Notes under the pieces: generated by a model
What the model was told of the DNA's origin: nothing
Databases searched by the model: none
The model's input: only the letters and a program-made list of their open reading frames with translations
Source of the DNA: Patescibacteria group bacterium
GTDB taxonomy: Bacteria; Patescibacteriota; Patescibacteriia; Magasanikbacterales; UBA922
DNA length: 64,000 nucleotides
Reading direction: 5' to 3'
Assembly (NCBI GenBank): GCA_028687045.1
Contig: JAQUAW010000001.1
Coordinates: forward strand, 2,034-66,033
Part shown: positions 1 to 64,000 of the stretch, piece after piece
How positions within the stretch are numbered: position 1 is the stretch's first letter
Layout of the letters: every line of letters begins with the position of its first letter
Translations under genes and position numbers: made by a program

Positions 1-525
1 GATAAAATAAAAAACACAGAAACCTTTCCTGGGTGTTTGGCGGTGATTGATCAATTGGAAATCTTGGCAGATCAGCTTGATGATGGACCGATAATTTGTC
101 TCGATGCTATTAAAGATCCAGGTAATCTAGGTACTATTATTCGCACGGCCGATTGGTTTGGTTTCAAGAATATTTTACTTTCTGAAGACACTGTGGATGT
201 CTACAATCCCAAAACTGTGCGTAGTACTATGGGTTCAATTTTTCATTTGAAGATTGCAAAAACCAGTAATCTTTTAAAAACTCTAGAAAAGCTCAAAAAA
301 GAGTCTGAATACAAAATTTACTCACTAGATTTGAAAGGGGAGAGTCACAAAAAAATGAAATATGAAGAAAAAGTTGTCTATATTTTTGGTAGTGAATCTC
401 AAGGAATTAGAGAAGGTCTTGAAAAAATAGTCGATAAGAGCTATAATATAGCAGGTCAAGGTCAAGCTGAATCACTCAATGTGGCAATTTCAGCTGCTAT
501 TGTAATGGCTAATTTATCATCCTAA
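1..525 (+). CDS. SpoU/TrmH-family RNA 2'-O-methyltransferase, C-terminal part. The 5' end is cut by the window edge and the frame is open back to position 1.
   Basis: ORF track 37..525 with no in-frame stop upstream. It has SpoU-like motifs (DPGNLGTIIRTADWFG, ESLNVAISAAI). Confidence 0.6.
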   Translation, partial: DKIKNTETFPGCLAVIDQLEILADQLDDGPIICLDAIKDPGNLGTIIRTADWFGFKNILLSEDTVDVYNPKTVRSTMGSIFHLKIAKTSNLLKTLEKLKKESEYKIYSLDLKGESHKKMKYEEKVVYIFGSESQGIREGLEKIVDKSYNIAGQGQAESLNVAISAAIVMANLSS

Positions 526-558
526 GTCGAGAATACGACGAGGGATCTGTAGACTCTG
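526..558 (+). repeat. Intergenic hairpin repeat, Y-type (…GA.GGATCTGTAGAC…)
   Basis: GTCGAGAATACGACGAGGGATCTGTAGACTCTG. Paired with an inverted X-type copy at 631..678. Confidence 0.6.
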
Positions 559-630
559 ATAACCTTCTTAATCTATTTAGCAACATCTTTTAGAATCAAT
601 TAATGATTTATTAAACAAAAACATTTATAC

Positions 631-678
631 TTAAGAAAGATCCCATGTCGAGCTTCGCCGACTTTGGGATTGTGAGAA
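631..678 (-). repeat. Intergenic hairpin repeat, X-type, abutting the gltX start
   Basis: CTTAAGAAAGATCCC…TTCGCCGACTTTGGGAT is the reverse complement of the X consensus GGTCATCCYGAGCCGACGAAGTACGGCGTAAGGATCTTTCTTAAG. Confidence 0.6.
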
Positions 679-681
679 CAT

Positions 682-2139
682 ATGATAAGAACACGTTTTG
701 CACCAAGTCCAACAGGCTATTTACATATTGGTAGTTTGCGTACAGCTCTTTATGCTTATCTTTTTGCACGCAAACATGATGGTAAGTTTTTGCTTCGTAT
801 TGAAGACACTGACCAAGGACGTTTTGTAGAAGGATCTCTTGAAAATATTCTTGAATCATTTGCTTGGACTCACGTTACAATAGATGAAGGAGTCGTTTTG
901 GAAAATGGAGAAATCAAACAAAAAGGTGATAAAGGTCCTTATATTCAATCCGAAAGATTGGAAATTTATCAAAAATATATCAAAGTTTTATTAGAAAAAA
1001 ATGATGCTTATCACTGTTTTTGTAGCAAAGAAAGATTGGACGAAATGCGTAAACAACAAGAAGAAAATAAACTTGCTACAGGTTATGATGGACATTGTCG
1101 TAATTTGACTAAAGAAGAAGTGGATGCAAAACTAGAAAATAAAGAAAGTTTTGTAATTAGAATGAAAATGCCAAAGGAAGGTGTGACTGTAATTGACGAT
1201 ATGGTGCGTGGCCGTGTGGAATTTCAAAACAAGTTAATTGACGATCAAGTTTTGATTAAAGCAGATGGATTTCCAACTTATCATTTTGCGGTAGTAGTAG
1301 ATGATCACTTGATGGAAATTAGTCATGCTATTCGTGCTGAAGAGTGGTTGGCTAGTACTCCAAAACATATTGTGCTTTATAATATGTTTGGTTGGGAAAC
1401 TCCAAAATTTGCTCATTTATCATTGCTCATCAATGAAAAGAAACAAAAACTTTCCAAACGTCATGGTGACGTATCGGTGATTGATTATGTCAAAAAAGGT
1501 TATTTACCTGAGGCTTTTGTTAATTTTATTGCTTTTTTGGGTTGGAATCCAGGTGATGATAGAGAATTTTTTACTTTGGAAGAATTAGAAAAAGAATTTG
1601 ATTTTGCCAAAGTTGGTAAGGCTGCTGCAGTATTTAATATTGAAAAACTAAATTGGTACAACAAACAATATATAATGAAAATGTCGAAAGAAGAATTGGC
1701 TAAAAGATGTGAAAGTTTTTTTCAAGAAAAAAGTGTAGATGTTAGTAGTTTTGATTTAGCAAAAATTGTTGCTTTGGAACAGGGGAGAGCCAATACTTTA
1801 TTTGAAATAGTAGAGAATACTTCCTTTATTTTTGCTTTGCCAGAGTATGAATCGTCTATGCTTGTCTGGAAAAAATCTGATAAAGAAACAACAAAAGTTA
1901 ATTTACAAAAGACTATTGAATTTTTAGAAAATATAACAGGGGAGTGGACACGTGAAAATCTGGAATCTTCTATGCTTACTTGGATAAAAGAGCAAGGATT
2001 AGGTAATGGTGATGTTTTGTGGCCAATGCGTGTTAGTTTGTCTGGTTTACAAAATTCTCCAGGACCTTTGGAAATTGCTGGAGTACTAGGAAAAGAAGAA
2101 ACTTTGACTAGAATGAGACAGGCTGTAGATAAAATTTAG
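682..2139 (+). CDS. gltX: Glutamyl-tRNA synthetase
   Basis: N-terminal RFAPSPTGYLHIGSLRTALY (HIGH motif) and a KLSKR (KMSKS-like) motif. 485 aa. Confidence 0.9.
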   Translation: MIRTRFAPSPTGYLHIGSLRTALYAYLFARKHDGKFLLRIEDTDQGRFVEGSLENILESFAWTHVTIDEGVVLENGEIKQKGDKGPYIQSERLEIYQKYIKVLLEKNDAYHCFCSKERLDEMRKQQEENKLATGYDGHCRNLTKEEVDAKLENKESFVIRMKMPKEGVTVIDDMVRGRVEFQNKLIDDQVLIKADGFPTYHFAVVVDDHLMEISHAIRAEEWLASTPKHIVLYNMFGWETPKFAHLSLLINEKKQKLSKRHGDVSVIDYVKKGYLPEAFVNFIAFLGWNPGDDREFFTLEELEKEFDFAKVGKAAAVFNIEKLNWYNKQYIMKMSKEELAKRCESFFQEKSVDVSSFDLAKIVALEQGRANTLFEIVENTSFIFALPEYESSMLVWKKSDKETTKVNLQKTIEFLENITGEWTRENLESSMLTWIKEQGLGNGDVLWPMRVSLSGLQNSPGPLEIAGVLGKEETLTRMRQAVDKI

Positions 2140-2176
2140 AATTTTTTGAGAAAACATGCTATAATAGTTTCTAACT

Positions 2177-3433
2177 ATGAAAAAGCGTGTTTTTTTATTT
2201 ATTTCTATTCTTATATCGGTTTTTTTGATAAACCCGTTTTTTGTTTTTACTGTCGATGCTACAGAAGTTGCTAGTACAAAAACAGATATTGATGAATTAA
2301 ATAAACAAATAGCTGACAAGAAAAATAAAGTAGCTGAATTAGAAAAGACGATTAAGGCTTACAAAGAAAAAATAGAACAAACAAAATTGGATTTTACGTC
2401 CTTGTCAAATCAATTATCTATTTTGGATAATTATATAGCCCAAGTAGATTTGGATATTCAATTTACACAACAAAAAATAGAACAAGCAGAGTTACAAATC
2501 AAAGAGATGTCTTTGTCAATTCAAGAAAAAGAAAGAGTAATAGCTGAACAACAAAGGCTTTTGTCTGGTCTTATCAGAACTATTCATTATGAAAATAATA
2601 AAAAGTATATAGAAGTAATGGCTGCTTATAATAGTTTTTCTGATTTTTATAATCGTGTTCATTATGTACAAAATCTTGAAAAAGATATGGGTAAAAGTGC
2701 CAAAACTGTTCGTTTAGCTAGAGAAGATTTGGAAAATAAGAAAAAACAAAAAGAAGAACAACAAAAGAGTTATCAAGAATTAAATGATAAATTGGATAAT
2801 AGAAAGAAAGATTTACAAGAACAAACACAATACAAAGAGAATTTACTTCTAAAAACAAAATCATCTCAACTTACTTTTAGTACTTTGGTAAATAATTTGA
2901 AACAACAGTATAGTCAAATTGAAAATGATATAAGTAGTATTGAAAATCAAGTTAGAAAAAGATTGGAAGAACAAAATAAAATAAATAATGGCAATCCACA
3001 GCAATCTGGTTTGTTGCCTCTTTCTTGGCCAACAGATAGTCGTTATGTGACAGCTTATTTTCATGACAAATCTTACCCTTTTAGAAATATTTTTGAACAT
3101 TCAGCTATTGATATTAGAGCTGCACATGGTACGCCTGTACGAGCATTAGCTTCTGGTTATATAGCCCGTACTACTCATTGTGCAACTTCTAGTTGTTATG
3201 CTTATGCTATGATAATCCATTCTGATGGTTTTTCGACTGTTTATGGACATTTGAGTAAAATTATAGTTTCAGAAGATCAGTTTGTGACTAGAGGTGATGT
3301 TATTGGTTATTCTGGTGCAACACCTGGTACTATTGGTGCTGGTCCTTTTACTACAGGCCCTCATTTACATTTGGAAGTACGTAAGAATGGTATTCCAGTA
3401 AATGCCTTAACTTACTTAGTTCAAGACTATTAA
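2177..3433 (+). CDS. Secreted coiled-coil protein with a C-terminal M23 (LytM) metallopeptidase domain; EnvC-like murein hydrolase or activator
   Basis: Signal peptide or TM at the N-terminus, a long K/E/Q-rich coiled coil, and a C-terminal HxxxD...HLHLEVRKNG motif typical of peptidase M23. Confidence 0.7.
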   Translation: MKKRVFLFISILISVFLINPFFVFTVDATEVASTKTDIDELNKQIADKKNKVAELEKTIKAYKEKIEQTKLDFTSLSNQLSILDNYIAQVDLDIQFTQQKIEQAELQIKEMSLSIQEKERVIAEQQRLLSGLIRTIHYENNKKYIEVMAAYNSFSDFYNRVHYVQNLEKDMGKSAKTVRLAREDLENKKKQKEEQQKSYQELNDKLDNRKKDLQEQTQYKENLLLKTKSSQLTFSTLVNNLKQQYSQIENDISSIENQVRKRLEEQNKINNGNPQQSGLLPLSWPTDSRYVTAYFHDKSYPFRNIFEHSAIDIRAAHGTPVRALASGYIARTTHCATSSCYAYAMIIHSDGFSTVYGHLSKIIVSEDQFVTRGDVIGYSGATPGTIGAGPFTTGPHLHLEVRKNGIPVNALTYLVQDY

Positions 3434-3438
3434 TTTTT

Positions 3439-3996
3439 ATGGAATTTAAAAATAAAAAAGATTTTTTTAGTGATAATGTTATATTTTTTGATACTGAATT
3501 TACCAATATTGATACAGAAATCGGTGAACTTATGTCTATAGCACTTGTAAAGCCTAATGGTGAAGAACTTTATCTAGAATTGGCTTATGATGAAAGAAGC
3601 GTGCATCCTTGGGTAACTGAGAATGTAGTACCTTACTTGTCAGGAAACAAAATCTCCAAAGAAGAAGCTCTAAATCAAATCTGGGAGTTTATTGGTAGGG
3701 GAGAAGAGAAGCCTTTTTTGATGGCTTATGTCAATCAATTTGATAGTATTTATTGGTATAGATTATTTTCAGACCCAAAAGAGCATCCTGTTTTTTGGAT
3801 ACCAATTGATTTCGCCTCTATTTTGTTTGCTTATGGTTTTGATCCTGAAATAATGAGAGTAGAGGACTTCTATCAATGGTTGGATATTGATACCAAAAAA
3901 TATAATAAACACAACGCCTTAGATGATGCTAGAAAGTTGAAAGAAGTCTATGATAAATTTAAGAGTAGGGTCCTAGTGTCGCACAATATAGAGTAG
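3439..3996 (+). CDS. DEDDh-family 3'-5' exonuclease (DnaQ/RNase T-like)
   Basis: Exo I FFDTEFT, Exo II YVNQFDSIYW and Exo III HNALDDARKL motifs. Confidence 0.6.
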   Translation: MEFKNKKDFFSDNVIFFDTEFTNIDTEIGELMSIALVKPNGEELYLELAYDERSVHPWVTENVVPYLSGNKISKEEALNQIWEFIGRGEEKPFLMAYVNQFDSIYWYRLFSDPKEHPVFWIPIDFASILFAYGFDPEIMRVEDFYQWLDIDTKKYNKHNALDDARKLKEVYDKFKSRVLVSHNIE

Positions 3997-4001
3997 TAAA
4001 T

Positions 4002-4042
4002 TATAAAAAATAAAAAGGGGAGAGATTAGTTTAATTGTCTCT
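4002..4042. terminator. Bidirectional rho-independent terminator hairpin
   Basis: AAAAAGGGGAGAGA..TCTCTTCCCTTTTTT, a 14-bp perfect stem flanked by an A run and a T run, directly after the stop of 3439..3996. Confidence 0.65.
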
Positions 4043-4864
4043 TCCCTTTTTTAATTATACTTTTCTAATTTATGAATTTATAATTTTGAATTTTGAAACA
4101 ATTTTCAATTTAATAATTTTGAAAAATATTTTTGATAAATTTCAAAAAAAATTATAAAATGATATTTTATTTAAAATAAAATTTTAGATAAATAATCAAA
4201 AGTACTTGCTAGTTGGATGTTTAGAATTGGATTTCTGATTACTACAATAGTCATGGGGATTTTTTAATAAAAAAGATGATACACTATACCTTGAGAAATA
4301 AAGCCCTGTTTTGTAGTGTCGTAAAATATAGATAATAATGGCTAAGTAGAGCCAAAAAGAGGAGATTGTTGTACTACCGAGTAGGTATCTATAATAAGCT
4401 AATAATTACTATAAAATAGCTGTAAAAAAATAGAACAATTATGTATTAAATATTTTTTTGTTAATTTTAAAGTTACATAAGTATTGGATATTAATGTTAG
4501 ATGTAGGGTACTAATGGCTGATGAAACATTTAAATATTATCTTATATTATAGTAGTATGTCGCATAAGGTATATTGTGCGACATTGCTTTAAACTAGTAT
4601 AAATGCTACCCAACTATACTTTTTTGTGTCTCTTCCCTATCAATGTTTTTGTTGCAAACAAAATATATCTAATATATTATTTTACCTTAAATAAAAAATA
4701 GACAATTATATTATTGTGTCTATTTTTTTTATAAATTTGCAGCGACGGTCGTGTGAAGTTTGGTATGGGTAACTAAACTTCTCACGACCGTCTATAGCGT
4801 CCCCTACTCTAGTAGAAAACGCTCTACATATTATATAACTACGTTTCTGAAATCTTGTCAACTG

Positions 4865-5683
4865 TTATTTAATTGTTGCAAAAAGTATTTTTGCGTAGTT
4901 TGGATTTGCGTTGTATAAATTGCTCATTTGTTTGATTACTCTCAAAAGAGATGGTTCAAAATCATTTACTTTTATAGTATCCCCTTCTGTTACATTGTCT
5001 AATACTGTATTTGCTACAGTTTTGACATTTTTGAATTCTCTATCTGTCAAAATCCAAAAAGCCAATTCATTTTCAATATGTCTTTTTTTGTTGTCTTGAA
5101 TAAGATAAACTTTAGGATTATTTGAAGTTTTTACCAAGTCTCCTTCTTTGACAGTATTCTCTGTTGAGGCCACAGTAGCTTCACCTATTTGTTGGCGATA
5201 TTTTGTAAGTTCAGTCAAAACCCATTGTTTAGTAATAGCATTGCCTGGGCAACTTTTTTTTGAGTAATCACGGTGAAAATGTATTTCAGAATCTGGAATA
5301 TTTAATTTTTTTAATAAAGTATTTATAGAATGTAGTGTATTCGTCTTGGTTTCTCCACACCAAACTTGGTTATCATAATCACCAACAACTTCAATACCAA
5401 TACTAAGATGATTGCCACTTCCGGCGTGAATACCATCACGACTCATATCAGAGAATAACCAAATACCATCTTCTGCCACAAAGAGATGTGGTCCTGCAGA
5501 CCAGCCTAGTCCTTCATAATAATGTTTTAAGCCTAGTACAGTGTTTTGTCCGTTCCATTCTTCTTTACTTGGACTCCAAGTATGATGGATTACTAGTTTG
5601 TTTGGGGGTAATGATCCATAATTTTTACTATTTGCGTAGCTAGTAAATTGATTACGATTTAATTTTTGATTTACAATATCCAT
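4865..5683 (-). CDS. N-acetylmuramoyl-L-alanine amidase (amidase_2/PGRP fold) with a C-terminal putative cell-wall-binding repeat
   Basis: Motifs HHTWSP...GWSAGPHLFV...HRDYSKKSCPG. The C-terminal segment VYLIQDNKKRHIENELAFW is shared with the protein at 55586..56989. Confidence 0.7.
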   Translation of the reverse strand: MDIVNQKLNRNQFTSYANSKNYGSLPPNKLVIHHTWSPSKEEWNGQNTVLGLKHYYEGLGWSAGPHLFVAEDGIWLFSDMSRDGIHAGSGNHLSIGIEVVGDYDNQVWCGETKTNTLHSINTLLKKLNIPDSEIHFHRDYSKKSCPGNAITKQWVLTELTKYRQQIGEATVASTENTVKEGDLVKTSNNPKVYLIQDNKKRHIENELAFWILTDREFKNVKTVANTVLDNVTEGDTIKVNDFEPSLLRVIKQMSNLYNANPNYAKILFATIK

Positions 5684-5719
5684 ATATATTATATTTTAAA
5701 ATTAATTTGTTTTATTTTT

Positions 5720-6751
5720 TTATTTCCAATAAATTCTATCAGAATAACGTAGATCTATATAATCCAAAAACTTATTTTCATCTTTTATTTTGTCTCTATA
5801 CAAAGCTTCTATTTTATTTATTTGAGATTTCACATCTATATCAAAACGTGTTTTCATATAAAATCCTTTGTATGTTTTTATGGTAAGATCTTGATGGTTA
5901 TCTTCAAATACAAAATATTTTAAAGGAATTTTTTCATTATTATCTAAATTTTTAAACCAAGCTATAATTGAGCTAACTTCATTTTTGTCTAAAACATTTT
6001 GATTGATAGTTACCTCTTGAAAATTATTTTTATCATAAATAATTGGATAATTACCTAAATCTTTTTTTATTGCATTTATGTCAGGTTCATGAAATCTAGC
6101 TATTACTATGGTAGTGGTAACTGTAGTACCATCATTTGTAGTCGTGGCTACATTTTTGGTAATATCTTTCCATTCATAATCACTGGTTTTACGCATTATT
6201 TCTACTATTTTTCCATCTAAATCAACATAGCTATATTCAATTCCATTATCATAGATAATAGTTGATATTTTTTCTTGAATAATAATTTCTAATTTATTAG
6301 GGAAACTTTTTTTGACTATTATTTTTTCTATAGGATATCTATCTTTTATAATATTTTTTATGTCATTAATATTGGCAATTAAATAGCTGTTTTGTTTGAT
6401 AAAACCGAATTTATTATAATTTAATATACCATTCACAGTGTCCAAAAGTTCTGTTTTGTTTATTCTTTGTATTCCTTCAATATTTATATTTTTGATAGAG
6501 AAAAATGGATGAAAAATAAATAAAGAAAATGTAAAAGATAAACTAAAAACTATAATAACTACTTTTAGATAAATATGATTATTGACTTTTTCATGTAAAA
6601 ATGGATTTTCCATTTCTTTGCCTTGCCAAGCAAAATCACGTCTTGTTTTTTTATAATTAAAAAAAGAGCTAAAAAACTTTTTGGTATTTTTTACTTTATG
6701 ATGAAACTTTCTTTGTAGTTTGTGATGATTTATGATTTTTTTGACTGACAT
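5720..6751 (-). CDS. ftsQ: Cell division protein FtsQ/DivIB-like (single TM plus POTRA)
   Basis: Basic N-terminus, one TM helix, then INIEGIQRINKTELLDTV, which is a POTRA signature. Confidence 0.55.
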   Translation of the reverse strand: MSVKKIINHHKLQRKFHHKVKNTKKFFSSFFNYKKTRRDFAWQGKEMENPFLHEKVNNHIYLKVVIIVFSLSFTFSLFIFHPFFSIKNINIEGIQRINKTELLDTVNGILNYNKFGFIKQNSYLIANINDIKNIIKDRYPIEKIIVKKSFPNKLEIIIQEKISTIIYDNGIEYSYVDLDGKIVEIMRKTSDYEWKDITKNVATTTNDGTTVTTTIVIARFHEPDINAIKKDLGNYPIIYDKNNFQEVTINQNVLDKNEVSSIIAWFKNLDNNEKIPLKYFVFEDNHQDLTIKTYKGFYMKTRFDIDVKSQINKIEALYRDKIKDENKFLDYIDLRYSDRIYWK

Positions 6752-6757
6752 AGAGTA

Positions 6758-6803
6758 CGGTCATCCTGAGCCGACGAAGTACGGCGTAAGGATCTTTCTT
6801 AAG
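6758..6803 (+). repeat. X-type hairpin repeat directly upstream of the ftsQ start
   Basis: CGGTCATCCTGAGCCGACGAAGTACGGCGTAAGGATCTTTCTTAAG. Confidence 0.7.
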
Positions 6804-6933
6804 AAGTACTTTTTAGAAATAATTTATGCTAATTGATTCTTATGATTTTGCTAATACTACTTAAAATATAAACATAATAAATTTTCCCCTCCATATTATT
6901 CTGTTAAATATAATTTATATTTTAGAGTTTGTA

Positions 6934-6966
6934 GGGTCTACAGATCCATCGCTCCGCTCAGGATAA
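6934..6966 (-). repeat. Y-type repeat, the inverted partner of 6758..6803
   Basis: Reverse complement is TTATCCTGAGCGGAGCGATGGATCTGTAGACCCT. Confidence 0.65.
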
Positions 6967-6967
6967 T

Positions 6968-7993
6968 TTAAAATCCACGTTTTTTATTTCTGATAGTTTC
7001 AATAATCCAGTTGAACCAATATAGTGGTGAGACTATATAGTCTTGTGCTGGTAATAAATCAATTTTGAAACCACCAAAACCTTTTTTGAAATGAGTAATA
7101 CCTTTGAAAGGATGACTATCAGGCGCATCGTCAGGAGCTATACCCCAGAAGTTGTAATAGTTTAATCCCCTTCTTTTGGCTTCTTTGATAGCTTCCCATT
7201 GTAGTAAATATGATGTTGGTAATTTTTTGTCTTGAACAAGTGAAGCCCCATGTCTATAAGCTGCTGAATTTCCATAATAATAGACTACAGCAGAAGAATC
7301 TAGCGTGTTGTTGTTTGGTAAGTATGCTTTGATTATAGCGACTTCATTGTCTTTGGAAAAATTTAAAAATTCTTTTTCTACATAACTATTTGAAAAACGT
7401 ACAAAATGATGTTTTTTTGCAGTATAATCATGCAAAACATTGAATTCTTCCAAAACTTTTTTATCATTAGAAAATTCTATTTTTACATTTTCTCTTAGGC
7501 ATCTATTTATTAGATTTCGATGATTTTTGTTCATATTCATCAAAATATTTTCTTCACTATCACGCAAATCCAAAAGCCAAGTCGTTTCAGCTAATACGTG
7601 GGTAGGCGCTTTACGAAAACCTATTTCGGCATAATTTTGTTTGTTTGTTTCAGTATCTTCTATGAAAGGTGAAACACGGATAAAAGAATAATTTTCTTTT
7701 TTGGCTTTTTGTTTTAAAAAATCTAACCAAGACTGCAAAGCTTCTTTGTTATTTTCTGTTATATAAGGTCCATAAGGTACAAAAAGAAAGTTGCCACGTT
7801 TAGCATGTACACTTAATACCAAAGAACCTCCTACAAGTTCATTATTTTTATAAATACCAATAAGCCAGTACTTCTCCCCCATCAATTTATAAAACTCACC
7901 ATATTTGTAAGATTGGTTCATGAGAGTGTATTTTTGTTTTAGCAAAAATTCTTCCCAATTTTTTTTATTTTCAATTTCTTTTATTTCGTACAT
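6968..7993 (-). CDS. FemAB-family peptidoglycan interpeptide-bridge aminoacyltransferase (paralog 1)
   Basis: About 340 aa with a FemABX-like motif layout (GNFLFVPYGP, HHFVRFS, LNYYNFWGI). Tandem with its paralog. Confidence 0.5.
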   Translation of the reverse strand: MYEIKEIENKKNWEEFLLKQKYTLMNQSYKYGEFYKLMGEKYWLIGIYKNNELVGGSLVLSVHAKRGNFLFVPYGPYITENNKEALQSWLDFLKQKAKKENYSFIRVSPFIEDTETNKQNYAEIGFRKAPTHVLAETTWLLDLRDSEENILMNMNKNHRNLINRCLRENVKIEFSNDKKVLEEFNVLHDYTAKKHHFVRFSNSYVEKEFLNFSKDNEVAIIKAYLPNNNTLDSSAVVYYYGNSAAYRHGASLVQDKKLPTSYLLQWEAIKEAKRRGLNYYNFWGIAPDDAPDSHPFKGITHFKKGFGGFKIDLLPAQDYIVSPLYWFNWIIETIRNKKRGF

Positions 7994-7995
7994 AA

Positions 7996-8988
7996 TTATT
8001 TTTCTTTTGTACTATGACCAACAATGGTTCTTTTTCTTAGTTTTTGAATTAAAGAAAATATTTTGTATTTGAAAGGATTCAGAATTATTTCCAAAGGTTT
8101 TGGATAGCATTCTAATTTACCATTAAAACCAGCTTTAAACTTCGCTACACCATCAAGAGGATGAGATTTTTGCCAAGTATAATTATGGTGTGAATTTTTG
8201 TCAGTACTTCCCTCTTTGGCTGGCGGAGCCATTCCCCAAAAGTCATAAACTTTGCAACCAAGTTGTTTGGCTAATTTTATTATTTCAAATTGATTTAGAT
8301 AAGGTCCCATCAAGTTGCGATGACTATTGGAAGACGCACCAAATAAATAATACATTTTGTTTTCATATTTGAAAACAATAGCTGAGGATAATACATCTTC
8401 ACCAAAATAAGTTGTGAGTTGGTAAACAGTATCTAACTTCAATAATTTTTCAATATAAGTTTTGTCATGAGTTCTAATACTATTTCTCTCAGTTGTCATT
8501 TCATTCAATTTCCAATAGGTTTCTAGATTTTTTTCTTGTTTGCATACTACACCTTTTTTGATAGCTAGATTTATATTGTATCTAGTTTTGCTATGCATTT
8601 CAGATAATATTTCATTTTCAGATTTTTCTAGATCTAGTAACCAAGTACATTCTGGTTGACGATTTCTTACTTCGGTGTAACTAAAATTTTTTGTAGTGGT
8701 GCTATTCAATCTTTCAATTCGCCAAAATACAAAATTTTTTTCTTTGAAAAATTTACTTATTTCATCAAGTATTTCTTCAGAAAAAGAAACGCGAGGTACG
8801 TAAATAAATTTCAAACCAAGAGCATTGGAAGTTACTACACCTTGAAATTGTATTTTTTCATTGTCAGTTATCAATTCGTATCTAAGTAGTTGTCTGCCTG
8901 TATCTTTCAAAAATTCACCATATTCCCAAGATTGTAAAAATTCTTTTTTTAGTGTCCAATCCTCTTTTTTTAATACTTCTTTTATCAT
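7996..8988 (-). CDS. FemAB-family aminoacyltransferase (paralog 2)
   Basis: Same architecture as 6968..7993 (FIYVPRVS, KVYDFWGMAP). The stop and start are 3 bp apart. Confidence 0.5.
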   Translation of the reverse strand: MIKEVLKKEDWTLKKEFLQSWEYGEFLKDTGRQLLRYELITDNEKIQFQGVVTSNALGLKFIYVPRVSFSEEILDEISKFFKEKNFVFWRIERLNSTTTKNFSYTEVRNRQPECTWLLDLEKSENEILSEMHSKTRYNINLAIKKGVVCKQEKNLETYWKLNEMTTERNSIRTHDKTYIEKLLKLDTVYQLTTYFGEDVLSSAIVFKYENKMYYLFGASSNSHRNLMGPYLNQFEIIKLAKQLGCKVYDFWGMAPPAKEGSTDKNSHHNYTWQKSHPLDGVAKFKAGFNGKLECYPKPLEIILNPFKYKIFSLIQKLRKRTIVGHSTKEK

Positions 8989-10223
8989 ACATTATTATTT
9001 ATTAATTCAACTATCATCTTAGCTTGCGTATAGGTAATGTCTTTGTTAATTGGTAAGTTTATAGATCTGGTAGCTAAATATTCAGCTTTGGGACAACTAT
9101 TTTTTATATAACCAGTTCTTTCTATATCTAAATATTTATCATTTGGAGCAATCACTGAGTCATACCAGTTACCCAAGATAATTCTTTTTTTCTTAGCTAA
9201 TTGAATCAAATTTTTTGGATTATCTACTAAAATTGTATACCTCAAAAGAATTTCATCATTAGATATTTGAGGTTTTTGAATATTTTTGGCTACTAACATT
9301 CTATCATATATTTCAGAAATTTCTTGTCGGTGTTTGTTCATTTGTTCCAATTTTTGCAATTGGTTCAACAAAATTTTTGCCAAAGAATTCGGATATTTTG
9401 CTGGATAAAAATTTAATTTGTGGCAAGATTTTTCTTCTTTATAAATTATTTTGCCTGTTATACCCATTTTTTGAGCCAAAGCTAATCCTAGTTTCCCTAA
9501 ATTAGCTACATCATAAAGAGCTTTACCAATATAAAAGATTGGGAAATTACAAAGATTTTGGAGTATTGTTTTTGTACTTGATTCTGGTAGTTTCTTATTT
9601 AACAACATTATTTTTTCGGCTATTTTGTCATTGTTGGTAATAAGTGCCCCACCTCGTGATGATGATATAACTTTGTCAGTACCAAAACTAAACATGCCAA
9701 TATCTCCCCAAGTTCCTATTAATTTGTCTTGGTATTTACCACCTATAGTATGAGCACAGTCTTCTATGACTATTAGATTATTTTCTTTGGCTATTTGTAA
9801 TAAATTTTCTAAATCTGCAGCTTTACCAAAAGTATGTTGAATAATTAATATTTTTGATTTTGGTGTTATTTTCTTTTTCAAATCTTCTACAGACATGTTC
9901 AAATCTTCGTTTATGTCTACATATACAGGTTTAGCTCCTGCCCAATTAATAGCATTACTAACAACAAGACAAGTATAGGCTTGAACCAAGACTTCATCAC
10001 CATACTTTATGTCTGTTGCTTCTATAGCTTTTTGTAAAGCAGTACGTCCACTATCAAAAGTAATCGCATATTTTACAGAAAAATAATTTTGTAACCAATT
10101 TTCAACTTGAATAATATTATTACCTTTTTTTAGTTGAGACCATTTCCAAGGTAAAAGTAAAAAAGACAAAGCAGTACTTACATCTTTTTTAGAAATGTTA
10201 GGATGAAAACCTGTAAAAATCAT
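8985..10223 (-). CDS. DegT/DnrJ/EryC1/StrS-family PLP-dependent sugar aminotransferase
   Basis: IEDCAHTIGG and FSFGTDKVISSSRGGAL motifs. Overlaps the upstream gene by 4 bp. Confidence 0.75.
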   Translation of the reverse strand: MIFTGFHPNISKKDVSTALSFLLLPWKWSQLKKGNNIIQVENWLQNYFSVKYAITFDSGRTALQKAIEATDIKYGDEVLVQAYTCLVVSNAINWAGAKPVYVDINEDLNMSVEDLKKKITPKSKILIIQHTFGKAADLENLLQIAKENNLIVIEDCAHTIGGKYQDKLIGTWGDIGMFSFGTDKVISSSRGGALITNNDKIAEKIMLLNKKLPESSTKTILQNLCNFPIFYIGKALYDVANLGKLGLALAQKMGITGKIIYKEEKSCHKLNFYPAKYPNSLAKILLNQLQKLEQMNKHRQEISEIYDRMLVAKNIQKPQISNDEILLRYTILVDNPKNLIQLAKKKRIILGNWYDSVIAPNDKYLDIERTGYIKNSCPKAEYLATRSINLPINKDITYTQAKMIVELINNNV

Positions 10224-10227
10224 AATT

Positions 10228-11823
10228 TTATTTAGCTAATTCTTGTCTTACGTTATCAGGTATTCTGTTTTCTAATAAAATAACTGATTTTTTATTTTTT
10301 TGATTTTTTATAAATTCTAATAAATCTTTACTACTCAGTTTTACCATAATTTTTGTATTGTATTTTGTTCCTACACCTTTTTTTAAAGGTTCTATGAAAT
10401 CAGGAGTTGTAATGACTAATTCATCAGCTACAAAAGCTACTTCACCACCAATTTGTTCGTGTATTTCATCACTTAGCTCCCCTAGTTCTATTATTCCTCT
10501 AGTAATAACTACTCTATTATATTCATGAGGATAACCAGCTAACATATTTATAGCAACGCGAAAACCATCAGGATTGGAGTTGTAAGTATCATCAATTATA
10601 ATAGCTTTACCATAATTATAAATTTGCAAAGCATGTTTTGGATTTTCTATTTTTTTGACAGCTTCTTTTATTTCTTCAATAGAAAAACCTAAATAATTAG
10701 CAACCAAAAGAGAAGGTGCCAAATTCAAAATATTGTATTCGCCGGTAATTTTTGTTTGTATTTCAATTAAAGTTTCTTTTCCTTCAATTGTTTTTTTGAA
10801 TTTACCAATTATTCCTATTTCATTACTTTTTATATCTTCAATTAGACATGTCGGTTGGTATTCTTCTTCAAAACCAAAAGTTAAAACTTTGGCTTTTATT
10901 TCATCTAAAAATTCTCGACAATACTTGTTGTCAGAATTTGTCACTGCCAAACCATTTTTTGGTAAAAATCTTAATAGCTCATATTTTGCTTTTTGAATGT
11001 TTTCAATAGATCCAAACAAACTTAAGTGCTGAGGACTAATAGCTGTAAGTATGCCAATTTCAGGGTGGACAATATTACAATGTTCTGTCAAATCACCAAC
11101 ATTATAAGCTCCCATTTCAACTATAAAAAAGTCAATATCTTTGAAGTTGTTTTGTAAAATAAATTTACTGATACCAAAATCTGTATTAATATTTTTTGGT
11201 GTGCAAATAACTTTGAATTTGTAAGCGAGTAATTGAGTAAGAATTTCTTTGGTACTAGTTTTACCATAACTACCAGTGATACCTATCACACGTAATTTTT
11301 TTATTTTTTGCAATTTCTTTCTGGCCATTCTAGCGATATGATCTTTGACAAATTGGGAAGCAATATTTAGTAAATGTACTAAAATAGTAATAGTTATAAA
11401 ACGCAAGAAACTAAAAGCAGCAATAGTCCTAATATCTTCTGTCTTTAAATAAAAAGCAATTTCAATTAATACTGAAGAAAAAATTAACAAAATTATTTTC
11501 AAACTAAATTTTGGTTTCTTGATTGGTTTTTTGAGAATTATCTTTGCTAAAAAATATAAAAAGTCCAAAAAGTATATTAGAAAAACTGCCCACTCAATCA
11601 CCAAAAAATAGCTTTGATTCCAAAAAAATACTACCAAAACAAGTGGCATTTTGTAAATAAAATCATAACGGAAAATAATCCGTTTACCTTCAGAAGTGCG
11701 AAGTAAATCCAAAAATCTATCCCAACGATATTCTTTTAGTTGCCAAAAATAAGCAAATTGCAAATATTCATTGCTCATGCTGATTAGCCAAAGTAAAATA
11801 ATGGATAAATCTAAAAGATTCAT
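10228..11823 (-). CDS. Mur ligase family protein (MurF-like) with an N-terminal multi-TM extension
   Basis: IGITGSYGKTSTKE P-loop typical of Mur ligases, with about 170 aa of hydrophobic N-terminus. Confidence 0.6.
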   Translation of the reverse strand: MNLLDLSIILLWLISMSNEYLQFAYFWQLKEYRWDRFLDLLRTSEGKRIIFRYDFIYKMPLVLVVFFWNQSYFLVIEWAVFLIYFLDFLYFLAKIILKKPIKKPKFSLKIILLIFSSVLIEIAFYLKTEDIRTIAAFSFLRFITITILVHLLNIASQFVKDHIARMARKKLQKIKKLRVIGITGSYGKTSTKEILTQLLAYKFKVICTPKNINTDFGISKFILQNNFKDIDFFIVEMGAYNVGDLTEHCNIVHPEIGILTAISPQHLSLFGSIENIQKAKYELLRFLPKNGLAVTNSDNKYCREFLDEIKAKVLTFGFEEEYQPTCLIEDIKSNEIGIIGKFKKTIEGKETLIEIQTKITGEYNILNLAPSLLVANYLGFSIEEIKEAVKKIENPKHALQIYNYGKAIIIDDTYNSNPDGFRVAINMLAGYPHEYNRVVITRGIIELGELSDEIHEQIGGEVAFVADELVITTPDFIEPLKKGVGTKYNTKIMVKLSSKDLLEFIKNQKNKKSVILLENRIPDNVRQELAK

Positions 11824-11828
11824 ATCAT

Positions 11829-12560
11829 TTAATTAGAAAATGTTTTTATTATATTTAATAATTCTTCTTTTTTCCAAAGGTGTAAACCATGTGTACCATT
11901 TTTTATCACTTCAAGTTTTGAACCTACGATATTATTGGCAATTAATTCAGCATCTTTGACAGGAACAAAACTATCTTTGTCTCCCCAGACAATTAGAGTT
12001 GGGATTTTTATTGCTGGTAAAAACTCGCTAACATCTTGCTTATTGATTTTGAGGAAAATATCTCTTTTGATGCCAGTTGTCTTATTGTAGTCCCCTGTTC
12101 CTGCTGATTTGTAAAGTAATTTACGCATAAAACCAGCAAGCTTATTTAGCCCTGGTAAACTAAATACTATTTTACCACTTTTGGCAATAAATTTAAAGAT
12201 TTTATTTCTAATACTTTCTGGTCGACGATAAATAGCAGCGCCACTCAAAATTAATTTATCAACAATGTTTGGTTCGTGAGATAGTAAATAAGAAGCAACT
12301 TGTCCACCAAAACTATGACCAAGCAAAATTGTGGGCTGTCCTTCTTGTTTGAGACTAATTATTTTGTCTTTAACAAACTGTGAGTACTCCTCCACACCCC
12401 AAATTGAGCTAGGACAGCTTTCCTCACCAAAACATGGTAGTTCTATCACTTCTACTTCAAAATCACTCTCCGCCAACAATACAAAATCAGACCAAGTTTG
12501 TTTTGATCCGTTCCAGCCGGGGAGGATAATCAATTTTTTATTTTGTGGAGTGCTCTCCAT
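11829..12560 (-). CDS. Alpha/beta-fold hydrolase
   Basis: GHSFGG nucleophile elbow; 243 aa. Confidence 0.6.
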   Translation of the reverse strand: MESTPQNKKLIILPGWNGSKQTWSDFVLLAESDFEVEVIELPCFGEESCPSSIWGVEEYSQFVKDKIISLKQEGQPTILLGHSFGGQVASYLLSHEPNIVDKLILSGAAIYRRPESIRNKIFKFIAKSGKIVFSLPGLNKLAGFMRKLLYKSAGTGDYNKTTGIKRDIFLKINKQDVSEFLPAIKIPTLIVWGDKDSFVPVKDAELIANNIVGSKLEVIKNGTHGLHLWKKEELLNIIKTFSN

Positions 12561-12602
12561 AATTTTGAATTTAGTAATTTTAAATTTTAAAATTTTGAAA
12601 AC

Positions 12603-13082
12603 TTATTTTATTGCTTTTTTGACAATACTTTTTATATTATCATCGGCACTAGTTATTTTCAAATTATCTATTTCAGACAAAGGAATCCATTCTAATTTGG
12701 CATTCAACTGTATTTCTTTTTCTTCAAAATTTTGTTCTTTTGCATTACCTACTAATTCACAGACATAAAAAAACTTAATAGCATGTGATGATCCTAAATT
12801 AAATGGCATCTCAAAAAAACGAGTGTTTATTTCTATCAAATCTTTTACTTTAATTTCAAAACCTGTTTCTTCCAAAAATTCTCTACGCAAAGCGTCAATA
12901 TGATCTTCACCGAGTTCAATCCCACCACCAATCAAATAATAACCTAAATCTCCAAATTTTATCATGAAAACTTTATCATCTTTTATTACCACAGCATATA
13001 CTGATGGACGAAAATATAAATCACTAACTTTCATTATTACTTTTTCACCTTCCATATTGTAGCCTTCAACAGTATTTGACAT
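12603..13082 (-). CDS. Nudix hydrolase (paralog A)
   Basis: Nudix box GGGIELGEDHIDALRREFLEETGF. Confidence 0.75.
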   Translation of the reverse strand: MSNTVEGYNMEGEKVIMKVSDLYFRPSVYAVVIKDDKVFMIKFGDLGYYLIGGGIELGEDHIDALRREFLEETGFEIKVKDLIEINTRFFEMPFNLGSSHAIKFFYVCELVGNAKEQNFEEKEIQLNAKLEWIPLSEIDNLKITSADDNIKSIVKKAIK

Positions 13083-13083
13083 A

Positions 13084-13493
13084 TTAGTTTATTGATTTTT
13101 TTATAATAGAAACTAAGTCAGTACTATCACCTATTTTAATTTTTTCTAATTTTGAAAGTTCAACCCATTTTCACAACTGAAAAATATTCTGATAGCATGA
13201 ACATCTTTATTAAATGAAGGATGTCTGAAAAAACTAGTTTGCACATCAATAATTTTCTTTATTTGTACATTATATCCAGTTTCATCTAGTACTTCTCTAC
13301 TTATTGCATTCTCTATTGTTTCTCCCAAGTCTATTCCCCCACCTGGTAAAGAGTATCCAAAATTTTGGCTTATCATTAAGACTTTTTCATCTTTTGTTAC
13401 TATACCATAAACAGAAATTCTCCAACTCAAATCAGAAATATTCATTTCTATTTTGTTTCTATCTTTATCTTCTCCTGTAACAGTTTTGTTCAT
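13084..13493 (-). pseudogene. Nudix hydrolase paralog B, apparently frameshifted near the 3' end
   Basis: The ORF 13146..13493 stops early (…ENGLNFQN*). A different frame just downstream encodes VELSKLEKIKIGDSTDLVSIIKKSIN, which is homologous to the C-terminal tails of paralogs A and C. Confidence 0.45.
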
Positions 13494-13494
13494 A

Positions 13495-13977
13495 TTATTT
13501 TTTAATACAATTTTTTACTATTTCAAGCAATGTACCATCGTCCCCTGCCATTTTTAGATTTTCTATTTCAGATAAATTTACCCACTCCACACTAACATTC
13601 AAAATATTTTCAGACTCAGTCAATTTTATATCTTCTGGATTTTCCGATATTATTTCAGCTTTATAAAATATTTTTATAGTATGACTGTATTTTTCTTTTA
13701 TTGGTGATTTGAAAAAAGCTGTTTGTATATCAAGTAAATCTCCTACTTCCACAGTATAGCCGGTTTCTTCTTTCAATTCTCTTATCAAGGTATCTATGTG
13801 ATCTTCACCAAGATCAATTCCACCACCTGGTAAAAAATAACCATACTTACCAAACTTTGTCATTAATAATTGATTGTCTTTAATTATGATAGCATAAATT
13901 GATGGTCTAAAATATAAATCATCAACATTGATAATTATTTTTTCATTAGATATTGTTAGTCCGTCAACTGTTTTCAT
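13495..13977 (-). CDS. Nudix hydrolase (paralog C)
   Basis: Nudix box GGGIDLGEDHIDTLIRELKEETGY. Confidence 0.75.
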   Translation of the reverse strand: MKTVDGLTISNEKIIINVDDLYFRPSIYAIIIKDNQLLMTKFGKYGYFLPGGGIDLGEDHIDTLIRELKEETGYTVEVGDLLDIQTAFFKSPIKEKYSHTIKIFYKAEIISENPEDIKLTESENILNVSVEWVNLSEIENLKMAGDDGTLLEIVKNCIKK

Positions 13978-13989
13978 GTTTTTTTGTTT

Positions 13990-15249
13990 TTATGCTTTTA
14001 TAGTATCCTTGCCCATAAAATTCTGCAAAACTTTCGGTACTCTAATACTTCCATCCGCTTGCTGATTGTTTTCAAGTATAGCAATTGGAAAACGACTTAG
14101 TACTACAGCTGTACCATTTAGTGTATGCACAAATTCATTTTTGCCTTCCTCATTTTTATATTTGATATTTAATCTTCTTGCTTGATAATCTGTACAGTTA
14201 CTGGTACTAGTGATTTCACCATAACCACCTTTAGCTTCATCTTCAGCTTTCATCGTCATCCAAGCTTCAATATCATATTTGCGGTAAGCAGGACCACCAA
14301 GATCGCTAGTTGGAATGTCAATAACGCGATAAGGAATTTCTAAACCATCACAGATTTCTTTTTCAATACTTAATAATTCTTGATGCAAGGTTTCACTTTC
14401 TTCTGGTTTACAGAAAATAAACATTTCTAATTTGGTAAATTGATGCACACGATAAAGACCTTTGCTAGTGCGACCATAAGCTCCAGCTTCAGTACGGAAA
14501 CAGTGAGACATAGCAGCATATTTCTTTGGTCCAGAGCTCAAATCCAAAACTTCGTCAGCATGATAGCCGAGCATTGTAATTTCTGCAGTGCCAACTAAAC
14601 TCAAACCTTCATCATTAATATTATAAATTTGTTTTTCTGCTCCACGAGGATTGAAACCAGCACCAAGCAAAATTTCATGCTTAGCTAAATCTGGAGTTTC
14701 GACAAGATTGTAACCGTGTTTTGCCAAAATATCCATGCCGTAATTTAGCATCGCTTGGTTTAGTCTGACCATATCATTTTTGACAAAGTAAAACTTACTA
14801 CCAGTTACTTTGGCACCACGTTCGAAATCTATCAAATCAAGATTGATCATAAGTTCTTCATGATCTTTGGCAGGAAAATCAAAGTTTGGAATAGTTCCAC
14901 GTTCTTCGACTGTGACAAAATCTTCTTCGCCACCAATCGGACTTTGTGGATGAGTCATATTTGGTACTTGGAGCATTAGTTCCATAAAATCAGCATCAAC
15001 TTTTGCTAGTTCTTCTTCCAAAGATTTTATTTTCTCCCCTACTTCACGCATTTGTTTTATTTCTTCATCAGTTGGTTTACCTTTTGATCCACTATTTCTT
15101 TTTGAACGTAGTTCTTCTACTTCTTGCATTTTTTCTCTTTTTTGTTTGTCCAAATCAAGAAGAGTATCAATATTTATTTTGACTCTTCTATTTACACAAT
15201 TTTGTTTTATGAGTTCGCTATTGTCGCGAATGAATTTTATGTCGAGCAT
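13990..15249 (-). CDS. serS: Seryl-tRNA synthetase. The likely true start is the second Met (MLDIKFIRDN…); the ORF track extends to 15264.
   Basis: N-terminal coiled coil and class II motifs (FRTEAGAYGRTSKGLYRVHQF, GTAV…SR). Confidence 0.9.
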   Translation of the reverse strand: MLDIKFIRDNSELIKQNCVNRRVKINIDTLLDLDKQKREKMQEVEELRSKRNSGSKGKPTDEEIKQMREVGEKIKSLEEELAKVDADFMELMLQVPNMTHPQSPIGGEEDFVTVEERGTIPNFDFPAKDHEELMINLDLIDFERGAKVTGSKFYFVKNDMVRLNQAMLNYGMDILAKHGYNLVETPDLAKHEILLGAGFNPRGAEKQIYNINDEGLSLVGTAEITMLGYHADEVLDLSSGPKKYAAMSHCFRTEAGAYGRTSKGLYRVHQFTKLEMFIFCKPEESETLHQELLSIEKEICDGLEIPYRVIDIPTSDLGGPAYRKYDIEAWMTMKAEDEAKGGYGEITSTSNCTDYQARRLNIKYKNEEGKNEFVHTLNGTAVVLSRFPIAILENNQQADGSIRVPKVLQNFMGKDTIKA

Positions 15250-15258
15250 ATGGGCAAT

Positions 15259-15302
15259 GGTCATCCCGATCCGCCGAAGGACGGAAAGGGATCTTTCTTA
15301 AA
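15259..15302 (+). repeat. X-type repeat overlapping the serS 5' end
   Basis: GGTCATCCCGATCCGCCGAAGGACGGAAAGGGATCTTTCTTAAA. It has compensatory stem changes relative to copy 6758..6803. Confidence 0.7.
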
Positions 15303-15370
15303 TATAAATGTTTTTAAAATAATTGACGTTAATTGATTCTAAAAAATGTTTTTGAATAAATAAAAGTTAT

Positions 15371-15416
15371 CAGGGTCTACAGATCCATCATCGTATTCTC
15401 GACTCAGGATGACATT
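15371..15416 (-). repeat. Y-type repeat, the inverted partner of 15259..15302
   Basis: CAGGGTCTACAGATCCATCATCGTATTCTCGACTCAGGATGACATT. Confidence 0.65.
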
Positions 15417-16465
15417 GAATTACAATACTCAATCAACTCTGGCAAAATTTCTTGATATAACTTATTATTGGCTCCAATCATATCTTCGTCTCCTGCTTTT
15501 TCCAAATCAAACCATTCAATTCCCAAAGTCTCGGCGTCAGATATTTCGTTAATGTTGGAAATTACTTTACAAAGCATTGGTACTAGATACACTTGATATT
15601 TTACAACTGAATCTAACTGAGCTTCAACATATATTTTGCTGAGTTGTCTGACTACTTCTACCACATAGCCAACCTCTTCTTGAGTTTCTCTAATTACATT
15701 TGTTTCAAATGTTTCACCAAGTTCCATACTGCCACCTGGGAATTCCCACTTGTTATGGTAGTCTGGTCGATGGGGGTCATTCCTCTTGGACATAAGAATT
15801 TTTCCATTGTCTACAATGATGGCAAGTGGAACAACGATGTGTTTGACACCATACTGATTTTGTAAATAATATTTTATTTTTATCAAAGCTTTGCCGCGGT
15901 GACTTGTTGCATTTTTTTCATTCGGTGTTAGTTCTGCATAAGTTTTTCCTAAATCTTCCAAATAAAATATTGGATCATAGCCCCAAGCAGTCTCTGTGTC
16001 TACACGTTTTTCTAATACCACCCCTTCTCTTACTCCGGTATTAGAAAAAAAACTTTTTTGTTGAGGGTCATAACAAACAAGACAAGATTTGAACTGTGCT
16101 TGTCTTTTTTCTAGTGGGACATCTTTTAATTTTTCTAGTAAAATATTTATACGTTCATCAGCATCAGCACCTACTCGAGCACTAATTACTCCAGGCCAAC
16201 CATCCAAAGCATCTACAAAAATTCCACCATCGTCAGCAATACTCATTAGACCTGTTTTTTCAGCGTAGTATTTGGCTTTAAGCACGGCATTGGCTTCTAT
16301 GGTACTTTCTGTTTCTTCAGGCTCTACTATTTTTTCGGGTAATTCAGCTAGAGACAAAAAATTAAATGGCAAATCTGCCAAAAATTTTTTCATTTCTCTG
16401 AATTTACCTTCATTGGTAGTAGCGATTAATATTTTTCTTTTTTCTTCTGTCATAAGGTTTTTCAC
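15404..16465 (-). CDS. Fusion protein: an RdgB/Ham1-type non-canonical NTP pyrophosphatase (N-terminal) joined to a Nudix hydrolase (C-terminal)
   Basis: N-terminus ILIATTNEGKFREMKKFL with a Ham1-like layout. C-terminus FPGGSMELGETFETNVIRETQEEVGY is a Nudix box. Confidence 0.65.
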   Translation of the reverse strand: MKNLMTEEKRKILIATTNEGKFREMKKFLADLPFNFLSLAELPEKIVEPEETESTIEANAVLKAKYYAEKTGLMSIADDGGIFVDALDGWPGVISARVGADADERINILLEKLKDVPLEKRQAQFKSCLVCYDPQQKSFFSNTGVREGVVLEKRVDTETAWGYDPIFYLEDLGKTYAELTPNEKNATSHRGKALIKIKYYLQNQYGVKHIVVPLAIIVDNGKILMSKRNDPHRPDYHNKWEFPGGSMELGETFETNVIRETQEEVGYVVEVVRQLSKIYVEAQLDSVVKYQVYLVPMLCKVISNINEISDAETLGIEWFDLEKAGDEDMIGANNKLYQEILPELIEYCNSMSS

Positions 16466-16506
16466 AATCCCGAACCCGAGGAACGAGGGAAGGGATCTTT
16501 CTTAAA
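16462..16506 (+). repeat. X-type repeat at the start of the RdgB-Nudix gene
   Basis: TCACAATCCCGAACCCGAGGAACGAGGGAAGGGATCTTTCTTAAA. Confidence 0.7.
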
Positions 16507-16584
16507 TTAAAATTTTTAGAAAATACTTATGTTAATTGATTTTGAAAAACATGCAATTGAAATAGGTATTTTTATTATCACGTT

Positions 16585-16624
16585 TTGACAAATTTCTCCG
16601 CCAAATCGGCGGATCAATTTGTCA
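16585..16624. promoter_or_regulatory. Split palindrome TTGACAAATT–(22-bp GC hairpin)–AATTTGTCA
   Basis: The same half-sites recur at 33788..33809 and 50728..50752. Confidence 0.45.
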
Positions 16625-16628
16625 TTCC

Positions 16629-17048
16629 TTATGTTTTTTCTAATAACTTTTTTCTTATCTCCCCAGACTTATGTTGTTCTGGTTTGTAAGATTTCAACCG
16701 AACAACTTTTGTGTTCAATCTAAATTCTTTGATTTTTTCTTCTAATTTATCAATAAAATTTTGTTGATCATAACCAAGAGCTATTACATCTGGTTTTTCA
16801 GTTTTGATAACTTTGTAATAATCTATTTTATTTCCTAAAACAGCTTGGTCAATTATTCTTATATTTTTCAAGAATTCTAATCTCTCTTTTTCGTTATGAA
16901 CTAAAGTAATTTTCTTTATTTTTTTTGAAGTAATATCTCTTCCAACTACAACCACTAAATAACTCCCTAGTTTCTTGGCTTGTTTGAAAAGATTCAAGTG
17001 TCCCAAATGTACAATATCAAATGTTCCAAAGACCATTACTTTTTTCAT
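16629..17048 (-). CDS. Cytidylyltransferase-like nucleotidyltransferase (HxGH family)
   Basis: FGTFDIVHLGH motif; 139 aa. Confidence 0.55.
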   Translation of the reverse strand: MKKVMVFGTFDIVHLGHLNLFKQAKKLGSYLVVVVGRDITSKKIKKITLVHNEKERLEFLKNIRIIDQAVLGNKIDYYKVIKTEKPDVIALGYDQQNFIDKLEEKIKEFRLNTKVVRLKSYKPEQHKSGEIRKKLLEKT

Positions 17049-17056
17049 AAATAAAA

Positions 17057-18556
17057 TTATTTCTTTTTTTCATCTTTCTCTTCCACTTCTTCTACAGGTT
17101 TCATAAGTGGAAAAGCTGTAACTTCACGCAAAGTATGTGAACCAGTGATAAGAGCTGCAAATCTATCAATACCAATACCAGTGCCTGTAGCTGGAGGCAT
17201 GCCGTGTTCTAGAGCTTCTACATAACTCCAGTCGTTGGCCATAGCTTCATCATCCCCTTCTGCTTTATTTTTTACTTGTTCTTCAAATCTTTCACGTTGA
17301 TCGATTGGATCGTTTAGCTCTGTATAAGAATTACTAAGCTCAAAACCATTGACGATAAGTTGGAACATTTCAGTATATCTTGGATCTTCAGCTTTTTTGG
17401 CTAGAGGTTTGAGTTCAATTGGATAATTCAAGACAAAAGTTGGTTGAATCAATTCTTTGCGAGCTGATTGTTTGTATAAATTATCAAGCAATTTTCCACG
17501 TTCGGTAAGATTTTCATGATCATAACCTTTGGCTGACATGACTTTTTTCAATTCTTCCAAATCTGTAAATTCATCAATATCAATACCAGAATATTTGAGA
17601 ACTGCATCATGAAAAGTAATACGAGGATATGGACCTGCAAAATTTATTTTGTGTTCATCGACTTCTACTTCCAATTTACCTATAGAATTTTCAACGACAT
17701 AAGGAATCAATTTTTCATGCAAGGTCATGTTGTCTTCATAATCAGCATAAGCCCAATAATATTCAAGCATGGTAAATTCTGGATTGTGTTGGTGGTCAAC
17801 GCCTTCATTGCGGAAAGCTCTACCCATTTCAAAAGTTTTTTCAAAACCACCTACCAACAATCTTTTTTGCCAAAGCTCACCCATACAAATACGTAAATGC
17901 ACATCTAAATCATAAGCATTCAAGTGTGTATCAAAAGTACGAGCCATAGCACCAGAAGAAATAGTTTCAAGCACTGGTGTTTCTACTTCAATAAAATTTT
18001 CATTTTGTAAAAATTCACGAATATAACGTAATATTTTTCCACGAACAATAATTTTGGCTTTTTCTTCTGGGTTGACCAAAAGATCCAAATATCTCTTACG
18101 ATAGCGCACTTCTTCATCATTCAAACCATGAAATTTGTCTGGCAGTGGTAATAAAGTTTTTGCGAGTAGTGTCCAAGAACTAACCAAGATAGAAGGTTCG
18201 CCTTTGTGTGTCATGAATTTTTTGCCTTGAACTTCAACAATATCACCTGAATCAATTTTTTTACTAAATAATTTGTAATTGTCAATTCCAATGTCATCTT
18301 GCTTAAAAGCTATTTGCATTCTGCCTGATTCATCTTGTAAATGACAAAACATAAGCTTTCCCATATCACGCTTTGTCATAAGACGTCCAGCAACACTAAG
18401 TTCAGCATCTTCTTTTGCGTCAAGAGCTTCTTTTATAGTTTGTTTACGATTTATTCTAGCAGGATAAATACTTATATTCATTTCCTGAAGTTCTTTCAAT
18501 TTACGAAGACGTATTTCACGCTCGTCATTGATATTGATTTCTATATTATTTGTCAT
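17057..18556 (-). CDS. lysS: Lysyl-tRNA synthetase, class II
   Basis: OB-fold N-terminus and class II motifs (FRNEGVDHQHNPEFTMLE, GIGIDR). Confidence 0.9.
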   Translation of the reverse strand: MTNNIEININDEREIRLRKLKELQEMNISIYPARINRKQTIKEALDAKEDAELSVAGRLMTKRDMGKLMFCHLQDESGRMQIAFKQDDIGIDNYKLFSKKIDSGDIVEVQGKKFMTHKGEPSILVSSWTLLAKTLLPLPDKFHGLNDEEVRYRKRYLDLLVNPEEKAKIIVRGKILRYIREFLQNENFIEVETPVLETISSGAMARTFDTHLNAYDLDVHLRICMGELWQKRLLVGGFEKTFEMGRAFRNEGVDHQHNPEFTMLEYYWAYADYEDNMTLHEKLIPYVVENSIGKLEVEVDEHKINFAGPYPRITFHDAVLKYSGIDIDEFTDLEELKKVMSAKGYDHENLTERGKLLDNLYKQSARKELIQPTFVLNYPIELKPLAKKAEDPRYTEMFQLIVNGFELSNSYTELNDPIDQRERFEEQVKNKAEGDDEAMANDWSYVEALEHGMPPATGTGIGIDRFAALITGSHTLREVTAFPLMKPVEEVEEKDEKKK

Positions 18557-18621
18557 AGCTATTTAACTTAAATTTAGGCTAATTTACTGACTTATTGTAA
18601 CAGATTTCTTTCAAAAATACA

Positions 18622-18646
18622 AATACTCCCAAGAAGGGAGTATTTT
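18622..18646. terminator. Rho-independent terminator between greA and lysS
   Basis: TACTCCCaagaaGGGAGTA hairpin followed by a T run. Confidence 0.6.
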
Positions 18647-18768
18647 GGCTAATTAAAGATAATTTTTTCAAAATAAGACTTTAGTTCTTAACTAAGTGTA
18701 TATAAAGCAGATACAGCAAGTACAACCTATATAACTATAATTAAAACCTAATACCTAAAACCTAATAA

Positions 18769-19230
18769 CTATTTAATATCTACAATCTTATAAACCTGTA
18801 CACCAGATGGTAAAGTCACTTGTATTTCTTCATTTTTTTCTCTTCCTAGAAAAGCAGAACCTAGAGGTGATTCATTGGATATTTTACCAGATACAGGGTC
18901 AGCTTCTTGAGCTCCGACAATAGTATAGTCTTTTTCTTTACCATTTATCTTTACAGTAACAGTAGAACCTATTTGAACAAAGCTACTTTTTCCTTCTGAA
19001 ATTATTTCAGCATTGTCCAATAGATTTTTCAATTCTATTACTCTACTTTTTGCCCAAGACATTTCGTCACGAGCAGCATGATATTCAGCATTTTCTGACA
19101 AATCACCCATTTGTTTAGCTTCATCAATACGTTTGGCAATAGTAGGTGTCTTTTCATTTTCTAATTCGTCCAATTCTGCTTTCAAATTGTCTAATTTTTG
19201 TTGAGTCATATATTGTACATCATCCGTCAT
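18769..19230 (-). CDS. greA: Transcription elongation factor GreA
   Basis: 153 aa. N-terminal coiled coil and a C-terminal FKBP-like domain (GSTVTVKINGKEKDYTIVG). Confidence 0.8.
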   Translation of the reverse strand: MTDDVQYMTQQKLDNLKAELDELENEKTPTIAKRIDEAKQMGDLSENAEYHAARDEMSWAKSRVIELKNLLDNAEIISEGKSSFVQIGSTVTVKINGKEKDYTIVGAQEADPVSGKISNESPLGSAFLGREKNEEIQVTLPSGVQVYKIVDIK

Positions 19231-19336
19231 ATATTTTGTTACTTAAAATGAGTTAAAAAAATAGTACCGCATACGCGGACCTGTCAGCTACTAGTATAAC
19301 AGGTTTTGAATTAAGGTCAAATTTTCTTTCCACAAA

Positions 19337-21358
19337 TTATCTTTTTTTATAATCTGCCCACCATTTATAAAATTCATTAGCTATTGGCTCGGCTGCAATA
19401 CCACCTTCACCACCCTCTTCTACTAGCACGGTAACTACTATTTCAGGATTTTCAAATGGTGCAAAAGAAGTAAACCATGCATGGGTATCTTTATTTTGAC
19501 TCCATTGAGCCGTACCTGTTTTACCAGCTGAACTAAAAGGTAAATTTTTCAAACCAGCACAAGAACCATAAGCCACACAATCTTTCATACCTAAACGAAT
19601 CGTTTCTAAGTTAGCTTTATCAATAAAATTTTCTGATAAAATTTTTGGAGTAATTTCAGTTCTTTCATTTGTTTCTGGATTGATAATTTGTTTTACAAGA
19701 TGAGGTTGATAGACTGTGCCTCCATTGGCAACACTAGCCGTCATATCCGCAATTTGTAAAGGGGTAGTCAAAAAGTCACCTTGTCCAATAGAATAATTGT
19801 AAGTGTCACCAATATACCAAGGTTCTTTTTTTGTACGTTGTTTCCATTGTGGTGTTGGCAAAAACCCACTTGATTCAGCTGGTAAATCAATACCAAGTAC
19901 TTTACCAAAACCAAATTTTTTCAGATATTCATTTATCGTGTCTACTCCCATACCTGCAAAATCACCATAACCACCGCCAATATAATAATAAAATGTATTA
20001 ACCGAAAGAGCTAGTGATTTACGAACATTAGTCAAACCGTGTCCTCCAACTTGCCAATCTGGAAAAAACCATTGTTGTACTCTAAGTCCTCCCGTACTCA
20101 AAAAAGTAGTATTAGCTGTAATAATATTTTCTTGTAAAGCTGCTGATGAGATGGCAGGTTTGATAACTGAACCAGAAGGAAAACTACCACTTATAGCTCT
20201 ATTGAAAAGAGGTCTGTTTTCATTATTCAAATATTCACTATATTTTGTTTGGCTAATTCCTCCAGAAAAATCATTATTGTCAAAACCAGGATAACTTACC
20301 AAAGCAAGGATTTCACCGTTACGAGGATCCATGACAACTGCCGAGGCTCTTTCTTTTTTTAATTCTTGAAGTTTTTTAGAAATTATTTCTTCTAGTTGTA
20401 TTTGCATATTATTGTCTATAGACAATATCAAATTAGAACCAGAAGTTGGGTCTTTTTCTGCCAAAACTTGTTGTTCTCTACCTTGAGCATTTACTTCTAT
20501 TCTTTTTTCACCATAAATGCCTCTTAGATAATTTTCATATTTTTTTTCTACTCCAGTTTTACCTATAGAATCAGAAGGTAGATAACCTTTTCGATAATAA
20601 GTTTCCAATTCTGTAGGAGATAATTTACCCACATAACCTAAAATATGTGCCAAGGTATTGTTAGTATAATTTTGTTCATCTTCTGGATGTAAAAAATCTA
20701 CAGTACTAGTTGAAATATTAATATTTTTGCTAGAATCCAAAATATATAATCTCTTACTACCAAATTGAATATTGATACCAGGTAAATCCAAACTAGCAAT
20801 TTGAATTTTTAAAGTAGTTTCATAAGGTATATCTTCGGCAATAATAATTGAATCTTGACGATAATTTTTATATTTTTCAATAGTATTTTGTACGTCTTGT
20901 TTATCTTGACCCGTTATACTAATTAATTTTTCAATTACGTTATTTAATTCTTTTTTATCCTTTGGTAAATCTTTTGGAACAACAGTGAGTGAAAAATTTG
21001 CTACATTTTGTGTAAGTTGAAAATTGTTTCTATCGAAAACGAGTCCCCTTTCAGATTGTATAGGTATGACTTTTTGTCTATTTCCTTCAGCTTGTGCGCG
21101 ATAATTATTTCCCATCAAAATTTGTAAAAAAAATCCTCTACCAAGAATAAAAGAAAAACAAAAAACTATAAATAATAAGAAAAAGAAAGTTTTTTTGCTA
21201 TCTGAAAAACTGGAGCCGAGGTGTGAACTGCCAGAAGTAGTAATATCTTCACTATGGTTATTACCCATAAACAAACTATCTTCTGTCCAAGATAATTTAT
21301 ATTTACCTTTTAGTGAGATATCCTTTTTAGGATTTATTAAGTATGGATCTATTTCCAT
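19337..21358 (-). CDS. mrdA: Penicillin-binding protein 2 (peptidoglycan D,D-transpeptidase)
   Basis: 673 aa with an N-terminal TM, a dimerisation domain and a transpeptidase domain. Lies directly upstream of mreD/mreC/mreB. Confidence 0.8.
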   Translation of the reverse strand: MEIDPYLINPKKDISLKGKYKLSWTEDSLFMGNNHSEDITTSGSSHLGSSFSDSKKTFFFLLFIVFCFSFILGRGFFLQILMGNNYRAQAEGNRQKVIPIQSERGLVFDRNNFQLTQNVANFSLTVVPKDLPKDKKELNNVIEKLISITGQDKQDVQNTIEKYKNYRQDSIIIAEDIPYETTLKIQIASLDLPGINIQFGSKRLYILDSSKNINISTSTVDFLHPEDEQNYTNNTLAHILGYVGKLSPTELETYYRKGYLPSDSIGKTGVEKKYENYLRGIYGEKRIEVNAQGREQQVLAEKDPTSGSNLILSIDNNMQIQLEEIISKKLQELKKERASAVVMDPRNGEILALVSYPGFDNNDFSGGISQTKYSEYLNNENRPLFNRAISGSFPSGSVIKPAISSAALQENIITANTTFLSTGGLRVQQWFFPDWQVGGHGLTNVRKSLALSVNTFYYYIGGGYGDFAGMGVDTINEYLKKFGFGKVLGIDLPAESSGFLPTPQWKQRTKKEPWYIGDTYNYSIGQGDFLTTPLQIADMTASVANGGTVYQPHLVKQIINPETNERTEITPKILSENFIDKANLETIRLGMKDCVAYGSCAGLKNLPFSSAGKTGTAQWSQNKDTHAWFTSFAPFENPEIVVTVLVEEGGEGGIAAEPIANEFYKWWADYKKR

Positions 21359-21359
21359 G

Positions 21360-21863
21360 TTATTTTATTAATCTAAATTTTGTAAAAGTCTTTTCTAAAA
21401 TAAAATATAATAAAAAAGATAAACTAGTTGTAAGTAGTATTTCCCAACCATAATATACAAACAAAGTTGCTTTTATTTTTGTATTAGAAAATATAATCAA
21501 AATTGTATAAAAAATTCTAAAAATAACAACTTCTAATAATGTCATTGTGGCCAAAGCCCAAATAGATTTATTAGCAAAAAATTCATAATACAACCAATAT
21601 ACCAACAAAAAACTAATAGTCAAAGATATAGTGAAAACTCCAAAAGATAATTCACTATACAAATCCATCAAAATTCCTGCCAGAAAAGCCAACCAAACAA
21701 CACTCCCTGTACCATAAAAACTCAACATTATTATCAAAAAAATAATAACTAAATTGATGTTTTCAAAAGGATATGGTAATAAATAAGAAAAATACAAATT
21801 TAATACAAAAACAGTAACTATCAAAAAAATATAAAAAAGTGTCTTCAATACAGACTTAATCAT
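21360..21863 (-). CDS. mreD: Rod shape-determining protein MreD-like polytopic membrane protein
   Basis: Sits between mreC and mrdA; 167 aa and entirely hydrophobic. Confidence 0.5.
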   Translation of the reverse strand: MIKSVLKTLFYIFLIVTVFVLNLYFSYLLPYPFENINLVIIFLIIMLSFYGTGSVVWLAFLAGILMDLYSELSFGVFTISLTISFLLVYWLYYEFFANKSIWALATMTLLEVVIFRIFYTILIIFSNTKIKATLFVYYGWEILLTTSLSFLLYFILEKTFTKFRLIK

Positions 21864-21880
21864 AACAATAAAAAATTATT

Positions 21881-22675
21881 TTAAGATTTTTTTGGAATAA
21901 TAACTGCTACCAAATTTATATAACCCAAATCAGCAGCCGGTGTAATAACAGCTTGTTGAAAAGGTTCGTGTGGTTGCTTATCAACTACCTCAATATTACC
22001 AATTATCAATCCTCTAGGTATACCAACAGTAAGACCTGAAGAAATAATAGTATCTCCAGGTGCGACTATTTCATTTTGTGGAATATAATTCATTCTAACT
22101 CCTAAGCCATAACCACCTTCTACCAAACCAATACTTCTTTCTCCATTCATAATAGTAGCACCTATAGCACTACTGTTGTCATTGATAAGTCTAACCACAG
22201 ATCTATCATCTTCTACTTTTGTTATTCTCCCAATAAGAATTCCACCACCCACAACGACAGGATTATCCAAACTAATACCATTTTTAGAACCCTTATCGAT
22301 CATAAGAGTAGTCCCTAATGGATTGATGGTTCTACTCAAAACTATTGCTCCTATATGTTCATAATCATTTTCTAGAAAAAAATTTAATTCTTTTTTCAAT
22401 TCATCATTTTCTTCGTTTAACAATTTTATATTTGTTAAAGCTACTTGATTTTGTTGTCTGAGTTGTTCCAAAGTATTTTTATCTTCTTCGGTTAATACCT
22501 GCTTGGATTTTTTAAAATAAGTTTTTACATTATTTACAGGTTTCAAACTCCAATCAATAACAGCTATAAATGGTTTTTCAATAAAATTTAACAAATGGAA
22601 ATGATTAAAAAATATAACAAAAATAATCACAAAAAAAATAGTAAAAAATGTTTTTGTTTTACTTTTGTTAACCAT
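21881..22675 (-). CDS. mreC: Rod shape-determining protein MreC
   Basis: N-terminal TM, coiled coil, and a C-terminal beta domain (VVVGGGILIGRITKV). Confidence 0.7.
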   Translation of the reverse strand: MVNKSKTKTFFTIFFVIIFVIFFNHFHLLNFIEKPFIAVIDWSLKPVNNVKTYFKKSKQVLTEEDKNTLEQLRQQNQVALTNIKLLNEENDELKKELNFFLENDYEHIGAIVLSRTINPLGTTLMIDKGSKNGISLDNPVVVGGGILIGRITKVEDDRSVVRLINDNSSAIGATIMNGERSIGLVEGGYGLGVRMNYIPQNEIVAPGDTIISSGLTVGIPRGLIIGNIEVVDKQPHEPFQQAVITPAADLGYINLVAVIIPKKS

Positions 22676-22687
22676 ATAGTATCTTAT

Positions 22688-23734
22688 TTATCTCTTTTGT
22701 TTAGATGAAGGTAATGCTATGTTTTTCAAAAGTTCATCTTCTTCCAACAAAATACCAGCTCCTCTCACAGTAGTTGTAAGTGGATCGTCGGCTATTCTTA
22801 CAGAAATTTCAGTAGCACGAGAAATTATTTTATCAATACCTCTAAGCATAGCTCCTCCACCAACTAATAATAAACCTCGTTCATGAATATCAGCTATTAA
22901 TTCTGGTGGTGTAGTTTCCAAAGTCATTTTGATATGGTCTACAATAGTTTTGATACTACGAGCCAATGCTTCACGAATTTGAGCATCGTTTACCAAGACT
23001 TCTTTTGGTAGACCAGTCACGACGTCTCTTCCTTTCATATTAAATTCTAGTAATTCACCAGAAGGCAAAGCTGAACCAACTTTGATTTTTATTTGTTCAG
23101 CATGACTTTCACCAACCAATAAATTGAAAACTTCTCTAGCATATTGTGTAATATTTCTGTTCATTTCGTCACCAGCAATTTGAGTAGATTTCCAGGTAAC
23201 CACACCATTCAAAGACAGAACTGCTATTTCGGTATTGCCAGCACCAATATCAACTACCATACTACCAACAGCTTCTTGAATTGGTAAACGAGCTCCAATA
23301 GCGGCTGCCATAGGACCTTGCACAACAATAACTTCACGTGCTCCTGCAGACGTCACAGCATCTTCTACCGCTTTTATTTCTACTTCAGTGACATCTAACG
23401 GAACAGCAATAATAACGCGTGGTCTATTTGTAAATGAAAAACCGTCTTTTTGAACTTTATCAATAAAATATTTAAGCATTTTTTCGGTCACTTCGTAATC
23501 AGATATTACACCTGCTGTAAGTGGTTTGGTAACTTGAATATGAGATGGAGTTTTTCCAAGCATTTGTTTGGCTTCTTGTCCTACTGCCAAAATTTGCTCG
23601 GTTTTGATGTTTATAGCGACAACAGATGGTTCATCTATCACAATACCTTTTTCAGAAGTATAAACCAAAGTATTGGCTGTACCTAAGTCAATGGCGATAT
23701 CTTTTCCTATTTTTTTAAACAATTTTTCAAACAT
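22688..23734 (-). CDS. mreB: Rod shape-determining protein MreB (actin homolog)
   Basis: DLGTANTLVY and VVDIGAGNTEIAV motifs. Confidence 0.9.
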   Translation of the reverse strand: MFEKLFKKIGKDIAIDLGTANTLVYTSEKGIVIDEPSVVAINIKTEQILAVGQEAKQMLGKTPSHIQVTKPLTAGVISDYEVTEKMLKYFIDKVQKDGFSFTNRPRVIIAVPLDVTEVEIKAVEDAVTSAGAREVIVVQGPMAAAIGARLPIQEAVGSMVVDIGAGNTEIAVLSLNGVVTWKSTQIAGDEMNRNITQYAREVFNLLVGESHAEQIKIKVGSALPSGELLEFNMKGRDVVTGLPKEVLVNDAQIREALARSIKTIVDHIKMTLETTPPELIADIHERGLLLVGGGAMLRGIDKIISRATEISVRIADDPLTTTVRGAGILLEEDELLKNIALPSSKQKR

Positions 23735-23832
23735 ATTTTCATTAAAACACTAGAACATAAAAACATTAAAACAATTTTTTCAAATAAATTATTATTTCAA
23801 TGTATTCATTTATATCTACTAAATAATTTTTA

Positions 23833-25086
23833 CTATTTTAATAATTCATCAATTGCAATAATTTTAGCTTCACTTTCATTACGTTTTTTAATTTCAACAG
23901 AATCTTGTGCCAAAGTCTTTGGACTTATGATGACACGAAGAGGAATACCAATTAAATCACTATCGGCAAACTTCTCCCCTGCTCGCACACCAATTCTATC
24001 ATCATACAAAACTTCTTTGCCTTGTTTTGTCAAAGTTTCATATAGTTCATCAGCTTTCTTCACATCAGCTTCTTCGCTACAAAGTGAAACAAGATGAATT
24101 TGGAATGGTGCGACGCTCTCTGGCCAAACAAGACCTTTTTCATCAGCAAAGCGCTCAACAATCACTCCCATCAAACGAGTAACACCAATTCCATAAGATC
24201 CTAGATGTACATATTTTTTTTCACCATTTTCGTCTGTAATATAAAGATTCATTTGTTCAGATTTTTTGGTACCAAAATTAAAAATATTTCCCACTTCAGC
24301 TGTTTTGACTTCTTCTAATTCATCACGAGTTACACCCAAATCTTGCAAAACTTTGTCACTCAAAACTTCATTATTGATAGCTATCTTTTTATCACGATTG
24401 ATATAGATAACATCTTCGCCAGCATCGGTAATTGTTTGAAATTCGTGAGAGAACTGTGTGAAGGCTCCACCAGAAGCAAAAGTAACAAAAGTATCGTCAC
24501 CTAGTCCAACACGTTCAAATACGCGCATATAAGCATCTATCACACCTTGATAAAATTTTTCATGTTGTTCTGCATCTAAGCTGTATGAATATAAATCTTT
24601 CATGACAAATTCACGACCACGCAAAATACCTGATTTTGCTCTTAGTTCATTACGCATTTTTGTTTGAAATTGATAAACATAAGCAGGTAAATCTTTGTAA
24701 CTAGAAATGTAATTTTTCATCATTTCACTAATAGGTTCTTCGTGTGACCAACCAAAACCGACTTCTGTGCCATTTTTTAATTTAGATTTGAACCAGACAT
24801 CCACATTTTCATCACTCCAGCGATCGGTATTTTCCCAAAGTTCTTTTCTTTGAAGACTAGTCATGATGAGTTCTTGTCCTCCAACAGCATTCATTTCTTC
24901 ACGAATAATTTGTTTTATTTTTTCAAGTACACAAATACCTAATGGTAGATAAGCATAAGCACCGGCCATTTCTTTGTAAATATATCCTGCGCGTGTCAGA
25001 AATTCTGCATTTTTTGACACTTCATCAGCAGGCGCTTCTTTGCGAGTTTTGGTAAATAATTGTGATTGTTTCATATGTTTTATCAT
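23833..25086 (-). CDS. proS: Prolyl-tRNA synthetase (short, archaeal/eukaryal-like form)
   Basis: 417 aa with class II motifs. Lacks the long bacterial insertion domain. Confidence 0.8.
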   Translation of the reverse strand: MIKHMKQSQLFTKTRKEAPADEVSKNAEFLTRAGYIYKEMAGAYAYLPLGICVLEKIKQIIREEMNAVGGQELIMTSLQRKELWENTDRWSDENVDVWFKSKLKNGTEVGFGWSHEEPISEMMKNYISSYKDLPAYVYQFQTKMRNELRAKSGILRGREFVMKDLYSYSLDAEQHEKFYQGVIDAYMRVFERVGLGDDTFVTFASGGAFTQFSHEFQTITDAGEDVIYINRDKKIAINNEVLSDKVLQDLGVTRDELEEVKTAEVGNIFNFGTKKSEQMNLYITDENGEKKYVHLGSYGIGVTRLMGVIVERFADEKGLVWPESVAPFQIHLVSLCSEEADVKKADELYETLTKQGKEVLYDDRIGVRAGEKFADSDLIGIPLRVIISPKTLAQDSVEIKKRNESEAKIIAIDELLK

Positions 25087-25087
25087 A

Positions 25088-25116
25088 TTGAGCGAAGCGA
25101 AATATCTTTCTTAAGG
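25088..25116 (+). repeat. X'-type repeat at the proS start
   Basis: TTGAGCGAAGCGAAATATCTTTCTTAAGG. Confidence 0.6.
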
Positions 25117-25227
25117 AATACTTCTATAACGCTTCAAATTAATTTTTATTAAATAACTATTTTAAATAACTTTTCTGAGAAGAAATAAATATTTTGTAAG
25201 AAAATTTTTCTTATTATAATATATTTA

Positions 25228-25253
25228 GGAAAGATTCTTCGCTCCGCTCAGAA
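25228..25253 (-). repeat. X'-type repeat, the inverted partner of 25088..25116 (about 110-bp spacer)
   Basis: GGAAAGATTCTTCGCTCCGCTCAGAA, the reverse complement of TTCTGAGCGGAGCGAAGAATCTTTCC. Confidence 0.6.
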
Positions 25254-25640
25254 TTAATTTGCCTTATGCTTGACTGAAATATTGAACGAAATAATCAAGA
25301 CAAACATAATCAAGAGTAAACTTCCAGTAACCATATTTAAATAATTTTGACCTTGTAAAAACAAAGCTAAAATCATAAATAATGACAAAAATAATGATTG
25401 ACGAAAGCTTATTTGGACATAGCGGAATAGCGGCAAATCTTTGGCTCCGAAAAATCTATAAAAGAAAAAGAATATAATTGACAAAGTCCCAAGTACTGAC
25501 AAAAAAAGGCTTCCATAAAAGAAAAGAAAGCCTGATAAAGGTGATGAAGTAGGATCAACATTTAAAATAACAAAAAACCAAGATACCCAACATAGTATCG
25601 TGGCAAAGAGCATTGTAGCAATATATTGACGTAAATTCAT
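25254..25640 (-). CDS. Small polytopic membrane protein of unknown function
   Basis: 128 aa with about 4 TM helices. Confidence 0.4.
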   Translation of the reverse strand: MNLRQYIATMLFATILCWVSWFFVILNVDPTSSPLSGFLFFYGSLFLSVLGTLSIIFFFFYRFFGAKDLPLFRYVQISFRQSLFLSLFMILALFLQGQNYLNMVTGSLLLIMFVLIISFNISVKHKAN

Positions 25641-25726
25641 AATAAGACAAAAATATAGCTATATTTAGCTATATCTTATATTACACTTTTTTTGTGGCTT
25701 TGGCAAGGGTAGTTTTTAGGCTATTT

Positions 25727-26026
25727 TTAAGCCAAATACCTAATCCTATCCACTTCATTTCTACCCAATTTTTCATTCAATTTATCCACTATTTGCGTTT
25801 GATTTAGCCTTATTTCCTGTGCCATAGCTGAACTACTACAACTTATAGTCAAAGTTCTGTTTTTGAGAAAAAGTGGAAGGGCTGTTTTTGCTAAATCTTC
25901 ACCAAATATCTCAGACAACACAACTTTGGCTTCTTCAACTACTTGAGAATCATCGAGTTGTTTTTTGAGTGGGCCTTTTTGAGTGAACCTGCTGTTTAGT
26001 GTGTCTCCGAGGGAGGAAAAGGGCAT
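25727..26026 (-). CDS. DUF721/DciA-like protein
   Basis: C-terminal pattern LKNRTLTISCSSSAMAQEIRLNQTQIVDKLNEKLG..V.RIRY matches the DUF721 consensus (GVLxVxVxSSAWAxEL…LN…G). Confidence 0.5.
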   Translation of the reverse strand: MPFSSLGDTLNSRFTQKGPLKKQLDDSQVVEEAKVVLSEIFGEDLAKTALPLFLKNRTLTISCSSSAMAQEIRLNQTQIVDKLNEKLGRNEVDRIRYLA

Positions 26027-26043
26027 AAATTCTTTGTATAAAT

Positions 26044-26150
26044 AAATGGAGATAAACTTGAGATAAATAGAGATGATACAATAATTTTTCGGTTAAAACT
26101 CATCTCAAGTGTATCTCTATCTTATCTCTTCGTCTTTTATCTTATCACAC
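26044..26150. repeat. GAGATAA/TTATCTC motif cluster upstream of the DciA-like gene
   Basis: GGAGATAAACTTGAGATAAATAGAGATGATAC … ATCTCAAGTGTATCTCTATCTTATCTCTTCG. Homologous to 43707..43778 but with the two arms in swapped order. Confidence 0.55.
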
Positions 26151-26194
26151 ATCATTTCAAAATCCAAATTATTCTTAATAAACAAAGCCCAACA

Positions 26195-29134
26195 TCAAAG
26201 CTGTCTAAACTCACATATCTCCTTAAAATCACAATACTGACAAACATGTTTATTTGGGGTGGCTTTGAAATCCCCTTTTTGGATTCGTTCCATCGCGTCA
26301 AACAGCTTAGCTTCTAACTTTTCTTTGTCTTTGTCTGTACCTACAAAAGACATTTTCTTGTTTTCATTTAAATAAAAGAAAGTTAATTTGTCTATCTTTC
26401 CTAAATTTTGGTATTGTGGCAAAGTTTCCACAGCAATTTGATAAATAAGCAATTGTTGTTTGTCGTCAATTGTTAGTTTATCTTTTGGTGTACCAGTCTT
26501 ATAATCTATAATCTCCAATTTATTATCTTCCACAGCATCAATTCTATCTATTCTACCTTTGACAAAGTATTCCCCTATTTTGATTTTAAATCCGCCTTCA
26601 ATTGTCACTGGGATTGTCCAATTATTTTCTTGTGATTTGTAAAATTCTTTGAGTAATTCTTCACCTTTGGCAAAATATTCTTCTCTTTGGTTTTTACTCT
26701 TGTACCAATCAGGGATCCATTTTCTTTTGTAAATTGCGAGTAATTCTTCTTCATTTGGAATTTTTATTTTGCCCGTACTTTTGTTTTCGGTAACAGTCTC
26801 AAACAAAGATACTTGCTTAGCACTATTCATATCTTGTACTTTTTCATAAAATTCTTGCAAAGTCCCGTGAATAGTATTACCAAAACTAAAATGTGGACTA
26901 CCTTTACTTGGCAAATTCAAAACGTAAGCCAACTTGTAATTGTAAGGGCACTTTTGGTAAGTACTAATACGAGAATAAGAAAATATTTTTGGTGGAATGT
27001 ATTCTATTTCTTCCTCATCATTTTCTATTTGCGTATTTAGTTTTTTTATTTCTTGCATCAGAGTTTGTTCTTTTTCAACAAGTTTTTTTTCTTTATTATC
27101 GAAATCAAGCTCAGCCAAAAAGCGACTTATTTTCTTGGCTCTAGTTCCACCATAACTACTCGCACTTGTCAAAAATAATCTTTGTTTGGCACGAGTCACT
27201 GCCACATAGAAAAGACGACGCTCTTCCTGATAATGCAAATCATTGTTTTCCAAAAACTTTTCTCTAATAAGTTCATCTGGCAAAGCTATTCCTTCACTCT
27301 TGCGTCTAGTTGGAAATCTTTCTTCTACCAAATTTACAATGAAAACATTTTTGTATTCTAGACCTTTTGAACCATGAATAGTGATGATATTGACTGAGTC
27401 TGGTGTATCTTTGATTTGATTTATTTTGCCACCGTCCCCTGATTCGATGATGAATTCATAATTCTCGACAAAACCAGCCACATGGGCTCCAGGTACATTT
27501 TCTTCGTAAGTCCGAATAAGATCAAAAAATTGTTTCAAATGATAAATTTGTCTGATAACGTCTTTGTTTCCTTTATTTTCTTCAATAGTCAAATATGACA
27601 AATAACCAATGCTTTCCATAAATTGATAAAGCAAACTGGTTGGCTTTTCAAATTTACTTTGCTTGATTCCTTCGTGACAGGCGTTTAATAATTTGTTAGC
27701 CATTTCTATCGCGTGAGTAGACAAAAATAATTCTTGAGCTCGCTTGAGTGTTTCATAATAAGACATACTTTTTCTCTTGGCTGTACTTGTCACTTTTTGC
27801 AAATCGTTTTGACTAAATTCCAAAAACGGCATTTTTAGCAAACGAAAAAATGCTTTGTCATCATAAATATTAGTCAGAAGTGTGAGGAAATTGAAAGCAT
27901 CAATCACAATATCTTGACGATAAAGCCCTGCTGAAGCAAGATACTCAAAAGGAATGCCAAAGCTCTCCAAAGCGTTGCTAAATGGCTCTACGTGAGAATT
28001 GGCACGAACAAGAATTGCGAAATCATCCCAATTACTATCTTTATCATTTTCTTTTATTTCCACTATTTTGTTTATCACTCCTACTACTTCTTCATCAAGT
28101 GTTTCATAGTGTAAATGTTCTATTTGAGTGTGCAAATCTTTGAGACCACTTTCCAATCTTTTACTAATTTGTAATTTTTCTTCTAGACGATGTGGATTAT
28201 TATTTTTGATAGAGTTGTAAGCCAAATCCAAGATTTCTTGACCAGAACGATAATTGTCTGTCAGAACAATATTTTTGGCATTAGGATAATCTGTTTTGAA
28301 ATTCATGATGATAGCAACATTGGAACCACGAAAAGAATAGATAGCTTGGTCATCATCCCCTACTACTGTCAGTTTATTATTTTCGCCTGCTAACAATTTT
28401 ACCAATTGATATTGCGCCCAATTGACATCTTGAAATTCATCTACCATTATATATTTAAATCTTTTTTGTAATTTTTTGAGTACGTTTGGTCTGTCTTGCA
28501 AAAGTTTGACTGCATAAAAAATAATATCACCAAAATCCATTGACTCATTATCCAACAATAATTTTTGATATTTATTATAGGCATCAGCCAACTCAATCAA
28601 TCTATTTTTTTCTTGTTTTTCAGCTTCGTCTTTGTCCAAAATCAAAGACTTTACATAATCCAAATAAGCTTGAGGTGTTATCATTTCATCTTTGGCTTTG
28701 GAAAAGTGTGTAAGAAGTTCATGAATATAACGATTTGGACTACCCATTGGTCGATAATAATCAAAATTAAAATCATAAATATGTTCTCGCAAAAGCAACC
28801 AAGCGTCGGTCTCATTTAATAATTTGAAATGATTTGGTAGACCAATTTCAAGACCATATTCTTCCAAAACTTTTTGACAAAAACTATGAAATGTAGAAAT
28901 TTGCATTTCAGTATAATTGGCTTCAATCAGGTCGTCTACTCTATCTTGCATTTCTTGTGCTGCTTTGTCAGTAAAAGTCAAAGCCAAAATTTCTTCGGGC
29001 AAAGCCAATTTTTGCTCGACAATGTGAGCAATTTTTTTGGTAATGACGGTAGTTTTGCCAGTACCAGCACCAGCAATAATCAACAAATTACCATCGTTGT
29101 ATTCTATGGCTTCTTTTTGGTTTTTATTTAACAT
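26195..29134 (-). CDS. UvrD/PcrA-type superfamily-1 helicase fused to a C-terminal PD-(D/E)XK nuclease with a Cys cluster (AddA/RecB-like)
   Basis: N-terminal GAGTGKTT Walker A. C-terminal RIDRIDAV..IIDYKTG plus CQYCDFKEIC. Confidence 0.75.
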   Translation of the reverse strand: MLNKNQKEAIEYNDGNLLIIAGAGTGKTTVITKKIAHIVEQKLALPEEILALTFTDKAAQEMQDRVDDLIEANYTEMQISTFHSFCQKVLEEYGLEIGLPNHFKLLNETDAWLLLREHIYDFNFDYYRPMGSPNRYIHELLTHFSKAKDEMITPQAYLDYVKSLILDKDEAEKQEKNRLIELADAYNKYQKLLLDNESMDFGDIIFYAVKLLQDRPNVLKKLQKRFKYIMVDEFQDVNWAQYQLVKLLAGENNKLTVVGDDDQAIYSFRGSNVAIIMNFKTDYPNAKNIVLTDNYRSGQEILDLAYNSIKNNNPHRLEEKLQISKRLESGLKDLHTQIEHLHYETLDEEVVGVINKIVEIKENDKDSNWDDFAILVRANSHVEPFSNALESFGIPFEYLASAGLYRQDIVIDAFNFLTLLTNIYDDKAFFRLLKMPFLEFSQNDLQKVTSTAKRKSMSYYETLKRAQELFLSTHAIEMANKLLNACHEGIKQSKFEKPTSLLYQFMESIGYLSYLTIEENKGNKDVIRQIYHLKQFFDLIRTYEENVPGAHVAGFVENYEFIIESGDGGKINQIKDTPDSVNIITIHGSKGLEYKNVFIVNLVEERFPTRRKSEGIALPDELIREKFLENNDLHYQEERRLFYVAVTRAKQRLFLTSASSYGGTRAKKISRFLAELDFDNKEKKLVEKEQTLMQEIKKLNTQIENDEEEIEYIPPKIFSYSRISTYQKCPYNYKLAYVLNLPSKGSPHFSFGNTIHGTLQEFYEKVQDMNSAKQVSLFETVTENKSTGKIKIPNEEELLAIYKRKWIPDWYKSKNQREEYFAKGEELLKEFYKSQENNWTIPVTIEGGFKIKIGEYFVKGRIDRIDAVEDNKLEIIDYKTGTPKDKLTIDDKQQLLIYQIAVETLPQYQNLGKIDKLTFFYLNENKKMSFVGTDKDKEKLEAKLFDAMERIQKGDFKATPNKHVCQYCDFKEICEFRQL

Positions 29135-29164
29135 ACTGAGCGGAGCGAAGTATCTTTCCTAAGG
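29135..29164 (+). repeat. X'-type repeat at the helicase-nuclease start
   Basis: ACTGAGCGGAGCGAAGTATCTTTCCTAAGG. Confidence 0.6.
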
Positions 29165-29283
29165 AAAATATCAATAATAAAAAAAAACTTCATCTATATT
29201 AAAATTGTTTAAGCTAGTATTATTCTACTACAATTCTTCAAAAAAACAAAATCTCCCCAACTAAGAGAGATTCTATTCCGCGT

Positions 29284-29320
29284 ATATCCGCGTAAATATC
29301 CGTTTAATCTGCGTTTTTAA
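29284..29320. repeat. Four phased TCCGCGT-like units with a 10-11-bp period
   Basis: TCCGCGTatatCCGCGTaaataTCCGTTTaaTCTGCGT. Related units occur at 46213..46239 and 19271..19287. Confidence 0.5.
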
Positions 29321-29463
29321 ACTCCACAATTACATCCACCACAACAACTGTCTTCTTTTTCTGTTTCCTCGTCACAAGCGCAAAAACCTTCATTATTGCA
29401 ACAGGTATCTTCTTGCTTTGGCTCTTCTTGTGAATCTTTTTCTTCTTTTGTTTCGTCTGACAT
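29317..29463 (-). CDS. Candidate 48-aa micro-protein: acidic N-terminus and a C-terminus with 8 Cys (…TCCNNEGFCACDEETEKEDSCCGGCNCGV). Not in the ORF track because it is under 60 aa.
   Basis: The ATG lies 13 bp downstream of the stop of 29477..30676 on the same strand, and the frame is open for 147 nt. Confidence 0.35.
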   Translation of the reverse strand: MSDETKEEKDSQEEPKQEDTCCNNEGFCACDEETEKEDSCCGGCNCGV

Positions 29464-29476
29464 ATATTTATTTTAG

Positions 29477-30676
29477 TTATTTAAGTAAATTTGGATACTT
29501 TTGAAAAAACATCTCCAAAACCTGACCATTTAGTCTGTAAACTTGATTTTCCTCGTCTTTCGTTACCCACATAGTATCTAGCAAATTTTGCATTATGCCT
29601 TCATTACTTAATGCAAAAGGCAGTTTTTTTCCCTGCATTATTTTTTTCAAAACATCCCTTTCTTCATCATTAAAAGTTTTTTGAAAAACTTGTCTATAAT
29701 GGTTAAATATGTTGTCAAAGTTTCTCTCTATTCTTTCAATGACATCTTCCATATCACTAGCCGTATAATTTAATTTCTTTACGTCAACAGAACAAAATTC
29801 AGCCAAAAATTCATTGACAAAATAATTTATTTCTCTAGCTTTACCACCGGTAAACTCGTAAATTTTTTCTATGGCATCAGGGGCAAAAGTAAGATAGCTC
29901 CCTTCCAAGTCTTTTTCTACTAATAATCTTGTCTCTTCCAAAGTAAGTGGTCTAATATAAAATTCTTGATAATCCTCACCAAATATTTTTTGTAACATCT
30001 TATTATTTTCTATATCTACAAAATGCAATACCAAAGCTATCTGCAGTTCATCCAAATTACCTAAACTTGCGATATATCTCAAAAATCCCTCATTATCTAT
30101 AACATTGACTACCTCATCAATGGCTATAAAACATTTAATATTATTATCTTTTAGATATTGATTTAAATACTCAAACGGTGTTTGTCCACTTTCTGTAATT
30201 TTTTCTCTTATTTCCTCAATACTAGCTTGTTTACCTTGTTCAATCTCTTTTTGACGAATAAATTTACAAACTTCATACAATCCAAATCGTTTTTTAAAAT
30301 AGTCTAAACTACTATCTGAAAGAATCGGAATAGCGTCAAACTTGATAGAATTATCTGCACCAAAGTCATTGACCAAGGAATTCAACATACTACTTTTGCC
30401 AATCCTTTTGAGACCTCTTATTGCTACATTTTGTCCAGCGAGTAAAGTATCTTGAATTTTCTTTTCTTGATCCAGACGAACAATACTTCTTTCTATACTG
30501 GCTTCACGTGTAATTCTTTCTCTTGTTTTTTCAAGATGAACTTCAAAAATTTCAGGTGATAATCTTGCTCTTACTTCTTCTAAAGTCAGTTCTTTTTCTT
30601 GTTGCTCAGTACTTTCATTCATTGTTAGTTTTTCTTCCTCTGGCACAAAAGGAAGATAATTATCACCTGTACCCAT
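29477..30676 (-). CDS. AAA+/P-loop ATPase of unknown function
   Basis: Walker A IRGLKRIGKSSML and Walker B CFIAIDEV. 399 aa. Confidence 0.55.
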   Translation of the reverse strand: MGTGDNYLPFVPEEEKLTMNESTEQQEKELTLEEVRARLSPEIFEVHLEKTRERITREASIERSIVRLDQEKKIQDTLLAGQNVAIRGLKRIGKSSMLNSLVNDFGADNSIKFDAIPILSDSSLDYFKKRFGLYEVCKFIRQKEIEQGKQASIEEIREKITESGQTPFEYLNQYLKDNNIKCFIAIDEVVNVIDNEGFLRYIASLGNLDELQIALVLHFVDIENNKMLQKIFGEDYQEFYIRPLTLEETRLLVEKDLEGSYLTFAPDAIEKIYEFTGGKAREINYFVNEFLAEFCSVDVKKLNYTASDMEDVIERIERNFDNIFNHYRQVFQKTFNDEERDVLKKIMQGKKLPFALSNEGIMQNLLDTMWVTKDEENQVYRLNGQVLEMFFQKYPNLLK

Positions 30677-30733
30677 AATATAAAAAATATAGTTGATTTA
30701 TGAAACTATAATATCATCTCTATAATACCCAAG

Positions 30734-32518
30734 TCAAGCCATAAAACCACCAACTTGAATATCCCACAAATTACGATAAATACCATTTTTTTTCTTCAAA
30801 AGTACTTTGTGTGAACCTTGTTCAAGAATTCCACCTTGTTCTATCACCAAAATTCTATTTGAATTCATAATAGTCGAAAGTCTGTGTGCGACGATAATGA
30901 CAGTCTTACCTTTCATCAGATTTCCCAAAGCATCTTGGATAAGCTTTTCTGACTTAGAATCTAAACTAGAAGTTGCTTCGTCCAAAATCAAAATTGGGGA
31001 ATTTTTTAGTATTGCTCGAGCTATAGCTACGCGCTGTCTTTCACCGCCCGAAAGCTTGATACCTCTTTCTCCTACCAAAGTATTGTAACCATCTGCCAAA
31101 TTCAAAATAAAATCATGAGCATTGGCTTGCTTGGCAACAGACATCACTTCTTCATCACTAGCATCTGGTTTAGCATAACGAATATTTTCCATGATACTTC
31201 TATGAAAAAGCATCGGGTCTTGTGGCACAAGACTGACATTTTGCCATAAACTTTCTTGCGTACACTTGGCAATGTTTTGTCCATCTATCAGAATTTTTCC
31301 ACCAGAAATATCATGTTGACGTAAAAGCAATTTTACAATAGTAGACTTCCCTGCACCTGAGGAACCAACGAGGGCTATTTTTTCTTGAGGCTTGATTACC
31401 AAATCCATTTTTTTGATTATTTCTCTAGTTTTGTTGTAAGCAAAAGAAACTTCTTTGAATTCTATTTTACCTGTCGTAACTTGTAATTTTTTGGCATTTT
31501 TGACATCTTGTATGTCATAAGGCATATTTAGTATCTCAGTCATTTCTTCGGCGTCAGCCAGTGATTCATAAAAATCTCTAATTACACGACCAAAGCCAAA
31601 AAACTTTTCAAAAATAATAATAAGATAAGATTGAATCAAAATAAAATCACCAACTGTAATACTACCAGCTTGCCAAACTTTGACAGCATAAAACAACATC
31701 ACGATTTCCAACAAAATCATCAACATCCATTGTATACCATCAAACCAAGTGGAAATGTCCCAAGAAAATTTTCTTATTTTCCTTAGATCTTCTGTTTTTT
31801 GTTCAAATTCTTTACACTCTCTACCATAACCAACCAACAACTTTACATTGGTATTATTAGTAAAAGAATCAGCCAAAAAAGCTCCAACCTTGGAATCTAG
31901 CTGACTTCTCTCAAAATCATATTTTAATTTGAATTTACTAAAAAAGTAACTAGTCAAAACAAAGATGAATATCCAAGAAATTATTATTAAAGCAAAAAAC
32001 TTGTTACGACTAAATAAGACAATAGAAATAAGTGTAACATTGATAATGATAGGCAAAAGATCCCAAATTATTCTATCTGAAATTCTATCAAAAGCTTGTA
32101 CAAATCTACCAACTTTTTTTACCAGAGAACCTACGAAGCTGTTGTTGAAAAAAGAAAAAGAATGTTTGTGAACTTTGGAAAAACAAGCATCATTCAAATC
32201 TTTTAGACTGTCTGTGCTAAACTTTATGTACAAAAAAGCCATGACACGGATAAAAAACCACTGCAAAATTTTTATACCCAAAATAATAAATAATGTGGTA
32301 TAGAGAATCTCAACATTAGGATTAGTAGACAAGACATCAAAAAACTTTTTGTACCAATAAGGAGCCAATATTGAAAAAGCATCACCAATCAATAACAACA
32401 AAAACATAGACATAAAGCTCCATTTGTATTTCCAAGCTTGTTGCCAATAAATTTTCAAAGTTATTTTGGTATTATTTTTCATAAGTAATTTATTTTTTTT
32501 GCAATAAAAAAACGTCAA
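30734..32518 (-). CDS. ABC exporter with fused permease and ATPase (MsbA-like half transporter)
   Basis: Six-TM N-terminal half, then GSSGAGKST Walker A, LSGGERQRVAIARAIL signature and ILILDEATS Walker B. Confidence 0.85.
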   Translation of the reverse strand: MTFFYCKKNKLLMKNNTKITLKIYWQQAWKYKWSFMSMFLLLLIGDAFSILAPYWYKKFFDVLSTNPNVEILYTTLFIILGIKILQWFFIRVMAFLYIKFSTDSLKDLNDACFSKVHKHSFSFFNNSFVGSLVKKVGRFVQAFDRISDRIIWDLLPIIINVTLISIVLFSRNKFFALIIISWIFIFVLTSYFFSKFKLKYDFERSQLDSKVGAFLADSFTNNTNVKLLVGYGRECKEFEQKTEDLRKIRKFSWDISTWFDGIQWMLMILLEIVMLFYAVKVWQAGSITVGDFILIQSYLIIIFEKFFGFGRVIRDFYESLADAEEMTEILNMPYDIQDVKNAKKLQVTTGKIEFKEVSFAYNKTREIIKKMDLVIKPQEKIALVGSSGAGKSTIVKLLLRQHDISGGKILIDGQNIAKCTQESLWQNVSLVPQDPMLFHRSIMENIRYAKPDASDEEVMSVAKQANAHDFILNLADGYNTLVGERGIKLSGGERQRVAIARAILKNSPILILDEATSSLDSKSEKLIQDALGNLMKGKTVIIVAHRLSTIMNSNRILVIEQGGILEQGSHKVLLKKKNGIYRNLWDIQVGGFMA

Positions 32519-33236
32519 TAGTATTATACACCTTTTGACGTTTTTTTAAAATAGTTTTTTTAAAAAATAAAAAACAATAATAAAAAATAATTATTGTTTA
32601 TCTTTAAAATCTTATAATTATTATTTACAAAATAAATTATAAAAAATTCAAATTACAATAATTAACAAATCTTTTGTCAAAATCAATCTAAATTTTTGTT
32701 TCAAAAAACCAAAACTTAGATTGATTGAGACGACGTACCTCCTTTGTTAAAGTAATCTCAATCCTCCTTTTGTTCTTCTTTTTTTTCGATGAGCCCTCAC
32801 AATGGGGGCTTTACCGAAGAATGGTGTTGAATGGCTCTGCCAAACACCACCACAAAGCTGAACCGAGCTACAAGAGGATGATCGGAACCCTCCACTTTAA
32901 ACTCGTATATACCAGACGTAACAAAAATAAACAGAAAATTATGATGCACTTCTTCGACTACTCGGCACTGTGGCCGCTTAGCCAAAAAGTGAATCATATA
33001 CATCAAAACGCCTTCATGCGTTTTGATGTGTTGACCACAAAAAGTTGGAAGAAAAGAGATACTACGTAGGTGATAAAGTCTGCAAACAGTCTTGATATCT
33101 CCACTGTTCACAGCACCAACACACCTCCCTAAAAAAGCTGTATTGCGCCGCCACGACTCTGTCGCGGCAGCTAAAAATAGAAACAAAGCCAAGAAAGGCA
33201 CTGTTGCCAAAAGATCCACCTGGACCTCCTAGAAAT

Positions 33237-33458
33237 GCGACTTCACAACGTGAGAACTTCTCACGCCATTCAGTCGCTGGTTTCTATCTAAAAAATAGAC
33301 AAAAATCAGCAACTGAATTTTTTGGCACGCACAAAATCATACTCTCCGACATATCCACTGTCAATTACTATATCCTTGACAGAGTGTAATTTGTCGTTCT
33401 ATTTGTAAAAGTTCTCTATACAAAAAAATACACCTAATTTAATAGATGTATTTTTTTT
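33237..33458. repeat. Copy 1 of a 210-220-bp direct repeat. It contains a GC-rich nested hairpin, a degenerate TTGACA palindrome and a terminal hairpin with a T run.
   Basis: About 90% identical to 33650..33866. Starts GCGACTTCACAACGTGAGAACTTCTCACGCCATTCAGTCGC. Confidence 0.7.
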
Positions 33459-33649
33459 GCCCCTCCTTTCCTCCTTTGTGTATGTGAATGGTTGGGCAAT
33501 TACCTCAAGCGGATCCCCAATAGCGGGAATCTCCACCTGAAGCCCCTGATTTCCGGCGGCTGTTTAGCCAGCCGGAAACCATCAACAACACAATGACGGG
33601 AGACACTCCCGCCAAAAACTCCAAAAAGCTCATGTGAGCCTCCGAAACG

Positions 33650-33866
33650 GCGACTTCGCAACGTGAGTACTTCCCACGCCATTCAGTCGCTAGTTTCTAT
33701 CTAAAAAATAGACAAAAATCAGCAACTGAATTTTTTAGCACGCACAAAATAATACTCTTTGACATATCCACTGTCAATTACTTTACCCTTGACAAATTTC
33801 AATTTGTCGTTCTATTTGTAAAAGTTATTTATATAAAAAAATACACCTATTTTCTAGGTGTATTTT
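33650..33866. repeat. Copy 2 of the same direct repeat. It contains the perfect palindrome CTTGACAAATTTCAATTTGTCG and the terminator TACACCTAttttcTAGGTGTATTTT.
   Basis: Aligns to copy 1 with a 413-bp period. Confidence 0.7.
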
Positions 33867-33885
33867 AATTAATTTATTTTAATTT

Positions 33886-35160
33886 CTAAACAAGATAACG
33901 TAAGAAAATATAGACAGTACACATCACCAAAGCTACAAAAGTCAAAGGTAATGCCATCTTCATATACTCCCAAAAACCAATACCATGACCTTCTTTACTA
34001 GCAATACCACTTACTACAACATTGGCTGAAGCACCAACCAAGGTCGCATTTCCACCAATATCAGCACCAAGAGCCAATGCCCACCAAATTGGTGCCAAAG
34101 GTAGTCCTGCAATAGTTCCTAAATCTTTGACAAGTGGGATCATAGTAGCTACAAATGGAATATTATCAATTACAGCTGAAAATATAGCTGAACCCCACAA
34201 AACACTCAAAGTAGTAGCTGTCATGTTTCCACCAGTAAGATTTAGCAAACCTTCAGCCAACATACGAATAGCGCCAACTTCTTCTAGAGCTACAACCAAG
34301 ATGAAAAGTCCCATGAAGAAAAATATTGTAGTCCATTCTACTTCTTTCAAATGTTCTTCTGGATCATGCATGGTCAAAAGCAACATAAGAGCAGCACCAC
34401 CAAGAGCGATAGTAGCACCTTCTAAATGAGTTACACTATGGGTAAAAAATCCAACCAAAACTATAGCCAAGACAAATAATGCTTTTTTTAACAATTTTAC
34501 GTCAGACAAAGCTTCTCTTGGATTAAATTTTGCGATAGTAGCTTGTGCTTCTGCAGTAGCCACAAGTTGCTTGCGATAAATGAAAACCAAAAGTGCAATA
34601 GTAACAATAGAAACAAGAACAGAAATAGGTCCAAGATTAACCAAAAAATCATTGAAAGTAAGACCACTAGCACTACCAATAAGAATGTTTGGCGGATCTC
34701 CGATAAGAGTAGCTGTACCACCAATATTGGCCAACAAAATAGCACCTATAAGAAATGGCTTAGGGTGAATTTTCAAATTATGAGCAACCACAAAAGTGAC
34801 TGGTATCATAAGAAGTACAGTAGTCACATTGTCGAGCAAAGCAGAAAAAACAGCAACAATAGTTAGTAATAATATATATATTTTTACAGGGTTACCCTTA
34901 CCAACTTTGGTAGCCCAGATAGCCACATATTGAAACATACCACTGTGTTTGGCTATTCCCACAATAATCATCATACCAATCAAAAGGCCTAGAGTATTGA
35001 AGTCAATCCCCTCAATTGCTTTTTCTTGTGTCACAATACCAAGCAAAACCATCAATCCCGCACCAGCCATAGCAATGACAGTACGATGAATTTTTTCAGA
35101 GATGATAATAGCGTAAGTAGTAATAAAGACAACAAGTGTAATCCAAAAAAAGATTCCCAT
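33886..35160 (-). CDS. ArsB/NhaD-superfamily ion transporter permease
   Basis: 424 aa, about 10-12 TM helices, with a duplicated internal-repeat architecture typical of the ArsB/NhaD/CitMHS group. Confidence 0.65.
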   Translation of the reverse strand: MGIFFWITLVVFITTYAIIISEKIHRTVIAMAGAGLMVLLGIVTQEKAIEGIDFNTLGLLIGMMIIVGIAKHSGMFQYVAIWATKVGKGNPVKIYILLLTIVAVFSALLDNVTTVLLMIPVTFVVAHNLKIHPKPFLIGAILLANIGGTATLIGDPPNILIGSASGLTFNDFLVNLGPISVLVSIVTIALLVFIYRKQLVATAEAQATIAKFNPREALSDVKLLKKALFVLAIVLVGFFTHSVTHLEGATIALGGAALMLLLTMHDPEEHLKEVEWTTIFFFMGLFILVVALEEVGAIRMLAEGLLNLTGGNMTATTLSVLWGSAIFSAVIDNIPFVATMIPLVKDLGTIAGLPLAPIWWALALGADIGGNATLVGASANVVVSGIASKEGHGIGFWEYMKMALPLTFVALVMCTVYIFLRYLV

Positions 35161-35187
35161 ATAGTTTATAAATCTTTATTATATTTA

Positions 35188-35658
35188 TTAATGAATTCCG
35201 AGTACACGAGCGATAGCTTTTTTGATATCAGTACGATTGATATAGCCAACCAATTTTTCTTCAGCATCGACTACTGGAATTTGACGAATCTTGAATTCAG
35301 AAAGCATAGTAGCAGCTTCCATCAAAGTATGACTTTCTTTGATAGTGTGAACCTCTTTGGTCATAAATTTGGTAATAGGTTCATCAGCAACTTCTTTGAT
35401 TCTAACACTAAATTCTTCAGCCGCCTCAAAAGAAGCTAAATGTTTGTCTTCTTCCAAATAATCTGGAACTACATATTGAATCAAATCCATACTAGACAAA
35501 ATCCCTTTTACATATTTTTCATCGTCAACGACAACCACTCCATTGGTACGACCGTCAACCATTTTTTGCAATGCTTCTCTAAAAGTAGCATTAATATTTA
35601 CTGTTGTCACAACATCTTGCATGTTGTTTTTGACAAGATATTTTTCTTGTTCTGTCAT
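35188..35658 (-). CDS. Tandem CBS-domain protein
   Basis: 156 aa with two CBS-like motifs (GVVVVDDEKYVKGILS; IPVVDAEEKLVGYINRTD). Sits directly upstream of the permease. Confidence 0.7.
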   Translation of the reverse strand: MTEQEKYLVKNNMQDVVTTVNINATFREALQKMVDGRTNGVVVVDDEKYVKGILSSMDLIQYVVPDYLEEDKHLASFEAAEEFSVRIKEVADEPITKFMTKEVHTIKESHTLMEAATMLSEFKIRQIPVVDAEEKLVGYINRTDIKKAIARVLGIH

Positions 35659-35781
35659 ATATTCTATATATTATATATAAATTAAATTGCTTTTTGCATT
35701 ATTTCTAATTTAGAACATACAACATTATAAGATAATTTTAGTATAATTTCAAGGGTAACAGTGGATAAATATTTAAACAAC

Positions 35782-35819
35782 AAAAAATACCAGATTGTAA
35801 CTGGTATTCTTTATTTTTT
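35782..35819. terminator. Bidirectional rho-independent terminator
   Basis: ACCAGATTGTAACTGGT hairpin with an A run on one side and a T run on the other. Confidence 0.6.
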
Positions 35820-35840
35820 ATTTCTAATAAACAATCATTC

Positions 35841-37436
35841 TTATAAATCGTTTCCTGTATATGACATATTGAAACTTTTATTAATCAAAGGAAAATCTGG
35901 CACAATATTGTTCAAACCAGCCTCACCCAAAGCTGACCAGTTGACAAAGGAAGGATCTCTTGGAAATACTCTACTAATATTGCCTTGTGCGTCTGTAGCT
36001 ACGAAATAAGATATCTCTCCACGCCAACCTTCCACCATACTTACAGCATAAGCACTTTTTTGCAAAATAAGGCTAGTAATATTGGCTACAATAATCTCTC
36101 CCTCAGGTATTTTTTGCAAAGATTCTTGTACTATTTCCAATGATTTACGAATTTCTTTTAAACGAATCTGAAATCTAGCGTTGACATCACCCTCTTCTTC
36201 TACAGGTATTTGCCCCATAGAAACTTCGGCGTAAGCAGCATAAGGGTGATCAACACGTGTATCATGTTTTACACCTACAGCTCTACCAGCGACACCCAGA
36301 GTACCTTGGTTATTAGCTACTTCTAGAGAAATGATGCCTGTACCTTTTAGACGATTCAAAAGTGATGCACTATCTTCAGCGATAGCAATCACTTCTTCAA
36401 AATCTTTAGCAATTTTTATCAGTTCTTTACTTAGATAATCTTGTTCACTTTTGTTTAAATCTTTTTTTACACCACCAATAGTATTTACACTACGCAAAAA
36501 TCTACTTTTTGTTAATTTTTCATTTATTTGCATCATCATTTCACGCAAACGTGATCCATTGGCTCCACCAAAACTGAAACCAGTATCCATCATAATAGCT
36601 CCAATATCACCAAAATGATTAGCTAGTCTTTCAAGTTCAGCAAAAATGGTTCTCAAATACAAAGCACGTTTTGGCACTTCAATTCCAGCTAATTTTTCTA
36701 TAGTTTGACAAAAAGCTAAAGAATGACTAAAAGAACTATCACCAGAAATTTTTTCTGACAAACGTATCTTATTTTCCAAAGACAAAACTTCAAATAATTT
36801 TTCACTACCTTTGTGTACATATCCCAAACGTGGTTCAAGTTGCACAATACTTTCTCCAGCCATACTAAAACGAAAATGACCAGGTTCGATAATACCAGCA
36901 TGAATTGGTCCAACAGGAATTTCATAAATCCCCTCACCTTTTACTTCTTGAAATTCATATTTACCGGTTACTTCTTTCAATTTGGTTTTCCATTCAAAAT
37001 CTTTTCTAAGAGGAAAAACATTACTTGGATAATTTTCATGCAAAATAAGCGGTCTATTGTCTGGAATATCTGTAGCTACTAAACCAAAAAAAGTCTGAAT
37101 TCTTCTTTCGTAGTTTAATATTTCAGGTACAAGGTTAGCCAATGAAGGAAAATCAGTAGTATTTTTCAATTCAATAAAAGGACAGATAAAAAAATTATCA
37201 CCAGGTACAGCAAATAAATACCAAATTTTGAAAGCTCCTTTTTCTTTTCTTTCGTCTGTAGCGGTGACTAGCTTAAGTGAAAGTTTTTTTTGATTATGTA
37301 ACTCTCCTACAATTTCAGCTATTTGTGTAGAAGATACTTCGAAGATAGCCAAGTTATCGTGATACTCTACGTTAGCATTCTTTGGAAGGTATGATTGTAT
37401 TTTTTCTTTTATCATATTAGTATTGCAAAACAGCAT
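35841..37436 (-). CDS. Fused NuoC-like/NuoD-like subunit, homologous to the group-4 [NiFe]-hydrogenase large subunit but lacking the Ni-binding cysteines (Ehr large subunit-like)
   Basis: VGPIHAGIIEPGHFRF and LGYVHKGSEK are NuoD/HycE-like. The L1 position reads KISGDSSFSH where hydrogenases have RxCGxCxxxH. The C-terminus has no CxxC. Confidence 0.7.
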   Translation of the reverse strand: MLFCNTNMIKEKIQSYLPKNANVEYHDNLAIFEVSSTQIAEIVGELHNQKKLSLKLVTATDERKEKGAFKIWYLFAVPGDNFFICPFIELKNTTDFPSLANLVPEILNYERRIQTFFGLVATDIPDNRPLILHENYPSNVFPLRKDFEWKTKLKEVTGKYEFQEVKGEGIYEIPVGPIHAGIIEPGHFRFSMAGESIVQLEPRLGYVHKGSEKLFEVLSLENKIRLSEKISGDSSFSHSLAFCQTIEKLAGIEVPKRALYLRTIFAELERLANHFGDIGAIMMDTGFSFGGANGSRLREMMMQINEKLTKSRFLRSVNTIGGVKKDLNKSEQDYLSKELIKIAKDFEEVIAIAEDSASLLNRLKGTGIISLEVANNQGTLGVAGRAVGVKHDTRVDHPYAAYAEVSMGQIPVEEEGDVNARFQIRLKEIRKSLEIVQESLQKIPEGEIIVANITSLILQKSAYAVSMVEGWRGEISYFVATDAQGNISRVFPRDPSFVNWSALGEAGLNNIVPDFPLINKSFNMSYTGNDL

Positions 37437-38862
37437 TATTAATTAAAGTCTGCAAAAATGGTGGCAAATAGACACTCAAAATAACTATAATAGTAACAAA
37501 TAAAATTTGTGGAATAAACAACCAAATATTATTTTCACCTTTTTCAATATTGTCTGGTTTTTCTCCAAAAAACATAGCTGTAAAATGTTTCAAAAAACTT
37601 ACAAAAACTAAAGCGAGAAAAAACAGAGCAATCAAACTAACGACAGGATACTCTTTCATACCAGCTGACAAAATGTAAAGTTTGGTCATAAACATTCCAA
37701 ATGGTGGCACACCTGTCACAATCAGAAAACCAATAAGGGAAAGTACACCCGTCACAGGCAAGACTTTCAAAGCTCCTTTGACATTGAAAATTTTGGCAGA
37801 ACTATATTTCAATAACAAATTTCCTGTAGATAAAAAGAGTACGACTCTGACACAAGAATGATAAACAATATGAAGTATTGCTGCAAAAATACCTAATCCT
37901 CCAAAACCAAAACCAAGTGCCATTACACCGGCATTTTCAATACTAGAATAAGCAAGCAATCTTTTGTAATTTTTGGCATTGAACATAATCAAAGCTGAGA
38001 CAACAATAGACAATAGACCAAAAACAATCAATAGTGTTTGACTAAACAAAGGTCCAACGGCAATGTCTACAATAACCTTGTATCTAAGCATAATCACAAA
38101 AGCAATTGGCAACAAAGCGCCGGATAACAAAGCGCCTATAGGTGCTGGTGCTTTGCTATAAGCATCTGGTTTCCAAGTGTGCATTGGTACAAAACCAATC
38201 TTAGTACCATAACCAATAAGTACAAAAACAAAAGCAATTTTAGCAAGCAAGGGGTCAAGATGAATAGCATTACTAGTCAATGTTTGCCAGTCCACCAAAC
38301 CAACACTAGACAAATCAATAGAGGTAAAAAATAATAATGTTCCAAAAAATCCCAAAAGTAAACCAACAGAATTGATAATCAAATATTTCCAAGCTCCTTC
38401 AATCGCTGATGGTTTATTGTAAAAACTTATCAAAAAGGCAGTAGACAGTGTGGTAGCTTCAATAGAAATCCAAGCAAAAATAGGATTGCTAGAGGTAATT
38501 GCCAAAAACATCGCTACAAAAAACATATTCAACAAAACAAAATATTGTTTTACACGTGTAAAACCAATAATACTTTTTTGCATTTCTTGACGTAAATATT
38601 GTACAGAATAAATAGTAGTAGCAAAACCAACAAAACCAAGAACCAAGACAATAATAGCACCCAAAGAATCAATTGAAAAAAATCTTCCAGAACCTGGTGT
38701 ATAAATTCCCAATGAAGACACTTTTAGAGCTACTACAATAGACAACACCAAAGAAATTAATGAAGAAACTACTGATACAACTTCAATAACTACTTTTCTT
38801 TTAGAAAGAAGATTTATTATCGCTGCAATAAACAAAGTTATTATTATAAAAAAAATTTCCAT
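37417..38862 (-). CDS. NuoN/NuoM/MrpD-like antiporter-type membrane subunit
   Basis: 481 aa, about 14 TM helices, with family-typical motifs. Confidence 0.7.
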   Translation of the reverse strand: MEIFFIIITLFIAAIINLLSKRKVVIEVVSVVSSLISLVLSIVVALKVSSLGIYTPGSGRFFSIDSLGAIIVLVLGFVGFATTIYSVQYLRQEMQKSIIGFTRVKQYFVLLNMFFVAMFLAITSSNPIFAWISIEATTLSTAFLISFYNKPSAIEGAWKYLIINSVGLLLGFFGTLLFFTSIDLSSVGLVDWQTLTSNAIHLDPLLAKIAFVFVLIGYGTKIGFVPMHTWKPDAYSKAPAPIGALLSGALLPIAFVIMLRYKVIVDIAVGPLFSQTLLIVFGLLSIVVSALIMFNAKNYKRLLAYSSIENAGVMALGFGFGGLGIFAAILHIVYHSCVRVVLFLSTGNLLLKYSSAKIFNVKGALKVLPVTGVLSLIGFLIVTGVPPFGMFMTKLYILSAGMKEYPVVSLIALFFLALVFVSFLKHFTAMFFGEKPDNIEKGENNIWLFIPQILFVTIIVILSVYLPPFLQTLINNAVLQY

Positions 38863-38866
38863 ATTT

Positions 38867-39514
38867 TTAATCTTTTAATTTTTTCATTGAAGAAACATTC
38901 AATGTTCCAAAATGTTTATACAACATTGAAATAAAAATTGAGGCAATCATAATCCAAATAAAAATATTAAAAATAATTCCTAATTGAAGAGAAGCCGACT
39001 GCTCTAACTCAGCAAAAACAGCAAACATCACGATACTATTTTCAAAAGACAAAATACCAATAATTTGTGACAAAGCCCCTTTACGATTGACTATCAAAAA
39101 CAAAGAAAGAAACATCGATGACAAAGCAAGAGATAACAGCATTTGATGATCTGACACAATACTAGTCAAAGGAACAAACTTTTGTGAATGAGCTATAAAA
39201 ATTAAAACAGCAATAACAATTAAAGTAATTGGTGTATTTAGATAAGTACTAACAGAAAAAGACAAAGCATATTTTTTGATCAGACTAATAAAAAACTTTG
39301 GTGCTACAATAACTTTGACAATCAACATCACAAGTATAACTAATAACATCCACAAATCTTTGGTCTCAAAAAAAGAATTTAATAATATAATAACAACTAC
39401 TAATGATTGCAAGGCATAAGTATACACAGCTGAAACGTTTTTCTTCATTATAAGCAAAAAGACAACAGATAATAGAACTATCTCAGATAAAAATTGTAAA
39501 GTTAATAGATTCAT
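38867..39514 (-). CDS. Small polytopic membrane subunit of the same module, possibly NuoJ/K- or MbhD/HyfE-like
   Basis: 215 aa and hydrophobic. Embedded between the NuoH-like and NuoN-like genes. Confidence 0.4.
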   Translation of the reverse strand: MNLLTLQFLSEIVLLSVVFLLIMKKNVSAVYTYALQSLVVVIILLNSFFETKDLWMLLVILVMLIVKVIVAPKFFISLIKKYALSFSVSTYLNTPITLIVIAVLIFIAHSQKFVPLTSIVSDHQMLLSLALSSMFLSLFLIVNRKGALSQIIGILSFENSIVMFAVFAELEQSASLQLGIIFNIFIWIMIASIFISMLYKHFGTLNVSSMKKLKD

Positions 39515-39547
39515 AAATTATCACTATAAAAAACAAAGTTAGATGTT

Positions 39548-40483
39548 TTATTTAATTGAATAAATAAGTCCAATTGCCACAACATTGAAAATAAAAGAAA
39601 TAAATAATAAATCTGGCAATCGAAAAAATCTAAATTTAGCAATAGTTGATTCTAGCACAGCAATAGCACCACAAAATAAAAATATTTTTATTAAAAAATA
39701 AAAAATACTCAAAGATATCGAAGCCAACCCAACATCAGTACCAAAACCAAATGGAAAAAATAAGTTAGCGCCAAGTACCATAAAAATAAGTAATTTGTTG
39801 GCAGCAGCCCATTCCATCAGTGCCAAACGTTTACCAGAAAATTCCAAAATCATAGCTTCATGCACCATAGTCAATTCCAAATGAGTAGCTGGATTATCAA
39901 AAGGAAATCTGGCAGTCTCAGCCAATAAAACAATGAAAAATCCACCAAAAGCAAGTAATACTGGCAAAAAGTATTGACCACCAATTGATTGACTAAAACT
40001 TGCGATATCAAACAAATTACTAGAACCAGCTATCAAAGCCATGGTTAAAAGTGAAAAAATGAAGCCTCCTTCAGCTAAAGCTGAAATAGTCATTTCACGA
40101 CTTGAACCAAAACCACCAAAAGCACTACCTGTATCAACACCAGCCAAAGCCATAAAAAAAGTACCAATAGCTAAAGTATAAACAACAAATAAAATATCAC
40201 TAGTAACAAAACCTGCAATGCGTGGAAAAAAGATAGGTATACTAAAGCCAACTACCAAAGTTACTGCAAAAACAATATAAGGAGTAAATCGAAAAACCCA
40301 AGAAGCGTCATTACTTATTACTTCATCTTTGTGTAAAAGTTTCCAGATATCTCTGTAAGGTTGAAAAATATTAGCACCTTGACGATTTTGTAACTTAGCT
40401 TTTATTTTTCTAATAATACCAATACACAAAGGTGACAAAGCTGGTACAAAAAATAATTGGATTATCCAAATAAATATTGACAT
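39548..40483 (-). CDS. NuoH/HycD/EchB-like membrane subunit
   Basis: 311 aa; the RIAGFVTSD…GFGSSREMTISALAEGG region matches the NuoH/HyfC fold pattern. Confidence 0.7.
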   Translation of the reverse strand: MSIFIWIIQLFFVPALSPLCIGIIRKIKAKLQNRQGANIFQPYRDIWKLLHKDEVISNDASWVFRFTPYIVFAVTLVVGFSIPIFFPRIAGFVTSDILFVVYTLAIGTFFMALAGVDTGSAFGGFGSSREMTISALAEGGFIFSLLTMALIAGSSNLFDIASFSQSIGGQYFLPVLLAFGGFFIVLLAETARFPFDNPATHLELTMVHEAMILEFSGKRLALMEWAAANKLLIFMVLGANLFFPFGFGTDVGLASISLSIFYFLIKIFLFCGAIAVLESTIAKFRFFRLPDLLFISFIFNVVAIGLIYSIK

Positions 40484-40487
40484 AAAA

Positions 40488-42539
40488 TTATAATATTACG
40501 AGTAGAGCTAGCATAAGAGCTACAAAAATATAAGTGATATAAAGATCGATATTACCATTCTGTATAGTCTTAGCTTTTACAGATAACTTATTGATTACTA
40601 TATGTATAGGTTGATAAAAGTAAGTATTGTATATATTACTAATACTCAAAGTTATTGTTCTTGATTTTGGTAAATATCTATTTTGATCATCATAATACTC
40701 AATATTATTTTGAATAGTTGGTTTGAGCAAACCTTTGAAAATCAATATTATTGATCGTGAGAATCCTGTAGCTGTTATTTCAGCACGTGGAGTAAGATCT
40801 GTACCACAATCCCAAGTATTGGTCTTACATTCTTTTTGTGTTTTGTTAATTACTTTTTTGAAAACGAAAATTACCAAAAAAGTAGCAACCACAAGTAAAA
40901 GAAAAATAAACATACCAGAGATTGAAGAAAATCCATCAGAAACAGTCATACTCTGGTTAGAAGAAATATTTACAGCAGAAGCTGAATTTTTGAAGATACT
41001 CAAACTTTGACTTACGGTATTGATAAGACTAATTACATATCCAGAAAATACACCAAACAAAAGTGTTAATAATGCTAAAGCGCCCATACCTAAACGCATA
41101 GAAAAAGGAGATTCTTTGGCATGTTTCACTTCCTCACTACGTGGACGAGCCAAAAAAGTAGCAGCAAAAGCTTTGACAAAACAAGCAAGTGCTAATCCCC
41201 CAGTAAATACCAATGATCCTGCTGCCAAAATAAAGATCCATTGTGTTACAAACTGCATTTGATTTATTCCTTGAAACAAAGCTTGATAAGTCAACCATTC
41301 ACTAAAAAAACCATTAAACGGTGGCAAAGCAGAAATAGCAATTGAACCAATAAGAAAGAAGAAAGCTGTTTGTGGCATGTACTTTATTAGACCACCATAT
41401 TCTTCCATATTACGAGTATGTACTTGGCTTATTACCGAGCCTGCACTTAAGAAGAGTAAAGCCTTGAAAATAGCATGATTAAGTGTGTGAAATAATGCTG
41501 CACCAAGGCCAAGCAAAGCCAAAGCTGGTAAATTTAGAGAATAAAAAGTCAAAGCACTGCCCAAACCAAGCAAAATAATACCAATGTTTTCTATACTATG
41601 ATAAGCAAGCAATCTCTTGATATCATGTTCAGTCAAAGCATATAAAACTCCGAGTAGAGATGAGATTGAACCAACCACCAAGATTACTAATCCCCACCAG
41701 TATGGTGCTGGAGAAAGAATATCCAAAAACAATCTTACCATCATATAGATACCAGTCTTGATCATAACACCTGAGAGTATTGCTGAAACATAAGAAGGAG
41801 CAGCTGGATGAGCGGCTGGTAACCAAATATGCAATGGGATAATACCAGCTTTCAAGCCAAAACCAATAAAAGCAGAAACAAAAATAATATTTTTTATAAA
41901 TGCAGGAACAAGAGCTATATTTTCTTTTATCACTAGAAAATCAAAAGAACCAATATACTTAAACAAAAGTAAAAAAGCTAAAATAATAAAGGCTGTACCA
42001 ATATAAGTCATCACCAAATACAAAAAACCTGCCTTTACATTATCTTGATCATTTTTTTCATAAACAATCAAGAAATATGAAGTAACTGCCATTATTTCCC
42101 AAAAAATAAGGAAAAAAAGAGCATTAGAAGAAGTTACTACTAAAATAACACTGGCAATAAAAATGTTATAGAAAAATCCAAGAGCGCCAATATTATATTT
42201 TTTGTAATAATGTTTTATATAACCTACACCATAGATAGAACAGAATAAGACTATCAAAGAAACTACAAAAACAAAAAAACTAGACAACAAGTCGATATGA
42301 AAAGACAATGTAAAAAGTGAAAAAACAGATGTTTTCAGATCAAACAACAAACTACTTTTTGTCAAAATTGCTGTAATAGAAAAAATCAAACCCCATAAAG
42401 AACCAGCGATAGCAAAAAAACTACCCCAGCCATTTGCATATTTATCATTTTTGAGGAAAAACAAAGATCCAATGCCTCCAACAAAAAATAAGGAAAGTAA
42501 AATAAAAAAGCTAATTGGTGAGGTAATGATTTCTAACAT
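40488..42539 (-). CDS. NuoL/MrpA/HyfB-like large antiporter subunit
   Basis: 683 aa, about 16-18 TM helices, with the conserved WLPAAHPAAPSYVSAI-type motif. Confidence 0.75.
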   Translation of the reverse strand: MLEIITSPISFFILLSLFFVGGIGSLFFLKNDKYANGWGSFFAIAGSLWGLIFSITAILTKSSLLFDLKTSVFSLFTLSFHIDLLSSFFVFVVSLIVLFCSIYGVGYIKHYYKKYNIGALGFFYNIFIASVILVVTSSNALFFLIFWEIMAVTSYFLIVYEKNDQDNVKAGFLYLVMTYIGTAFIILAFLLLFKYIGSFDFLVIKENIALVPAFIKNIIFVSAFIGFGLKAGIIPLHIWLPAAHPAAPSYVSAILSGVMIKTGIYMMVRLFLDILSPAPYWWGLVILVVGSISSLLGVLYALTEHDIKRLLAYHSIENIGIILLGLGSALTFYSLNLPALALLGLGAALFHTLNHAIFKALLFLSAGSVISQVHTRNMEEYGGLIKYMPQTAFFFLIGSIAISALPPFNGFFSEWLTYQALFQGINQMQFVTQWIFILAAGSLVFTGGLALACFVKAFAATFLARPRSEEVKHAKESPFSMRLGMGALALLTLLFGVFSGYVISLINTVSQSLSIFKNSASAVNISSNQSMTVSDGFSSISGMFIFLLLVVATFLVIFVFKKVINKTQKECKTNTWDCGTDLTPRAEITATGFSRSIILIFKGLLKPTIQNNIEYYDDQNRYLPKSRTITLSISNIYNTYFYQPIHIVINKLSVKAKTIQNGNIDLYITYIFVALMLALLVIL

Positions 42540-42540
42540 A

Positions 42541-43083
42541 TTATTTTTTTTGTGAAGGTTTATTTTCTATTGTTTCAAGAATCTTGAGTAATGATTGAAG
42601 AATAAAAGTAGGTGTAGGAGGATCACCCAGAATTTGATAATCTACAGGTATCACTGAATCTACACCATTTAACACAGCATAAGAATCTTTGAATATTCCA
42701 CCATCAATAGCATCATCCCCTATTGCTACCACAATTTTTGGGTTAGGTGTGCCATCATAGGCATCTTTGAGAGCCTTGGCCATATTTTTCGCTACAGGAC
42801 CAGTCACAAGCAACATGTCAGCGTGTCTTGGTGAAGCCACAAAATGAATACCAAAACGTTCAACATCATAGAAACTGTTAGACAAAGCTACCAATTCTTG
42901 TTCACAAGAGTTGTCTGATCCAGCATCAATTTGTCTGATAGCCAAAGAACCCCTAAATAATTTTTTTACTTTATCTTGTATTTTTTCTCCAATTTCAAAA
43001 AAATCCTTTTGATTAAGATCATCTTTTGAAATAGAAATTATATTTTTTGGTGTTTTGAATATTTTTACAAAAAGTTTCAACAT
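42541..43083 (-). CDS. NuoB/hydrogenase small-subunit homolog with 3 of the 4 Fe-S ligand cysteines replaced
   Basis: Aligns to NuoB: GCCAVEMM becomes NSCEQELV, MGSCANGGG becomes IGDDAIDGG, and PGCPP becomes LGDPP. Confidence 0.7.
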   Translation of the reverse strand: MLKLFVKIFKTPKNIISISKDDLNQKDFFEIGEKIQDKVKKLFRGSLAIRQIDAGSDNSCEQELVALSNSFYDVERFGIHFVASPRHADMLLVTGPVAKNMAKALKDAYDGTPNPKIVVAIGDDAIDGGIFKDSYAVLNGVDSVIPVDYQILGDPPTPTFILQSLLKILETIENKPSQKK

Positions 43084-43267
43084 ATAGACCTTAAAATAAT
43101 ATTTTATTATACTTTACAAAAAATCACTAAAATATAAATATACCTATGATTGGCAAATTTATAACAGGACATATTTTCTCACTAAATAAACTAATTGTCA
43201 ACCCAATAAATTTATATTATACACATGAAAAAATCAAAAAACCACTTTTGAAAAGTGGTTTTACCTT

Positions 43268-43696
43268 TTATCTTAATTTTCTGTATTTGTTGGCAACCCT
43301 GATTCTGTTCATTTCTTTATCAATAAGTGCTTGCAGTCTAGCATAATCAACATCTTCAATATTTTTGACTTTTTCCATTTCTTCTTCAGCTCTCTTATGA
43401 GCTTCTTCAGCTCTAGCAAGATCAATATTATCAGCTCTTTCAGCACTATCAGCCAAGATGACTAATTCACTATTTGCTCTCACTTCCAAAAAACCACCAG
43501 AGATAGCATAAGGATGTTCACCATCTTTATCTTTGATTCTCATTTCTCCAGCTTGAAGAACAGAAACCATAGGAATATGGCTTGGCAATACGGTAATTTC
43601 ACCAGAAGTTGTTGGAATACTTACTTGAAAAACATCATTTTCGTAAACTTTTTTTTCTGGTGTGATTATTGTAAATTTTAAAGTTTGTGTTGACAT
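43268..43696 (-). CDS. atpC: F1 ATP synthase epsilon subunit
   Basis: 142 aa with a beta sandwich and a helical hairpin. Last gene of the atp operon. Confidence 0.8.
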   Translation of the reverse strand: MSTQTLKFTIITPEKKVYENDVFQVSIPTTSGEITVLPSHIPMVSVLQAGEMRIKDKDGEHPYAISGGFLEVRANSELVILADSAERADNIDLARAEEAHKRAEEEMEKVKNIEDVDYARLQALIDKEMNRIRVANKYRKLR

Positions 43697-43706
43697 AGAT
43701 ACAAAT

Positions 43707-43778
43707 TTTATCTCAATATATCTCTATTTTATCTCTATCTTATTATAAGGAGATAAATGGAGATAATGTAGAGATATG
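43707..43778. repeat. GAGATAA/TTATCTC motif cluster between atpD and atpC
   Basis: TTTATCTCAATATATCTCTATTTTATCTCTATCTTATTATAAGGAGATAAATGGAGATAATGTAGAGATATGG. Confidence 0.55.
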
Positions 43779-43785
43779 GTTTTAT

Positions 43786-45174
<1,389 letters not shown>

Positions 45175-45204
45175 TTAATTAATTGATTTGTTTTAAAATA
45201 TTTA

Positions 45205-46170
45205 TTAATTTAACGCTGCAGCACCACCAGCAATTTCCGCAATTTCTTGAGTAATAGCAGCTTGTCTAGTCTTGTTATAAGTAAGATTCAATTCTTTGAT
45301 CATATCATTTGCTGAGTCACCGGCATTTTTCATAGCCAACATGCGAGCACTGTGTTCACTAGCAGAACTTTCAAGTAGAGATTGATATATTTGCATTTCT
45401 ACAAGTCTAGGTAAAATTGTTTTCAAAACTTCAGCTTTACCTGGTTCAAATAAATATTCGTTCAATTGTTCTTGCTTTCCTTTATTCAAAGTTCTTTCTT
45501 TCAAATCTTCATCACGACCAAGCTCAGTAATCATTTTTTCCAAATCAAATTCTGAAATTGGTAACACTTGACGAATCTTAGCTTCTTGAGCCACAGCTGA
45601 ACGATAATCTGTATAAGATACTACAACTTTATCATATTTTTTTTCTATATAATTTCCAATTATCATTTGAGAAGCTACCATTACATCTTCAAGTACTGGT
45701 TTATCTGAAATACTATTGAAAGAAGCAATCAAGTTGTAACCGTGTTTTTTACAAAAATCAGCACCTTTTTTACCAATACCAATCACATCTACTTCCACAC
45801 TTTCACTAGACTGGGTATGTTTATTACGAGCACGTTGAAAACTAATATTTTTTGGATCTTTTAGTTGAGCTGCAGTTTTTTTGATAATATTGGAATTGAA
45901 ACTTCCACACAAACCACGATTGGAAGTAATCAAAATTAATAATATTCTTTTTACTTGTCTTATCTCAAGCAAAGGCATTGATTCCTTTTCAGTCTTTGAC
46001 AAATTTATCAACAAATCCCACGCAGTAGTAGCGTATTCTCTAGTATCCAAAGCAGCCTGCACAGCTTTGCGCATTTTGGCAGCCGAAACCATTTCCATCG
46101 CCTTAGTAATTTTTTTGGTGTTGGAAACTGATTTGATTCTAGTTTTTATTGCTTTAGCACTTACAGCCAT
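45205..46170 (-). CDS. atpG: F1 ATP synthase gamma subunit
   Basis: 321 aa with conserved termini (MAVSAKAIKTRIKSVSNTKKITKAMEMVSAAKMRKA …AITQEIAEIAGGAAAL). Confidence 0.85.
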   Translation of the reverse strand: MAVSAKAIKTRIKSVSNTKKITKAMEMVSAAKMRKAVQAALDTREYATTAWDLLINLSKTEKESMPLLEIRQVKRILLILITSNRGLCGSFNSNIIKKTAAQLKDPKNISFQRARNKHTQSSESVEVDVIGIGKKGADFCKKHGYNLIASFNSISDKPVLEDVMVASQMIIGNYIEKKYDKVVVSYTDYRSAVAQEAKIRQVLPISEFDLEKMITELGRDEDLKERTLNKGKQEQLNEYLFEPGKAEVLKTILPRLVEMQIYQSLLESSASEHSARMLAMKNAGDSANDMIKELNLTYNKTRQAAITQEIAEIAGGAAALN

Positions 46171-46241
46171 ATTATTAAATAAAAAGTTTAAAGTTTAAAG
46201 TATCTGTGTTAATCCGCGTTGTTATCTAATTATTCTGCGTA

Positions 46242-47729
46242 TTATTTCTTAAATTCTTCACAAACACCTTTCAAATCCGCAATGATACTATCATCCCATT
46301 CACCTTTAGAGATTTTTTCTAACAATGATTGGTGACTACCTCTAACAAAATCCAAAAATTTTTCTTCTGTTTTCAAAATATCAGTAACAACAACATCATC
46401 GAAATAACCATTATCTACTGCAAAAATAGAAGCAACTTGATCTTCAACATGCATCGGACTATATTGAGGTTGTTTCATAAGTTCTACTACTCTAGCACCT
46501 CTATCCAATTGTTTCTTTGTTTCGACATCTAGATCACTAGCAAATTGAGCAAAAGCTTCAAGTTCACGATATTGAGCAAGAGCAAGCTTAATTTTACCAG
46601 AAACTTTTTTCATTGGTTTAGTTTGAGCAGCACCACCTACACGAGAAACAGAGATACCGACGTTGACAGCTGGACGAATACCCTTGAAAAACAAATCTGT
46701 TTCCAAGAAAATTTGTCCATCAGTAATAGAAATTACGTTGGTTGGAATATAAGCAGTCACGTCAGAAGCTTGTGTTTCAATAATAGGAAGAGCGGTAATA
46801 GATCCACCACCATGTTCTTTGTTCAAGTTACAAGCACGTTCCAAAAGACGGGAATGAAGATAAAAAACATCTCCAGGATAAGCCTCACGTCCTGGTGGGC
46901 GTCTCAAAAGCAAAGAAATTTCACGATAAGCCCAAGCTTGTTTTGTCAAATCATCATAAACGATTAAGACATCTTCACCTTTATCAGCGAAGTATTCAGC
47001 CATAGTTACACCAGCATACGGAGCAATAAAAGACATCGCAGCAGGATCAGATGCACCAGCTACCACTACAGTTGTGTATTCCATAGCACCATTTTCTTCA
47101 AGTTTAGCTACGATACGAGCTACTTTTGACTCTTTTTGTCCAATAGCTACATAAATACATTTCATGTTTTGACCTTTTTGGTTGATGATAGCATCAATTG
47201 CAATAGCTGTTTTACCAGTTTGACGATCACCAATGATAAGCTCACGTTGTCCACGTCCAATTGGAATCATAGCGTCAATAGCTTTGATACCAGTCTGTAC
47301 AGGAACACCAACAGGTTGACGACTCATCACACCAGGAGCTGTTTTTTCGATAGGATAAAATTCTTTTGTAACAATATCACCTTTACCATCAATAGCTTGT
47401 CCAAGAGCGTTTACCACACGACCAATCACTTTTTCACCAACTGGTACTGACAAAATTCTACCAGTTCTCTTGACAGTATCACCTTCTTTGATTTTTTCAT
47501 ATTCACCCAAAATCATAGCACCTACAGTTTCTTCTTCCAAATTCAAAGCTACACCCATAATACCGCCTGGGAATTCAAGCATCTCTTGAGATTGACAACT
47601 TGTCAGACCACTCATACGAGCAATACCGTCCCCTACTTCAATAACAGTACCGACTTCTTCTACTTCTACTGTTTTTTGAAAAGCAGAAATATGTTTTTTT
47701 AGTTCTTCGATTACTTGATTTGTAGACAT
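46242..47729 (-). CDS. atpA: F1 ATP synthase alpha subunit
   Basis: [11 protein letters not shown] Walker A; 495 aa. Confidence 0.95.
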
Positions 47730-47744
47730 ATATTTTTTACTAAT

Positions 47745-47775
47745 CTTGAGCGGAGCGAAAGATCTGTAGACCCTG
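47745..47775 (+). repeat. Y-type repeat upstream of the atpA start
   Basis: CTTGAGCGGAGCGAAAGATCTGTAGACCCTG. Confidence 0.6.
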
Positions 47776-47804
47776 CGAACGCTTCTTTTAATTTAAATGT
47801 TTTT

Positions 47805-48191
47805 TTAAATAGTTAAACTTTTTTTTAAATTTGTCAATTGTGTTTTCACACTAGCATCCAATATTTTATCTTCTATTTTCACTCTAATACCACCTATCAA
47901 ATTTTTATCAATCTTTTCTTGAACAAAAACTTCTTTACCAAAAGATTCTTTAATTTTTTTGATAATTTCACTATCCAAATCTCTTGCAGAAGTTACTTCC
48001 AATTCAACTATTCCTTGTTTCTTCTTAAGAATAGTTTCAAATTCAGCTATAATATTATTGGTTTGTTTTATTTTGTGTTTTTTAGCTAGTAGACCCACAA
48101 AATTTTTCAAAACAATATCTAAATCACTAGCATTCAAACCAATAGTCAATTCGTAAAGAGCTTCAGCAAATTGTTTATTAGAAATTTTCAT
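47805..48191 (-). CDS. atpH: F1 ATP synthase delta (OSCP) subunit, short form
   Basis: C-terminal IGGIRVKIEDKILDASV is typical of delta. It sits between atpF and atpA. Confidence 0.65.
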   Translation of the reverse strand: MKISNKQFAEALYELTIGLNASDLDIVLKNFVGLLAKKHKIKQTNNIIAEFETILKKKQGIVELEVTSARDLDSEIIKKIKESFGKEVFVQEKIDKNLIGGIRVKIEDKILDASVKTQLTNLKKSLTI

Positions 48192-48200
48192 ATATTTACG

Positions 48201-48243
48201 TCATTCCGACCCGCCGAATCGGCGGGGAGGGATATTTCTTAAA
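48201..48243 (+). repeat. X-type repeat upstream of the atpH start
   Basis: TCATTCCGACCCGCCGAATCGGCGGGGAGGGATATTTCTTAAA, with the perfect inner stem CCCGCCGA/TCGGCGGG. Confidence 0.65.
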
Positions 48244-48308
48244 TCTAAATTATTTTAATTTACAAAACTTTCAAATGATTCTAAAATACTTTTTCAATTA
48301 ATTTATTA

Positions 48309-48869
48309 TTATTTTTTTAGACTAGCTAAACTATCTTCAATTATTTTTTTGTCAATTTTACCATCCATTTTTTCATTCAAGATTTTTTCTAAAGCAGTTA
48401 CAATAAGTGTAGCTGATTCCTGTCTAATCTCTTCCATCATTTGTACTTTTTCTGTTTGAATACTTTTTTTAGCTTGATCCACAATCACTTCGACTTCACT
48501 TTTAGCTTTTACTTTCATATCCTCACCAAGTTGTTTAGCTTCAGTATGTGCTTTTTCAATTACTTTATTAGCTTCAGCTTTGGCTTCTTTCAATTTGTCT
48601 TGATATTCTTTTTCACTAAGAGCTAAATTAGTTTCAATTTCTTTAGCATTATCAATACTATCATCAATCATTTTTTTACGTTCAGCCAATGTTTTAGTCA
48701 AAGGTTTCAAAATCAAAAACCATAAGATTATAGCAACAACAGTAAAGTTAATAAGTTGAAAAACAAAAAGTTGAGCATTTAAACCCAAAGATGCTGGTAA
48801 ACTTTGTTCAGCAACGCCTGTTTCCTCATGTGTATTTAATGTTTCTTCTGTCATAATAATATTAAACAA
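48309..48869 (-). CDS. atpF: Fo ATP synthase b subunit
   Basis: Single N-terminal TM followed by a long charged helix. Confidence 0.7.
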   Translation of the reverse strand: MFNIIMTEETLNTHEETGVAEQSLPASLGLNAQLFVFQLINFTVVAIILWFLILKPLTKTLAERKKMIDDSIDNAKEIETNLALSEKEYQDKLKEAKAEANKVIEKAHTEAKQLGEDMKVKAKSEVEVIVDQAKKSIQTEKVQMMEEIRQESATLIVTALEKILNEKMDGKIDKKIIEDSLASLKK

Positions 48870-48979
48870 GTAAATAATTATTTGTGTTTATTTGTGTAAC
48901 ATTTGTATTATTTTCAAACAAATAAACCAATGAAACCAAGTTTACCAGTTTTTAGCTAGTAAACTTAGTCTACAACGAT

Positions 48980-49267
<288 letters not shown>

Positions 49268-49338
49268 TTATAAATTAAGTGACCTTTCGATCTTAGTCCC
49301 CTTGAAAATTTCAAGAAGATTGAAGATTGAAATGTCTT

Positions 49339-50157
49339 TTAGTGATGTGCTTCTTCTTCATCTCCATGTGGAACAGAAGTGGCTACCGTCATATATACCA
49401 AAGTAAGCATCGCAAATACCGTAGCTTGAATCACACCTACCAATATCTCAAGTAACATGAAAGGTGTTGGAACAAAAGCCGCAACTAAAGCCGAAATCAC
49501 AGAAATCAAGATTTCTCCAGCAAAAATATTACCAAAAAGACGTAGAGAAAGAGATACAACTTTTGCAACCTCAGAAACTATTTCGATAAGACCCACACCA
49601 AATTCAATGATAGCTGCAAAAACAGCAATGAACCCTTCGCCAATACCATTTTTGAATTTTTTAAAACTTTTGAAAACATTTTTTATTTGTACAAACTTAC
49701 CCAAATGTGTAAAAACACCAATAGTAGCAAAAGCATAGAGATGCGAACCAATCACAGAAACAAGTGCCATAGCGAGAGTAAGATTCAAATCAGTGTTGGC
49801 AGGACGAAGCAACATATTGTGTCCAACAGTAATACTTCCTGTACCTGGTAAAAGTCCAAGCCAATTTGATAACAAAATAAAAAAGAAGATAGCACCAACT
49901 ATTGGCAAAAATCTAATAGTCTTTTTTCTATCTCCTGTAACTTGATCAAAATAACCAAGTAGCGTGTCTAAGAAAAATTCACTAGCATTTTGTAATTTTC
50001 CTGGTTTCAAACTTATACTTCTTTTTATAAAAATTCCTAAAATCAAAAAAATGACAATCGCAAGCCAAGCATTTACCATAGTATTGGTAATATTTAGATT
50101 ACCAATGTGAAATACTGCTTCTGGAGCAAGTGTAGGAATGTGAATTTCTGCGCTCAT
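49339..50157 (-). CDS. atpB: Fo ATP synthase a subunit
   Basis: 272 aa with a conserved Arg in the LSLRLFGNIFAGE motif. Confidence 0.85.
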   Translation of the reverse strand: MSAEIHIPTLAPEAVFHIGNLNITNTMVNAWLAIVIFLILGIFIKRSISLKPGKLQNASEFFLDTLLGYFDQVTGDRKKTIRFLPIVGAIFFFILLSNWLGLLPGTGSITVGHNMLLRPANTDLNLTLAMALVSVIGSHLYAFATIGVFTHLGKFVQIKNVFKSFKKFKNGIGEGFIAVFAAIIEFGVGLIEIVSEVAKVVSLSLRLFGNIFAGEILISVISALVAAFVPTPFMLLEILVGVIQATVFAMLTLVYMTVATSVPHGDEEEAHH

Positions 50158-50192
50158 AATTTATTTATTTTGATTTCCATAATTAATGGTGT

Positions 50193-50278
50193 TCTCCCCC
50201 TTGTAGGGGGAGCTAGAGGGGGTTAATGACAATTTAATCAACGTCGAACCCCACCTGACCTCCCCTACAAGGGGAGGA
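50193..50278. repeat. GC-rich composite hairpin element between atpZ and atpB
   Basis: CTCCCCCttgtaGGGGGAG and its inverted twin CCTCCCCtacaaGGGGAGG flank a third hairpin, AGGGGGTT…AACCCCAC. Confidence 0.55.
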
Positions 50279-50297
50279 ACTCTCTAAAAAGTTTTAT

Positions 50298-50558
50298 TTA
50301 TTTTTTTTCGTCAAGTTTCTTATACTCTTCCCCATACAACTTAGCTTTCTTATAAATCATTTTAGTAGAAAGAAAGGCAGCCAAGAGAAAAGCTGAGATA
50401 GTAAACCAAGGAGCGTGTCCATATTTACCTTCAAGCCACTGACCAATTAAGACAAAAACTATAATAGGTACAGCAATTATGGCTCCAAAATCACCCACAA
50501 TACGTAGACCCAACATCATATATTTTCTATCTTTTGGATCTTCTGGTAAAAGAGACAT
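50298..50558 (-). CDS. AtpZ/AtpI-like small membrane protein encoded upstream of atpB
   Basis: 86 aa with two TM helices, in the leader position of the atp operon. Confidence 0.5.
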   Translation of the reverse strand: MSLLPEDPKDRKYMMLGLRIVGDFGAIIAVPIIVFVLIGQWLEGKYGHAPWFTISAFLLAAFLSTKMIYKKAKLYGEEYKKLDEKK

Positions 50559-50727
50559 ATTTTTTGAAAGAATGTCTAGAATAAAAACGGTGCTATTATA
50601 ACTGTTTTAACCCATTTAGTCAATTATTTAGCAAATTTGTTGTGAATAATAATAACTAGACAAAATTTGGCCAAAAAATAACACGCCATCAGTTTAGCAA
50701 AAACAAATACGATGTCAATCTGATTAC

Positions 50728-50752
50728 CCTTGACAAATTGGAATTTGTTGTT
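50728..50752. promoter_or_regulatory. Operator-like palindrome CCTTGACAAATTggAATTTGTTG. It overlaps a -35-like TTGACA and lies upstream of tatD.
   Basis: Near-identical to the site at 33788..33809. Confidence 0.45.
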
Positions 50753-50842
50753 CTAAAACAAATAAGCGTTATTTACTCTTAAATAACAAAGAATCTCAAA
50801 ATTACCGAGATTCTTTTTTATTTTATAAATTTTTCAATCAAA

Positions 50843-50880
50843 ACTTTCGTAATTTCGTACTGTTCGTATTTCGTATCCCT
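50843..50880. repeat. TTCGTA array (4 units with an 8-9-bp period) downstream of tatD
   Basis: CTTTCGTAATTTCGTACTGTTCGTATTTCGTATCCCT is a direct repeat of 51790..51830. Confidence 0.6.
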
Positions 50881-50886
50881 CAAAAC

Positions 50887-51732
50887 CTAAATTTTAATCT
50901 TATCAAACAACCTCAAACTATTTTCCCAAATAATATTTTGGACTTCCTTAACACTCAAATCTTTTATAATAGCTACTTGTTTGAGGACTTCTTCTACCAT
51001 CCAAGGTTCACAACGTTTGCCACGATACTTTTGAGGAGCGAGATATGGAGCATCTGTTTCTATCAAAAATCTATCCAAAGGAACATTTTTTACTACTTCC
51101 CACAAATCTTTTTGAATTTTTGGTTCTGTCTTTTTGCTAGGAAAAGTGATAATACCCGTGAAACCCAGATACAAACCAAAATCCAAATATTTTTGAGCAA
51201 CTTCCCAATCTCCACTAAAACAATGTACTACTCCACGTATTGGCTTAGGTAATGTTTCTAATACAGCAATTAGCTCTTTGTGAGCATCACGAACGTGAAT
51301 TACCAATGGTAAATTATGTTTTATAGCAAAATGATATTGCGCCAAAAATATTTCTTTTTGTTTTTTCAAAACTTCTTCAACTGTTTTGTCTTTCGGAACA
51401 TGATACAATTCAAAACCACATTCCCCTACTGCAATTACTTTGTCTGACTTAGCAAGTTCAGCAAAATATTCTTCATCAAAATTTTCTTCACGAGAAACAA
51501 AAGATGATTCTTCTTCATCGACATAAGTTGGAAATAAGTGTATTGGATGAATCCCGATTGAAGCAAAAATATTAGAATTACTTTCAGCTAACTCCACCGC
51601 TTTTCTACTCGTTTCTTTTTGGGTACCAATAGCATGAAGCCAAATATTTTTTTCAGCACAAACTTCAAGCACTTTTTCACGCTCTTCATCAAAACCTTTG
51701 AATTGTATATGGCAGTGAGAGTCAAACAACAT
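50887..51732 (-). CDS. tatD: TatD-family metal-dependent DNase/hydrolase
   Basis: N-terminal FDSHCH and a TIM-barrel motif layout. Confidence 0.85.
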   Translation of the reverse strand: MLFDSHCHIQFKGFDEEREKVLEVCAEKNIWLHAIGTQKETSRKAVELAESNSNIFASIGIHPIHLFPTYVDEEESSFVSREENFDEEYFAELAKSDKVIAVGECGFELYHVPKDKTVEEVLKKQKEIFLAQYHFAIKHNLPLVIHVRDAHKELIAVLETLPKPIRGVVHCFSGDWEVAQKYLDFGLYLGFTGIITFPSKKTEPKIQKDLWEVVKNVPLDRFLIETDAPYLAPQKYRGKRCEPWMVEEVLKQVAIIKDLSVKEVQNIIWENSLRLFDKIKI

Positions 51733-51742
51733 ACTATTAACT

Positions 51743-51830
51743 GGATACGAAATACGAAAATTTACGAAAGTACGAACTACGGAACTTTCGTATGTTCGTA
51801 CTTTTCGTATTTCGTATCCCTATTAACGAA
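51743..51830. repeat. Long imperfect palindrome built from the same TTCGTA/TACGAA units, upstream of tatD
   Basis: GGATACGAAATACGAAAATTTACGAAAGTACGAAC…CTTTCGTATGTTCGTACTTTTCGTATTTCGTATCC. Confidence 0.6.
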
Positions 51831-52437
51831 TTAAATTCTCAGCGTAATCTACAGTAGAATGAAGCAATTGCAAAGCCTTTGGCAAAAGTGGAATAAAGAT
51901 AGAGGCAATATCACTCAAAATTGGAGCGATTATTGAATTTGCCAAACTTGTCATTATTTTTTCAGAAAGCGGAATTCTTTCAATAAAATATACAAACAAG
52001 CCAAGACTTAGAATACCTTCAATAATACCCAAACCTAAACCAAACAAACGATTGAAAGTTTTGACAAAAGGAACGATAGAAACTATCTTAAAAATTCTAT
52101 CAATAAACCAAAACAAAACACCAACCAAACTAGTAATAATAAAAAAAGCCAAAACAAACATCAAAACCTTACTAGTATTTACTCCCCAACCTGTTACAGA
52201 AATAAGCCAATTAGCCAAATCCTGATAATATCTACCGGCCAAATAAACACCTAAGAAAGTACCAATGAGTGATCCAAATGCACGGACAAATCCAGACCAA
52301 AAACCATAAATACCAAAACTACCTATAATTATAAGAAAAATGATATCAGTGACATTCATACATATATAATAAAAATTATGCTTATATTTTACTATAAAAA
52401 AAATAAAAAGTAAATAAAAAAGCCCAATATTGGGCAA
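51823..52437 (-). CDS. cvpA: CvpA-family membrane protein. The start may be an internal Met (MNVTDIIF…).
   Basis: Four TM helices with GxxxG-rich segments typical of colicin V production protein. Confidence 0.55.
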   Translation of the reverse strand: MPNIGLFYLLFIFFIVKYKHNFYYICMNVTDIIFLIIIGSFGIYGFWSGFVRAFGSLIGTFLGVYLAGRYYQDLANWLISVTGWGVNTSKVLMFVLAFFIITSLVGVLFWFIDRIFKIVSIVPFVKTFNRLFGLGLGIIEGILSLGLFVYFIERIPLSEKIMTSLANSIIAPILSDIASIFIPLLPKALQLLHSTVDYAENLIR

Positions 52438-52454
52438 TTATTTTTGTGGTTTGT

Positions 52455-52602
52455 GAGGAGAACGGTGGGACTCACGTTTGTCTGTCGACTACGGGTATTG
52501 ACGCGAAGGAGGCACGTCAGCACCGCACGTAGAGCAAACTACCAGTCCATCTAGGGAGCAAACTCCCCAGACTATGGCCGCGAGCACTCCACCGTTCCCC
52601 TC
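52455..52602. ncRNA. Candidate structured ncRNA of about 150 nt, identity unknown. It has a long terminal helix and two internal hairpins. The strand is uncertain.
   Basis: About 60% GC in a roughly 30% GC genome. The 5' GAGGAGAACGGTGGGACTCACG pairs with the 3' CGCGAGCACTCCACCGTTCCCCTC. Internal hairpins are CTACG..TGACG..CGTCA..CGTAG and GGGAGcaaaCTCCC. Confidence 0.45.
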
Positions 52603-52662
52603 AACCACAAACTACGATATTTTAGTTAATTTGTCAATAGTTAGTTATAAAAGCAGTTCAAT

Positions 52663-54183
52663 CTATTTCTCTAATCTTACAAACAAAATATCTGCTTTTT
52701 TGATTTTTTTTCCTTCTTGCAATAAACCCCATTTTTTTTCTTCAGCAAAATTGTCTGAAACTTCCAAATTCAATTGAGACAAAATCTTTTCTGCAGTTCC
52801 AGGAATAATTGGTACCAGTGATAAAGCCAAATGTCGTAGACCTTCTACCAATTGATACAATAAAACAGAGATATTTTCACCAGTCTTCACTTTTTCCCAA
52901 GGTTTTTCTTCAGAAATTTTCAAATCTATCTTAGAAACCAAGGAATTGATATTTTTTATTACTTCTTCAAAATCAAATTTAGCAAAAGCACTTTCATAAT
53001 CTAACCAAAATTTTTCTGTTCCAAAAATATCTGTTGCAAGGGCTGGTACCTTATTTTCTTGATATTTTTCAATCATAGTCAAAATACGAGAAGTAAGATT
53101 ACCAATACCATTTACTAGATGAGCGGTGTAGAAATTTTCAAAACGTGATACTGAAAAATCACCATCTTTAGTTGAAGAAACTGCTCCAAGCAAATAATAA
53201 CGTACAGCATCTGTTCCATATTTAGTAACAACATCTTCTGGATTCACGACATTTCCTAGAGATTTACTCATCTTCTCTCCTTCAGTTGTCAAATAACCAT
53301 GTATAAATTCTGTTGTTGGCAAATCCAAACCTGCAGAAATAAGCATAGCCGGCCAGTAAAGAACATGAAATTTGCCAATACCTTTGCCAATTACATGCAC
53401 TACTTCCCTATTTTCTTGATCATTTTGTTCCCAATATTTTGCAAACAAACTTTCATCACTACTACCAAAATTTAAACCTGTTATATAATTTGACAAAGCA
53501 TCCACCCAAACATACATAATTTGACTTTCATCACCTGGAACTTTTACCCCCCAATTGTGAGCACGCTCTGCACTACGAGAAATACTAAAATCTTCCAATC
53601 CTCTATCTATAAAAGCAAGCCACTCATTTTTACGAAATTCTGGAGTAATATTTATAATGTTTTTTTCTAACAATTCTTTCAATTTTTCTTGGTAATTGGA
53701 AAGTTTGAAAAACCAATTTTCTTCTTCAACCACTTCCGGTACAGTCTTATGTTCCAAACATTTACCATCCTCGAGTTCTTCTTCTTTATAAAAAGCTTCA
53801 CAACCAACGCAATACAAACCTTTGTATTTTCTTTTTTCTAAATCTTCTTTCTTGAAATTATTCCACAATTTTTGGGCACCTTTCATATGTCTATCTTCTG
53901 TAGTACGAATGAAGCCATCAAAAGAAATATTCAAAATATTTTTGAAATTATAAAATTCTTTGTAGTATTCATCAACAAATTCTTGAACACCCTTGCCAGC
54001 TTTTTCAGCTGCTTGTACATTTTTGAGAGAGTTTTCATCAGTACCGGACAAAAAGAAAACATCTTTACCCACAAGTCTATGATAACGAGCTATTGCATCT
54101 GTTTGAATATATTCAAGAGCATGTCCAATATGAGGTTTGCCATTGATATAAGGAATAGCGGTTGAAATATAATACTTATTCAT
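52663..54183 (-). CDS. metG: Methionyl-tRNA synthetase
   Basis: HIGH (PHIGHALE) and KMSKS motifs. Confidence 0.9.
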   Translation of the reverse strand: MNKYYISTAIPYINGKPHIGHALEYIQTDAIARYHRLVGKDVFFLSGTDENSLKNVQAAEKAGKGVQEFVDEYYKEFYNFKNILNISFDGFIRTTEDRHMKGAQKLWNNFKKEDLEKRKYKGLYCVGCEAFYKEEELEDGKCLEHKTVPEVVEEENWFFKLSNYQEKLKELLEKNIINITPEFRKNEWLAFIDRGLEDFSISRSAERAHNWGVKVPGDESQIMYVWVDALSNYITGLNFGSSDESLFAKYWEQNDQENREVVHVIGKGIGKFHVLYWPAMLISAGLDLPTTEFIHGYLTTEGEKMSKSLGNVVNPEDVVTKYGTDAVRYYLLGAVSSTKDGDFSVSRFENFYTAHLVNGIGNLTSRILTMIEKYQENKVPALATDIFGTEKFWLDYESAFAKFDFEEVIKNINSLVSKIDLKISEEKPWEKVKTGENISVLLYQLVEGLRHLALSLVPIIPGTAEKILSQLNLEVSDNFAEEKKWGLLQEGKKIKKADILFVRLEK

Positions 54184-54298
54184 ATTTATTTTTTGGATTA
54201 TTAGAATAACATAAAAAATATTTGTGTCTATTCGTTAGTATTTGTGTTATTCTTAAACTTTTTTAATTCACAAAACGTAAAATTTAAAATTCACTTTT

Positions 54299-54979
54299 TT
54301 ATTTAGAAATGATAACAACGAATTCTCCTTTATCCTTCACCTGCATATCACCAAGTCCACCTACTGTCCCACGATAAATCGTTTCAAATTTTTTGGTAAG
54401 TTCCCGACAAATGCAAATCTTAGTTTCTGGATTCAAAAACTCTTGCATACTTGCCACGGCTTTGAGAATTCTGTGATTTGATTCATAAAAACAAACTGTC
54501 TGTTCAATATTTGCTAAATTTTTAAAATAAGTTTGTCTACCATTTTTTTGTGGAGGAAAACCAAGGAAAACAAATTTGTCAGTAGGAAATCCAGAAATAG
54601 AAAGTGCTGTCACTACAGCAGAAACACCAGGAATTGGAATAATAGTTAATTGGTTACTTAGTTTATTAGTTAATTCACTAATTAAAAGATTACCTGGATC
54701 ACTTATACCCGGTGTTCCTGCATCAGTAACTAATGCTAAATTTTTACCTTCTTCAAGCAATTCTTTTATTTCAGAAACTTTTCTTTCGTCACTATGTTGG
54801 TGATAACTAATTGTCTTAGTGGTGATTTCATAATGATTCAACAATTTTTGAGTGACTCTAGTATCTTCACACAAAACAAAATCAACGCTTTTCAAAGTTT
54901 CCAAAGCGCGCAAAGTAATATCACCTAAGTTTCCAATCGGTGTAGCGACAATATATAATTTTCCAAAATCAGTCGTCAT
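54299..54979 (-). CDS. rsmI: 16S rRNA (cytidine1402-2'-O)-methyltransferase RsmI (tetrapyrrole-methylase fold)
   Basis: LYIVATPIGNLGDITLRALETL…LCEDTR. Confidence 0.8.
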   Translation of the reverse strand: MTTDFGKLYIVATPIGNLGDITLRALETLKSVDFVLCEDTRVTQKLLNHYEITTKTISYHQHSDERKVSEIKELLEEGKNLALVTDAGTPGISDPGNLLISELTNKLSNQLTIIPIPGVSAVVTALSISGFPTDKFVFLGFPPQKNGRQTYFKNLANIEQTVCFYESNHRILKAVASMQEFLNPETKICICRELTKKFETIYRGTVGGLGDMQVKDKGEFVVIISK

Positions 54980-55232
54980 AATCCTTATTTCTTAATTCTT
55001 AGTTCTTATATAATAACAAATCTAGCCAAAAAATCAAACTATTGACAAAAAAACGAATTTAAAGTAGATTGACTAATCAATTTTGACTAAACAAGGTCAA
55101 ATTTTGTCTACCAAAGATGCTGTCAAACTATTTAACATTATCTTTGGCAGACCAAAAGTCTGCAAACAGACCTGAGAAGGAACGAGCTGGAAGTACCAGA
55201 ACGTCTCTTCTCACCTGCACCTTGGGAGAGGT

Positions 55233-55460
55233 GTGGAAATAAGACGAACAAAGGCCGACACCTACATCAGTGTAGGTTCGGCCATCGGCGCTATAGCGGG
55301 CGCCGTCTTCGGCCTCGAGGCCGGAGGAAACATGGGTGCAGGAATCTTCTGCACCGTGGTCGGCTCCGCACTTGGAGTCGTCCTTGGACTGGTCGCTATG
55401 CCAGTCCTAAAACTAACCGCTGCGGCGTTTGTCAGATCTGACAAACGCCGCGATCTCTAA
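55233..55460 (+). CDS. Small Gly-zipper membrane protein encoded in a GC-rich island. Alternate start codon; the gene model is uncertain.
   Basis: GSAIGAIAGAVFGLEAGGNMGAGIFCTVVGSALGVVLGLVAM carries GxxxG repeats. Local GC is near 58%. It is followed by two hairpin terminators. Confidence 0.4.
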   Translation: MEIRRTKADTYISVGSAIGAIAGAVFGLEAGGNMGAGIFCTVVGSALGVVLGLVAMPVLKLTAAAFVRSDKRRDL

Positions 55461-55510
55461 CAGCCGTGGGCAGAAGCTAAAAACTTCTTTGCCCACGGCC
55501 ATCCAATCTT
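55413..55510 (+). terminator. Tandem hairpins ending in T8 downstream of the Gly-zipper ORF
   Basis: GCGGCGTTTGTCAGATCTGACAAACGCCGC is a perfect palindrome. It is followed by CCGTGGGCA…TGCCCACGG and then ATCTTGccaaaaCAAGATTTTTTTT. Confidence 0.6.
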
Positions 55511-55585
55511 GCCAAAACAAGATTTTTTTTATTTTTTATGCTATAATATGAAAACTAAATAGAAATTAATGTCTAAAATAAAAAT

Positions 55586-56989
55586 ATGAAAAAACCTGTA
55601 GTTTATATAGCTCTACTGAGCTTATTACTTCCCCAAATTTCTTTAGCAACTGAATTCAACCCTAATTTTATTATTACTGATGAAGCTTTGCAAAACAAAG
55701 ATACCATGACAGTCTCTGATATTCAGATTTTTTTGGAAGAAAAAAATAGTGCTTTAGCTGACTTCATTACTGAATACCAAGATGGATCAAGACAAAAAGC
55801 TTCTAGCATCATCTATAATTCAGCTCAAAAATATAATATCAATCCCAAATATTTACTTGTAAAACTACAAAAAGAACAAAGTCTAATTACCGAAAAAAAT
55901 CCTAGCCAAAAACAATTAGATTGGGCTACAGGCTACGCTGTATGCGACAGTTGTAGTAAAGATGATCCAAGTATTCAAGAATACAAAGGTTTTGCCAAAC
56001 AAGTAGACAAAGCTGCGGATGTAATGCGTGGTTATTATGAAAAAGTAAGTTCTCAAGCTTGGATAAAAAGAGCTGGACAAACTTATAATATAGACGGACA
56101 AGATATTACACCAGCCACCAATGCTACAGCGTTTCTTTATACCTATACTCCACATTTGCATGGCAACCAAAATTTTTGGACAATCTGGCAATCTTGGTTT
56201 GAACAAAGCTATCCAGATGGTACCTTAGCCAAAACATCTACTGATACTACAGTATATTTGATTCAAAATGGCAAAAAAAGAAAAATATCTAATATGACTT
56301 CTTTGATTACCCGCTTTGATCCAAAACTTATAATTACCATAACAAAATCAGAACTAGACAAATTAGAAGAAGGAATAGAAATCAAATTACCAAACTATGC
56401 TATTGTTAGTTCCCCTTCTGGTTATTACTTGCTTGATTATGATTACAAAAGAAAATTTGATAGTTATGATGTTGTCAGAGCTATAGGTTACAATCCTGCC
56501 GAAATTATGGAAGTCACAGATACTGAATTATCTGAATATTTACCTGGCAAAAATATTAGTGCCGATGTAAAAGATTTAACAGGTCGTCTAGTGCAATTGA
56601 AAGGAACCAACAATTTTTATTATATAAAAGATGACACTTATGCTCCAATACTTGATAAAAAAATAATACAATTGAACTTCCCAAATTTAACTATTGATAA
56701 AGTAGACAATAGTGCTTTCAACAACTTAAACAAAACAGAACCACTATTACCAAAAAATGGTACTATCATTGGTGTAGAAGGTGAAGCTACTATCTATGTT
56801 ATGGAAAATGGTAAAAAAAGACATATCAACAATGAAGAGACTTTCTTACAATATGGCTATAATTGGAAAAATGTTGTCTGGATAAATTTTGGAGCAGCCC
56901 TAATCATTCCAGAAGGTCAGCCCTTGCAATTAATCGAACAACTTGATAATTTAGATGTAGTCACAACTTCGGACGTATCAAGTCTTTAA
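55586..56989 (+). CDS. Secreted protein with two copies of a roughly 35-aa repeat shared with the amidase at 4865..5683. Possibly a cell-wall-binding or murein-hydrolase-associated protein.
   Basis: Signal peptide MKKPVVYIALLSLLLPQISLA. Repeats are TTVYLIQNGKKRKISNMTS and ATIYVMENGKKRHINNEETFLQYGYNWKNV. Confidence 0.5.
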   Translation: MKKPVVYIALLSLLLPQISLATEFNPNFIITDEALQNKDTMTVSDIQIFLEEKNSALADFITEYQDGSRQKASSIIYNSAQKYNINPKYLLVKLQKEQSLITEKNPSQKQLDWATGYAVCDSCSKDDPSIQEYKGFAKQVDKAADVMRGYYEKVSSQAWIKRAGQTYNIDGQDITPATNATAFLYTYTPHLHGNQNFWTIWQSWFEQSYPDGTLAKTSTDTTVYLIQNGKKRKISNMTSLITRFDPKLIITITKSELDKLEEGIEIKLPNYAIVSSPSGYYLLDYDYKRKFDSYDVVRAIGYNPAEIMEVTDTELSEYLPGKNISADVKDLTGRLVQLKGTNNFYYIKDDTYAPILDKKIIQLNFPNLTIDKVDNSAFNNLNKTEPLLPKNGTIIGVEGEATIYVMENGKKRHINNEETFLQYGYNWKNVVWINFGAALIIPEGQPLQLIEQLDNLDVVTTSDVSSL

Positions 56990-56999
56990 ATTATAATTT

Positions 57000-57791
57000 A
57001 TGCCCATAGTATTTGCAGCTATCACACCTCATCCACCTATTATTATAGATGGCATAGGAAAAAACAAAAAAGAACTAGTAAACAAAACAATAACAGCTTT
57101 TGAAAAACTTGAACAAAATCTATATACTAGTAAACCAGATGTTATTGTTATAATTTCTCCACATGGTGATATTTTTGAAAATACTTTTGCAGTAAACCTG
57201 TCTGAAAATTTTGTTTCTCATTATGAAAAATTTGGTGATTTTGCTACCCAAGAATCATGGACAGGTGAAATAATGTTGGGACATATTATCAAAGAAAAAT
57301 CTTACGAAAAAAATTTACCAGTACAACTAATCACCGAAGCAAAACTAGATCATGGTTCATCAATACCACTTTCAAAATTAACAAAACACTTCCAAAATAT
57401 AAAAATATTACCAATTGGCAATACTCAACTAGATCCAAAAACACAATTAGAATTTGGACAACTTTTATACGAAATATTTTCAGAATCAGAAAAACGAATA
57501 GCTATTATCGCCTCAGCTGATTTGTCACATGCTTTAAATAGTGATTCTCCGGCAGGCTTTCACAAAGATGGTGAAGAATTTGATAAAAAAATTATTGAAT
57601 TACTAGAATCTCATAATACAGCTGGTATCGTCAACTTAGATCCAGAACTTGTAAAGAATGCTTCTCAGTGTGGCTACAACTCAATAATTACAATACTTGG
57701 ATGTCTAAGAAACATCAACTATTCTTTCAAAAATATTTGCTATGAAACTAGTGTAGGTATTGGCTATCTAACTGGAGAATTTGTCTTTTAA
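57000..57791 (+). CDS. LigB/MEMO1-family protein (class III extradiol dioxygenase-like fold)
   Basis: N-terminal FAAITPHPPII and SPHGD motifs. Confidence 0.5.
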   Translation: MPIVFAAITPHPPIIIDGIGKNKKELVNKTITAFEKLEQNLYTSKPDVIVIISPHGDIFENTFAVNLSENFVSHYEKFGDFATQESWTGEIMLGHIIKEKSYEKNLPVQLITEAKLDHGSSIPLSKLTKHFQNIKILPIGNTQLDPKTQLEFGQLLYEIFSESEKRIAIIASADLSHALNSDSPAGFHKDGEEFDKKIIELLESHNTAGIVNLDPELVKNASQCGYNSIITILGCLRNINYSFKNICYETSVGIGYLTGEFVF

Positions 57792-57811
57792 AAACCAAAT
57801 ATTTTAATTTT

Positions 57812-59680
57812 GTGATTGCCAAAATCATTCCACTTACAAGACTACCTAGGGCTTTTTCTTTTTTTGATTATACCATACCTGAAAATTTGGAAAAATCACT
57901 AAAAACAGGTCAATTGGTAGAAATACCTTTCCGCTCCAAAAGTATCTTTGGTATTGTTTATGATATTGAAAAAAATGATAATGAAAAATTAAAAGAACTA
58001 AAAAGTATTGTAAACGAAATAGCTATTTTTAGTAAAAAACAATTGGAGATGTACTTACTTTTGTCTGAAATTTATCTAATATCTCCTTCGGTATTACTAA
58101 AAATGAGTTTGTTGCCACTACAAAAAAGAAAATTACAAAAGATAGCACTGCAAACTTTTACAGAAAAAGCTAAAAAAGAAAATACCCAAAGTTATCATTT
58201 TTATAATTCAAAAGAAGAACATAAAAAAATATATAAAAATATAGAAAATAATAGTTTGCTAATAGTACCAGAAGTTAGACAAATTGAAGAAATAAAAAAA
58301 ATTCTCCCAAAAAAATTACAAGACAAAATAGTCGTCTGGTATTCTGAACTTAGTACCAAACAAAAATTTGAAAATTGGCTACAAATAAAAAATGGTGAAA
58401 AAACAATTATCATAGGTACACGCAATGCTCTATTTTTACCATTCAATAATTTGGACAAAATTATTATTGACTTTGAACATGATGAAAATTTAAAAAGTTG
58501 GGATAGTACACCTAAATTCCAAACCAAAGACATTGTAAAATTTTTACAAAAATTATATTCTTGCGATATTAGCTTTGCTAGTTTTTCACCTAGTTTTGAA
58601 AAGTATTACGAAATAAACAAAGGACAAATTGAATACTCCCAAAAATTGACTAAAGATAAATTACTATTCAAAAATACAAAATCAAATTTACCAACAGTCA
58701 TAAATATTTCAAACAAAAATTTTAGTCAAAATAAAAGTGTTTTTTCACTAGATTTGGAAGAGAGAATAAGAACAGCTACCAAAGATGTCTTCATTTATAT
58801 AAATAGAAAAGGTTTTGCCACAACCACACAATGTCTAAATTGTGGTTATATAGCTCGTGATCCTCAGACAAATCTACCTCTTATTTACGACCAAAGCAAA
58901 AATATTCTCTATTCACCTTACAGCAAATTTAGTCAAAAGTTCTCCCCTACCTGTCCCGAATGCAAAAGTGAATTGATAAAAAACTATGGCTACGGCACAG
59001 AGTTAGTAGAACAAGAAGTAAAAAAAATAATGAACACAGAAAGTTCTCATGATATTATTAAGCTAGACAAAGATAGTAATCAATTAGAAACAACATCTAA
59101 TCAAGCTCGTATTATCATTGGTACAAATGCAGCTATCAAAGCTATCAACTGGGAACAGACTGACTTGATCATTTTTCTCGATATTGATAGACAATTAGCG
59201 ATACCTGAATATTTATCCCAAGAAAACATCTGGCACAATATTCAAGAAATAAATTATTATCGAAATGAACAAAGCAAATTTTATATTCAAACTAATAATC
59301 CAGAACATACTATTTTCAAATCACTAGGCGAAAAAGACAGAATATATAGGACAGAACTAAACACTCGACAAAAACTAGGTTTATTTCCTTACCAATATGT
59401 AGTAAAATATTACTGTGGAACTGATAGTGAAAACAAAAGCAAGAACCTATCAGAACAAACTGCCAAAAATGTTATGACAGCATTGACAAAACTAGCCAAA
59501 AATGCTACAATACTCGGCCCTTACGAAATGCAACCAAAATATTTTCGTAAGCAATATTGGTATGGTTTCGCTCTAAAAATTGCTGATAAAAACTCATTAT
59601 CAGTAATCAGGCAAATCAATCAATATATTCCTGGCAACTTCAAAATAGATCCTAATCCTATTTCGTTGCTTTCTCCTTAA
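57812..59680 (+). CDS. priA: Primosomal protein N' (PriA)-like protein with a Zn-ribbon and an atypical, apparently degenerate Walker A region
   Basis: N-terminal KIIPLTRLPRAFSFFDYTIPENL…GQLVEIPFRSKSIFGIVYDI is PriA-like. The CxxC…CxxC Zn ribbon is present. No GxGKT is recognisable. Confidence 0.55.
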   Translation: MIAKIIPLTRLPRAFSFFDYTIPENLEKSLKTGQLVEIPFRSKSIFGIVYDIEKNDNEKLKELKSIVNEIAIFSKKQLEMYLLLSEIYLISPSVLLKMSLLPLQKRKLQKIALQTFTEKAKKENTQSYHFYNSKEEHKKIYKNIENNSLLIVPEVRQIEEIKKILPKKLQDKIVVWYSELSTKQKFENWLQIKNGEKTIIIGTRNALFLPFNNLDKIIIDFEHDENLKSWDSTPKFQTKDIVKFLQKLYSCDISFASFSPSFEKYYEINKGQIEYSQKLTKDKLLFKNTKSNLPTVINISNKNFSQNKSVFSLDLEERIRTATKDVFIYINRKGFATTTQCLNCGYIARDPQTNLPLIYDQSKNILYSPYSKFSQKFSPTCPECKSELIKNYGYGTELVEQEVKKIMNTESSHDIIKLDKDSNQLETTSNQARIIIGTNAAIKAINWEQTDLIIFLDIDRQLAIPEYLSQENIWHNIQEINYYRNEQSKFYIQTNNPEHTIFKSLGEKDRIYRTELNTRQKLGLFPYQYVVKYYCGTDSENKSKNLSEQTAKNVMTALTKLAKNATILGPYEMQPKYFRKQYWYGFALKIADKNSLSVIRQINQYIPGNFKIDPNPISLLSP

Positions 59681-59754
59681 ACTAGTAAACACAACAGATT
59701 CGGCCTAATAAACCGATAAACTAATAAACTCAATATTTCATGAAGCAACATGCA

Positions 59755-59786
59755 CAGGATCTACAGATCTCTCGCTACGCTTCGAG
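59755..59786 (-). repeat. Y-type repeat upstream of the def start
   Basis: CAGGATCTACAGATCTCTCGCTACGCTTCGAG. Confidence 0.55.
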
Positions 59787-59804
59787 ATTTATTATAGAAT
59801 TCCT

Positions 59805-60302
59805 ATGACACTAGACATTATCACAATCCCTAATGAGAATCTTAGAAAAAAATCTGTAGAAGTAGATCTTGATTTTGTGCGTGATGAAAATAGTCAAAAA
59901 CTTTTTGACGACATGATAAAAACTATGTATGAAGATGATGGTATTGGCTTGGCAGCACCTCAGATTGGCAAAAATATTCGTGTCTGTGTAATAGGCAGAG
60001 AAGCTCTCAAGATGGACAAACACAATACTCTACCAGTAGAAGATCTAGTACTTATAAATCCAACTTGGCAAAAAATAAACAAAAAAACTCATGTGGAATT
60101 AGAAGGTTGCCTTTCTGTACCAAAAACTTATGGCAAAGTAAAACGCTACAAAAATGTTTATGTAGAAGCACTAAATCGTAAAGGAGAACATATCGAGTTT
60201 GAAGCCAACAACTTTTTTGCTAAGGCTGTCCAACATGAAGTAGATCATCTTAATGGCGTTTTGTTTATTGACAAAGCGACTGGGATTTACGAGATAGAGT
60301 AA
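59805..60302 (+). CDS. def: Peptide deformylase
   Basis: GIGLAAPQIG, EGCLSVP and HEVDHLNG motifs. Confidence 0.9.
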   Translation: MTLDIITIPNENLRKKSVEVDLDFVRDENSQKLFDDMIKTMYEDDGIGLAAPQIGKNIRVCVIGREALKMDKHNTLPVEDLVLINPTWQKINKKTHVELEGCLSVPKTYGKVKRYKNVYVEALNRKGEHIEFEANNFFAKAVQHEVDHLNGVLFIDKATGIYEIE

Positions 60303-60438
60303 TTAAATATACTAATATACAAATTATACGAATGATACTAATAATACAAATACTCAATTAAACAATTATTTAGTAGAAAAAAATTAGTAATATTTGTATC
60401 ATTTGTAACATTAGTATATTGGTATAATATTCATTAGT

Positions 60439-61362
60439 ATGCAAAAAATAAAAATCATTTTCTTTGGAACACACGAATTTGCCAAAACAATTTTACAAGG
60501 ACTTATTGATAGTTCTCTTTTTGAAATAGAAAAAGTCATTACCCAACCAGACAAACCAGTTGGACGTAAACAAATTTTGCAAAAATCCCCTGTTAAAATT
60601 CTAGCCGAAGAATTTGGATTAGAAATTGATCAACCAGAAAGCTTAAAAAACTACGAACTATTGGTTAATGACTCTGAACTATTCATCGTCGCTCAATATG
60701 GTCTACTCATTCCTGAAAACATTTTGAATATTCCAAAATTTGGAACAATAAATACTCACACTTCCCTACTACCAAAATATCGTGGAGCTTCACCTATTCA
60801 ATCAGCAATTTTCAATGGTGAAAAAGAAACAGGTGTCACCATCATGCTAATGGACAGAGGTATGGACTCTGGGCCTATTTTGAGCCAAAAAACAGTACCA
60901 ATACTAGCAGATGAAACTTATATAGATTTAGATGAAAAAATGGCGCAAATCGCCTCACAATTGCTTCTAGATACAATACCAAAGTATATTGACGATGAAA
61001 TAAAGCCACAAACTCAAAATGAAGCTGAAATAACATTTTGTAAAAAATTAGACAGAGATGATGGTAAAATTGATTGGAAAAAATCTACATCAGAAATTTA
61101 CAATCAATATCGTGCTTTCACACCATGGCCAGGTGTCTGGACTACTTGGAATGACAAACGTCTAAAACTTTTGAAAATGTATCCCAGTGATAAAAAAATA
61201 GAAACTGGTAAAGTATCTATAGAAAATGGTAAAATATATATTGGCACTATCGACAGTTCTTTAGAAATACTGGAATTACAATTAGAAGGAAAACCTTCTA
61301 TGATGGTCTCAGTGTTTATAAATGGTTATGGTAAAAATTTTGATAACACTCTCCTAAAATAA
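60439..61362 (+). CDS. fmt: Methionyl-tRNA formyltransferase
   Basis: N-terminal formyltransferase motifs (INTHTSLLPKYRGASPIQ) and a C-terminal OB-like domain. Confidence 0.9.
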   Translation: MQKIKIIFFGTHEFAKTILQGLIDSSLFEIEKVITQPDKPVGRKQILQKSPVKILAEEFGLEIDQPESLKNYELLVNDSELFIVAQYGLLIPENILNIPKFGTINTHTSLLPKYRGASPIQSAIFNGEKETGVTIMLMDRGMDSGPILSQKTVPILADETYIDLDEKMAQIASQLLLDTIPKYIDDEIKPQTQNEAEITFCKKLDRDDGKIDWKKSTSEIYNQYRAFTPWPGVWTTWNDKRLKLLKMYPSDKKIETGKVSIENGKIYIGTIDSSLEILELQLEGKPSMMVSVFINGYGKNFDNTLLK

Positions 61363-61370
61363 CCAATTTT

Positions 61371-61413
61371 GTCATCCTGAACCGACGAAGTACGGTGAAG
61401 GATCTTTCCTAAA
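61371..61413 (+). repeat. X-type repeat between fmt and the GIY-YIG gene
   Basis: GTCATCCTGAACCGACGAAGTACGGTGAAGGATCTTTCCTAAA. Confidence 0.7.
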
Positions 61414-61437
61414 ATAATTTTAATTAATAAATAATTT

Positions 61438-61728
61438 ATGGGAGGAAATAATTATTATGTTTATATAATGACAAGTATAAGTGGCGTTTTATATATTGGG
61501 GTTACAAATGATTTAAGACGTCGAGTGATTGAACATAAAAATGAATTAATAGATGGTTTTACAAAAAAATATAAATGTCATAAGTTAGTGTACTACGAAT
61601 ATTTTACTGATATAAATTATGCCATTCGACGTGAAAAAGAATTAAAAGGTTGGAAAAGAATCAAAAAAATAGAATTAATTAAAAAAGATAATTATAATTT
61701 AATTGATTTATTTCCGAAAATTAATTAG
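61438..61728 (+). CDS. Small stand-alone GIY-YIG nuclease (YhbQ/UPF0213-like)
   Basis: YYVYIMTS…VLYIGVTNDLRRRVIEH…; 96 aa. Confidence 0.8.
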   Translation: MGGNNYYVYIMTSISGVLYIGVTNDLRRRVIEHKNELIDGFTKKYKCHKLVYYEYFTDINYAIRREKELKGWKRIKKIELIKKDNYNLIDLFPKIN

Positions 61729-61749
61729 TTGGAAGTGTATAAATTTAAA

Positions 61750-61784
61750 AAAGATTCTTCGTCCTCTACGGGACTCAGAATGAC
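61750..61784 (-). repeat. Diverged X-type repeat in inverted orientation, downstream of the GIY-YIG gene
   Basis: AAAGATTCTTCGTCCTCTACGGGACTCAGAATGAC. Confidence 0.5.
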
Positions 61785-61807
61785 AGTTAGAAAGATTAGT
61801 TTAATCC

Positions 61808-63253
61808 GTGTTCCAATCTAAACATTTCAATGTGAAAAATTTTAATAAAGAAATGACACCTAAAAAGTTAGAATATTTACTTCTAACATTTTTTTTGATT
61901 CTACGTCTAGCTTCTTTTTGGACTTACCAAAATCTTGTTTGGAATTCTAGTTTAGCAACTATTTTGATAATCAGCTTCACTTATTTGACTCTAAAAAATC
62001 TACCACTAGCCTGGACAATTCTCGTAACAGAACTTTTCTTAGATGGAGCTGGCGGTTTTTTTCAACTAGGTGGACTAATACTCCGTACTTGGTTTCTTGG
62101 TATTTTTGCTCTTGCCTGGCTAGGGTCAAAAATAAAAAATAGAAAACTAAATCTGAGTCTTCCAAAACCAATACTAATCACTCTCCTACTTTCTATTTTT
62201 ACAATCTTACTAGCTATAATCTTGGGATTGAAAAATGGACATGGAACTATACTTGTTTTACAAGATGCAATTCTATATTTCTTTGTTTTCTTATTATTTC
62301 CAACTTTGGAATTTACCAACTTCCCAAAAAAATATTTTATAAGTCTCAGCAAGATATTTATCATATTATCAGGAGTATTTTCTCTTTTAACTTTTTTTAT
62401 TTATTCTAGTGCTTTAGGTTTTTTACAAAACCCTTATTACCACTGGTTTCGTGACATTGCTGGTGGCAAAATTACAGATCTAGGAAATCACTTTTTTCGA
62501 GTAGTATTGTCCAATCAAATTATCATAGTTCCTCTTGTTTTAATCTTTATTTCTTATTTGATTAAACAATCTACAAATAAAAAATGGTGGTTTTTGACAT
62601 CATTATCTTTGTTGATTCTAATCATGAATTTTTCACGTATTTATTTTCTAGCCCTTGCTTTCGGCATGCTGATTTTGGCATACAAAAATAACTTCAAAAA
62701 ATGGTTTCTAACTTCCCTTACGATTACAACTTTATTTATCACAATCTTTATTTCTTTGAACCTTGTTTCTAGCCGTTTCAATTCTATTGGTTTAGAACTT
62801 ATTGGTTTAAAAATATCTTCTATACAAAAACCAAGTGATGATATTAGTGGAGCCATTCGACTCGCAATGTTACCAGATATAAAAGAAAAAATATCTACAC
62901 ATCCCTATTTTGGCTCTGGTCTAGCTACCCAAGTAAGCTATGAAGATCCTGCTACAAAAGAAATAGTTACTCGCACTCAGTTTGATTGGGGTTATTTTGA
63001 AATGTTGGCTGAACTAGGCTTTGTAGGTACCTTCATATTCTTACTTTTTATTATCATGGTACTTTATTATTTAGCAAAATTAGTTTATAAACAAAAAAGC
63101 CCACTTCATTTAGGACTTTTTGCCGGAGCTATTTCACTATTTGTTATCAATATTACAACTCCTGCTCTATTTCAAGGTTTTGGAATACTCTACTTTGTAT
63201 TTATTATGAAAATTATTTCTGAAAATCATCAAGATGATGTTTCTCTACAATAA
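61808..63253 (+). CDS. O-antigen ligase/polymerase-like polytopic membrane protein (Wzy_C-like). The start may be the downstream ATG (MTPKK…).
   Basis: 481 aa, about 12 TM helices, with a large periplasmic loop near the C-terminal third. Confidence 0.5.
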   Translation: MFQSKHFNVKNFNKEMTPKKLEYLLLTFFLILRLASFWTYQNLVWNSSLATILIISFTYLTLKNLPLAWTILVTELFLDGAGGFFQLGGLILRTWFLGIFALAWLGSKIKNRKLNLSLPKPILITLLLSIFTILLAIILGLKNGHGTILVLQDAILYFFVFLLFPTLEFTNFPKKYFISLSKIFIILSGVFSLLTFFIYSSALGFLQNPYYHWFRDIAGGKITDLGNHFFRVVLSNQIIIVPLVLIFISYLIKQSTNKKWWFLTSLSLLILIMNFSRIYFLALAFGMLILAYKNNFKKWFLTSLTITTLFITIFISLNLVSSRFNSIGLELIGLKISSIQKPSDDISGAIRLAMLPDIKEKISTHPYFGSGLATQVSYEDPATKEIVTRTQFDWGYFEMLAELGFVGTFIFLLFIIMVLYYLAKLVYKQKSPLHLGLFAGAISLFVINITTPALFQGFGILYFVFIMKIISENHQDDVSLQ

Positions 63254-63962
63254 TTTTTTTAGCTTTTTCATAATTACTAACTTTCTCACTCCACCATGGC
63301 AAATTTTTACATGGTTTTTTGTAAGCAAATTTCGGCAACCAACCACTTATTATTCCTGTAGAAATGATGGTAAACAAATATTCATCAATCCACTCTCCTT
63401 TTTTACCAAGTTCTAACATAGTTAACCACAAATCCCAATCTTGAAAACGTTTTAATTTTTCATCAAACAAAGGAAAATCCTCCCGACGAATAAGTGAACT
63501 AGTATGTATATAATTATTTTTTTGTAATTCTATTGGTGAAAATTTCTTAGCCAACATTTTTTTCTTACCCAAATTGAAACTAGAATAAACAAAACTAAGA
63601 TCTTGCTTTTTATCCAATTTTTTTGCCATTTTTTCCAGCATATCGCTTTCCGCTTCAATATCTGCATCCCAAAATATAACATACTCCCCTTTTGATAAGT
63701 CAAATCCTTTATTTCTGGCAGCTGGAGCACCTTTGTTTTCTTGACGGTAATAAATAATGTTTACGTTTGTATTTTTTTTCACATTCCTCATTCCTCGTTC
63801 CACATTCCCCTCGACACTGCCATCATCCACCACAATAATTTCTTTATTCTCATAATTTTGTTGTGTAGCCGAAAGCAAAGACTTCTCGAAAATCTCGACA
63901 CGATTGTAAACTGGGATAATAATACTAATCAATTTTGGCATATATTTTTTTATTTTTGACAA
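63213..63962 (-). CDS. Family-2 glycosyltransferase
   Basis: IISIIIPVYNR…VVDDGS (DxD motif). Confidence 0.75.
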   Translation of the reverse strand: MSKIKKYMPKLISIIIPVYNRVEIFEKSLLSATQQNYENKEIIVVDDGSVEGNVERGMRNVKKNTNVNIIYYRQENKGAPAARNKGFDLSKGEYVIFWDADIEAESDMLEKMAKKLDKKQDLSFVYSSFNLGKKKMLAKKFSPIELQKNNYIHTSSLIRREDFPLFDEKLKRFQDWDLWLTMLELGKKGEWIDEYLFTIISTGIISGWLPKFAYKKPCKNLPWWSEKVSNYEKAKKIIVEKHHLDDFQK

Positions 63963-64000
63963 TAAAAGGAAATACTAAATAAAGTACAGAAAAAAACAAA

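What the first reader, a model, noticed from the sequence alone, without database searches (positions are those of the whole stretch)
26044..26150. GAGATAA/TTATCTC repeat clusters present twice with their two arms in swapped order; each carries an SD-like AAGGAGATAAATGGAGATAA with a 4-6-codon mini-ORF
Seen: the 43707..43778 cluster lies between atpD and atpC. The 26044..26150 cluster lies between the helicase gene and the DciA-like gene. The arm composition is the same in both (ATCTCAA..ATCTCTAT..ATCTCTATCTTAT plus GGAGATAAA..GAGATAA..AGAGATA), but the order is permuted. Each has ATGGAGATAA… following a GGAG-like box, giving M-E-I-M-stop or M-E-I-N-L-R-stop.
Inference: this is a mobile or recombining element, possibly with a leader-peptide or attenuator function, or a protein-binding array. 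It is not DnaA boxes, because no TTATCCACA is present.
Basis: seen in the sequence. Interest (0 to 1): 0.5.

Follow-up and report, generated by a model that had tools for sequence, protein, structure and literature searches.

The report
Phased GAGATA repeat arrays between genes
The two clusters are real members of a repeat family found almost only in one group of tiny groundwater bacteria (Candidatus Magasanikbacteria): opposed arrays of a 9-base motif spaced one DNA helical turn apart, most likely docking sites for an unknown DNA-binding protein and not a leader peptide or RNA switch.

Summary
Both clusters exist as described. Each has three GAGAT cores and three ATCTC cores at 10-11 bp spacing, in convergent order at 26049-26128 and divergent order at 43710-43775. 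No other place in the window comes close, and simulated sequence never reaches this density. They belong to a dispersed intergenic family: 26 of 29 matches among 185,579 species genomes are Candidatus Magasanikbacteria, with at least 7 arrays in the sister genome and at least 16 in another. The conserved unit is T-D-GAGATA-A. The bases between units differ from array to array, and unit number ranges from 2 to 17 per arm. Arrays sit in gaps between unrelated genes, including dciA, three ATP synthase gaps, groES-groEL, parA-parB, recA, ligA, fba and tkt. They persist at the same site in close relatives and are absent in more distant ones. Tests for an RNA hairpin, a terminator, a strand-specific promoter or a conserved mini-ORF were negative, and this organism barely uses Shine-Dalgarno sequences. 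The best reading is a set of phased protein-binding sites on duplex DNA, with the binding protein unknown. A selfish foldback-like repeat is the main rival. The family appears undescribed and is moderately interesting.

The parts
26046..26077 (+). dciA-upstream array, arm 1: three units in GAGATA orientation (ATGGAGATAAA, CTTGAGATAAA, ATAGAGATGAT), with cores at 26049, 26060 and 26070
26078..26099 (.). Central spacer of the dciA-upstream array. It is AT-rich and not conserved in relatives, where the gap between the innermost cores ranges from 23 to 44 bp.
26100..26131 (+). dciA-upstream array, arm 2: three units in TATCTC orientation (TCATCTCAAG, GTATCTCTAT, TTATCTCTTC), with cores at 26102, 26113 and 26124. 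It is followed by degenerate TATCTTATC copies up to about 26146.
43707..43738 (+). atpD-atpC array, arm 1: three units in TATCTC orientation, with cores at 43710, 43720 and 43731
43739..43746 (.). Central spacer of the atpD-atpC array (CTTATTAT on the plus strand). The unit flanks around it complete a TATAAT hexamer on the sense (minus) strand, at about plus-strand 43743-43748, and an equally good TATTAT on the plus strand.
43747..43778 (+). atpD-atpC array, arm 2: three units in GAGATA orientation (AAGGAGATAAA, ATGGAGATAAT, GTAGAGATATG), with cores at 43750, 43760 and 43771
26046..26066 (+). Mini-ORF string ATGGAGATAAACTTGAGATAA (MEINLR*). It is a by-product of one unit that happens to start with ATG, it is antisense to the flanking genes, and it is not conserved.
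43757..43771 (+). Mini-ORF string ATGGAGATAATGTAG (MEIM*). It is the same kind of by-product.

Best explanation
The two clusters are members of a clade-specific, dispersed family of intergenic iteron arrays. The unit is a 9-bp motif, T-D-GAGATA-A (TTATCTCHA on the other strand), repeated every 10 or 11 bp, which is one turn of B-DNA. Units are usually organised as two opposed arms, either convergent (GAGATA arm then TATCTC arm, as upstream of dciA) or divergent (as between atpD and atpC).

I read them as clustered recognition sites on double-stranded DNA for a sequence-specific protein of this lineage. That protein would load side by side on one face of the helix on each arm and build a nucleoprotein complex that fills the short gap between two co-directional genes.

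What is shown: the motif, its phasing, its conservation against diverging spacers, its restriction to the clade, and the absence of RNA-type signatures.

What is inferred: that a protein binds, and that the complex modulates passage or initiation of transcription across the gap as an operator, roadblock or architectural site. The identity of the protein is unknown. A TrmB-family winged-helix protein encoded next to arrays in several relatives is only a lead.
For: Shown by tool results:
- The core is invariant across 259 units while the positions between cores vary from array to array. The profile is -2 T at 89%, -1 T/A/G and never C, then GAGAT, then A at 93%.
- 185 of 202 same-orientation neighbours are 10 or 11 bp apart, with a mean of 10.6 bp.
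- Mirrored units in the two arms are no more complementary at flanking positions than permuted pairs: at -1, 0.40 observed and 0.40 expected for convergent arrays, and 0.20 against 0.33 for divergent arrays. In predicted folds only the cores pair. The arms are therefore independent motif copies, not a selected stem.
- Arm sizes are very unequal (3+5, 4+13, 12+4), and single direct arms of 3-4 units exist without a partner.
- Cores are retained at orthologous sites while the spacers diverge. This holds upstream of dciA in relatives with 81-100% DciA identity, at atpD-atpC in a relative with 84% atpC identity, and at groES-groEL and three other contexts. In the groESL-type composite, the two units not required by the search pattern are intact in 17 of 18 cases across the nine aligned sequences, while the neighbouring spacers differ visibly between the four contexts.
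- Taxonomic specificity is high. 26 of 29 genome-collection hits are Candidatus Magasanikbacteria, and there are 0 hits in the viral collection.
- There is no strand bias of any kind relative to the flanking genes, as expected for a duplex-DNA site.

Precedent from the literature:
- pSM19035 parS and operator arrays are 7-10 contiguous 7-bp sites in mixed orientation, bound cooperatively by a ribbon-helix-helix protein (PMC9499535).
- TrmB-family proteins recognise TATCAC-N5-GTGATA (PMC4158304), one base away from this hexamer.
- A TrmB-like gene lies beside or within 4.4 kb of arrays in L165, L173, L182 and L184.
Against: - No binding protein is identified and nothing here tests binding.
- The neighbouring genes share no function, and the mix of tandem, convergent and divergent contexts equals the genomic background. 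There is therefore no sign of a regulon or of a link to promoters.
- Sites are gained and lost between fairly close relatives. The atpD-atpC gap is only 20 bp in L247 and 6 bp in L248. The dciA gap is 20-40 bp in relatives with 64% identity or less. The dciA array is decaying in L249.
- Unit number is hypervariable, with perfect recent expansions in JACPGR01. That looks unconstrained.
- The same genomes hold other inverted tandem-array families with 7-9 bp periods (ATACGAA, AAAGTT, AAGGC). This suggests a general repeat-generating process, and it shows that helical phasing is not universal among such arrays.
- The promoter of the TrmB-like gene itself carries TTATCCACA, not GAGATA units.
Confidence: 0.42

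Rival explanations
1. The arrays are a selfish foldback-like dispersed repeat with no host function. Arms built from tandem 10-11 bp sub-repeats spread to new intergenic sites by an unidentified transposase or recombinase that recognises the core, or by illegitimate recombination. They then expand and contract by slippage, and the cores are kept alike by the mobilising enzyme or by gene conversion.
For: - Copies are dispersed next to unrelated genes, with placement matching the background of intergenic types.
- Filled and empty sites occur among relatives, and the fill looks like a clean insertion of about 70 bp into a spacer of about 20 bp.
- One lineage shows decay (L249).
- Unit number is hypervariable with perfect repeats, and two similar arrays flank a 745-aa orphan gene and a RhuM/DUF559 island in JACPGR01.
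- A composite of about 110 bp with similarity outside the cores recurs at four or more unrelated loci.
- Several other families with the same architecture but different units share these genomes.
- The architecture matches eukaryotic foldback and Galileo elements, whose inverted arms are internally repetitive (PMC3573991 and PMC4079207, listed).
Against: - No target-site duplication or defined terminus is visible at the two window copies or at the filled-versus-empty atpD-atpC comparison.
- No transposase lies next to any array. Only one integrase neighbour was seen (L153).
- Arrays at different loci in one genome share little beyond the 9-bp core, unlike typical MITE families.
- Cores are kept intact at orthologous sites while the spacers diverge.
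- Arrays recur in gaps within ATP synthase and groESL operons in separate lineages.
Confidence: 0.3
2. The arrays act at the RNA level. The opposed arms form an interrupted hairpin in the polycistronic transcript that serves as a processing or stability site. Alternatively, the UAUCUC arm is a pyrimidine-rich loading site (for example for Rho) that the GAGAUA arm masks, tuning expression of the downstream cistron.
For: - Arrays lie inside operons whose subunits are needed in unequal amounts: atpD-atpC, atpH-atpA, atpI-atpB and groES-groEL.
- Both window arrays fold better than shuffled sequence, with z of -3.8 and -2.5 on the sense strand.
- In the groESL-type composite, a 12-bp helix is kept in all 9 sequences, with one compensatory pair (UA in 4, AU in 4) and G-U-compatible single changes.
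- The innermost units of the dciA array carry the complementary variants GAGATG and CATCTC.
Against: - Only the cores pair, and the 4-5 nt between them form internal loops.
- Flanking positions of mirrored units show no excess complementarity.
- Relative to controls that keep the cores but shuffle the spacers, the two window arrays have z of +0.15 and -0.12.
- There is no sense-over-antisense stability bias (21 against 14, mean -0.4 kcal/mol). For the atp array the antisense strand folds better, at -28.2 against -19.7.
- The longer arm shows no consistent side relative to transcription (my tally from the arm counts: 5 arrays with the longer GAGATA arm on the sense strand, 3 with the longer TATCTC arm), and single arms exist without a partner.
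- No terminator-like site was found.
- There is no Rfam match above noise.
- The compensatory pair rests on only about 4 independent loci.
- An invariant core across hundreds of units is not needed for pairing.
Confidence: 0.16
3. The arrays are a leader-peptide or attenuator device, in which the SD-like GGAG plus ATGGAGATAA mini-ORF is translated and controls the downstream gene.
For: The strings exist: MEINLR* at 26046-26066 and MEIM* at 43757-43771. The second is preceded by AAGGAG.
Against: - Both ORFs are on the strand opposite to all flanking genes.
- ATG precedes only 22 of 354 units, and GGAG plus ATGGAGAT occurs in 3 of 47 arrays.
- dciA orthologues lack the ATG.
- An SD-like tetramer lies upstream of only 2 of 56 genes in the window.
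- The stop codon TAA is simply part of the motif.
Confidence: 0.02
4. The arrays are clusters of divergent DnaA boxes, comparable to oriC oligomerisation arrays or to titration clusters such as datA or the B. subtilis DnaA-box clusters.
For: - TTATCTCnA shares positions 1-5 and 9 with TTATCCACA.
- An 11-bp register with two opposed arrays resembles the low-affinity box arrays of E. coli oriC (my own knowledge).
- One array lies directly upstream of dciA, the helicase-loader gene.
Against: - Cumulative GC skew runs straight through both sites.
- A genome holds 7-16 or more arrays with up to 17 units per arm.
- Exact TTATCCACA boxes occur in Magasanikbacteria loci more often than my rough base-composition estimate predicts. 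One is conserved upstream of the TrmB-like gene in L165 and L173, and exact boxes also lie just upstream of its homologues in L182 and L184, so the clade seems to use the canonical box.
- No dnaA gene or origin region was available to test the idea.
Confidence: 0.03

Closest known systems
Heptad arrays of plasmid pSM19035 (parS and operator sites bound by the ribbon-helix-helix protein omega/ParB)
   Same: Both are arrays of a short, sequence-specific unit, present in variable number (7-10) and in mixed direct and inverted orientation. In pSM19035 the units are bound cooperatively and the arrays lie in gaps next to genes (PMC9499535).
   Different: The pSM19035 unit is 7 bp and contiguous, whereas here the unit is 9 bp at a 10-11 bp period. 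Those arrays are few sites on one plasmid with a known binding protein. Here there are 7-16 or more chromosomal sites, the arms are cleanly separated by orientation, and the binding protein is unknown.
Hexamer direct repeats with 10-11 bp periodicity bound by OmpR/PhoB-type response regulators (pho boxes and similar; my own knowledge)
   Same: Both have a conserved hexamer plus 4-5 variable bases, repeated once per helical turn so that the proteins sit on one face of the DNA.
   Different: Those sites usually have 2-6 units in one orientation, lie at a fixed distance from a -10 box, and belong to a functional regulon. Here there are opposed arms, up to 17 units, no fixed relation to a promoter and unrelated neighbouring genes.
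Thermococcales glycolytic motif TATCAC-N5-GTGATA, bound by TrmBL1/Tgr of the TrmB family
   Same: The half-site differs by one base (TATCAC against TATCTC), and its inverted order matches the divergent array type. TrmB-family proteins oligomerise. A TrmB-like gene lies next to arrays, and fba and tkt are among the array neighbours (PMC4158304).
   Different: The archaeal motif is a single palindrome with a fixed 5-bp gap, not a phased multi-unit arm. It is an archaeal system. The bacterial TrmB-like protein matches only the N-terminal HTH domain and has no sequence match in the PDB. Binding was not tested.
Foldback-type transposable elements of eukaryotes (Drosophila FB, Galileo, Tetris)
   Same: Both have inverted arms built from tandem short sub-repeats, arms of variable and unequal length, and a variable central loop (PMC3573991 and PMC4079207, listed).
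   Different: Those elements are kilobase-scale and eukaryotic, with known transposases and target duplications. Here the arrays are 60-200 bp, no transposase or duplication was seen, and mobility is unproven.
Bacterial interspersed intergenic repeats: REP/REPIN, pneumococcal BOX and RUP, MITEs
   Same: All are short, intergenic and present in many copies per genome. They often lie inside operons and can form hairpins. BOX elements have a variable number of internal boxB modules (PMC3116915 and PMC3733652; PMC3049150).
   Different: REPs are single 20-40 bp palindromes with a GTAG or CGTC head and an associated RAYT gene. BOX and RUP copies share full-length similarity. Here only a 9-bp core is shared, it is repeated in helical phase, and the arms do not pair outside the core.

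Membership tests
DnaA-box cluster | 9-mers matching TTATCCACA with at most 1-2 mismatches | tested here: not met
   The unit TTATCTCHA matches at 6 of 9 positions. There is no exact box in the window, and 1-mismatch boxes occur at the chance level (23 found, 22.3 expected), none inside the arrays.
DnaA-box cluster | Same motif present at the chromosomal origin next to dnaA | not testable with these tools
Intrinsic (Rho-independent) terminator | GC-rich stem-loop followed directly by a T run | tested here: not met
   There are 0 terminator-like sites at either window array or at two related arrays. By my reading of the 22 array flanks printed, about 4 are followed at once by a run of 5 or more T.
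Leader-peptide attenuator | Conserved short ORF with a ribosome-binding site, on the same strand as and upstream of the regulated gene | tested here: not met
   The ORFs are antisense to the flanking genes, ATG occurs in 22 of 354 units, GGAG plus ATG occurs in 3 of 47 arrays, and dciA orthologues lack the ORF. The genome lacks SD usage.
Known RNA family (Rfam 15) | Match at or above a family's gathering score | tested here: not met
   There is no match in the whole window. At E up to 1 the only matches are eukaryotic miRNA hairpin models, far below their thresholds.
Structured RNA hairpin in general | Base pairs supported by compensatory change and strand-specific G-U tolerance | tested here: inconclusive
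   Across the family the result is negative, with no excess flank complementarity and no strand bias. One 12-bp helix in the groESL-type composite shows one compensatory pair, but it rests on about 4 independent loci.
MITE | Terminal inverted repeats | tested here: met
   The opposed arms act as inverted repeats.
MITE | Target-site duplication and full-length similarity among copies | tested here: not met
   No direct repeat flanks either window array or the filled atpD-atpC site when compared with the empty site. Copies share only the core, apart from the composite subfamily.
REP/REPIN | 20-40 bp imperfect palindrome with a conserved GTAG or CGTC head, and a RAYT gene in the genome | tested here: not met
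   The unit is a non-palindromic 9-mer with no GTAG or CGTC head. A Y1 transposase gene was seen only in relative L246, next to a different repeat type. Whole genomes could not be searched.
Foldback-type element | Inverted arms made of tandem sub-repeats, with variable arm length | tested here: met
   Arms have 2-17 units, the two arms are often unequal, and the central spacer varies.
Foldback-type element | Demonstrated transposition (a transposase, or insertion polymorphism with duplications) | not testable with these tools
   The only evidence is presence or absence between species. No transposase was found beside any array.
Iteron or operator array (protein-binding repeats) | Conserved core with variable spacers, repeated in helical phase | tested here: met
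   The profile and spacing support this: 92% of same-orientation neighbours are 10-11 bp apart, with a mean of 10.6 bp.
Iteron or operator array (protein-binding repeats) | A cognate protein that binds the units | not testable with these tools
   The only candidate is a TrmB-like wHTH gene near arrays in four loci. No binding data exist.
TrmB/TGM operator | Inverted hexamers TATCAC-N5-GTGATA | tested here: not met
   The hexamer matches at 5 of 6 positions. The inner cores of divergent arrays are 4-22 bp apart rather than a fixed 5 bp, and the units come in phased multiples.

The most novel reading that the evidence does not exclude
The arrays may be the visible half of an undescribed system in these bacteria of the Candidate Phyla Radiation (CPR). 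A clade-specific DNA-binding protein, perhaps the TrmB-like winged-helix protein, would polymerise along phased 9-bp iterons in the gaps inside essential operons (ATP synthase, groESL, parAB, dciA). It would thereby set the relative output of neighbouring cistrons in organisms that lack Shine-Dalgarno-based tuning. The arrays themselves would spread and resize like a prokaryotic foldback element.
Probability: 0.2. Interest if true: 0.7.

Novelty: new variant of a known kind. Interest (0 to 1): 0.48.

Why it matters
Gene regulation and genome dynamics in the Candidate Phyla Radiation are almost unexplored, because these organisms are uncultured and encode few recognisable regulators. A sharply defined, clade-specific 9-bp motif, repeated in helical phase at dozens of intergenic sites, gives a concrete handle. 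It can be used as bait to find the binding protein, as a marker for the lineage, and as a test case for whether small genomes tune operon output with protein-DNA arrays or merely tolerate a new kind of foldback-like selfish repeat. The finding also serves as a caution for annotation: SD-like and ATG-containing strings inside such repeats are not leader peptides.

Tried and rejected
1. Promoter in the central spacer. Boxes resembling a -10 element occur as often on the antisense strand as on the sense strand (19 against 20 of 31 arrays). The promoter scanner's hits are at the shuffle level. The resemblance of TTGAGATAAT to an extended -10 box was noted but has no support.
2. Terminator. None was found.
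3. RNA hairpin selection. Permutation of mirrored units, spacer-shuffled folding and the sense/antisense comparison were all negative for the family.
4. Regulon logic. The Pfam annotations of about 50 flanking genes show no common theme.
5. A direct-arm search pattern (17-19 specified bases) was too unspecific. It gave more than 120 and then 65 viral contigs. I therefore used 24-base inverted patterns, which gave 0 viral hits.
6. No dnaA gene or origin region could be found in the fetched DNA.
7. Orphan neighbours have no Pfam or NCBIfam match. These include the 745-aa gene bracketed by two arrays in L157 and the 128-aa gene after dciA.
8. The TrmB-like protein has no sequence match in the PDB.
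9. Four literature searches found no description of these repeats.
10. Exact look-ups of atpC and atpD from the window found no record, and the contig found with the NuoB-like protein stopped short of the gap.

Full report
**Source of the window**

The window is AT-rich (about 32% G+C) and most genes are on the minus strand. Its atpC is 100% identical to a protein that NCBI names from a Patescibacteria MAG contig of 68,348 bp, and 98% identical to that of Candidatus Magasanikbacteria isolate SO_2016_LW3_49 (JBAYVA01). Its DciA protein is found on 22 groundwater metagenome contigs.

**Checking the observation**

Read on the plus strand, 26049-26128 holds GAGAT at 26049, 26060 and 26070 and ATCTC at 26102, 26113 and 26124. 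The region 43710-43775 holds ATCTC at 43710, 43720 and 43731 and GAGAT at 43750, 43760 and 43771.

- No other 120-bp window of the 64 kb has even four such cores.
- In 300 Markov simulations the densest 90 bp held 2-4 cores and never 6.
- The heptamer GAGATAA is not enriched overall (12 found, 10.9 expected), so the signal is the clustering.
- The neighbours are a UvrD/PD-(D/E)XK helicase-nuclease (26195-29134) and DciA (25727-26026), and atpD (43786-45165) and atpC (43268-43696), all on the minus strand.

Each arrangement is its own reverse complement. The swapped order is therefore a real difference: the arms are convergent at dciA and divergent at atpD-atpC.

The quoted 20-mer AAGGAGATAAATGGAGATAA is present only in the atp cluster. 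The two mini-ORFs exist as strings, but on the strand antisense to all neighbouring genes.

**A family, not two oddities**

A 24-base pattern for the convergent form (two GAGATA, a gap of 20-50, two TATCTC) found nothing in 2.9 million viral contigs. In one genome per species of 185,579 species it found 29 loci. Of these, 26 come from eight Candidatus Magasanikbacteria assemblies and 3 from Bacteroidota, whose unit is different.

The divergent pattern found 66 metagenome loci. About 25 are low-GC contigs with the same unit, including the two largest contigs of the sister genome.

The sister genome carries at least seven arrays: helicase-dciA, atpD-atpC, groES-groEL, upstream of fba, downstream of a TrmB-like gene, and two more. 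JACPGR01 carries at least 16, plus 4 single arms, on the stretches fetched.

**Anatomy**

- From 259 units the profile is A-n-R-T-D-GAGATA-A. The base before GAGAT is never C.
- Of 202 same-orientation neighbour distances, 74 are 10 bp and 111 are 11 bp, with a mean of 10.6 bp, which is the helical repeat of B-DNA.
- Within an array the 4-5 bases between cores are often alike, because of local tandem duplication. Between arrays they differ (GAGATAAGGTT, GAGATACATT, GAGATATATT, TTATCTCAACC and others).
- Arms hold 2-17 units and are often unequal.
- The gap between the innermost cores ranges from 1 to 44 bp in the 31 arrays measured.
- Single arms of 3-4 direct units occur.
- A composite of about 110 bp (two TATCTC units, three GAGATA units at 8 and 10 bp spacing, a spacer of about 27 bp, then one TATCTC unit) recurs at groES-groEL, upstream of ligA and at two further contexts.

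**Context**

Every array is intergenic and usually fills most of a short gap between co-directional genes, ending 10-70 bp before the next start codon. The neighbours are unrelated. They include dciA, atpC, atpA, atpB, groEL, parB, recA, ligA, fba, tkt, a thioredoxin-reductase-like gene, pilM, a glycosyltransferase, an aminotransferase, glmS, an integrase and a RhuM island. The split of roughly 26 tandem, 2 convergent and 1 divergent contexts equals the background of this genome, where 38, 1 and 1 of the 40 gaps fall in those classes.

**Evolution**

The atpD-atpC array is nearly unchanged in a relative whose atpC is 84% identical. The same gap differs elsewhere:

- It is only 20 bp and 6 bp in two relatives at 72% identity.
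- In a relative at 85% identity it holds a different inverted array built from AAGGC/GCCTT units. That genome nevertheless has a GAGATA array upstream of dciA.

The dciA array is present in five species with 81-100% DciA identity. There the three TATCTC units sit 22-23 bp before the ATG, while the spacer and the upstream arm are remodelled. The array is decaying in a sixth lineage. In relatives with 64% identity or less the gap is only 20-40 bp. The arrays are therefore gained in a low-GC subclade, mostly kept, and sometimes lost.

**Tests of RNA-level and coding readings**

- Predicted folds pair only the cores, and the bases between cores form internal loops.
- Mirrored units are no more complementary at flanking positions than permuted pairs.
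- Against controls that keep the cores and shuffle the spacers, the two window arrays have z of +0.15 and -0.12.
- Sense and antisense transcripts fold equally well on average (21 against 14 arrays). For the atp array the antisense strand folds better.
- No terminator-like site was found, and no Rfam family matched.
- Boxes resembling a -10 element in the central spacer are as common antisense as sense.
- One exception deserves mention. In the composite, a 12-bp helix is intact in all nine sequences, with one compensatory pair, but these represent only about four independent loci.
- For the mini-ORFs, ATG precedes 6% of units, GGAG plus ATGGAGAT occurs in 3 of 47 arrays, and dciA orthologues lack the ATG.
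- Only 2 of 56 genes in the window have any SD-like tetramer upstream, below the 6% background. An SD-like box carries no weight in this organism.

**Interpretation**

The family shows an invariant 9-bp core, variable spacers, helical phasing, use of both orientations, single arms, no strand bias and a sharp taxonomic limit. Together these point to recognition on duplex DNA by a sequence-specific protein of this clade.

The closest functional precedent is the pSM19035 array of heptads in mixed orientation, bound cooperatively by a ribbon-helix-helix protein (PMC9499535). The 10-11 bp hexamer periodicity recalls OmpR/PhoB-type sites (my own knowledge).

A lead for the binding protein is a 244-aa TrmB-family protein:

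- Its gene has an array immediately downstream in two species.
- Another array lies upstream of the neighbouring fba gene.
- Homologues of the gene lie 2.6-4.4 kb from arrays in two further contigs.
- Archaeal TrmBL1/Tgr bind TATCAC-N5-GTGATA, one base from this hexamer (PMC4158304).

This is not a test. The gene's own promoter carries TTATCCACA rather than GAGATA units, and the protein has no PDB sequence match.

What such a complex would do is inferred, not shown. Possibilities are an operator, a roadblock or an architectural role across intercistronic gaps.

**The main rival**

Several features are what a selfish repeat would show:

- heterogeneous neighbours;
- gain and loss between relatives;
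- decay in one lineage;
- perfect recent expansions;
- pairs of similar arrays bracketing an orphan gene and a RhuM/DUF559 island.

The same genomes also hold other inverted tandem-array families with 7-9 bp units:

- ATACGAA at window 51745-51817 and in the atpA-atpG gap of L247;
- AAAGTT and AAGGC in L246;
- an ATAC-rich pair at window 60305-60425.

The architecture matches eukaryotic foldback elements.

Against this rival, I saw no target duplication, no defined termini and no transposase next to an array, and little similarity between copies beyond the core. Cores are retained at orthologous sites while the spacers diverge. The two readings are not exclusive, because the protein that reads the core could be a mobilising enzyme.

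**Verdict**

The leader-peptide, SD and attenuator idea is rejected. The DnaA-box idea is unlikely. The protein-binding array reading is the best supported (0.42), with a foldback-like selfish repeat (0.30) and an RNA-level role (0.16) as live rivals. I found no description of this family in the searchable literature. I rate it a new variant of known kinds of interspersed or iteron repeats, of moderate interest.

Noticed in passing
window 526-681, 6752-6967, 15265-15403, 16466-16628, 25087-25253, 29135-29476, 47730-47804, 48192-48308, 59681-59804, 61363-61437, 61729-61807: A second dispersed intergenic repeat, unrelated to the GAGATA arrays. On the sense strand of the downstream gene it reads GGATCTGTAGAC(C/T)CT ... 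AGAATCAATTAA ... TTAAGAAAGATCC, followed by a short GC-rich hairpin just before the start codon. It also occurs in relatives (L246 4176-4271 and L247 5345-5440, between atpF and atpH).
   Followed up: no
window 51745-51817 and 50845-50876; L247 7449-7522: Inverted tandem arrays of a 7-8 bp unit, ATACGAA/TTCGTAT, whose outer 18 bp pair perfectly. In a relative the same unit fills the atpA-atpG gap. This is a separate family with the same opposed-arm architecture.
   Followed up: partly
window 60305-60425: Another opposed pair of short tandem repeats (AAATATAC about 5.6 times, then ATTTGTATC about 3.9 times), lying upstream of the formyltransferase gene.
   Followed up: no
L246 9867-10000, and also 521-630 and 3536-3570: In a relative with 85% atpC identity, the atpD-atpC gap holds a different opposed array built from AAGGC(C/T)/GCCTT units at a period of about 9 bp. 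Other gaps hold AAAGTT/AACTTT arrays. IS1595-family and Y1 (IS200-like) transposase genes are inserted downstream of atpC.
   Followed up: partly
whole window (56 genes): Shine-Dalgarno-like tetramers (GGAG, GAGG, AGGA) occur upstream of only 2 of 56 genes, at or below the 6% random background. This organism appears to initiate translation without SD pairing.
   Followed up: partly
window 26027-26194 compared with L001 2316-3000: Strains with an identical DciA protein carry an extra 172-aa methyltransferase gene between the helicase-nuclease gene and the array. The window lacks it, and the intergenic DNA is strongly diverged although the protein is identical.
   Followed up: partly
window 3997-4864: An 868-bp gap between convergent genes coincides with a change of GC-skew sign (positive before about 4 kb, negative after). 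The gap holds AT-rich tandem repeats at 4062-4192. It may be a replication terminus region.
   Followed up: no
L173 3486-3494, L165 2458-2466, L182 963-971 and 1105-1113, L184 5643-5651: Exact TTATCCACA (canonical DnaA-box sequence) lies upstream of the TrmB-like regulator gene. In L165 and L173 the sequence shows it about 18 bp upstream of a TTGACA -35 hexamer; in L182 and L184 only the coordinates place it just upstream of the gene.
   Followed up: partly
L155, L160, L176; L180, L183, L190, L200, L204, L212, L215 and others: Opposed 10-11 bp arrays that also contain GAGATA, but with different flanks (CCAGAGATAA, GGGAGATATTT, CGCAGAGATA), occur in Bacteroidota genomes and in mid- to high-GC metagenome contigs. 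They may be unrelated families caught by the search pattern, or a wider class.
   Followed up: no
L189, L197, L207, L210, L225 (the last two named as human-gut contigs): A nearly identical palindromic site, TATATCTC(G/A)(T/C)TTTATCTCAAAATATTGACATTTGAGATAAAACGAGATAA, with TTGACA at its centre. It looks like a classic operator over a -35 box.
   Followed up: no
L238 10759-12923: More than 2 kb of a 10-bp satellite (GATATCTCNC units) on a metagenome contig of 36% G+C.
   Followed up: no

What the first reader, a model, noticed from the sequence alone, without database searches (positions are those of the whole stretch)
29317..32518. Co-directional ABC exporter, AAA+ ATPase of unknown family, and a 48-aa acidic, Cys-rich micro-ORF
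Seen: the MsbA-like exporter (30734..32518) comes first. A P-loop ATPase (Walker A GLKRIGKSS, Walker B IAIDEV) follows after a 57-bp gap. Then, 13 bp later, an unannotated ORF encodes MSDETKEEKDSQEEPKQEDT-CCNNEGFCACDEETEKEDSCCGGCNCGV, with 8 Cys in its last 28 residues. Phased TCCGCGT repeats follow immediately.
Inference: the layout resembles a peptide-plus-processing-ATPase-plus-exporter module, such as a Cys-rich secreted or metal-binding peptide or a RiPP-like precursor with an acidic leader. No radical-SAM, lanthionine or peptidase gene is present in the window.
Basis: partly seen in the sequence, partly recalled or inferred. Interest (0 to 1): 0.6.

Follow-up and report, generated by a model that had tools for sequence, protein, structure and literature searches.

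The report
Cysteine-rich microprotein beside ABC exporter
A tiny, acidic, cysteine-rich protein gene next to a membrane exporter is real and conserved in a small group of ultra-small groundwater bacteria, but the ATPase gene between them is a strain-specific insert, so the proposed three-gene module is really a two-gene pair with a variable slot in the middle.

Summary
On the minus strand lie an ABCB-type exporter (30734..32518), a P-loop ATPase (29477..30676), a 48-aa ORF with 8 Cys (29317..29463), short ACGCGGA repeats and a hairpin terminator.

The micro-ORF is a real gene. Six alleles (48-51 aa) were found in related Ca. Magasanikbacteria contigs. All eight core Cys are invariant, all seven indels are in frame, and codon usage is gene-like. 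It always lies downstream of the same exporter, in four different genomic contexts, including relatives whose exporter is only 72% identical.

The ATPase is not part of a conserved module:
- It is absent from most relatives, where exporter and micro-ORF are 52-54 bp apart.
- It is present or absent among contigs that carry an identical micro-ORF allele.
- In other strains the slot holds two divergent ATPases or an unrelated 327-aa gene.
- Twelve other loci with family members have neither exporter nor Cys-rich peptide.

No maturase, peptidase domain or GG leader is present, and most alleles carry a third Cys cluster in the supposed "leader". A RiPP reading is therefore unsupported.

The best guess is a metallothionein-like thiolate peptide functionally linked to the exporter. 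This function is inferred, not shown.

The parts
32523..32550 (-). Promoter-like site upstream of the ABC exporter (TTTAAA-16-TATAAT, preceded by TG)
   Evidence: Consensus scan and sequence reading. This is a consensus match only.
30734..32518 (-). ABCB-type half-transporter exporter (a transmembrane domain followed by a nucleotide-binding domain). It has no peptidase domain. The likely start is the ATG at 32482, giving 582 aa.
   Evidence: Pfam ABC_membrane (9e-27) and ABC_tran (1e-31). All NCBIfam equivalogs score below their cut-offs. It is 98% identical to Ca. Magasanikbacteria proteins. The best solved half-transporter match is NaAtm1 at 314 bits, against 306 for Sav1866.
30677..30733 (-). 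57-bp leader of the inserted cassette. It carries a promoter-like site (30737..30708, TTGACT-18-TATTAT with TG) whose -35 hexamer overlaps the exporter's stop codon.
   Evidence: The same 57 bp is 93-98% identical in the two other 'occupied' alleles (L102, L051), although the exporter 3' ends are only about 80% identical between the two clades. Empty alleles have a different 52-54-bp spacer, again with TTGACA at the stop codon.
29477..30676 (-). Accessory P-loop ATPase with an NTPase, helical and winged-helix layout. It belongs to a small Patescibacteria family distantly related to PF01637 and occupies a variable slot.
29317..29463 (-). 48-aa acidic Cys-rich microprotein gene. It has two CC-x(2-5)-C-x-C clusters. 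This allele lacks the N-terminal C-x2-C-x-C cluster found in four of the six alleles.
29277..29314 (-). Short repeats of ACGC(A/G)GA type spaced 10-12 bp apart in the 3' untranslated region. Their function is unknown.
   Evidence: They are conserved in lineages A and B, partly conserved in C, and absent from E.
29239..29278 (-). Intrinsic terminator: a 15-bp hairpin followed by a U-run, closing the micro-ORF transcription unit.
   Evidence: RNA fold of -23.7 kcal/mol, z = -3.2. The stem is conserved in lineages A, B and C while the loop varies.

Best explanation
The conserved unit is a two-gene pair, not a three-gene module. It consists of an ABCB-type homodimeric exporter followed by a 48-51-aa, strongly acidic, Cys-rich microprotein. 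The microprotein gene has its own promoter-like site, whose -35 hexamer overlaps the exporter's stop codon, and its own terminator.

The space between that promoter position and the microprotein start codon is a variable slot:
- empty in most relatives;
- holding this 399-aa ATPase in the window genome;
- holding two divergent ATPases of the same family in a sister strain;
- holding an unrelated 327-aa gene in a more distant lineage.

Whatever sits in the slot lies 12-27 bp upstream of the microprotein start. It is therefore probably co-transcribed with it from the cassette's own 57-bp leader. The ATPase is thus an accessory gene, probably exchanged by recombination. It is a PF01637-like, STAND/ORC-like NTPase with a winged helix and no effector domain, and its own function is unknown. 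It is not a peptide-processing enzyme.

The steps above are shown by comparative sequence evidence. The mechanism below is inferred.

The microprotein is a metallothionein-like thiolate peptide. It has 8-11 Cys in CC, CxC and CxxC motifs, almost no aromatic residues, no His, and no signal peptide or hydrophobic segment. It would bind soft metal ions such as Zn, Cd or Cu(I), or otherwise serve as a thiol carrier. The neighbouring exporter would either extrude the loaded peptide or act in the same stress response. This would resemble Atm1/HMT1-type exporters handling glutathione-metal or phytochelatin-metal complexes.

My confidence by step: two-gene pair plus variable slot, about 0.9. Metal or thiol chemistry of the peptide, about 0.4. 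The peptide as a transport substrate of the exporter, about 0.2.
For: The gene is real:
- Codon usage is gene-like and best in this frame.
- The genome lacks Shine-Dalgarno sites (1 of 37 genes has one), so the A/T-rich leader is normal for this organism.
- Six alleles from independent contigs are all open and end in CCGGC[ND]CGV-stop.
- A DNA alignment shows 7 indels of 3, 6, 6, 6, 15, 24 and 27 nt, all in frame.
- The eight core Cys are invariant, while 18 of 40 ungapped columns vary. My hypergeometric estimate from the alignment is P of about 0.004.
- Synonymous TGT/TGC changes occur at Cys codons.
- The conserved core survives between clades whose flanking spacers and 3' UTRs cannot be aligned.

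Linkage to the exporter:
- The exporter and micro-ORF stay together in four contexts: CitMHS...ABC-mic-helicase; sulfatase-ABC-mic-helicase; Na/H exchanger-ABC-327aa-mic-sulfatase-helicase; and 480aa-ABC-mic-other gene.
- This holds across exporter divergence down to 72% identity.
- A promoter-like site with TTGAC(A/T) on the exporter stop codon is present in the window, in lineage A (L021) and in lineage E (L159).

The ATPase is accessory:
- It is present or absent among contigs with the identical peptide allele D. L163 is empty, while L160, L161 and L164-167 are occupied.
- The left leader is 93-98% identical across clades, against about 80% for the adjacent exporter DNA.

Metallothionein-like character:
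- Composition is 16-22% Cys, 14-16 Asp+Glu, and 0-1 aromatic or His residues.
- There is no predicted regular fold (single-sequence AlphaFold2, pLDDT 67).
- The CCGGC[ND]CG motif recurs in short Cys-rich ORFs that look, from my memory of fungal metallothionein sequences, like those proteins, for example MSCSCSCCGGCNCGC....
- Non-Cys positions evolve about 10 times faster than the neighbouring genes (dN 0.06-0.11 against 0.007-0.011), while dS is similar.
- The best solved half-transporter match to the exporter is the Atm1-type heavy-metal exporter.
Against: - No metal binding has been measured and there is no expression evidence.
- The peptide matches no Pfam, NCBIfam or PDB family, including the metallothionein families.
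- It is far more acidic than classical metallothioneins, with long D/E/K linkers.
- The Atm1 hit beats Sav1866 by only 8 bits, and every NCBIfam exporter equivalog is far below its cut-off, so the exporter's substrate class is unknown.
- The phylogenetic range sampled is narrow: two exporter clades within one Magasanikbacteria-like group. Part of the adjacency could simply be inherited.
- The slot tolerates 1-2.8 kb inserts and the peptide has its own promoter, so tight co-expression with the exporter is not required.
- An analogous 53-aa Cys-rich ORF in a 61% GC contig (L044) has no exporter within 4 kb.
Confidence: 0.45

Rival explanations
1. The microprotein is an exported, unmodified Cys-rich peptide and is the substrate of the adjacent exporter. 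It would act outside the cell, for example as a metal scavenger, a signal, an antimicrobial, or a factor in host-symbiont interaction for these episymbiotic bacteria. Disulfides would form after export.
For: - Adjacency to an ABCB-type exporter persists through four context changes.
- Non-Cys positions evolve about 10 times faster than the neighbouring genes while Cys positions are invariant. This pattern is typical of secreted Cys-rich peptides.
- Alleles are mosaic or polymorphic between near-identical strains.
Against: - There is no signal peptide, no double-glycine leader and no conserved cleavage site.
- The exporter lacks a C39 peptidase domain.
- No immunity, receptor or two-component genes are nearby.
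- The net charge of about -11 to -12 and the lack of any hydrophobic residues are unusual for bacteriocins.
- AlphaFold2 predicts no compact disulfide fold (weak evidence).
Confidence: 0.2
2. The microprotein is a cytoplasmic Cys-rich protein unrelated in function to the exporter. It could be a Zn or Fe-S binding redox or regulatory microprotein. On this reading the adjacency is inherited synteny in a compact genome.
For: - It has its own promoter-like site and terminator.
- The slot tolerates unrelated inserts.
- The similar L044 ORF has no exporter nearby.
- Only two exporter clades were sampled.
Against: The neighbours on both sides of the pair change repeatedly while the pair itself never separates, in any of the roughly 35 contigs examined.
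Confidence: 0.2
3. One reading: a three-part peptide, processing ATPase and exporter module, that is, a RiPP-like precursor with an acidic leader.
For: - The three genes are co-directional and tightly spaced in the window.
- A sister strain also has ATPase-family genes in the same slot.
Against: - The ATPase is absent from most relatives and polymorphic among contigs with identical peptide alleles.
- Another lineage has an unrelated 327-aa gene in the slot.
- Twelve other ATPase loci lack both an exporter and a Cys-rich peptide.
- The N-terminus is not a conserved leader, and in four of six alleles it contains Cys.
- There is no maturase or peptidase, and no match to the SCIFF model.
- The ATPase fold is ORC/STAND/PF01637-like with a winged helix, which is not a known peptide-maturation fold.
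Confidence: 0.03
4. The micro-ORF is a regulatory leader peptide. Ribosome stalling at the many Cys codons would sense Cys-tRNA supply and control the terminator just downstream, which is classical attenuation.
For: - A Cys-codon cluster sits at the very end of the ORF, about 40 nt before an intrinsic terminator.
- Only the Cys codons and a few neighbouring residues are conserved.
Against: - The downstream gene differs between lineages (helicase, sulfatase-family protein, or another gene) and none is related to sulfur or Cys metabolism.
- Lineage E has a different 3' structure without a U-run.
- The downstream helicase has its own promoter-like site.
- Non-Cys motifs (ACDEE, GG, GV-stop) are also invariant.
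- At 48-51 codons with three spaced clusters, the ORF is atypical for a leader peptide.
Confidence: 0.05
5. The micro-ORF is a non-functional chance ORF.
For: - It is short.
- A k-mer protein search found no homologues.
- Pairwise dN/dS is only moderately below 1, at 0.34-1.09.
Against: - Six open alleles were found.
- All seven indels are in frame.
- The eight core Cys are invariant across clades whose flanking DNA cannot be aligned.
- Codon usage is gene-like.
Confidence: 0.02

Closest known systems
Metallothioneins, especially short fungal Cu-MTs of the Neurospora type and bacterial MTs such as SmtA/BmtA and MymT (comparison from my own knowledge of these families)
   Same: - Very small size.
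- 16-22% Cys, arranged in CC, CxC and CxxC motifs.
- Virtually no aromatic residues and no His.
- No stable predicted fold without metal.
- Fast-evolving linkers with fixed Cys.
- The CCGGC[ND]CG motif also occurs in short metallothionein-like ORFs recovered by the same pattern scan.
   Different: - No detectable sequence homology to any metallothionein family.
- Extremely acidic, with 14-16 Asp+Glu in about 50 residues, and with long charged linkers.
- Genetically paired with an ABC exporter rather than with a metal-sensing repressor.
- Metal binding is untested.
Atm1 / ABCB6 / HMT1-type ABC exporters, which handle glutathione-metal or phytochelatin-metal complexes
   Same: - The exporter is an ABCB-type half-transporter.
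- NaAtm1 is its best solved half-transporter match.
- The partner is an acidic, thiol-rich ligand, conceptually like (gamma-Glu-Cys)n.
   Different: - Here the thiol ligand would be a ribosomal 48-51-aa peptide, not glutathione or phytochelatin.
- The margin over Sav1866 is 8 bits.
- No equivalog model is passed.
- The substrate is unknown.
SCIFF and other ranthipeptide or sactipeptide precursors (Cys-rich peptides of about 45 aa)
   Same: Similar length, multiple Cys residues, and an unannotated small ORF.
   Different: - No adjacent radical-SAM maturase.
- No match to the NCBIfam SCIFF model.
- The conserved part is the C-terminal Cys core, and the N-terminus is variable and contains Cys.
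Peptide-pheromone and class II bacteriocin loci (ComC/ComAB type)
   Same: A small polymorphic peptide gene sits beside an ABC exporter, and the peptide is more variable than its flanking genes.
   Different: - The exporter has no C39 peptidase domain.
- The peptide has no GG leader.
- There is no sensor kinase or immunity gene.
PF01637 'archaeal ATPase' proteins (PDB 2qen PABY2304, 2fna SSO1545) and STAND/ORC-clade NTPases. This comparison concerns the ATPase.
   Same: - Walker A and Walker B motifs are present.
   Different: - It scores below the Pfam gathering threshold, at 27.6 against 33.2 bits.
- It forms its own small, mostly Patescibacteria family with signature motifs VRLDQE, RGxWRxGKTS and TGGRPxEIN.
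- It has no sensor repeats or effector domain.
- It has no PADLOC match.

Membership tests
Metallothionein (operational definition) | Low molecular mass and high Cys content with CxC, CC and CxxC motifs | tested here: met
   The peptides are 48-51 aa with 8-11 Cys (16-22%). Motifs are CC-x(2-5)-C-x-C twice, plus C-x2-C-x-C in four of six alleles.
Metallothionein (operational definition) | Few or no aromatic or His residues | tested here: met
   Five alleles have none, and the window allele has a single Phe.
Metallothionein (operational definition) | High metal content and metal-thiolate clusters | not testable with these tools
   This needs ICP-MS, ESI-MS or spectroscopy on the purified peptide.
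Metallothionein (homology-based families in Pfam) | Significant match to a metallothionein profile | tested here: not met
   No Pfam family matched up to E = 10 for the window peptide, or up to E = 0.05 for alleles C and E. The PDB gave no relevant hit.
RiPP biosynthetic cluster | A maturase gene next to the precursor (radical SAM, LanB/C/M, YcaO, MNIO or peptidase) | tested here: not met
   The Pfam-scanned flanking genes between 17 and 48 kb are housekeeping, transporter, hydrogenase-like or complex-I-like, and ATP synthase genes. The relatives' loci also lack a maturase.
RiPP biosynthetic cluster | Conserved leader and variable core | tested here: not met
   The N-terminal third is the most variable part and contains Cys in four of six alleles. 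The C-terminal part is the conserved one.
SCIFF (TIGR03973) | Match to the family model and a paired radical-SAM maturase | tested here: not met
   The peptide gave no NCBIfam hit, and no radical-SAM gene is nearby.
Peptidase-containing bacteriocin/pheromone ABC exporters | An N-terminal C39 peptidase domain in the exporter and a GG leader in the peptide | tested here: not met
   The exporter has only ABC_membrane and ABC_tran domains, and its transmembrane domain starts at residue 38 or earlier. No GG or GA cleavage motif precedes the Cys core (sequence reading).
Atm1/HMT1-type heavy-metal ABC exporter | Specific affiliation with the Atm1/ABCB6/ABCB7 clade | tested here: inconclusive
   NaAtm1 is the top half-transporter hit at 314.5 bits, followed by ABCB6 at 312, Sav1866 at 306 and ABCB7 at 295. 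The best NCBIfam models are cyanophycin-associated and MsbA-like, and all are far below their cut-offs. No phylogeny or check of substrate-site residues was done.
PF01637 ATPase_2 (archaeal ATPase) | Profile score at or above the gathering threshold | tested here: not met
   27.6 bits against a threshold of 33.2. Nine of 36 family members hit PF01637 at E of 0.01 or better. Members also hit AAA_14, AAA_22 and nSTAND weakly.
PF01637 ATPase_2 (archaeal ATPase) | Fold: a P-loop NTPase, a helical domain and a C-terminal winged helix | tested here: met
   [not shown]
STAND NTPases and known anti-phage defence ATPases | A sensor or effector domain fused to the NTPase, or a match to a known defence-system model | tested here: not met
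   The 399-aa protein consists only of the NTPase, helical and winged-helix parts. PADLOC gave no hits for the window ATPase, and only weak P-loop-level hits for the L102 324-aa protein.

The most novel reading that the evidence does not exclude
Candidate-phyla-radiation bacteria are generally reported to lack glutathione synthesis (from my own knowledge, not tested here). They may use a ribosomally encoded, phytochelatin-like acidic poly-Cys microprotein as the thiol ligand of an Atm1-like ABC exporter. That would be a previously undescribed, genetically encoded system for export or detoxification of metals and thiols. In addition, the slot between promoter and microprotein gene would be a recombination hotspot through which strains swap STAND-like ATPases and other accessory genes, which then ride on the microprotein's transcription unit.
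Probability: 0.15. Interest if true: 0.7.

Novelty: new variant of a known kind. Interest (0 to 1): 0.5.

Why it matters
Small proteins are systematically missed in the annotation of candidate-phyla-radiation genomes. This work establishes, by comparative evidence alone, a new uncharacterised microprotein family: 48-51 aa, 8-11 invariant Cys, strongly acidic, and stably paired with an ABC exporter.

If the peptide binds metals or is exported, it would point to a new route of metal or thiol handling in organisms with minimal metabolism. It would also offer a very small, genetically encodable thiolate ligand.

The finding shows as well how a tight co-directional gene triplet can mislead. The middle gene is a strain-variable insert. 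The site is a natural example of cassette-like gene turnover between two conserved anchors in an ultra-small genome.

Finally, the ATPase defines a small, structurally confident but functionally unknown family of PF01637/STAND-like proteins found mostly in Patescibacteria.

Tried and rejected
1. The k-mer-indexed protein search with the micro-ORF returned no candidates, not even the query itself. This is uninformative: the 48-aa sequence is not in that collection, although the 50-51-aa alleles are.

2. The search for related loci with the micro-ORF on metagenomes gave 128 pattern matches, all rejected by the tblastn confirmation. I suspect a false negative caused by low-complexity filtering, because JGI contigs do carry the gene.

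I replaced it with a hand-built degenerate two-motif DNA pattern.

4. The profile search with the ATPase alignment in the k-mer database found only 4 proteins.

5. PADLOC gave nothing for the window ATPase or its homologue P0002, and only weak P-loop-level hits for the L102 ATPase.

6. Rfam found nothing at gathering thresholds across the window, and only chance-level hits in 32500-33900. No tRNA genes were found.

7. A profile search of the ATPase family against PDB sequences gave nothing. Only the fold comparison worked.

8. Single-sequence AlphaFold2 of the peptide gave pLDDT 67 with no regular structure, which is uninformative.

9. Scans of viral contigs for the ATPase motif and for the peptide C-terminus both gave 0 matches.

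10. Three literature searches found nothing relevant: 'Patescibacteria + cysteine-rich + small protein', 'metallothionein + candidate phyla radiation', and 'bacterial metallothionein + ABC transporter + operon'.

11. I suspected segmental duplication because two ORF pairs in the window have equal lengths (531 aa and 424 aa). I rejected this, because the paired proteins are unrelated.

12. Most of the 120 metagenome hits to CCGGC[ND]CG were chance matches or off-frame matches, for example L081, which lies inside a 3081-aa low-complexity ORF, apparently eukaryotic.

13. The idea that the window allele's N-terminus is an E-type module acquired by recombination rests on 17 of 18 identical bases at the 5' end. 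MAFFT did not align the two that way, so I treat it only as suggestive.

Full report
**What is in the window.**

On the minus strand lie four features:
- an ABC exporter at 30734..32518, for which public gene callers use the ATG at 32482, giving 582 aa;
- a 57-bp gap, then a 399-aa P-loop ATPase at 29477..30676;
- a 13-bp gap, then a 48-aa ORF at 29317..29463 (MSDETKEEKDSQEEPKQEDTCCNNEGFCACDEETEKEDSCCGGCNCGV);
- a short run of ACGC(A/G)GA repeats, then a 15-bp hairpin with a U-run (z = -3.2).

The next gene is a UvrD/AddB-type helicase-nuclease at 26195..29134 with its own promoter-like site. The flanking genes I scanned between 17 and 48 kb are core chromosome: tRNA synthetases, MreBCD, a PBP, DciA, a hydrogenase-like or complex-I-like cluster, and ATP synthase. 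The contig is a Patescibacteria MAG.

The Cys count alone is not decisive, because an off-frame stretch elsewhere in the window also reaches 8 Cys in 28 residues. However, the ORF's codon usage is at the 27th percentile of real-gene chunks and above 99% of spurious ORFs of similar length. The lack of a Shine-Dalgarno site is the norm here, since only 1 of 37 genes has one.

**The ATPase family.**

Pfam gives only sub-threshold hits: PF01637 at 27.6 bits against a cut-off of 33.2, plus AAA_22 and AAA_14. An exhaustive HMMER search of 1.84 billion representative proteins found 102 family clusters, none more than 41% identical. They share the motifs VRLDQE, RGxWRxGKTS, DE and TGGRPxEIN.

A hand-built degenerate pattern found 11 further family loci in species-representative genomes, mostly Uhrbacteria, Saccharibacteria and Nomurabacteria. 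Together with the P0002 locus, that gives 12 other loci. None has an ABC exporter next door or a Cys-rich ORF behind the ATPase, and their neighbours are unrelated to one another.

**The decisive comparison.**

The exporter belongs to a cluster of at least 90% identity that includes Ca. Magasanikbacteria proteins. In those genomes the gene order is exporter, a 54-bp spacer, a 50-aa ORF, a terminator and the helicase, with no ATPase. The 50-aa ORF is the homologue of the window's micro-ORF:
- allele A: MQNTCQNCDCKEDKDEKEVAEDACCETGECACDEETDKEDSCCGGCNCGV;
- allele B: MSNTCQNCDCEENKDETKDPKDACCETGKCACDEETEKEDSCCGGCDCGV.

It added three lineages:
- allele E (L040/L159, 51 aa), behind an exporter only 72% identical and with different genes on both sides;
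- allele C (L051 and L154-158), behind an exporter 72% identical to the window's and 90% identical to E's, with an unrelated 327-aa gene in the slot and a sulfatase-family gene moved downstream;
- allele D (L102/L160), behind a 99%-identical exporter, with two ATPase-family genes (324 and 586 aa) in the slot that are only 37% and 29% identical to the window's ATPase.

Allele D also occurs, with an identical peptide sequence, directly behind the exporter with the native 54-bp spacer (L163). It occurs too with a truncated ATPase remnant upstream (L162). So occupancy of the slot is polymorphic among near-identical strains.

**Is the micro-ORF a gene?** Yes.
- All six alleles are open and end in CGV-stop.
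- A nucleotide alignment needs seven indels of 3, 6, 6, 6, 15, 24 and 27 nt, all in frame.
- The eight core Cys are invariant while 18 of 40 ungapped columns vary. My hypergeometric estimate for this is P of about 0.004.
- Cys codons show synonymous TGT/TGC changes.
- The core (C-A-C-D-E-E and C-C-G-G-C-[ND]-C-G-V) is conserved between clades whose spacers and 3' regions cannot be aligned.
- Within the close clade, dS is similar to the neighbours (0.09-0.27 against 0.15-0.24), but dN is about ten times higher (0.06-0.11 against 0.007-0.011). The linkers therefore evolve fast and the Cys scaffold is fixed.

Some 50-aa alleles are already deposited as 'hypothetical protein'. No Pfam, NCBIfam or PDB family matches the peptide.

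**Architecture of the slot.**

In the three lineages scanned (the window, A and E), a promoter-like site has its TTGAC(A/T) -35 hexamer on the exporter's stop codon. The same hexamer sits on the stop codon in the other alleles as well. Empty alleles continue with a 52-54-bp spacer to the peptide's ATG.

Occupied alleles (the window, L102 and L051) instead share a 57-bp leader that is 93-98% identical. This holds even between clades whose exporter 3' ends are only about 80% identical at the DNA level. The inserted gene or genes end 12-27 bp before the peptide's ATG.

In L102 the last 21 nt or so of the native spacer are retained. In the window the junction lies at or just inside the 5' end of the micro-ORF. 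The window allele also lacks the N-terminal CxxCxC cluster. In this it resembles allele E, whose first 18 nt are 17/18 identical to the window's. I treat this only as suggestive.

The first 42 residues of the window ATPase and of the L102 324-aa ATPase are about 70% identical, while the rest is about 33% identical. This again points to mosaic exchange. I infer cassette turnover by recombination between the two conserved anchors. No integrase or transposase is present, and neither the ATPase motif nor the peptide C-terminus occurs in viral contigs.

**What it most likely does.**

Shown: a conserved exporter-microprotein pair that stays together through at least four changes of neighbourhood, plus an accessory, swappable middle gene.

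Inferred: the microprotein is a thiolate-rich metal or thiol ligand. It has metallothionein-type composition: 16-22% Cys in CC, CxC and CxxC motifs, essentially no aromatic residues or His, no hydrophobic segment and no predicted fold. It is unusually acidic, which recalls phytochelatins.

The exporter is a generic ABCB half-transporter. Its best solved half-transporter match is the Atm1-type heavy-metal exporter, but only by 8 bits over Sav1866. A joint role in metal or thiol handling is therefore my best guess (about 0.4), and export of the peptide itself is less certain (about 0.2).

Rivals are an exported Cys-rich effector or signal, an unrelated cytoplasmic Zn or Fe-S microprotein, and a Cys-sensing attenuator. 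The last is unlikely because the downstream genes differ between lineages and none concerns sulfur metabolism. The RiPP model and the 'processing ATPase' model are not supported.

**Verdict.**

The ATPase is an insert, not a partner. I rate novelty as a new variant of a known kind: a metallothionein-like microprotein with no homology to known families, in a new genetic pairing. Interest is moderate (0.5). The comparative evidence for the gene and for the variable slot is strong, but the family is phylogenetically narrow and its biochemical function remains untested.

Noticed in passing
window 33237-33440 and 33650-33853 (minus-strand features), within the 1.37-kb gene-poor stretch 32519-33885: A 204-nt direct repeat (91% identical, 413 nt apart). 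Each copy carries a near-consensus promoter (TTGACA-17-TATTAT or TATGAT) followed by GC-richer sequence with hairpins. No Rfam family matches. Gene callers place doubtful 42-aa and 140-aa ORFs at the corresponding position in relatives (L021). It may be a pair of unknown non-coding RNA genes.
   Followed up: partly
L005 and L006 (arms at 1-105/1431-1535 and 1-100/1426-1525); also L002, L003, L007 and L008: Upstream of the ATPase homologue P0002, a 432-aa Cys-rich, membrane-anchored protein gene is flanked by perfect inverted repeats of at least 100 nt. It occurs in both orientations among otherwise similar contigs. This suggests an invertible DNA segment, or an assembly effect at the repeat.
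   Followed up: partly
window 46213-46240 (minus strand), in the intergenic region between the ATP synthase alpha and gamma genes: ACGCAGA and ACGCGGA motifs, like those behind the micro-ORF, recur here 21 bp apart, followed by ACACAGA. All four exact ACGCGGA copies in the window are intergenic (4 observed against 0.64 expected). This may be a shared protein-binding or RNA motif.
   Followed up: partly
L044 2309-2470 (minus strand), a 61% GC metagenome contig: A 53-aa ORF, MEECCKNKSEAAKEPKKEEGCCEECPDKGCDGCECSKPQNTSGCCGGCDCGNR, has 13 Cys and charged linkers in the same style as the micro-ORF. It sits in an intergenic slot with no ABC exporter within 4 kb. It may be an analogue or a distant homologue in another lineage.
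   Followed up: partly
L159 3860-3886 and 3930-4005 (allele E locus): Allele E carries a GC-rich 27-nt in-frame insertion in its second linker (STQGGSDLV). It is followed by a strongly folding GC-rich hairpin (-33 kcal/mol, z = -4.9) without a U-run, instead of the ACGCGGA repeats and terminator seen in the other lineages.
   Followed up: partly
window, 37 long ORFs: Only 1 of the 37 long ORFs checked has a Shine-Dalgarno-like motif in the 20 nt upstream. Start codons are preceded by A/T-rich sequence, so translation initiation in this organism appears to be independent of Shine-Dalgarno pairing.
   Followed up: partly
L051 2254-3237 (also L154-L158): A 327-aa protein with no Pfam or PADLOC family occupies the same slot in lineage C and is found in at least 6 contigs. 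It is unrelated to the ATPase. Its function is unknown.
   Followed up: partly

What the first reader, a model, noticed from the sequence alone, without database searches (positions are those of the whole stretch)
29317..29463. Unannotated 48-codon ORF encoding an acidic N-terminus and a CC…C.C…CC..C.C Cys cluster
The frame is open for exactly 147 nt in an otherwise unexplained gap. It starts 13 nt after the upstream stop on the same strand and ends just before a repeat array. Eight Cys are arranged as two CCx(n)CxC units. This looks more like a metal-binding or disulfide-rich peptide than chance, although TGT and TGC are cheap codons in AT-rich DNA.
Basis: seen in the sequence. Interest (0 to 1): 0.55.

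Follow-up and report, generated by a model that had tools for sequence, protein, structure and literature searches.

The report
Conserved cysteine-rich mini-protein in Magasanikbacteria
The 48-codon reading frame is a real gene that was missed in annotation; it encodes a small, very acidic protein with eight cysteines that is found only in one group of ultra-small groundwater bacteria, and it looks like a new metal-binding (metallothionein-like) peptide, although metal binding has not been shown.

Summary
The ORF exists as described, on the minus strand (29463->29317, 48 aa, 8 Cys). It is not chance. Of 358 small ORFs in the window, it alone has more than 5 Cys. At least 10 distinct alleles occur in Candidatus Magasanikbacteria genomes and metagenomes. 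In these alleles the frame, ATG, stop and Cys positions are conserved. All indels are in frame, conserved Cys and Gly codons show synonymous changes, and pN/pS is 0.35 in the Cys domain.

The family consensus is M-S-E-E-T, an acidic stretch, CC-x3-4-G-x-C-x-C, a second acidic stretch, then CCGGCxCGV-stop. Alleles carry 8 or 11 Cys, no His and almost no aromatic residues.

The gene has its own promoter, whose -35 box overlaps the stop codon of a conserved ABCB-type exporter gene, and a conserved terminator. Between promoter and peptide lie 0-2 variable genes; here it is a 399-aa P-loop NTPase. One recombination breakpoint falls inside the peptide ORF.

The peptide has no hit in Pfam, NCBIfam, PDB or PADLOC. 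No radical-SAM or other maturase gene lies nearby, and there is no leader or signal sequence.

Best reading: a new, clade-restricted metallothionein-like thiolate peptide. Metal binding is inferred from sequence only, and the SCIFF/RiPP reading is rejected. Interest is moderate.

The parts
29317..29463 (-). Small-protein CDS (48 aa plus TAA). The N-terminal half is acidic. The Cys domain is CC-x5-C-x-C ... CCGGCNCGV-COOH.
   Evidence: Searches give the ORF. Searches give homologues. Searches show the conserved frame, in-frame indels, synonymous TGT/TGC and GGN changes, and pN/pS of 0.35 in the Cys domain.
29383..29463 (-). 5' half of the CDS (codons 1-27). It is fast-evolving or exchanged. It is only 63% identical to the L015 and L119 alleles, although the flanking DNA is 95-97% identical.
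   Evidence: segment identities; pN/pS about 1 in the N-terminal part.
29317..29382 (-). 3' half of the CDS (codons 28-48 plus stop). This is the conserved Cys domain, 95% identical at DNA level to L015, L119 and L144.
29275..29316 (-). Conserved 3'-UTR element AAACGCAGATTAAACGGATATTTACGCGGATATACGCGGAAT, with about four imperfect 10-nt direct repeats. Its function is unknown.
   Evidence: (repeats). It is conserved in the window, L015, L144, L096, L013 and L018. It is absent in L014 and L088.
29239..29274 (-). Intrinsic-terminator-like hairpin (AATCTCTC / GGGAGATT stem) followed by a U-tract.
   Evidence: MFE -24.9 kcal/mol, z -3.26. One search shows the hairpin kept in 7 of 7 loci, with one pair varying as UG, CG and UA. 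The simple terminator scan did not flag it.
30708..30737 (-). Sigma-70-type promoter: TTGACT, 18 nt, TG-n-TATTAT. The -35 box overlaps the TGA stop of the ABC gene. It drives the NTPase gene plus the peptide.
   Evidence: 10 of 12 matches plus TG. The same position holds TTGACA-17-TAGTAT in L015 and TTGACA-17-TATTAT in L018. TTGAC is conserved across 9 loci.
29477..30676 (-). Variable insert gene: a 399-aa P-loop NTPase (weak ATPase_2 / AAA_22 match) lying between the promoter and the peptide. This slot is empty in L015, L018, L144 and L088 and holds other genes in other loci.
   Evidence: Pfam, below cutoff; only one distant homologue; locus comparison.
30734..32518 (-). ABCB-type half-transporter (exporter: transmembrane domain plus nucleotide-binding domain, no peptidase domain). 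It is the conserved upstream neighbour of the peptide in 9 of 10 allele contexts.
   Evidence: families; synteny; the best solved half-transporter is NaAtm1 at 314 bits, against 306 for Sav1866.

Best explanation
The ORF is a genuine small-protein gene that is not annotated in this genome. It belongs to a family restricted to Candidatus Magasanikbacteria (Patescibacteria/CPR). In the window it is transcribed from a promoter whose -35 box overlaps the stop codon of the upstream ABC exporter gene, together with an inserted NTPase gene, and transcription ends at a conserved hairpin terminator. The product is about 5 kDa, strongly acidic (computed pI about 4.05, which may be the calculator's floor) and probably unstructured on its own. 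It has 8 conserved Cys (11 in some alleles) arranged as CC, CxC and CCGGCxC motifs. I infer that it is a metallothionein-like peptide that binds soft metal ions (Zn, Cu(I), Cd or Ni type) through cysteine thiolate clusters in the cytoplasm, for buffering, storage or detoxification. It may work with, or be handed to, the neighbouring ABCB/Atm1-like exporter. Shown: the gene is real, conserved, under purifying selection in the Cys domain, and has its own expression signals. Inferred: metal binding, and any link to the exporter.
For: - **Gene reality.** The ORF is the only small ORF of 358 with more than 5 Cys. Homologues were found by an exhaustive HMMER search (64% identity, E 2e-5) and a profile search. 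Ten distinct DNA alleles were recovered. All indels are in frame, including 15-nt and 27-nt ones. Invariant Cys, Gly and Val codons show synonymous flips. In the Cys domain pN/pS is 0.35, with an excess of third-position changes (13, 11, 21).
- **Translation context.** The lack of a Shine-Dalgarno sequence is normal here: only 1 of 47 genes has one.
- **Expression signals.** The promoter sits at the same position in the window, L015 and L018. The terminator hairpin is kept in 7 of 7 loci.
- **Metallothionein-like features.** Mass is 4.6-5.4 kDa, Cys is 16.7-22%, there is no His, and 9 of 10 alleles have no aromatic residue. The Cys count stays at 8 even when one Cys moves: the P0006 allele loses the CxC Cys and gains one in CNCCV. 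Some alleles add a modular N-terminal CxxCxC unit, giving 11 Cys. The AlphaFold2 model has no confident fold (pLDDT 60.5), as expected for a metal-free thiolate peptide.
- **Motif-level parallels, by eye only.** The E. coli SlyD metal-binding tail reads ...GCCGG...GCCGGKGNGGCGCH-COOH. The HypB N-terminus MCTTCGCG has CxxCxC spacing like the 11-Cys alleles.
- **Alternatives not indicated.** No maturase, signal peptide or leader is present.
- **Neighbouring exporter.** The best solved half-transporter match of the neighbouring ABC gene is an Atm1-type heavy-metal exporter.
Against: - There is no sequence homology to any metallothionein family or any solved structure. BLASTP finds no alignment to the SlyD tail.
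- The strongly acidic composition is unusual for metallothioneins.
- No metal-sensing regulator, P-type ATPase or other metal-homeostasis gene lies within about 10 kb in any locus.
- The nearby permease is not a true ArsB (124 bits against a cutoff of 457).
- The nearby complex-I-like large subunit lacks the NiFe cysteine ligands, so no metal is singled out.
- The tight, repeated adjacency to an ABC exporter could instead mean that the peptide is exported.
- The low-confidence structure model is uninformative rather than positive evidence.
Confidence: 0.45

Rival explanations
1. The peptide is a cargo of the adjacent ABCB-type exporter. It would be secreted unmodified as an extracellular metal scavenger, thiol carrier, signal or antagonistic peptide.
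For: The ABC gene and the peptide stay together while both outer flanks change. The upstream gene is an ArsB-like permease, an LtaS-like protein, or a 456-480-aa or 170-aa protein. The downstream gene is UvrD-like or LtaS-like. The peptide promoter is fused to the ABC stop codon. Pairs persist down to about 72% ABC identity (L088 and L096).
Against: The peptide has its own promoter rather than being translationally coupled to the ABC gene. The ABC protein has no C39 peptidase domain, and the peptide has no double-glycine leader or signal sequence (the sequence itself). L014 keeps an intact 8-Cys peptide with no ABC gene nearby. The peptide is highly anionic and hydrophilic, unlike known leaderless bacteriocins (established knowledge). 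All loci come from one narrow clade, so inherited gene order can explain much of the adjacency.
Confidence: 0.2
2. It is an intracellular Cys-rich peptide with a function other than metallothionein: a gene-encoded low-molecular-weight thiol or redox buffer, a sulfur or Fe-S carrier, or a small regulatory zinc-binding protein.
For: It shares the features listed for the best explanation: conserved Cys, cytoplasmic character and strong expression signals. A gene-encoded thiol buffer would fit if these reduced-genome bacteria lack glutathione synthesis. That is an assumption, not a tested point.
Against: The window allele has no ferredoxin-type or rubredoxin-type CxxC spacing. No redox partner gene (thioredoxin or glutaredoxin reductase) is adjacent. 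The sequence gives nothing specific for these roles.
Confidence: 0.15
3. It is a RiPP precursor (SCIFF/ranthipeptide-like, lanthipeptide-like or similar), with the acidic N-terminus as leader and the Cys-rich part as core.
For: The size (about 45 aa) and the C-terminal Cys cluster resemble SCIFF superficially. The N-terminus varies while the C-terminus is conserved. An ABC exporter gene is adjacent.
Against: No SCIFF or other precursor model matches. No radical-SAM/SPASM, LanB/C/M, YcaO or MNIO gene occurs in any of the 10 loci, within up to 10 kb each side where the contig allows. In RiPPs the leader is usually the conserved recognition part, and here it is the fastest-evolving part.
Confidence: 0.05
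4. It is a regulatory leader ORF. Ribosome stalling at the many Cys codons would sense Cys-tRNA supply and control the terminator, and so the downstream gene.
For: It is a short ORF with 8 Cys codons, followed within 45 nt by a conserved element and a terminator, upstream of another gene on the same strand.
Against: Non-Cys residues (GG, the terminal GV, the G before CxC) are conserved with synonymous changes. The ORF is three times longer than typical leader peptides. The downstream gene is a UvrD/PD-(D/E)XK helicase-nuclease, or an LtaS-like gene in L096, not a cysteine-metabolism gene. The downstream gene has its own TAGAAT -10 box. No convincing antiterminator structure appears.
Confidence: 0.03
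5. It is a chance ORF in AT-rich DNA and not a gene.
For: TGT and TGC are cheap codons in AT-rich DNA. The ORF is not annotated in this MAG, and no family model matches it.
Against: See: conserved frame, start, stop and Cys positions across 10 alleles, in-frame indels, and pN/pS of 0.35 in the Cys domain. NCBI annotates three relatives as hypothetical proteins.
Confidence: 0.02

Closest known systems
Metallothioneins (operational class; for example fungal Cu-thioneins and plant type 1/2 metallothioneins with N-terminal CCGG/CxC motifs, the latter recalled from memory)
   Same: Mass below 10 kDa, 17-22% Cys, CC / CxC / CxxC motifs, no His, essentially no aromatic residues, no stable predicted fold, and modular gain of Cys motifs between alleles.
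   Different: There is no detectable homology to any Pfam metallothionein family or PDB entry. The peptide is strongly acidic, with about 30% Asp plus Glu. It has a strictly conserved C-terminal CCGGCxCGV-COOH. Metal content is unknown.
Bacterial metallothioneins BmtA/SmtA (Pfam PF02069)
   Same: They are small bacterial Cys-rich proteins presumed to handle metals.
   Different: The family model does not match. BmtA/SmtA use a zinc-finger-like fold with His ligands (established knowledge), and this family has no His.
C-terminal metal-binding tail of E. coli SlyD and the N-terminal CxxCxC nickel site of HypB
   Same: The SlyD tail contains GCCGG twice and ends in CGCH-COOH, against CCGGCNCGV-COOH here. 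HypB begins MCTTCGCG, the same CxxCxC spacing as the M(S/Q)NTCQNC(D/N)C start of the 11-Cys alleles.
   Different: The resemblance is at motif level only. BLASTP finds no alignment. SlyD and HypB are large proteins with His-rich tails. No Hyp genes are nearby, and the nearby hydrogenase-like large subunit lacks the Ni ligands.
SCIFF / ranthipeptide precursors (TIGR03973) with a radical-SAM maturase
   Same: About 45 aa with a C-terminal cluster of Cys.
   Different: No model hit and no maturase gene. The Cys spacing differs, with vicinal CC pairs.
Atm1/HMT1-type ABCB exporters working with thiol-metal complexes (glutathione or phytochelatin conjugates)
   Same: The neighbouring exporter's best solved half-transporter match is NaAtm1. 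A peptide rich in Glu, Cys and Gly resembles phytochelatin in composition (established knowledge).
   Different: The score margin over Sav1866 is trivial (314 against 306 bits). No substrate-site analysis was done. A functional link between exporter and peptide is speculative.

Membership tests
Metallothionein (operational definition) | Low molecular mass (below about 10 kDa) | tested here: met
   4.6-5.4 kDa for four representative alleles.
Metallothionein (operational definition) | High Cys content (about 15-30%) in conserved CC, CxC and CxxC motifs | tested here: met
   16.7-22% Cys, with seven invariant Cys columns across 10 alleles (an eighth is displaced in one allele); every allele has 8 or 11 Cys.
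Metallothionein (operational definition) | Few or no aromatic residues and His | tested here: met
   No His in any allele. One Phe in the window allele and none in the other nine.
Metallothionein (operational definition) | Binds several metal ions in metal-thiolate clusters | not testable with these tools
   This needs metal-loaded protein analysed by ESI-MS, ICP-MS or spectroscopy.
Known metallothionein sequence families (Pfam Metallothio_*, BmtA/SmtA PF02069) | Significant match to a family model or to a solved metallothionein structure | tested here: not met
   No Pfam hit for 7 members even at E up to 10, apart from one spurious hit. No NCBIfam hit. No PDB hit with the profile at E up to 10.
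SCIFF / ranthipeptide precursor | Match to the precursor model (TIGR03973) | tested here: not met
   NCBIfam scan at E up to 1 returned no families.
SCIFF / ranthipeptide precursor | Adjacent radical-SAM/SPASM maturase gene | tested here: not met
   No Radical_SAM family appears among the called genes of L014-L027 within 10 kb each side, nor among the variable neighbours scanned.
Double-glycine-leader bacteriocin with a peptidase-containing ABC exporter | A GG-type leader on the peptide and a C39 peptidase domain on the exporter | tested here: not met
   The ABC protein has only ABC_membrane and ABC_tran domains. It scores far below the cutoffs of the bacteriocin ABC models. The peptide has no LSxxELxxIxGG-type leader (the sequence itself).
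Amino-acid-sensing leader peptide (attenuator) | Short ORF with regulatory codons, alternative terminator/antiterminator structures, and downstream genes for that amino acid | tested here: not met
   A terminator is present. But the downstream gene is a helicase-nuclease or an LtaS-like gene, non-Cys residues are conserved at protein level, and no antiterminator was found.
Known anti-phage defence systems (PADLOC) | Match of the peptide or of the inserted genes to a defence-system model | tested here: not met
   No hits for the peptide, the 399-aa NTPase, or the 586-, 327- and 250-aa inserts. The 324-aa insert gives only weak P-loop-level hits.

The most novel reading that the evidence does not exclude
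The peptide may be a ribosomally encoded functional analogue of glutathione or phytochelatin for these reduced-genome bacteria. It would be an acidic Glu/Cys/Gly-rich thiol carrier that captures soft metals (or sulfur species) and is exported by the Atm1-like ABC transporter whose stop codon carries its promoter. The promoter-to-peptide interval would also act as a recombination 'landing pad' where lineages swap P-loop NTPase and orphan genes, using the conserved ABC 3' end and the peptide's Cys-domain codons as homology arms.
Probability: 0.1. Interest if true: 0.7.

Novelty: new variant of a known kind. Interest (0 to 1): 0.45.

Why it matters
Small proteins are routinely missed in CPR/Patescibacteria genomes; this one is not annotated in its own MAG. 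Nothing found here addresses how these tiny, presumably host-dependent cells handle metals or thiols: two literature searches returned no paper linking CPR bacteria with metallothioneins, or Patescibacteria with cysteine-rich small proteins. A confirmed metal-thiolate peptide would add a new, sequence-unrelated family of bacterial metallothioneins. It would also give a compact 43-51-aa scaffold whose natural alleles carry 8 or 11 Cys. The mosaic locus further shows that gene cassettes are exchanged between Magasanikbacteria lineages at one precise spot.

Tried and rejected
- **Direct family searches with the peptide.** Pfam, NCBIfam, PADLOC and PDB gave nothing.
- **Word-indexed homologue search with the single peptide.** It found nothing. 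Only the exhaustive HMMER search and a later profile search worked.
- **Tracing orthologous loci through the 399-aa NTPase.** It has a single distant homologue (34% identity), whose locus has no Cys-rich ORF. The NTPase is therefore a variable insert, not a partner.
- **Structure prediction.** The model has pLDDT 60.5 and no fold, so no fold search was run.
- **Nickel-chaperone idea.** It was prompted by the neighbouring hydrogenase-like operon. The large subunit has only 3 Cys and no CxxC Ni ligands.
- **Arsenic idea.** It was prompted by the ArsB-like permease. The match to ArsB is far below cutoff and the best match is MamN-like.
- **False positives from the DNA pattern scans.** There were 52 of 56 in genomes, most of the metagenome matches, and all 7 in viral contigs. 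These are out-of-frame GC-rich matches, or the antisense strand of a 3081-aa repeat protein in L106.
- **An 806-aa RnfC protein sharing a 90% cluster with one allele.** This is a clustering artefact.
- **BLASTP of the peptide against the SlyD tail.** No alignment.
- **Rfam.** No hits at gathering threshold on the whole window, and only chance-level hits at E up to 1 over 29100-33950.
- **Literature.** Nothing on this family. One preprint notes that an unnamed Candidatus Magasanikbacteria protein shares a motif with the C-terminus of Drosophila MtnF (10.1101/2020.06.25.172213). No accession is given, so this is only a lead.

Full report
**1. Observation**

The ORF lies at 29317..29463 on the minus strand (ATG, 48 codons, TAA). 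It encodes MSDETKEEKDSQEEPKQEDTCCNNEGFCACDEETEKEDSCCGGCNCGV. Its ATG lies 13 nt after the stop of the preceding same-strand gene (29477..30676). A set of 10-12-nt direct repeats lies just 3' of its stop. Among 358 ORFs of 30-80 aa in all six frames of the window, it is the only one with more than 5 Cys. Cys is 0.58% of residues in the long ORFs and 16.7% here. The window is 32% G+C and comes from a Patescibacteria MAG. The neighbouring protein is identical to NCBI PHQ18_00155. The exact peptide sequence was not found in the protein collection that includes NCBI records, although gene callers found it on two Logan contigs.

**2. It is a real, conserved gene**

The word-indexed search found nothing. 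An exhaustive HMMER scan of 1.84 billion representative proteins found two relatives (44 aa with 64% identity and E 2e-5; 91 aa as called). A profile of these found five more. A degenerate DNA pattern for CCGGCxCxV-stop was then scanned in several collections:
- It hit only four of 185,579 GTDB species representatives in a true family context, all Candidatus Magasanikbacteria.
- It found further alleles in metagenomes.
- It found none on viral contigs.

Ten distinct DNA alleles give this consensus: M-S-E-E-T, an acidic stretch, CC-x3-4-G-x-C-x-C, a second acidic stretch, then CCGGC(N/D/S)C(G/C)V-stop.

The codon alignment supports coding function:
- Every indel is in frame, including a 15-nt TCQNC insertion and a 27-nt insertion.
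- The invariant Cys, Gly and Val columns carry synonymous TGT/TGC, GGT/GGA/GGC and GTT/GTA changes.
- In the Cys domain pN/pS is 0.35, and variable sites by codon position are 13, 11 and 21.
- In the acidic N-terminal part pN/pS is about 1.

The absence of a Shine-Dalgarno sequence is normal for this genome, where only 1 of 47 genes has one. NCBI already lists three relatives as 'hypothetical protein' (EKE07473.1, MFA7244823.1, MFA7314839.1). The family is therefore present in databases but unnamed.

**3. Locus anatomy**

The most common order seen (L015 and L018) is:
- complex-I-like operon
- CBS protein
- ArsB/CitMHS-superfamily permease
- ABCB-type exporter
- the peptide, 54 nt after the exporter
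- hairpin terminator
- UvrD/PD-(D/E)XK helicase-nuclease
- DciA

The ABC stop codon is embedded in a TTGAC(A/T) -35 box in all nine loci that have the ABC gene. The scan tool finds a promoter at this spot in three loci:

| Locus | Promoter |
|---|---|
| window | TTGACT-18-TGnTATTAT, 10 of 12 matches |
| L015 | TTGACA-17-TAGTAT |
| L018 | TTGACA-17-TATTAT, 11 of 12 matches |

After the stop codon comes a 42-nt element with ACGCGGATA-type repeats. It is conserved even in L096, whose ABC protein is only 72% identical. Then comes a hairpin plus U-tract that is kept in 7 of 7 loci, with UG, CG and UA variation at one pair.

Between promoter and peptide lie 0-2 variable genes:
- the 399-aa P-loop NTPase in the window
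- two paralogous NTPases (324 and 586 aa) in L119
- a 327-aa orphan in L096
- a 250-aa acidic orphan in L013, L123 and L189
- nothing in L015, L018, L144 and L088

L014 has lost the CBS, permease and ABC genes but keeps an intact peptide between a SnoaL-like gene and UvrD.

Segment identities show a mosaic between the window and L015:

| Segment | Identity, window vs L015 |
|---|---|
| ABC 3' end | 97% |
| leader | 67% |
| peptide 5' half | 63% |
| peptide 3' half | 95% |
| 3' UTR | 97% |
| UvrD 5' end | 97% |

One recombination breakpoint therefore lies inside the peptide ORF. The window allele is a chimera whose 5' half arrived with the NTPase insert.

**4. What it is not**

- The peptide has no Pfam, NCBIfam, PADLOC or PDB match.
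- No radical-SAM or other RiPP maturase occurs in any locus.
- The ABC protein has no C39 peptidase domain, and the peptide has no leader or signal sequence.
- The NTPase is not a conserved partner. Its only homologue sits in an unrelated locus with no Cys-rich ORF.
- The nearby 'hydrogenase-like' large subunit lacks the NiFe cysteines.
- The permease is not a true ArsB.

**5. Most likely function**

The peptide meets every sequence-checkable criterion of a metallothionein:
- Mass is about 5 kDa, and Cys is 17-22% in CC and CxC motifs (plus CxxC in the 11-Cys alleles).
- There is no His, and aromatic residues are essentially absent.
- The Cys number is held at 8, even when one Cys is relocated in the P0006 allele, or raised to 11 by a modular N-terminal CxxCxC unit. 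An odd count in four alleles argues against a fully disulfide-bonded secreted fold.
- AlphaFold2 gives no confident fold (pLDDT 60.5). This is compatible with a peptide that folds only around metal, but it is not positive evidence.

There are motif-level parallels with experimentally known metal sites. The E. coli SlyD tail reads GCCGG...GCCGGKGNGGCGCH-COOH. HypB begins MCTTCGCG. BLASTP finds no alignment to the SlyD tail, so these are analogies and not homology.

The neighbouring exporter's best solved half-transporter match is the Atm1-type heavy-metal exporter, by a trivial margin over Sav1866.

I therefore rank the readings as follows:

| Reading | Confidence |
|---|---|
| cytoplasmic metal-thiolate (metallothionein-like) peptide | about 0.45 |
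| exported cargo of the ABC transporter | about 0.2 |
| other intracellular thiol or redox role | about 0.15 |
| RiPP precursor | about 0.05 |
| Cys-sensing leader ORF | about 0.03 |
| chance ORF | about 0.02 |

**6. Novelty and verdict**

The gene is real and clade-restricted, with no known homologue outside Magasanikbacteria. By features it is a new variant of the metallothionein kind, unusually acidic and with an invariant C-terminal CCGGCxCGV. Its function is untested. Searches of the literature found nothing on this family. The only exception is a passing remark that an unnamed Magasanikbacteria protein shares a motif with the C-terminus of Drosophila MtnF (10.1101/2020.06.25.172213). Interest is moderate. 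The finding is solid and cheap to test, and the cassette-swapping locus is an added curiosity, but it does not overturn anything.

Noticed in passing
window 29464-30733 (the interval between the ABC stop and the peptide ATG); compare L015, L018, L096, L119, L013/L123/L189: This interval is a hot spot for gene exchange. It holds 0-2 unrelated genes in different lineages: P-loop NTPases of 399, 324 and 586 aa, and orphans of 327 and 250 aa. The same 57-nt promoter-leader (95-98% identical) precedes different insert genes in the window, L119 and L096, although the L096 ABC gene is only 84% identical at DNA level.
   Followed up: partly
window 29275-29316 (minus strand): A conserved 3'-UTR element has four imperfect 10-nt repeats (ACGCAGATTA / ACGGATATTT / ACGCGGATAT / ACGCGGAATA). 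It is better conserved than the peptide's N-terminal codons and travels with the peptide, not with the downstream gene: it is present in L096 and absent in L014 and L088. Its function is unknown; it could be a protein-binding or recombination site.
   Followed up: partly
window 29137-29154 (-), 25089-25106 (-), 25233-25250 (+), 47747-47764 (-), 6943-6960 (+): A GC-rich 18-nt motif, GATAYTTCGCTYCGCTCA, occurs 5 times against 0.01 expected. At three of the five sites (upstream of UvrD, the 417-aa gene at 23833..25086, and the gene at 46242..47729) it ends 2-17 nt before a start codon. It is also present upstream of UvrD in L014 and L015.
   Followed up: partly
window 32519-33885: A 1.4-kb stretch between the permease and the ABC gene has raised G+C (0.39-0.47, against about 0.31 around it). 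Its only ORF is a GTG-start 140-aa frame (32797..33219, minus strand), which is related to the SnoaL-like genes of L014 and L123. No Rfam family matches. The stretch is absent in L018.
   Followed up: partly
window 35841-43083 (minus strand): This is a complex-I / group-4-hydrogenase-like operon (Oxidored_q6, Proton_antipo_M, NADHdh, and a fused 30-kDa plus 49-kDa subunit). Its large subunit has only 3 Cys and no CxxC NiFe ligands, so it is unlikely to be a true hydrogenase.
   Followed up: partly
whole window: Only 1 of 47 long genes has a Shine-Dalgarno core upstream. Starts are preceded by A/T-rich tracts instead. No tRNA gene and no Rfam family at gathering score was found in 64 kb.
   Followed up: no
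L003 2043-3341 (upstream of the only homologue of the 399-aa NTPase): A 432-aa protein with many Cys and no Pfam match sits next to the distant NTPase homologue P0002, followed by a Fic/HTH gene. It is unrelated to the peptide family.
   Followed up: no
L106 3463-3606 (also L132, L142, L145, L171): The antisense strand of a 3081-aa repetitive protein gene reads ...GDCNCGDCNCGVCSCCGGCNCGV-stop. This mimics the family's C-terminus and is a false positive to exclude in any motif-based survey.
   Followed up: yes
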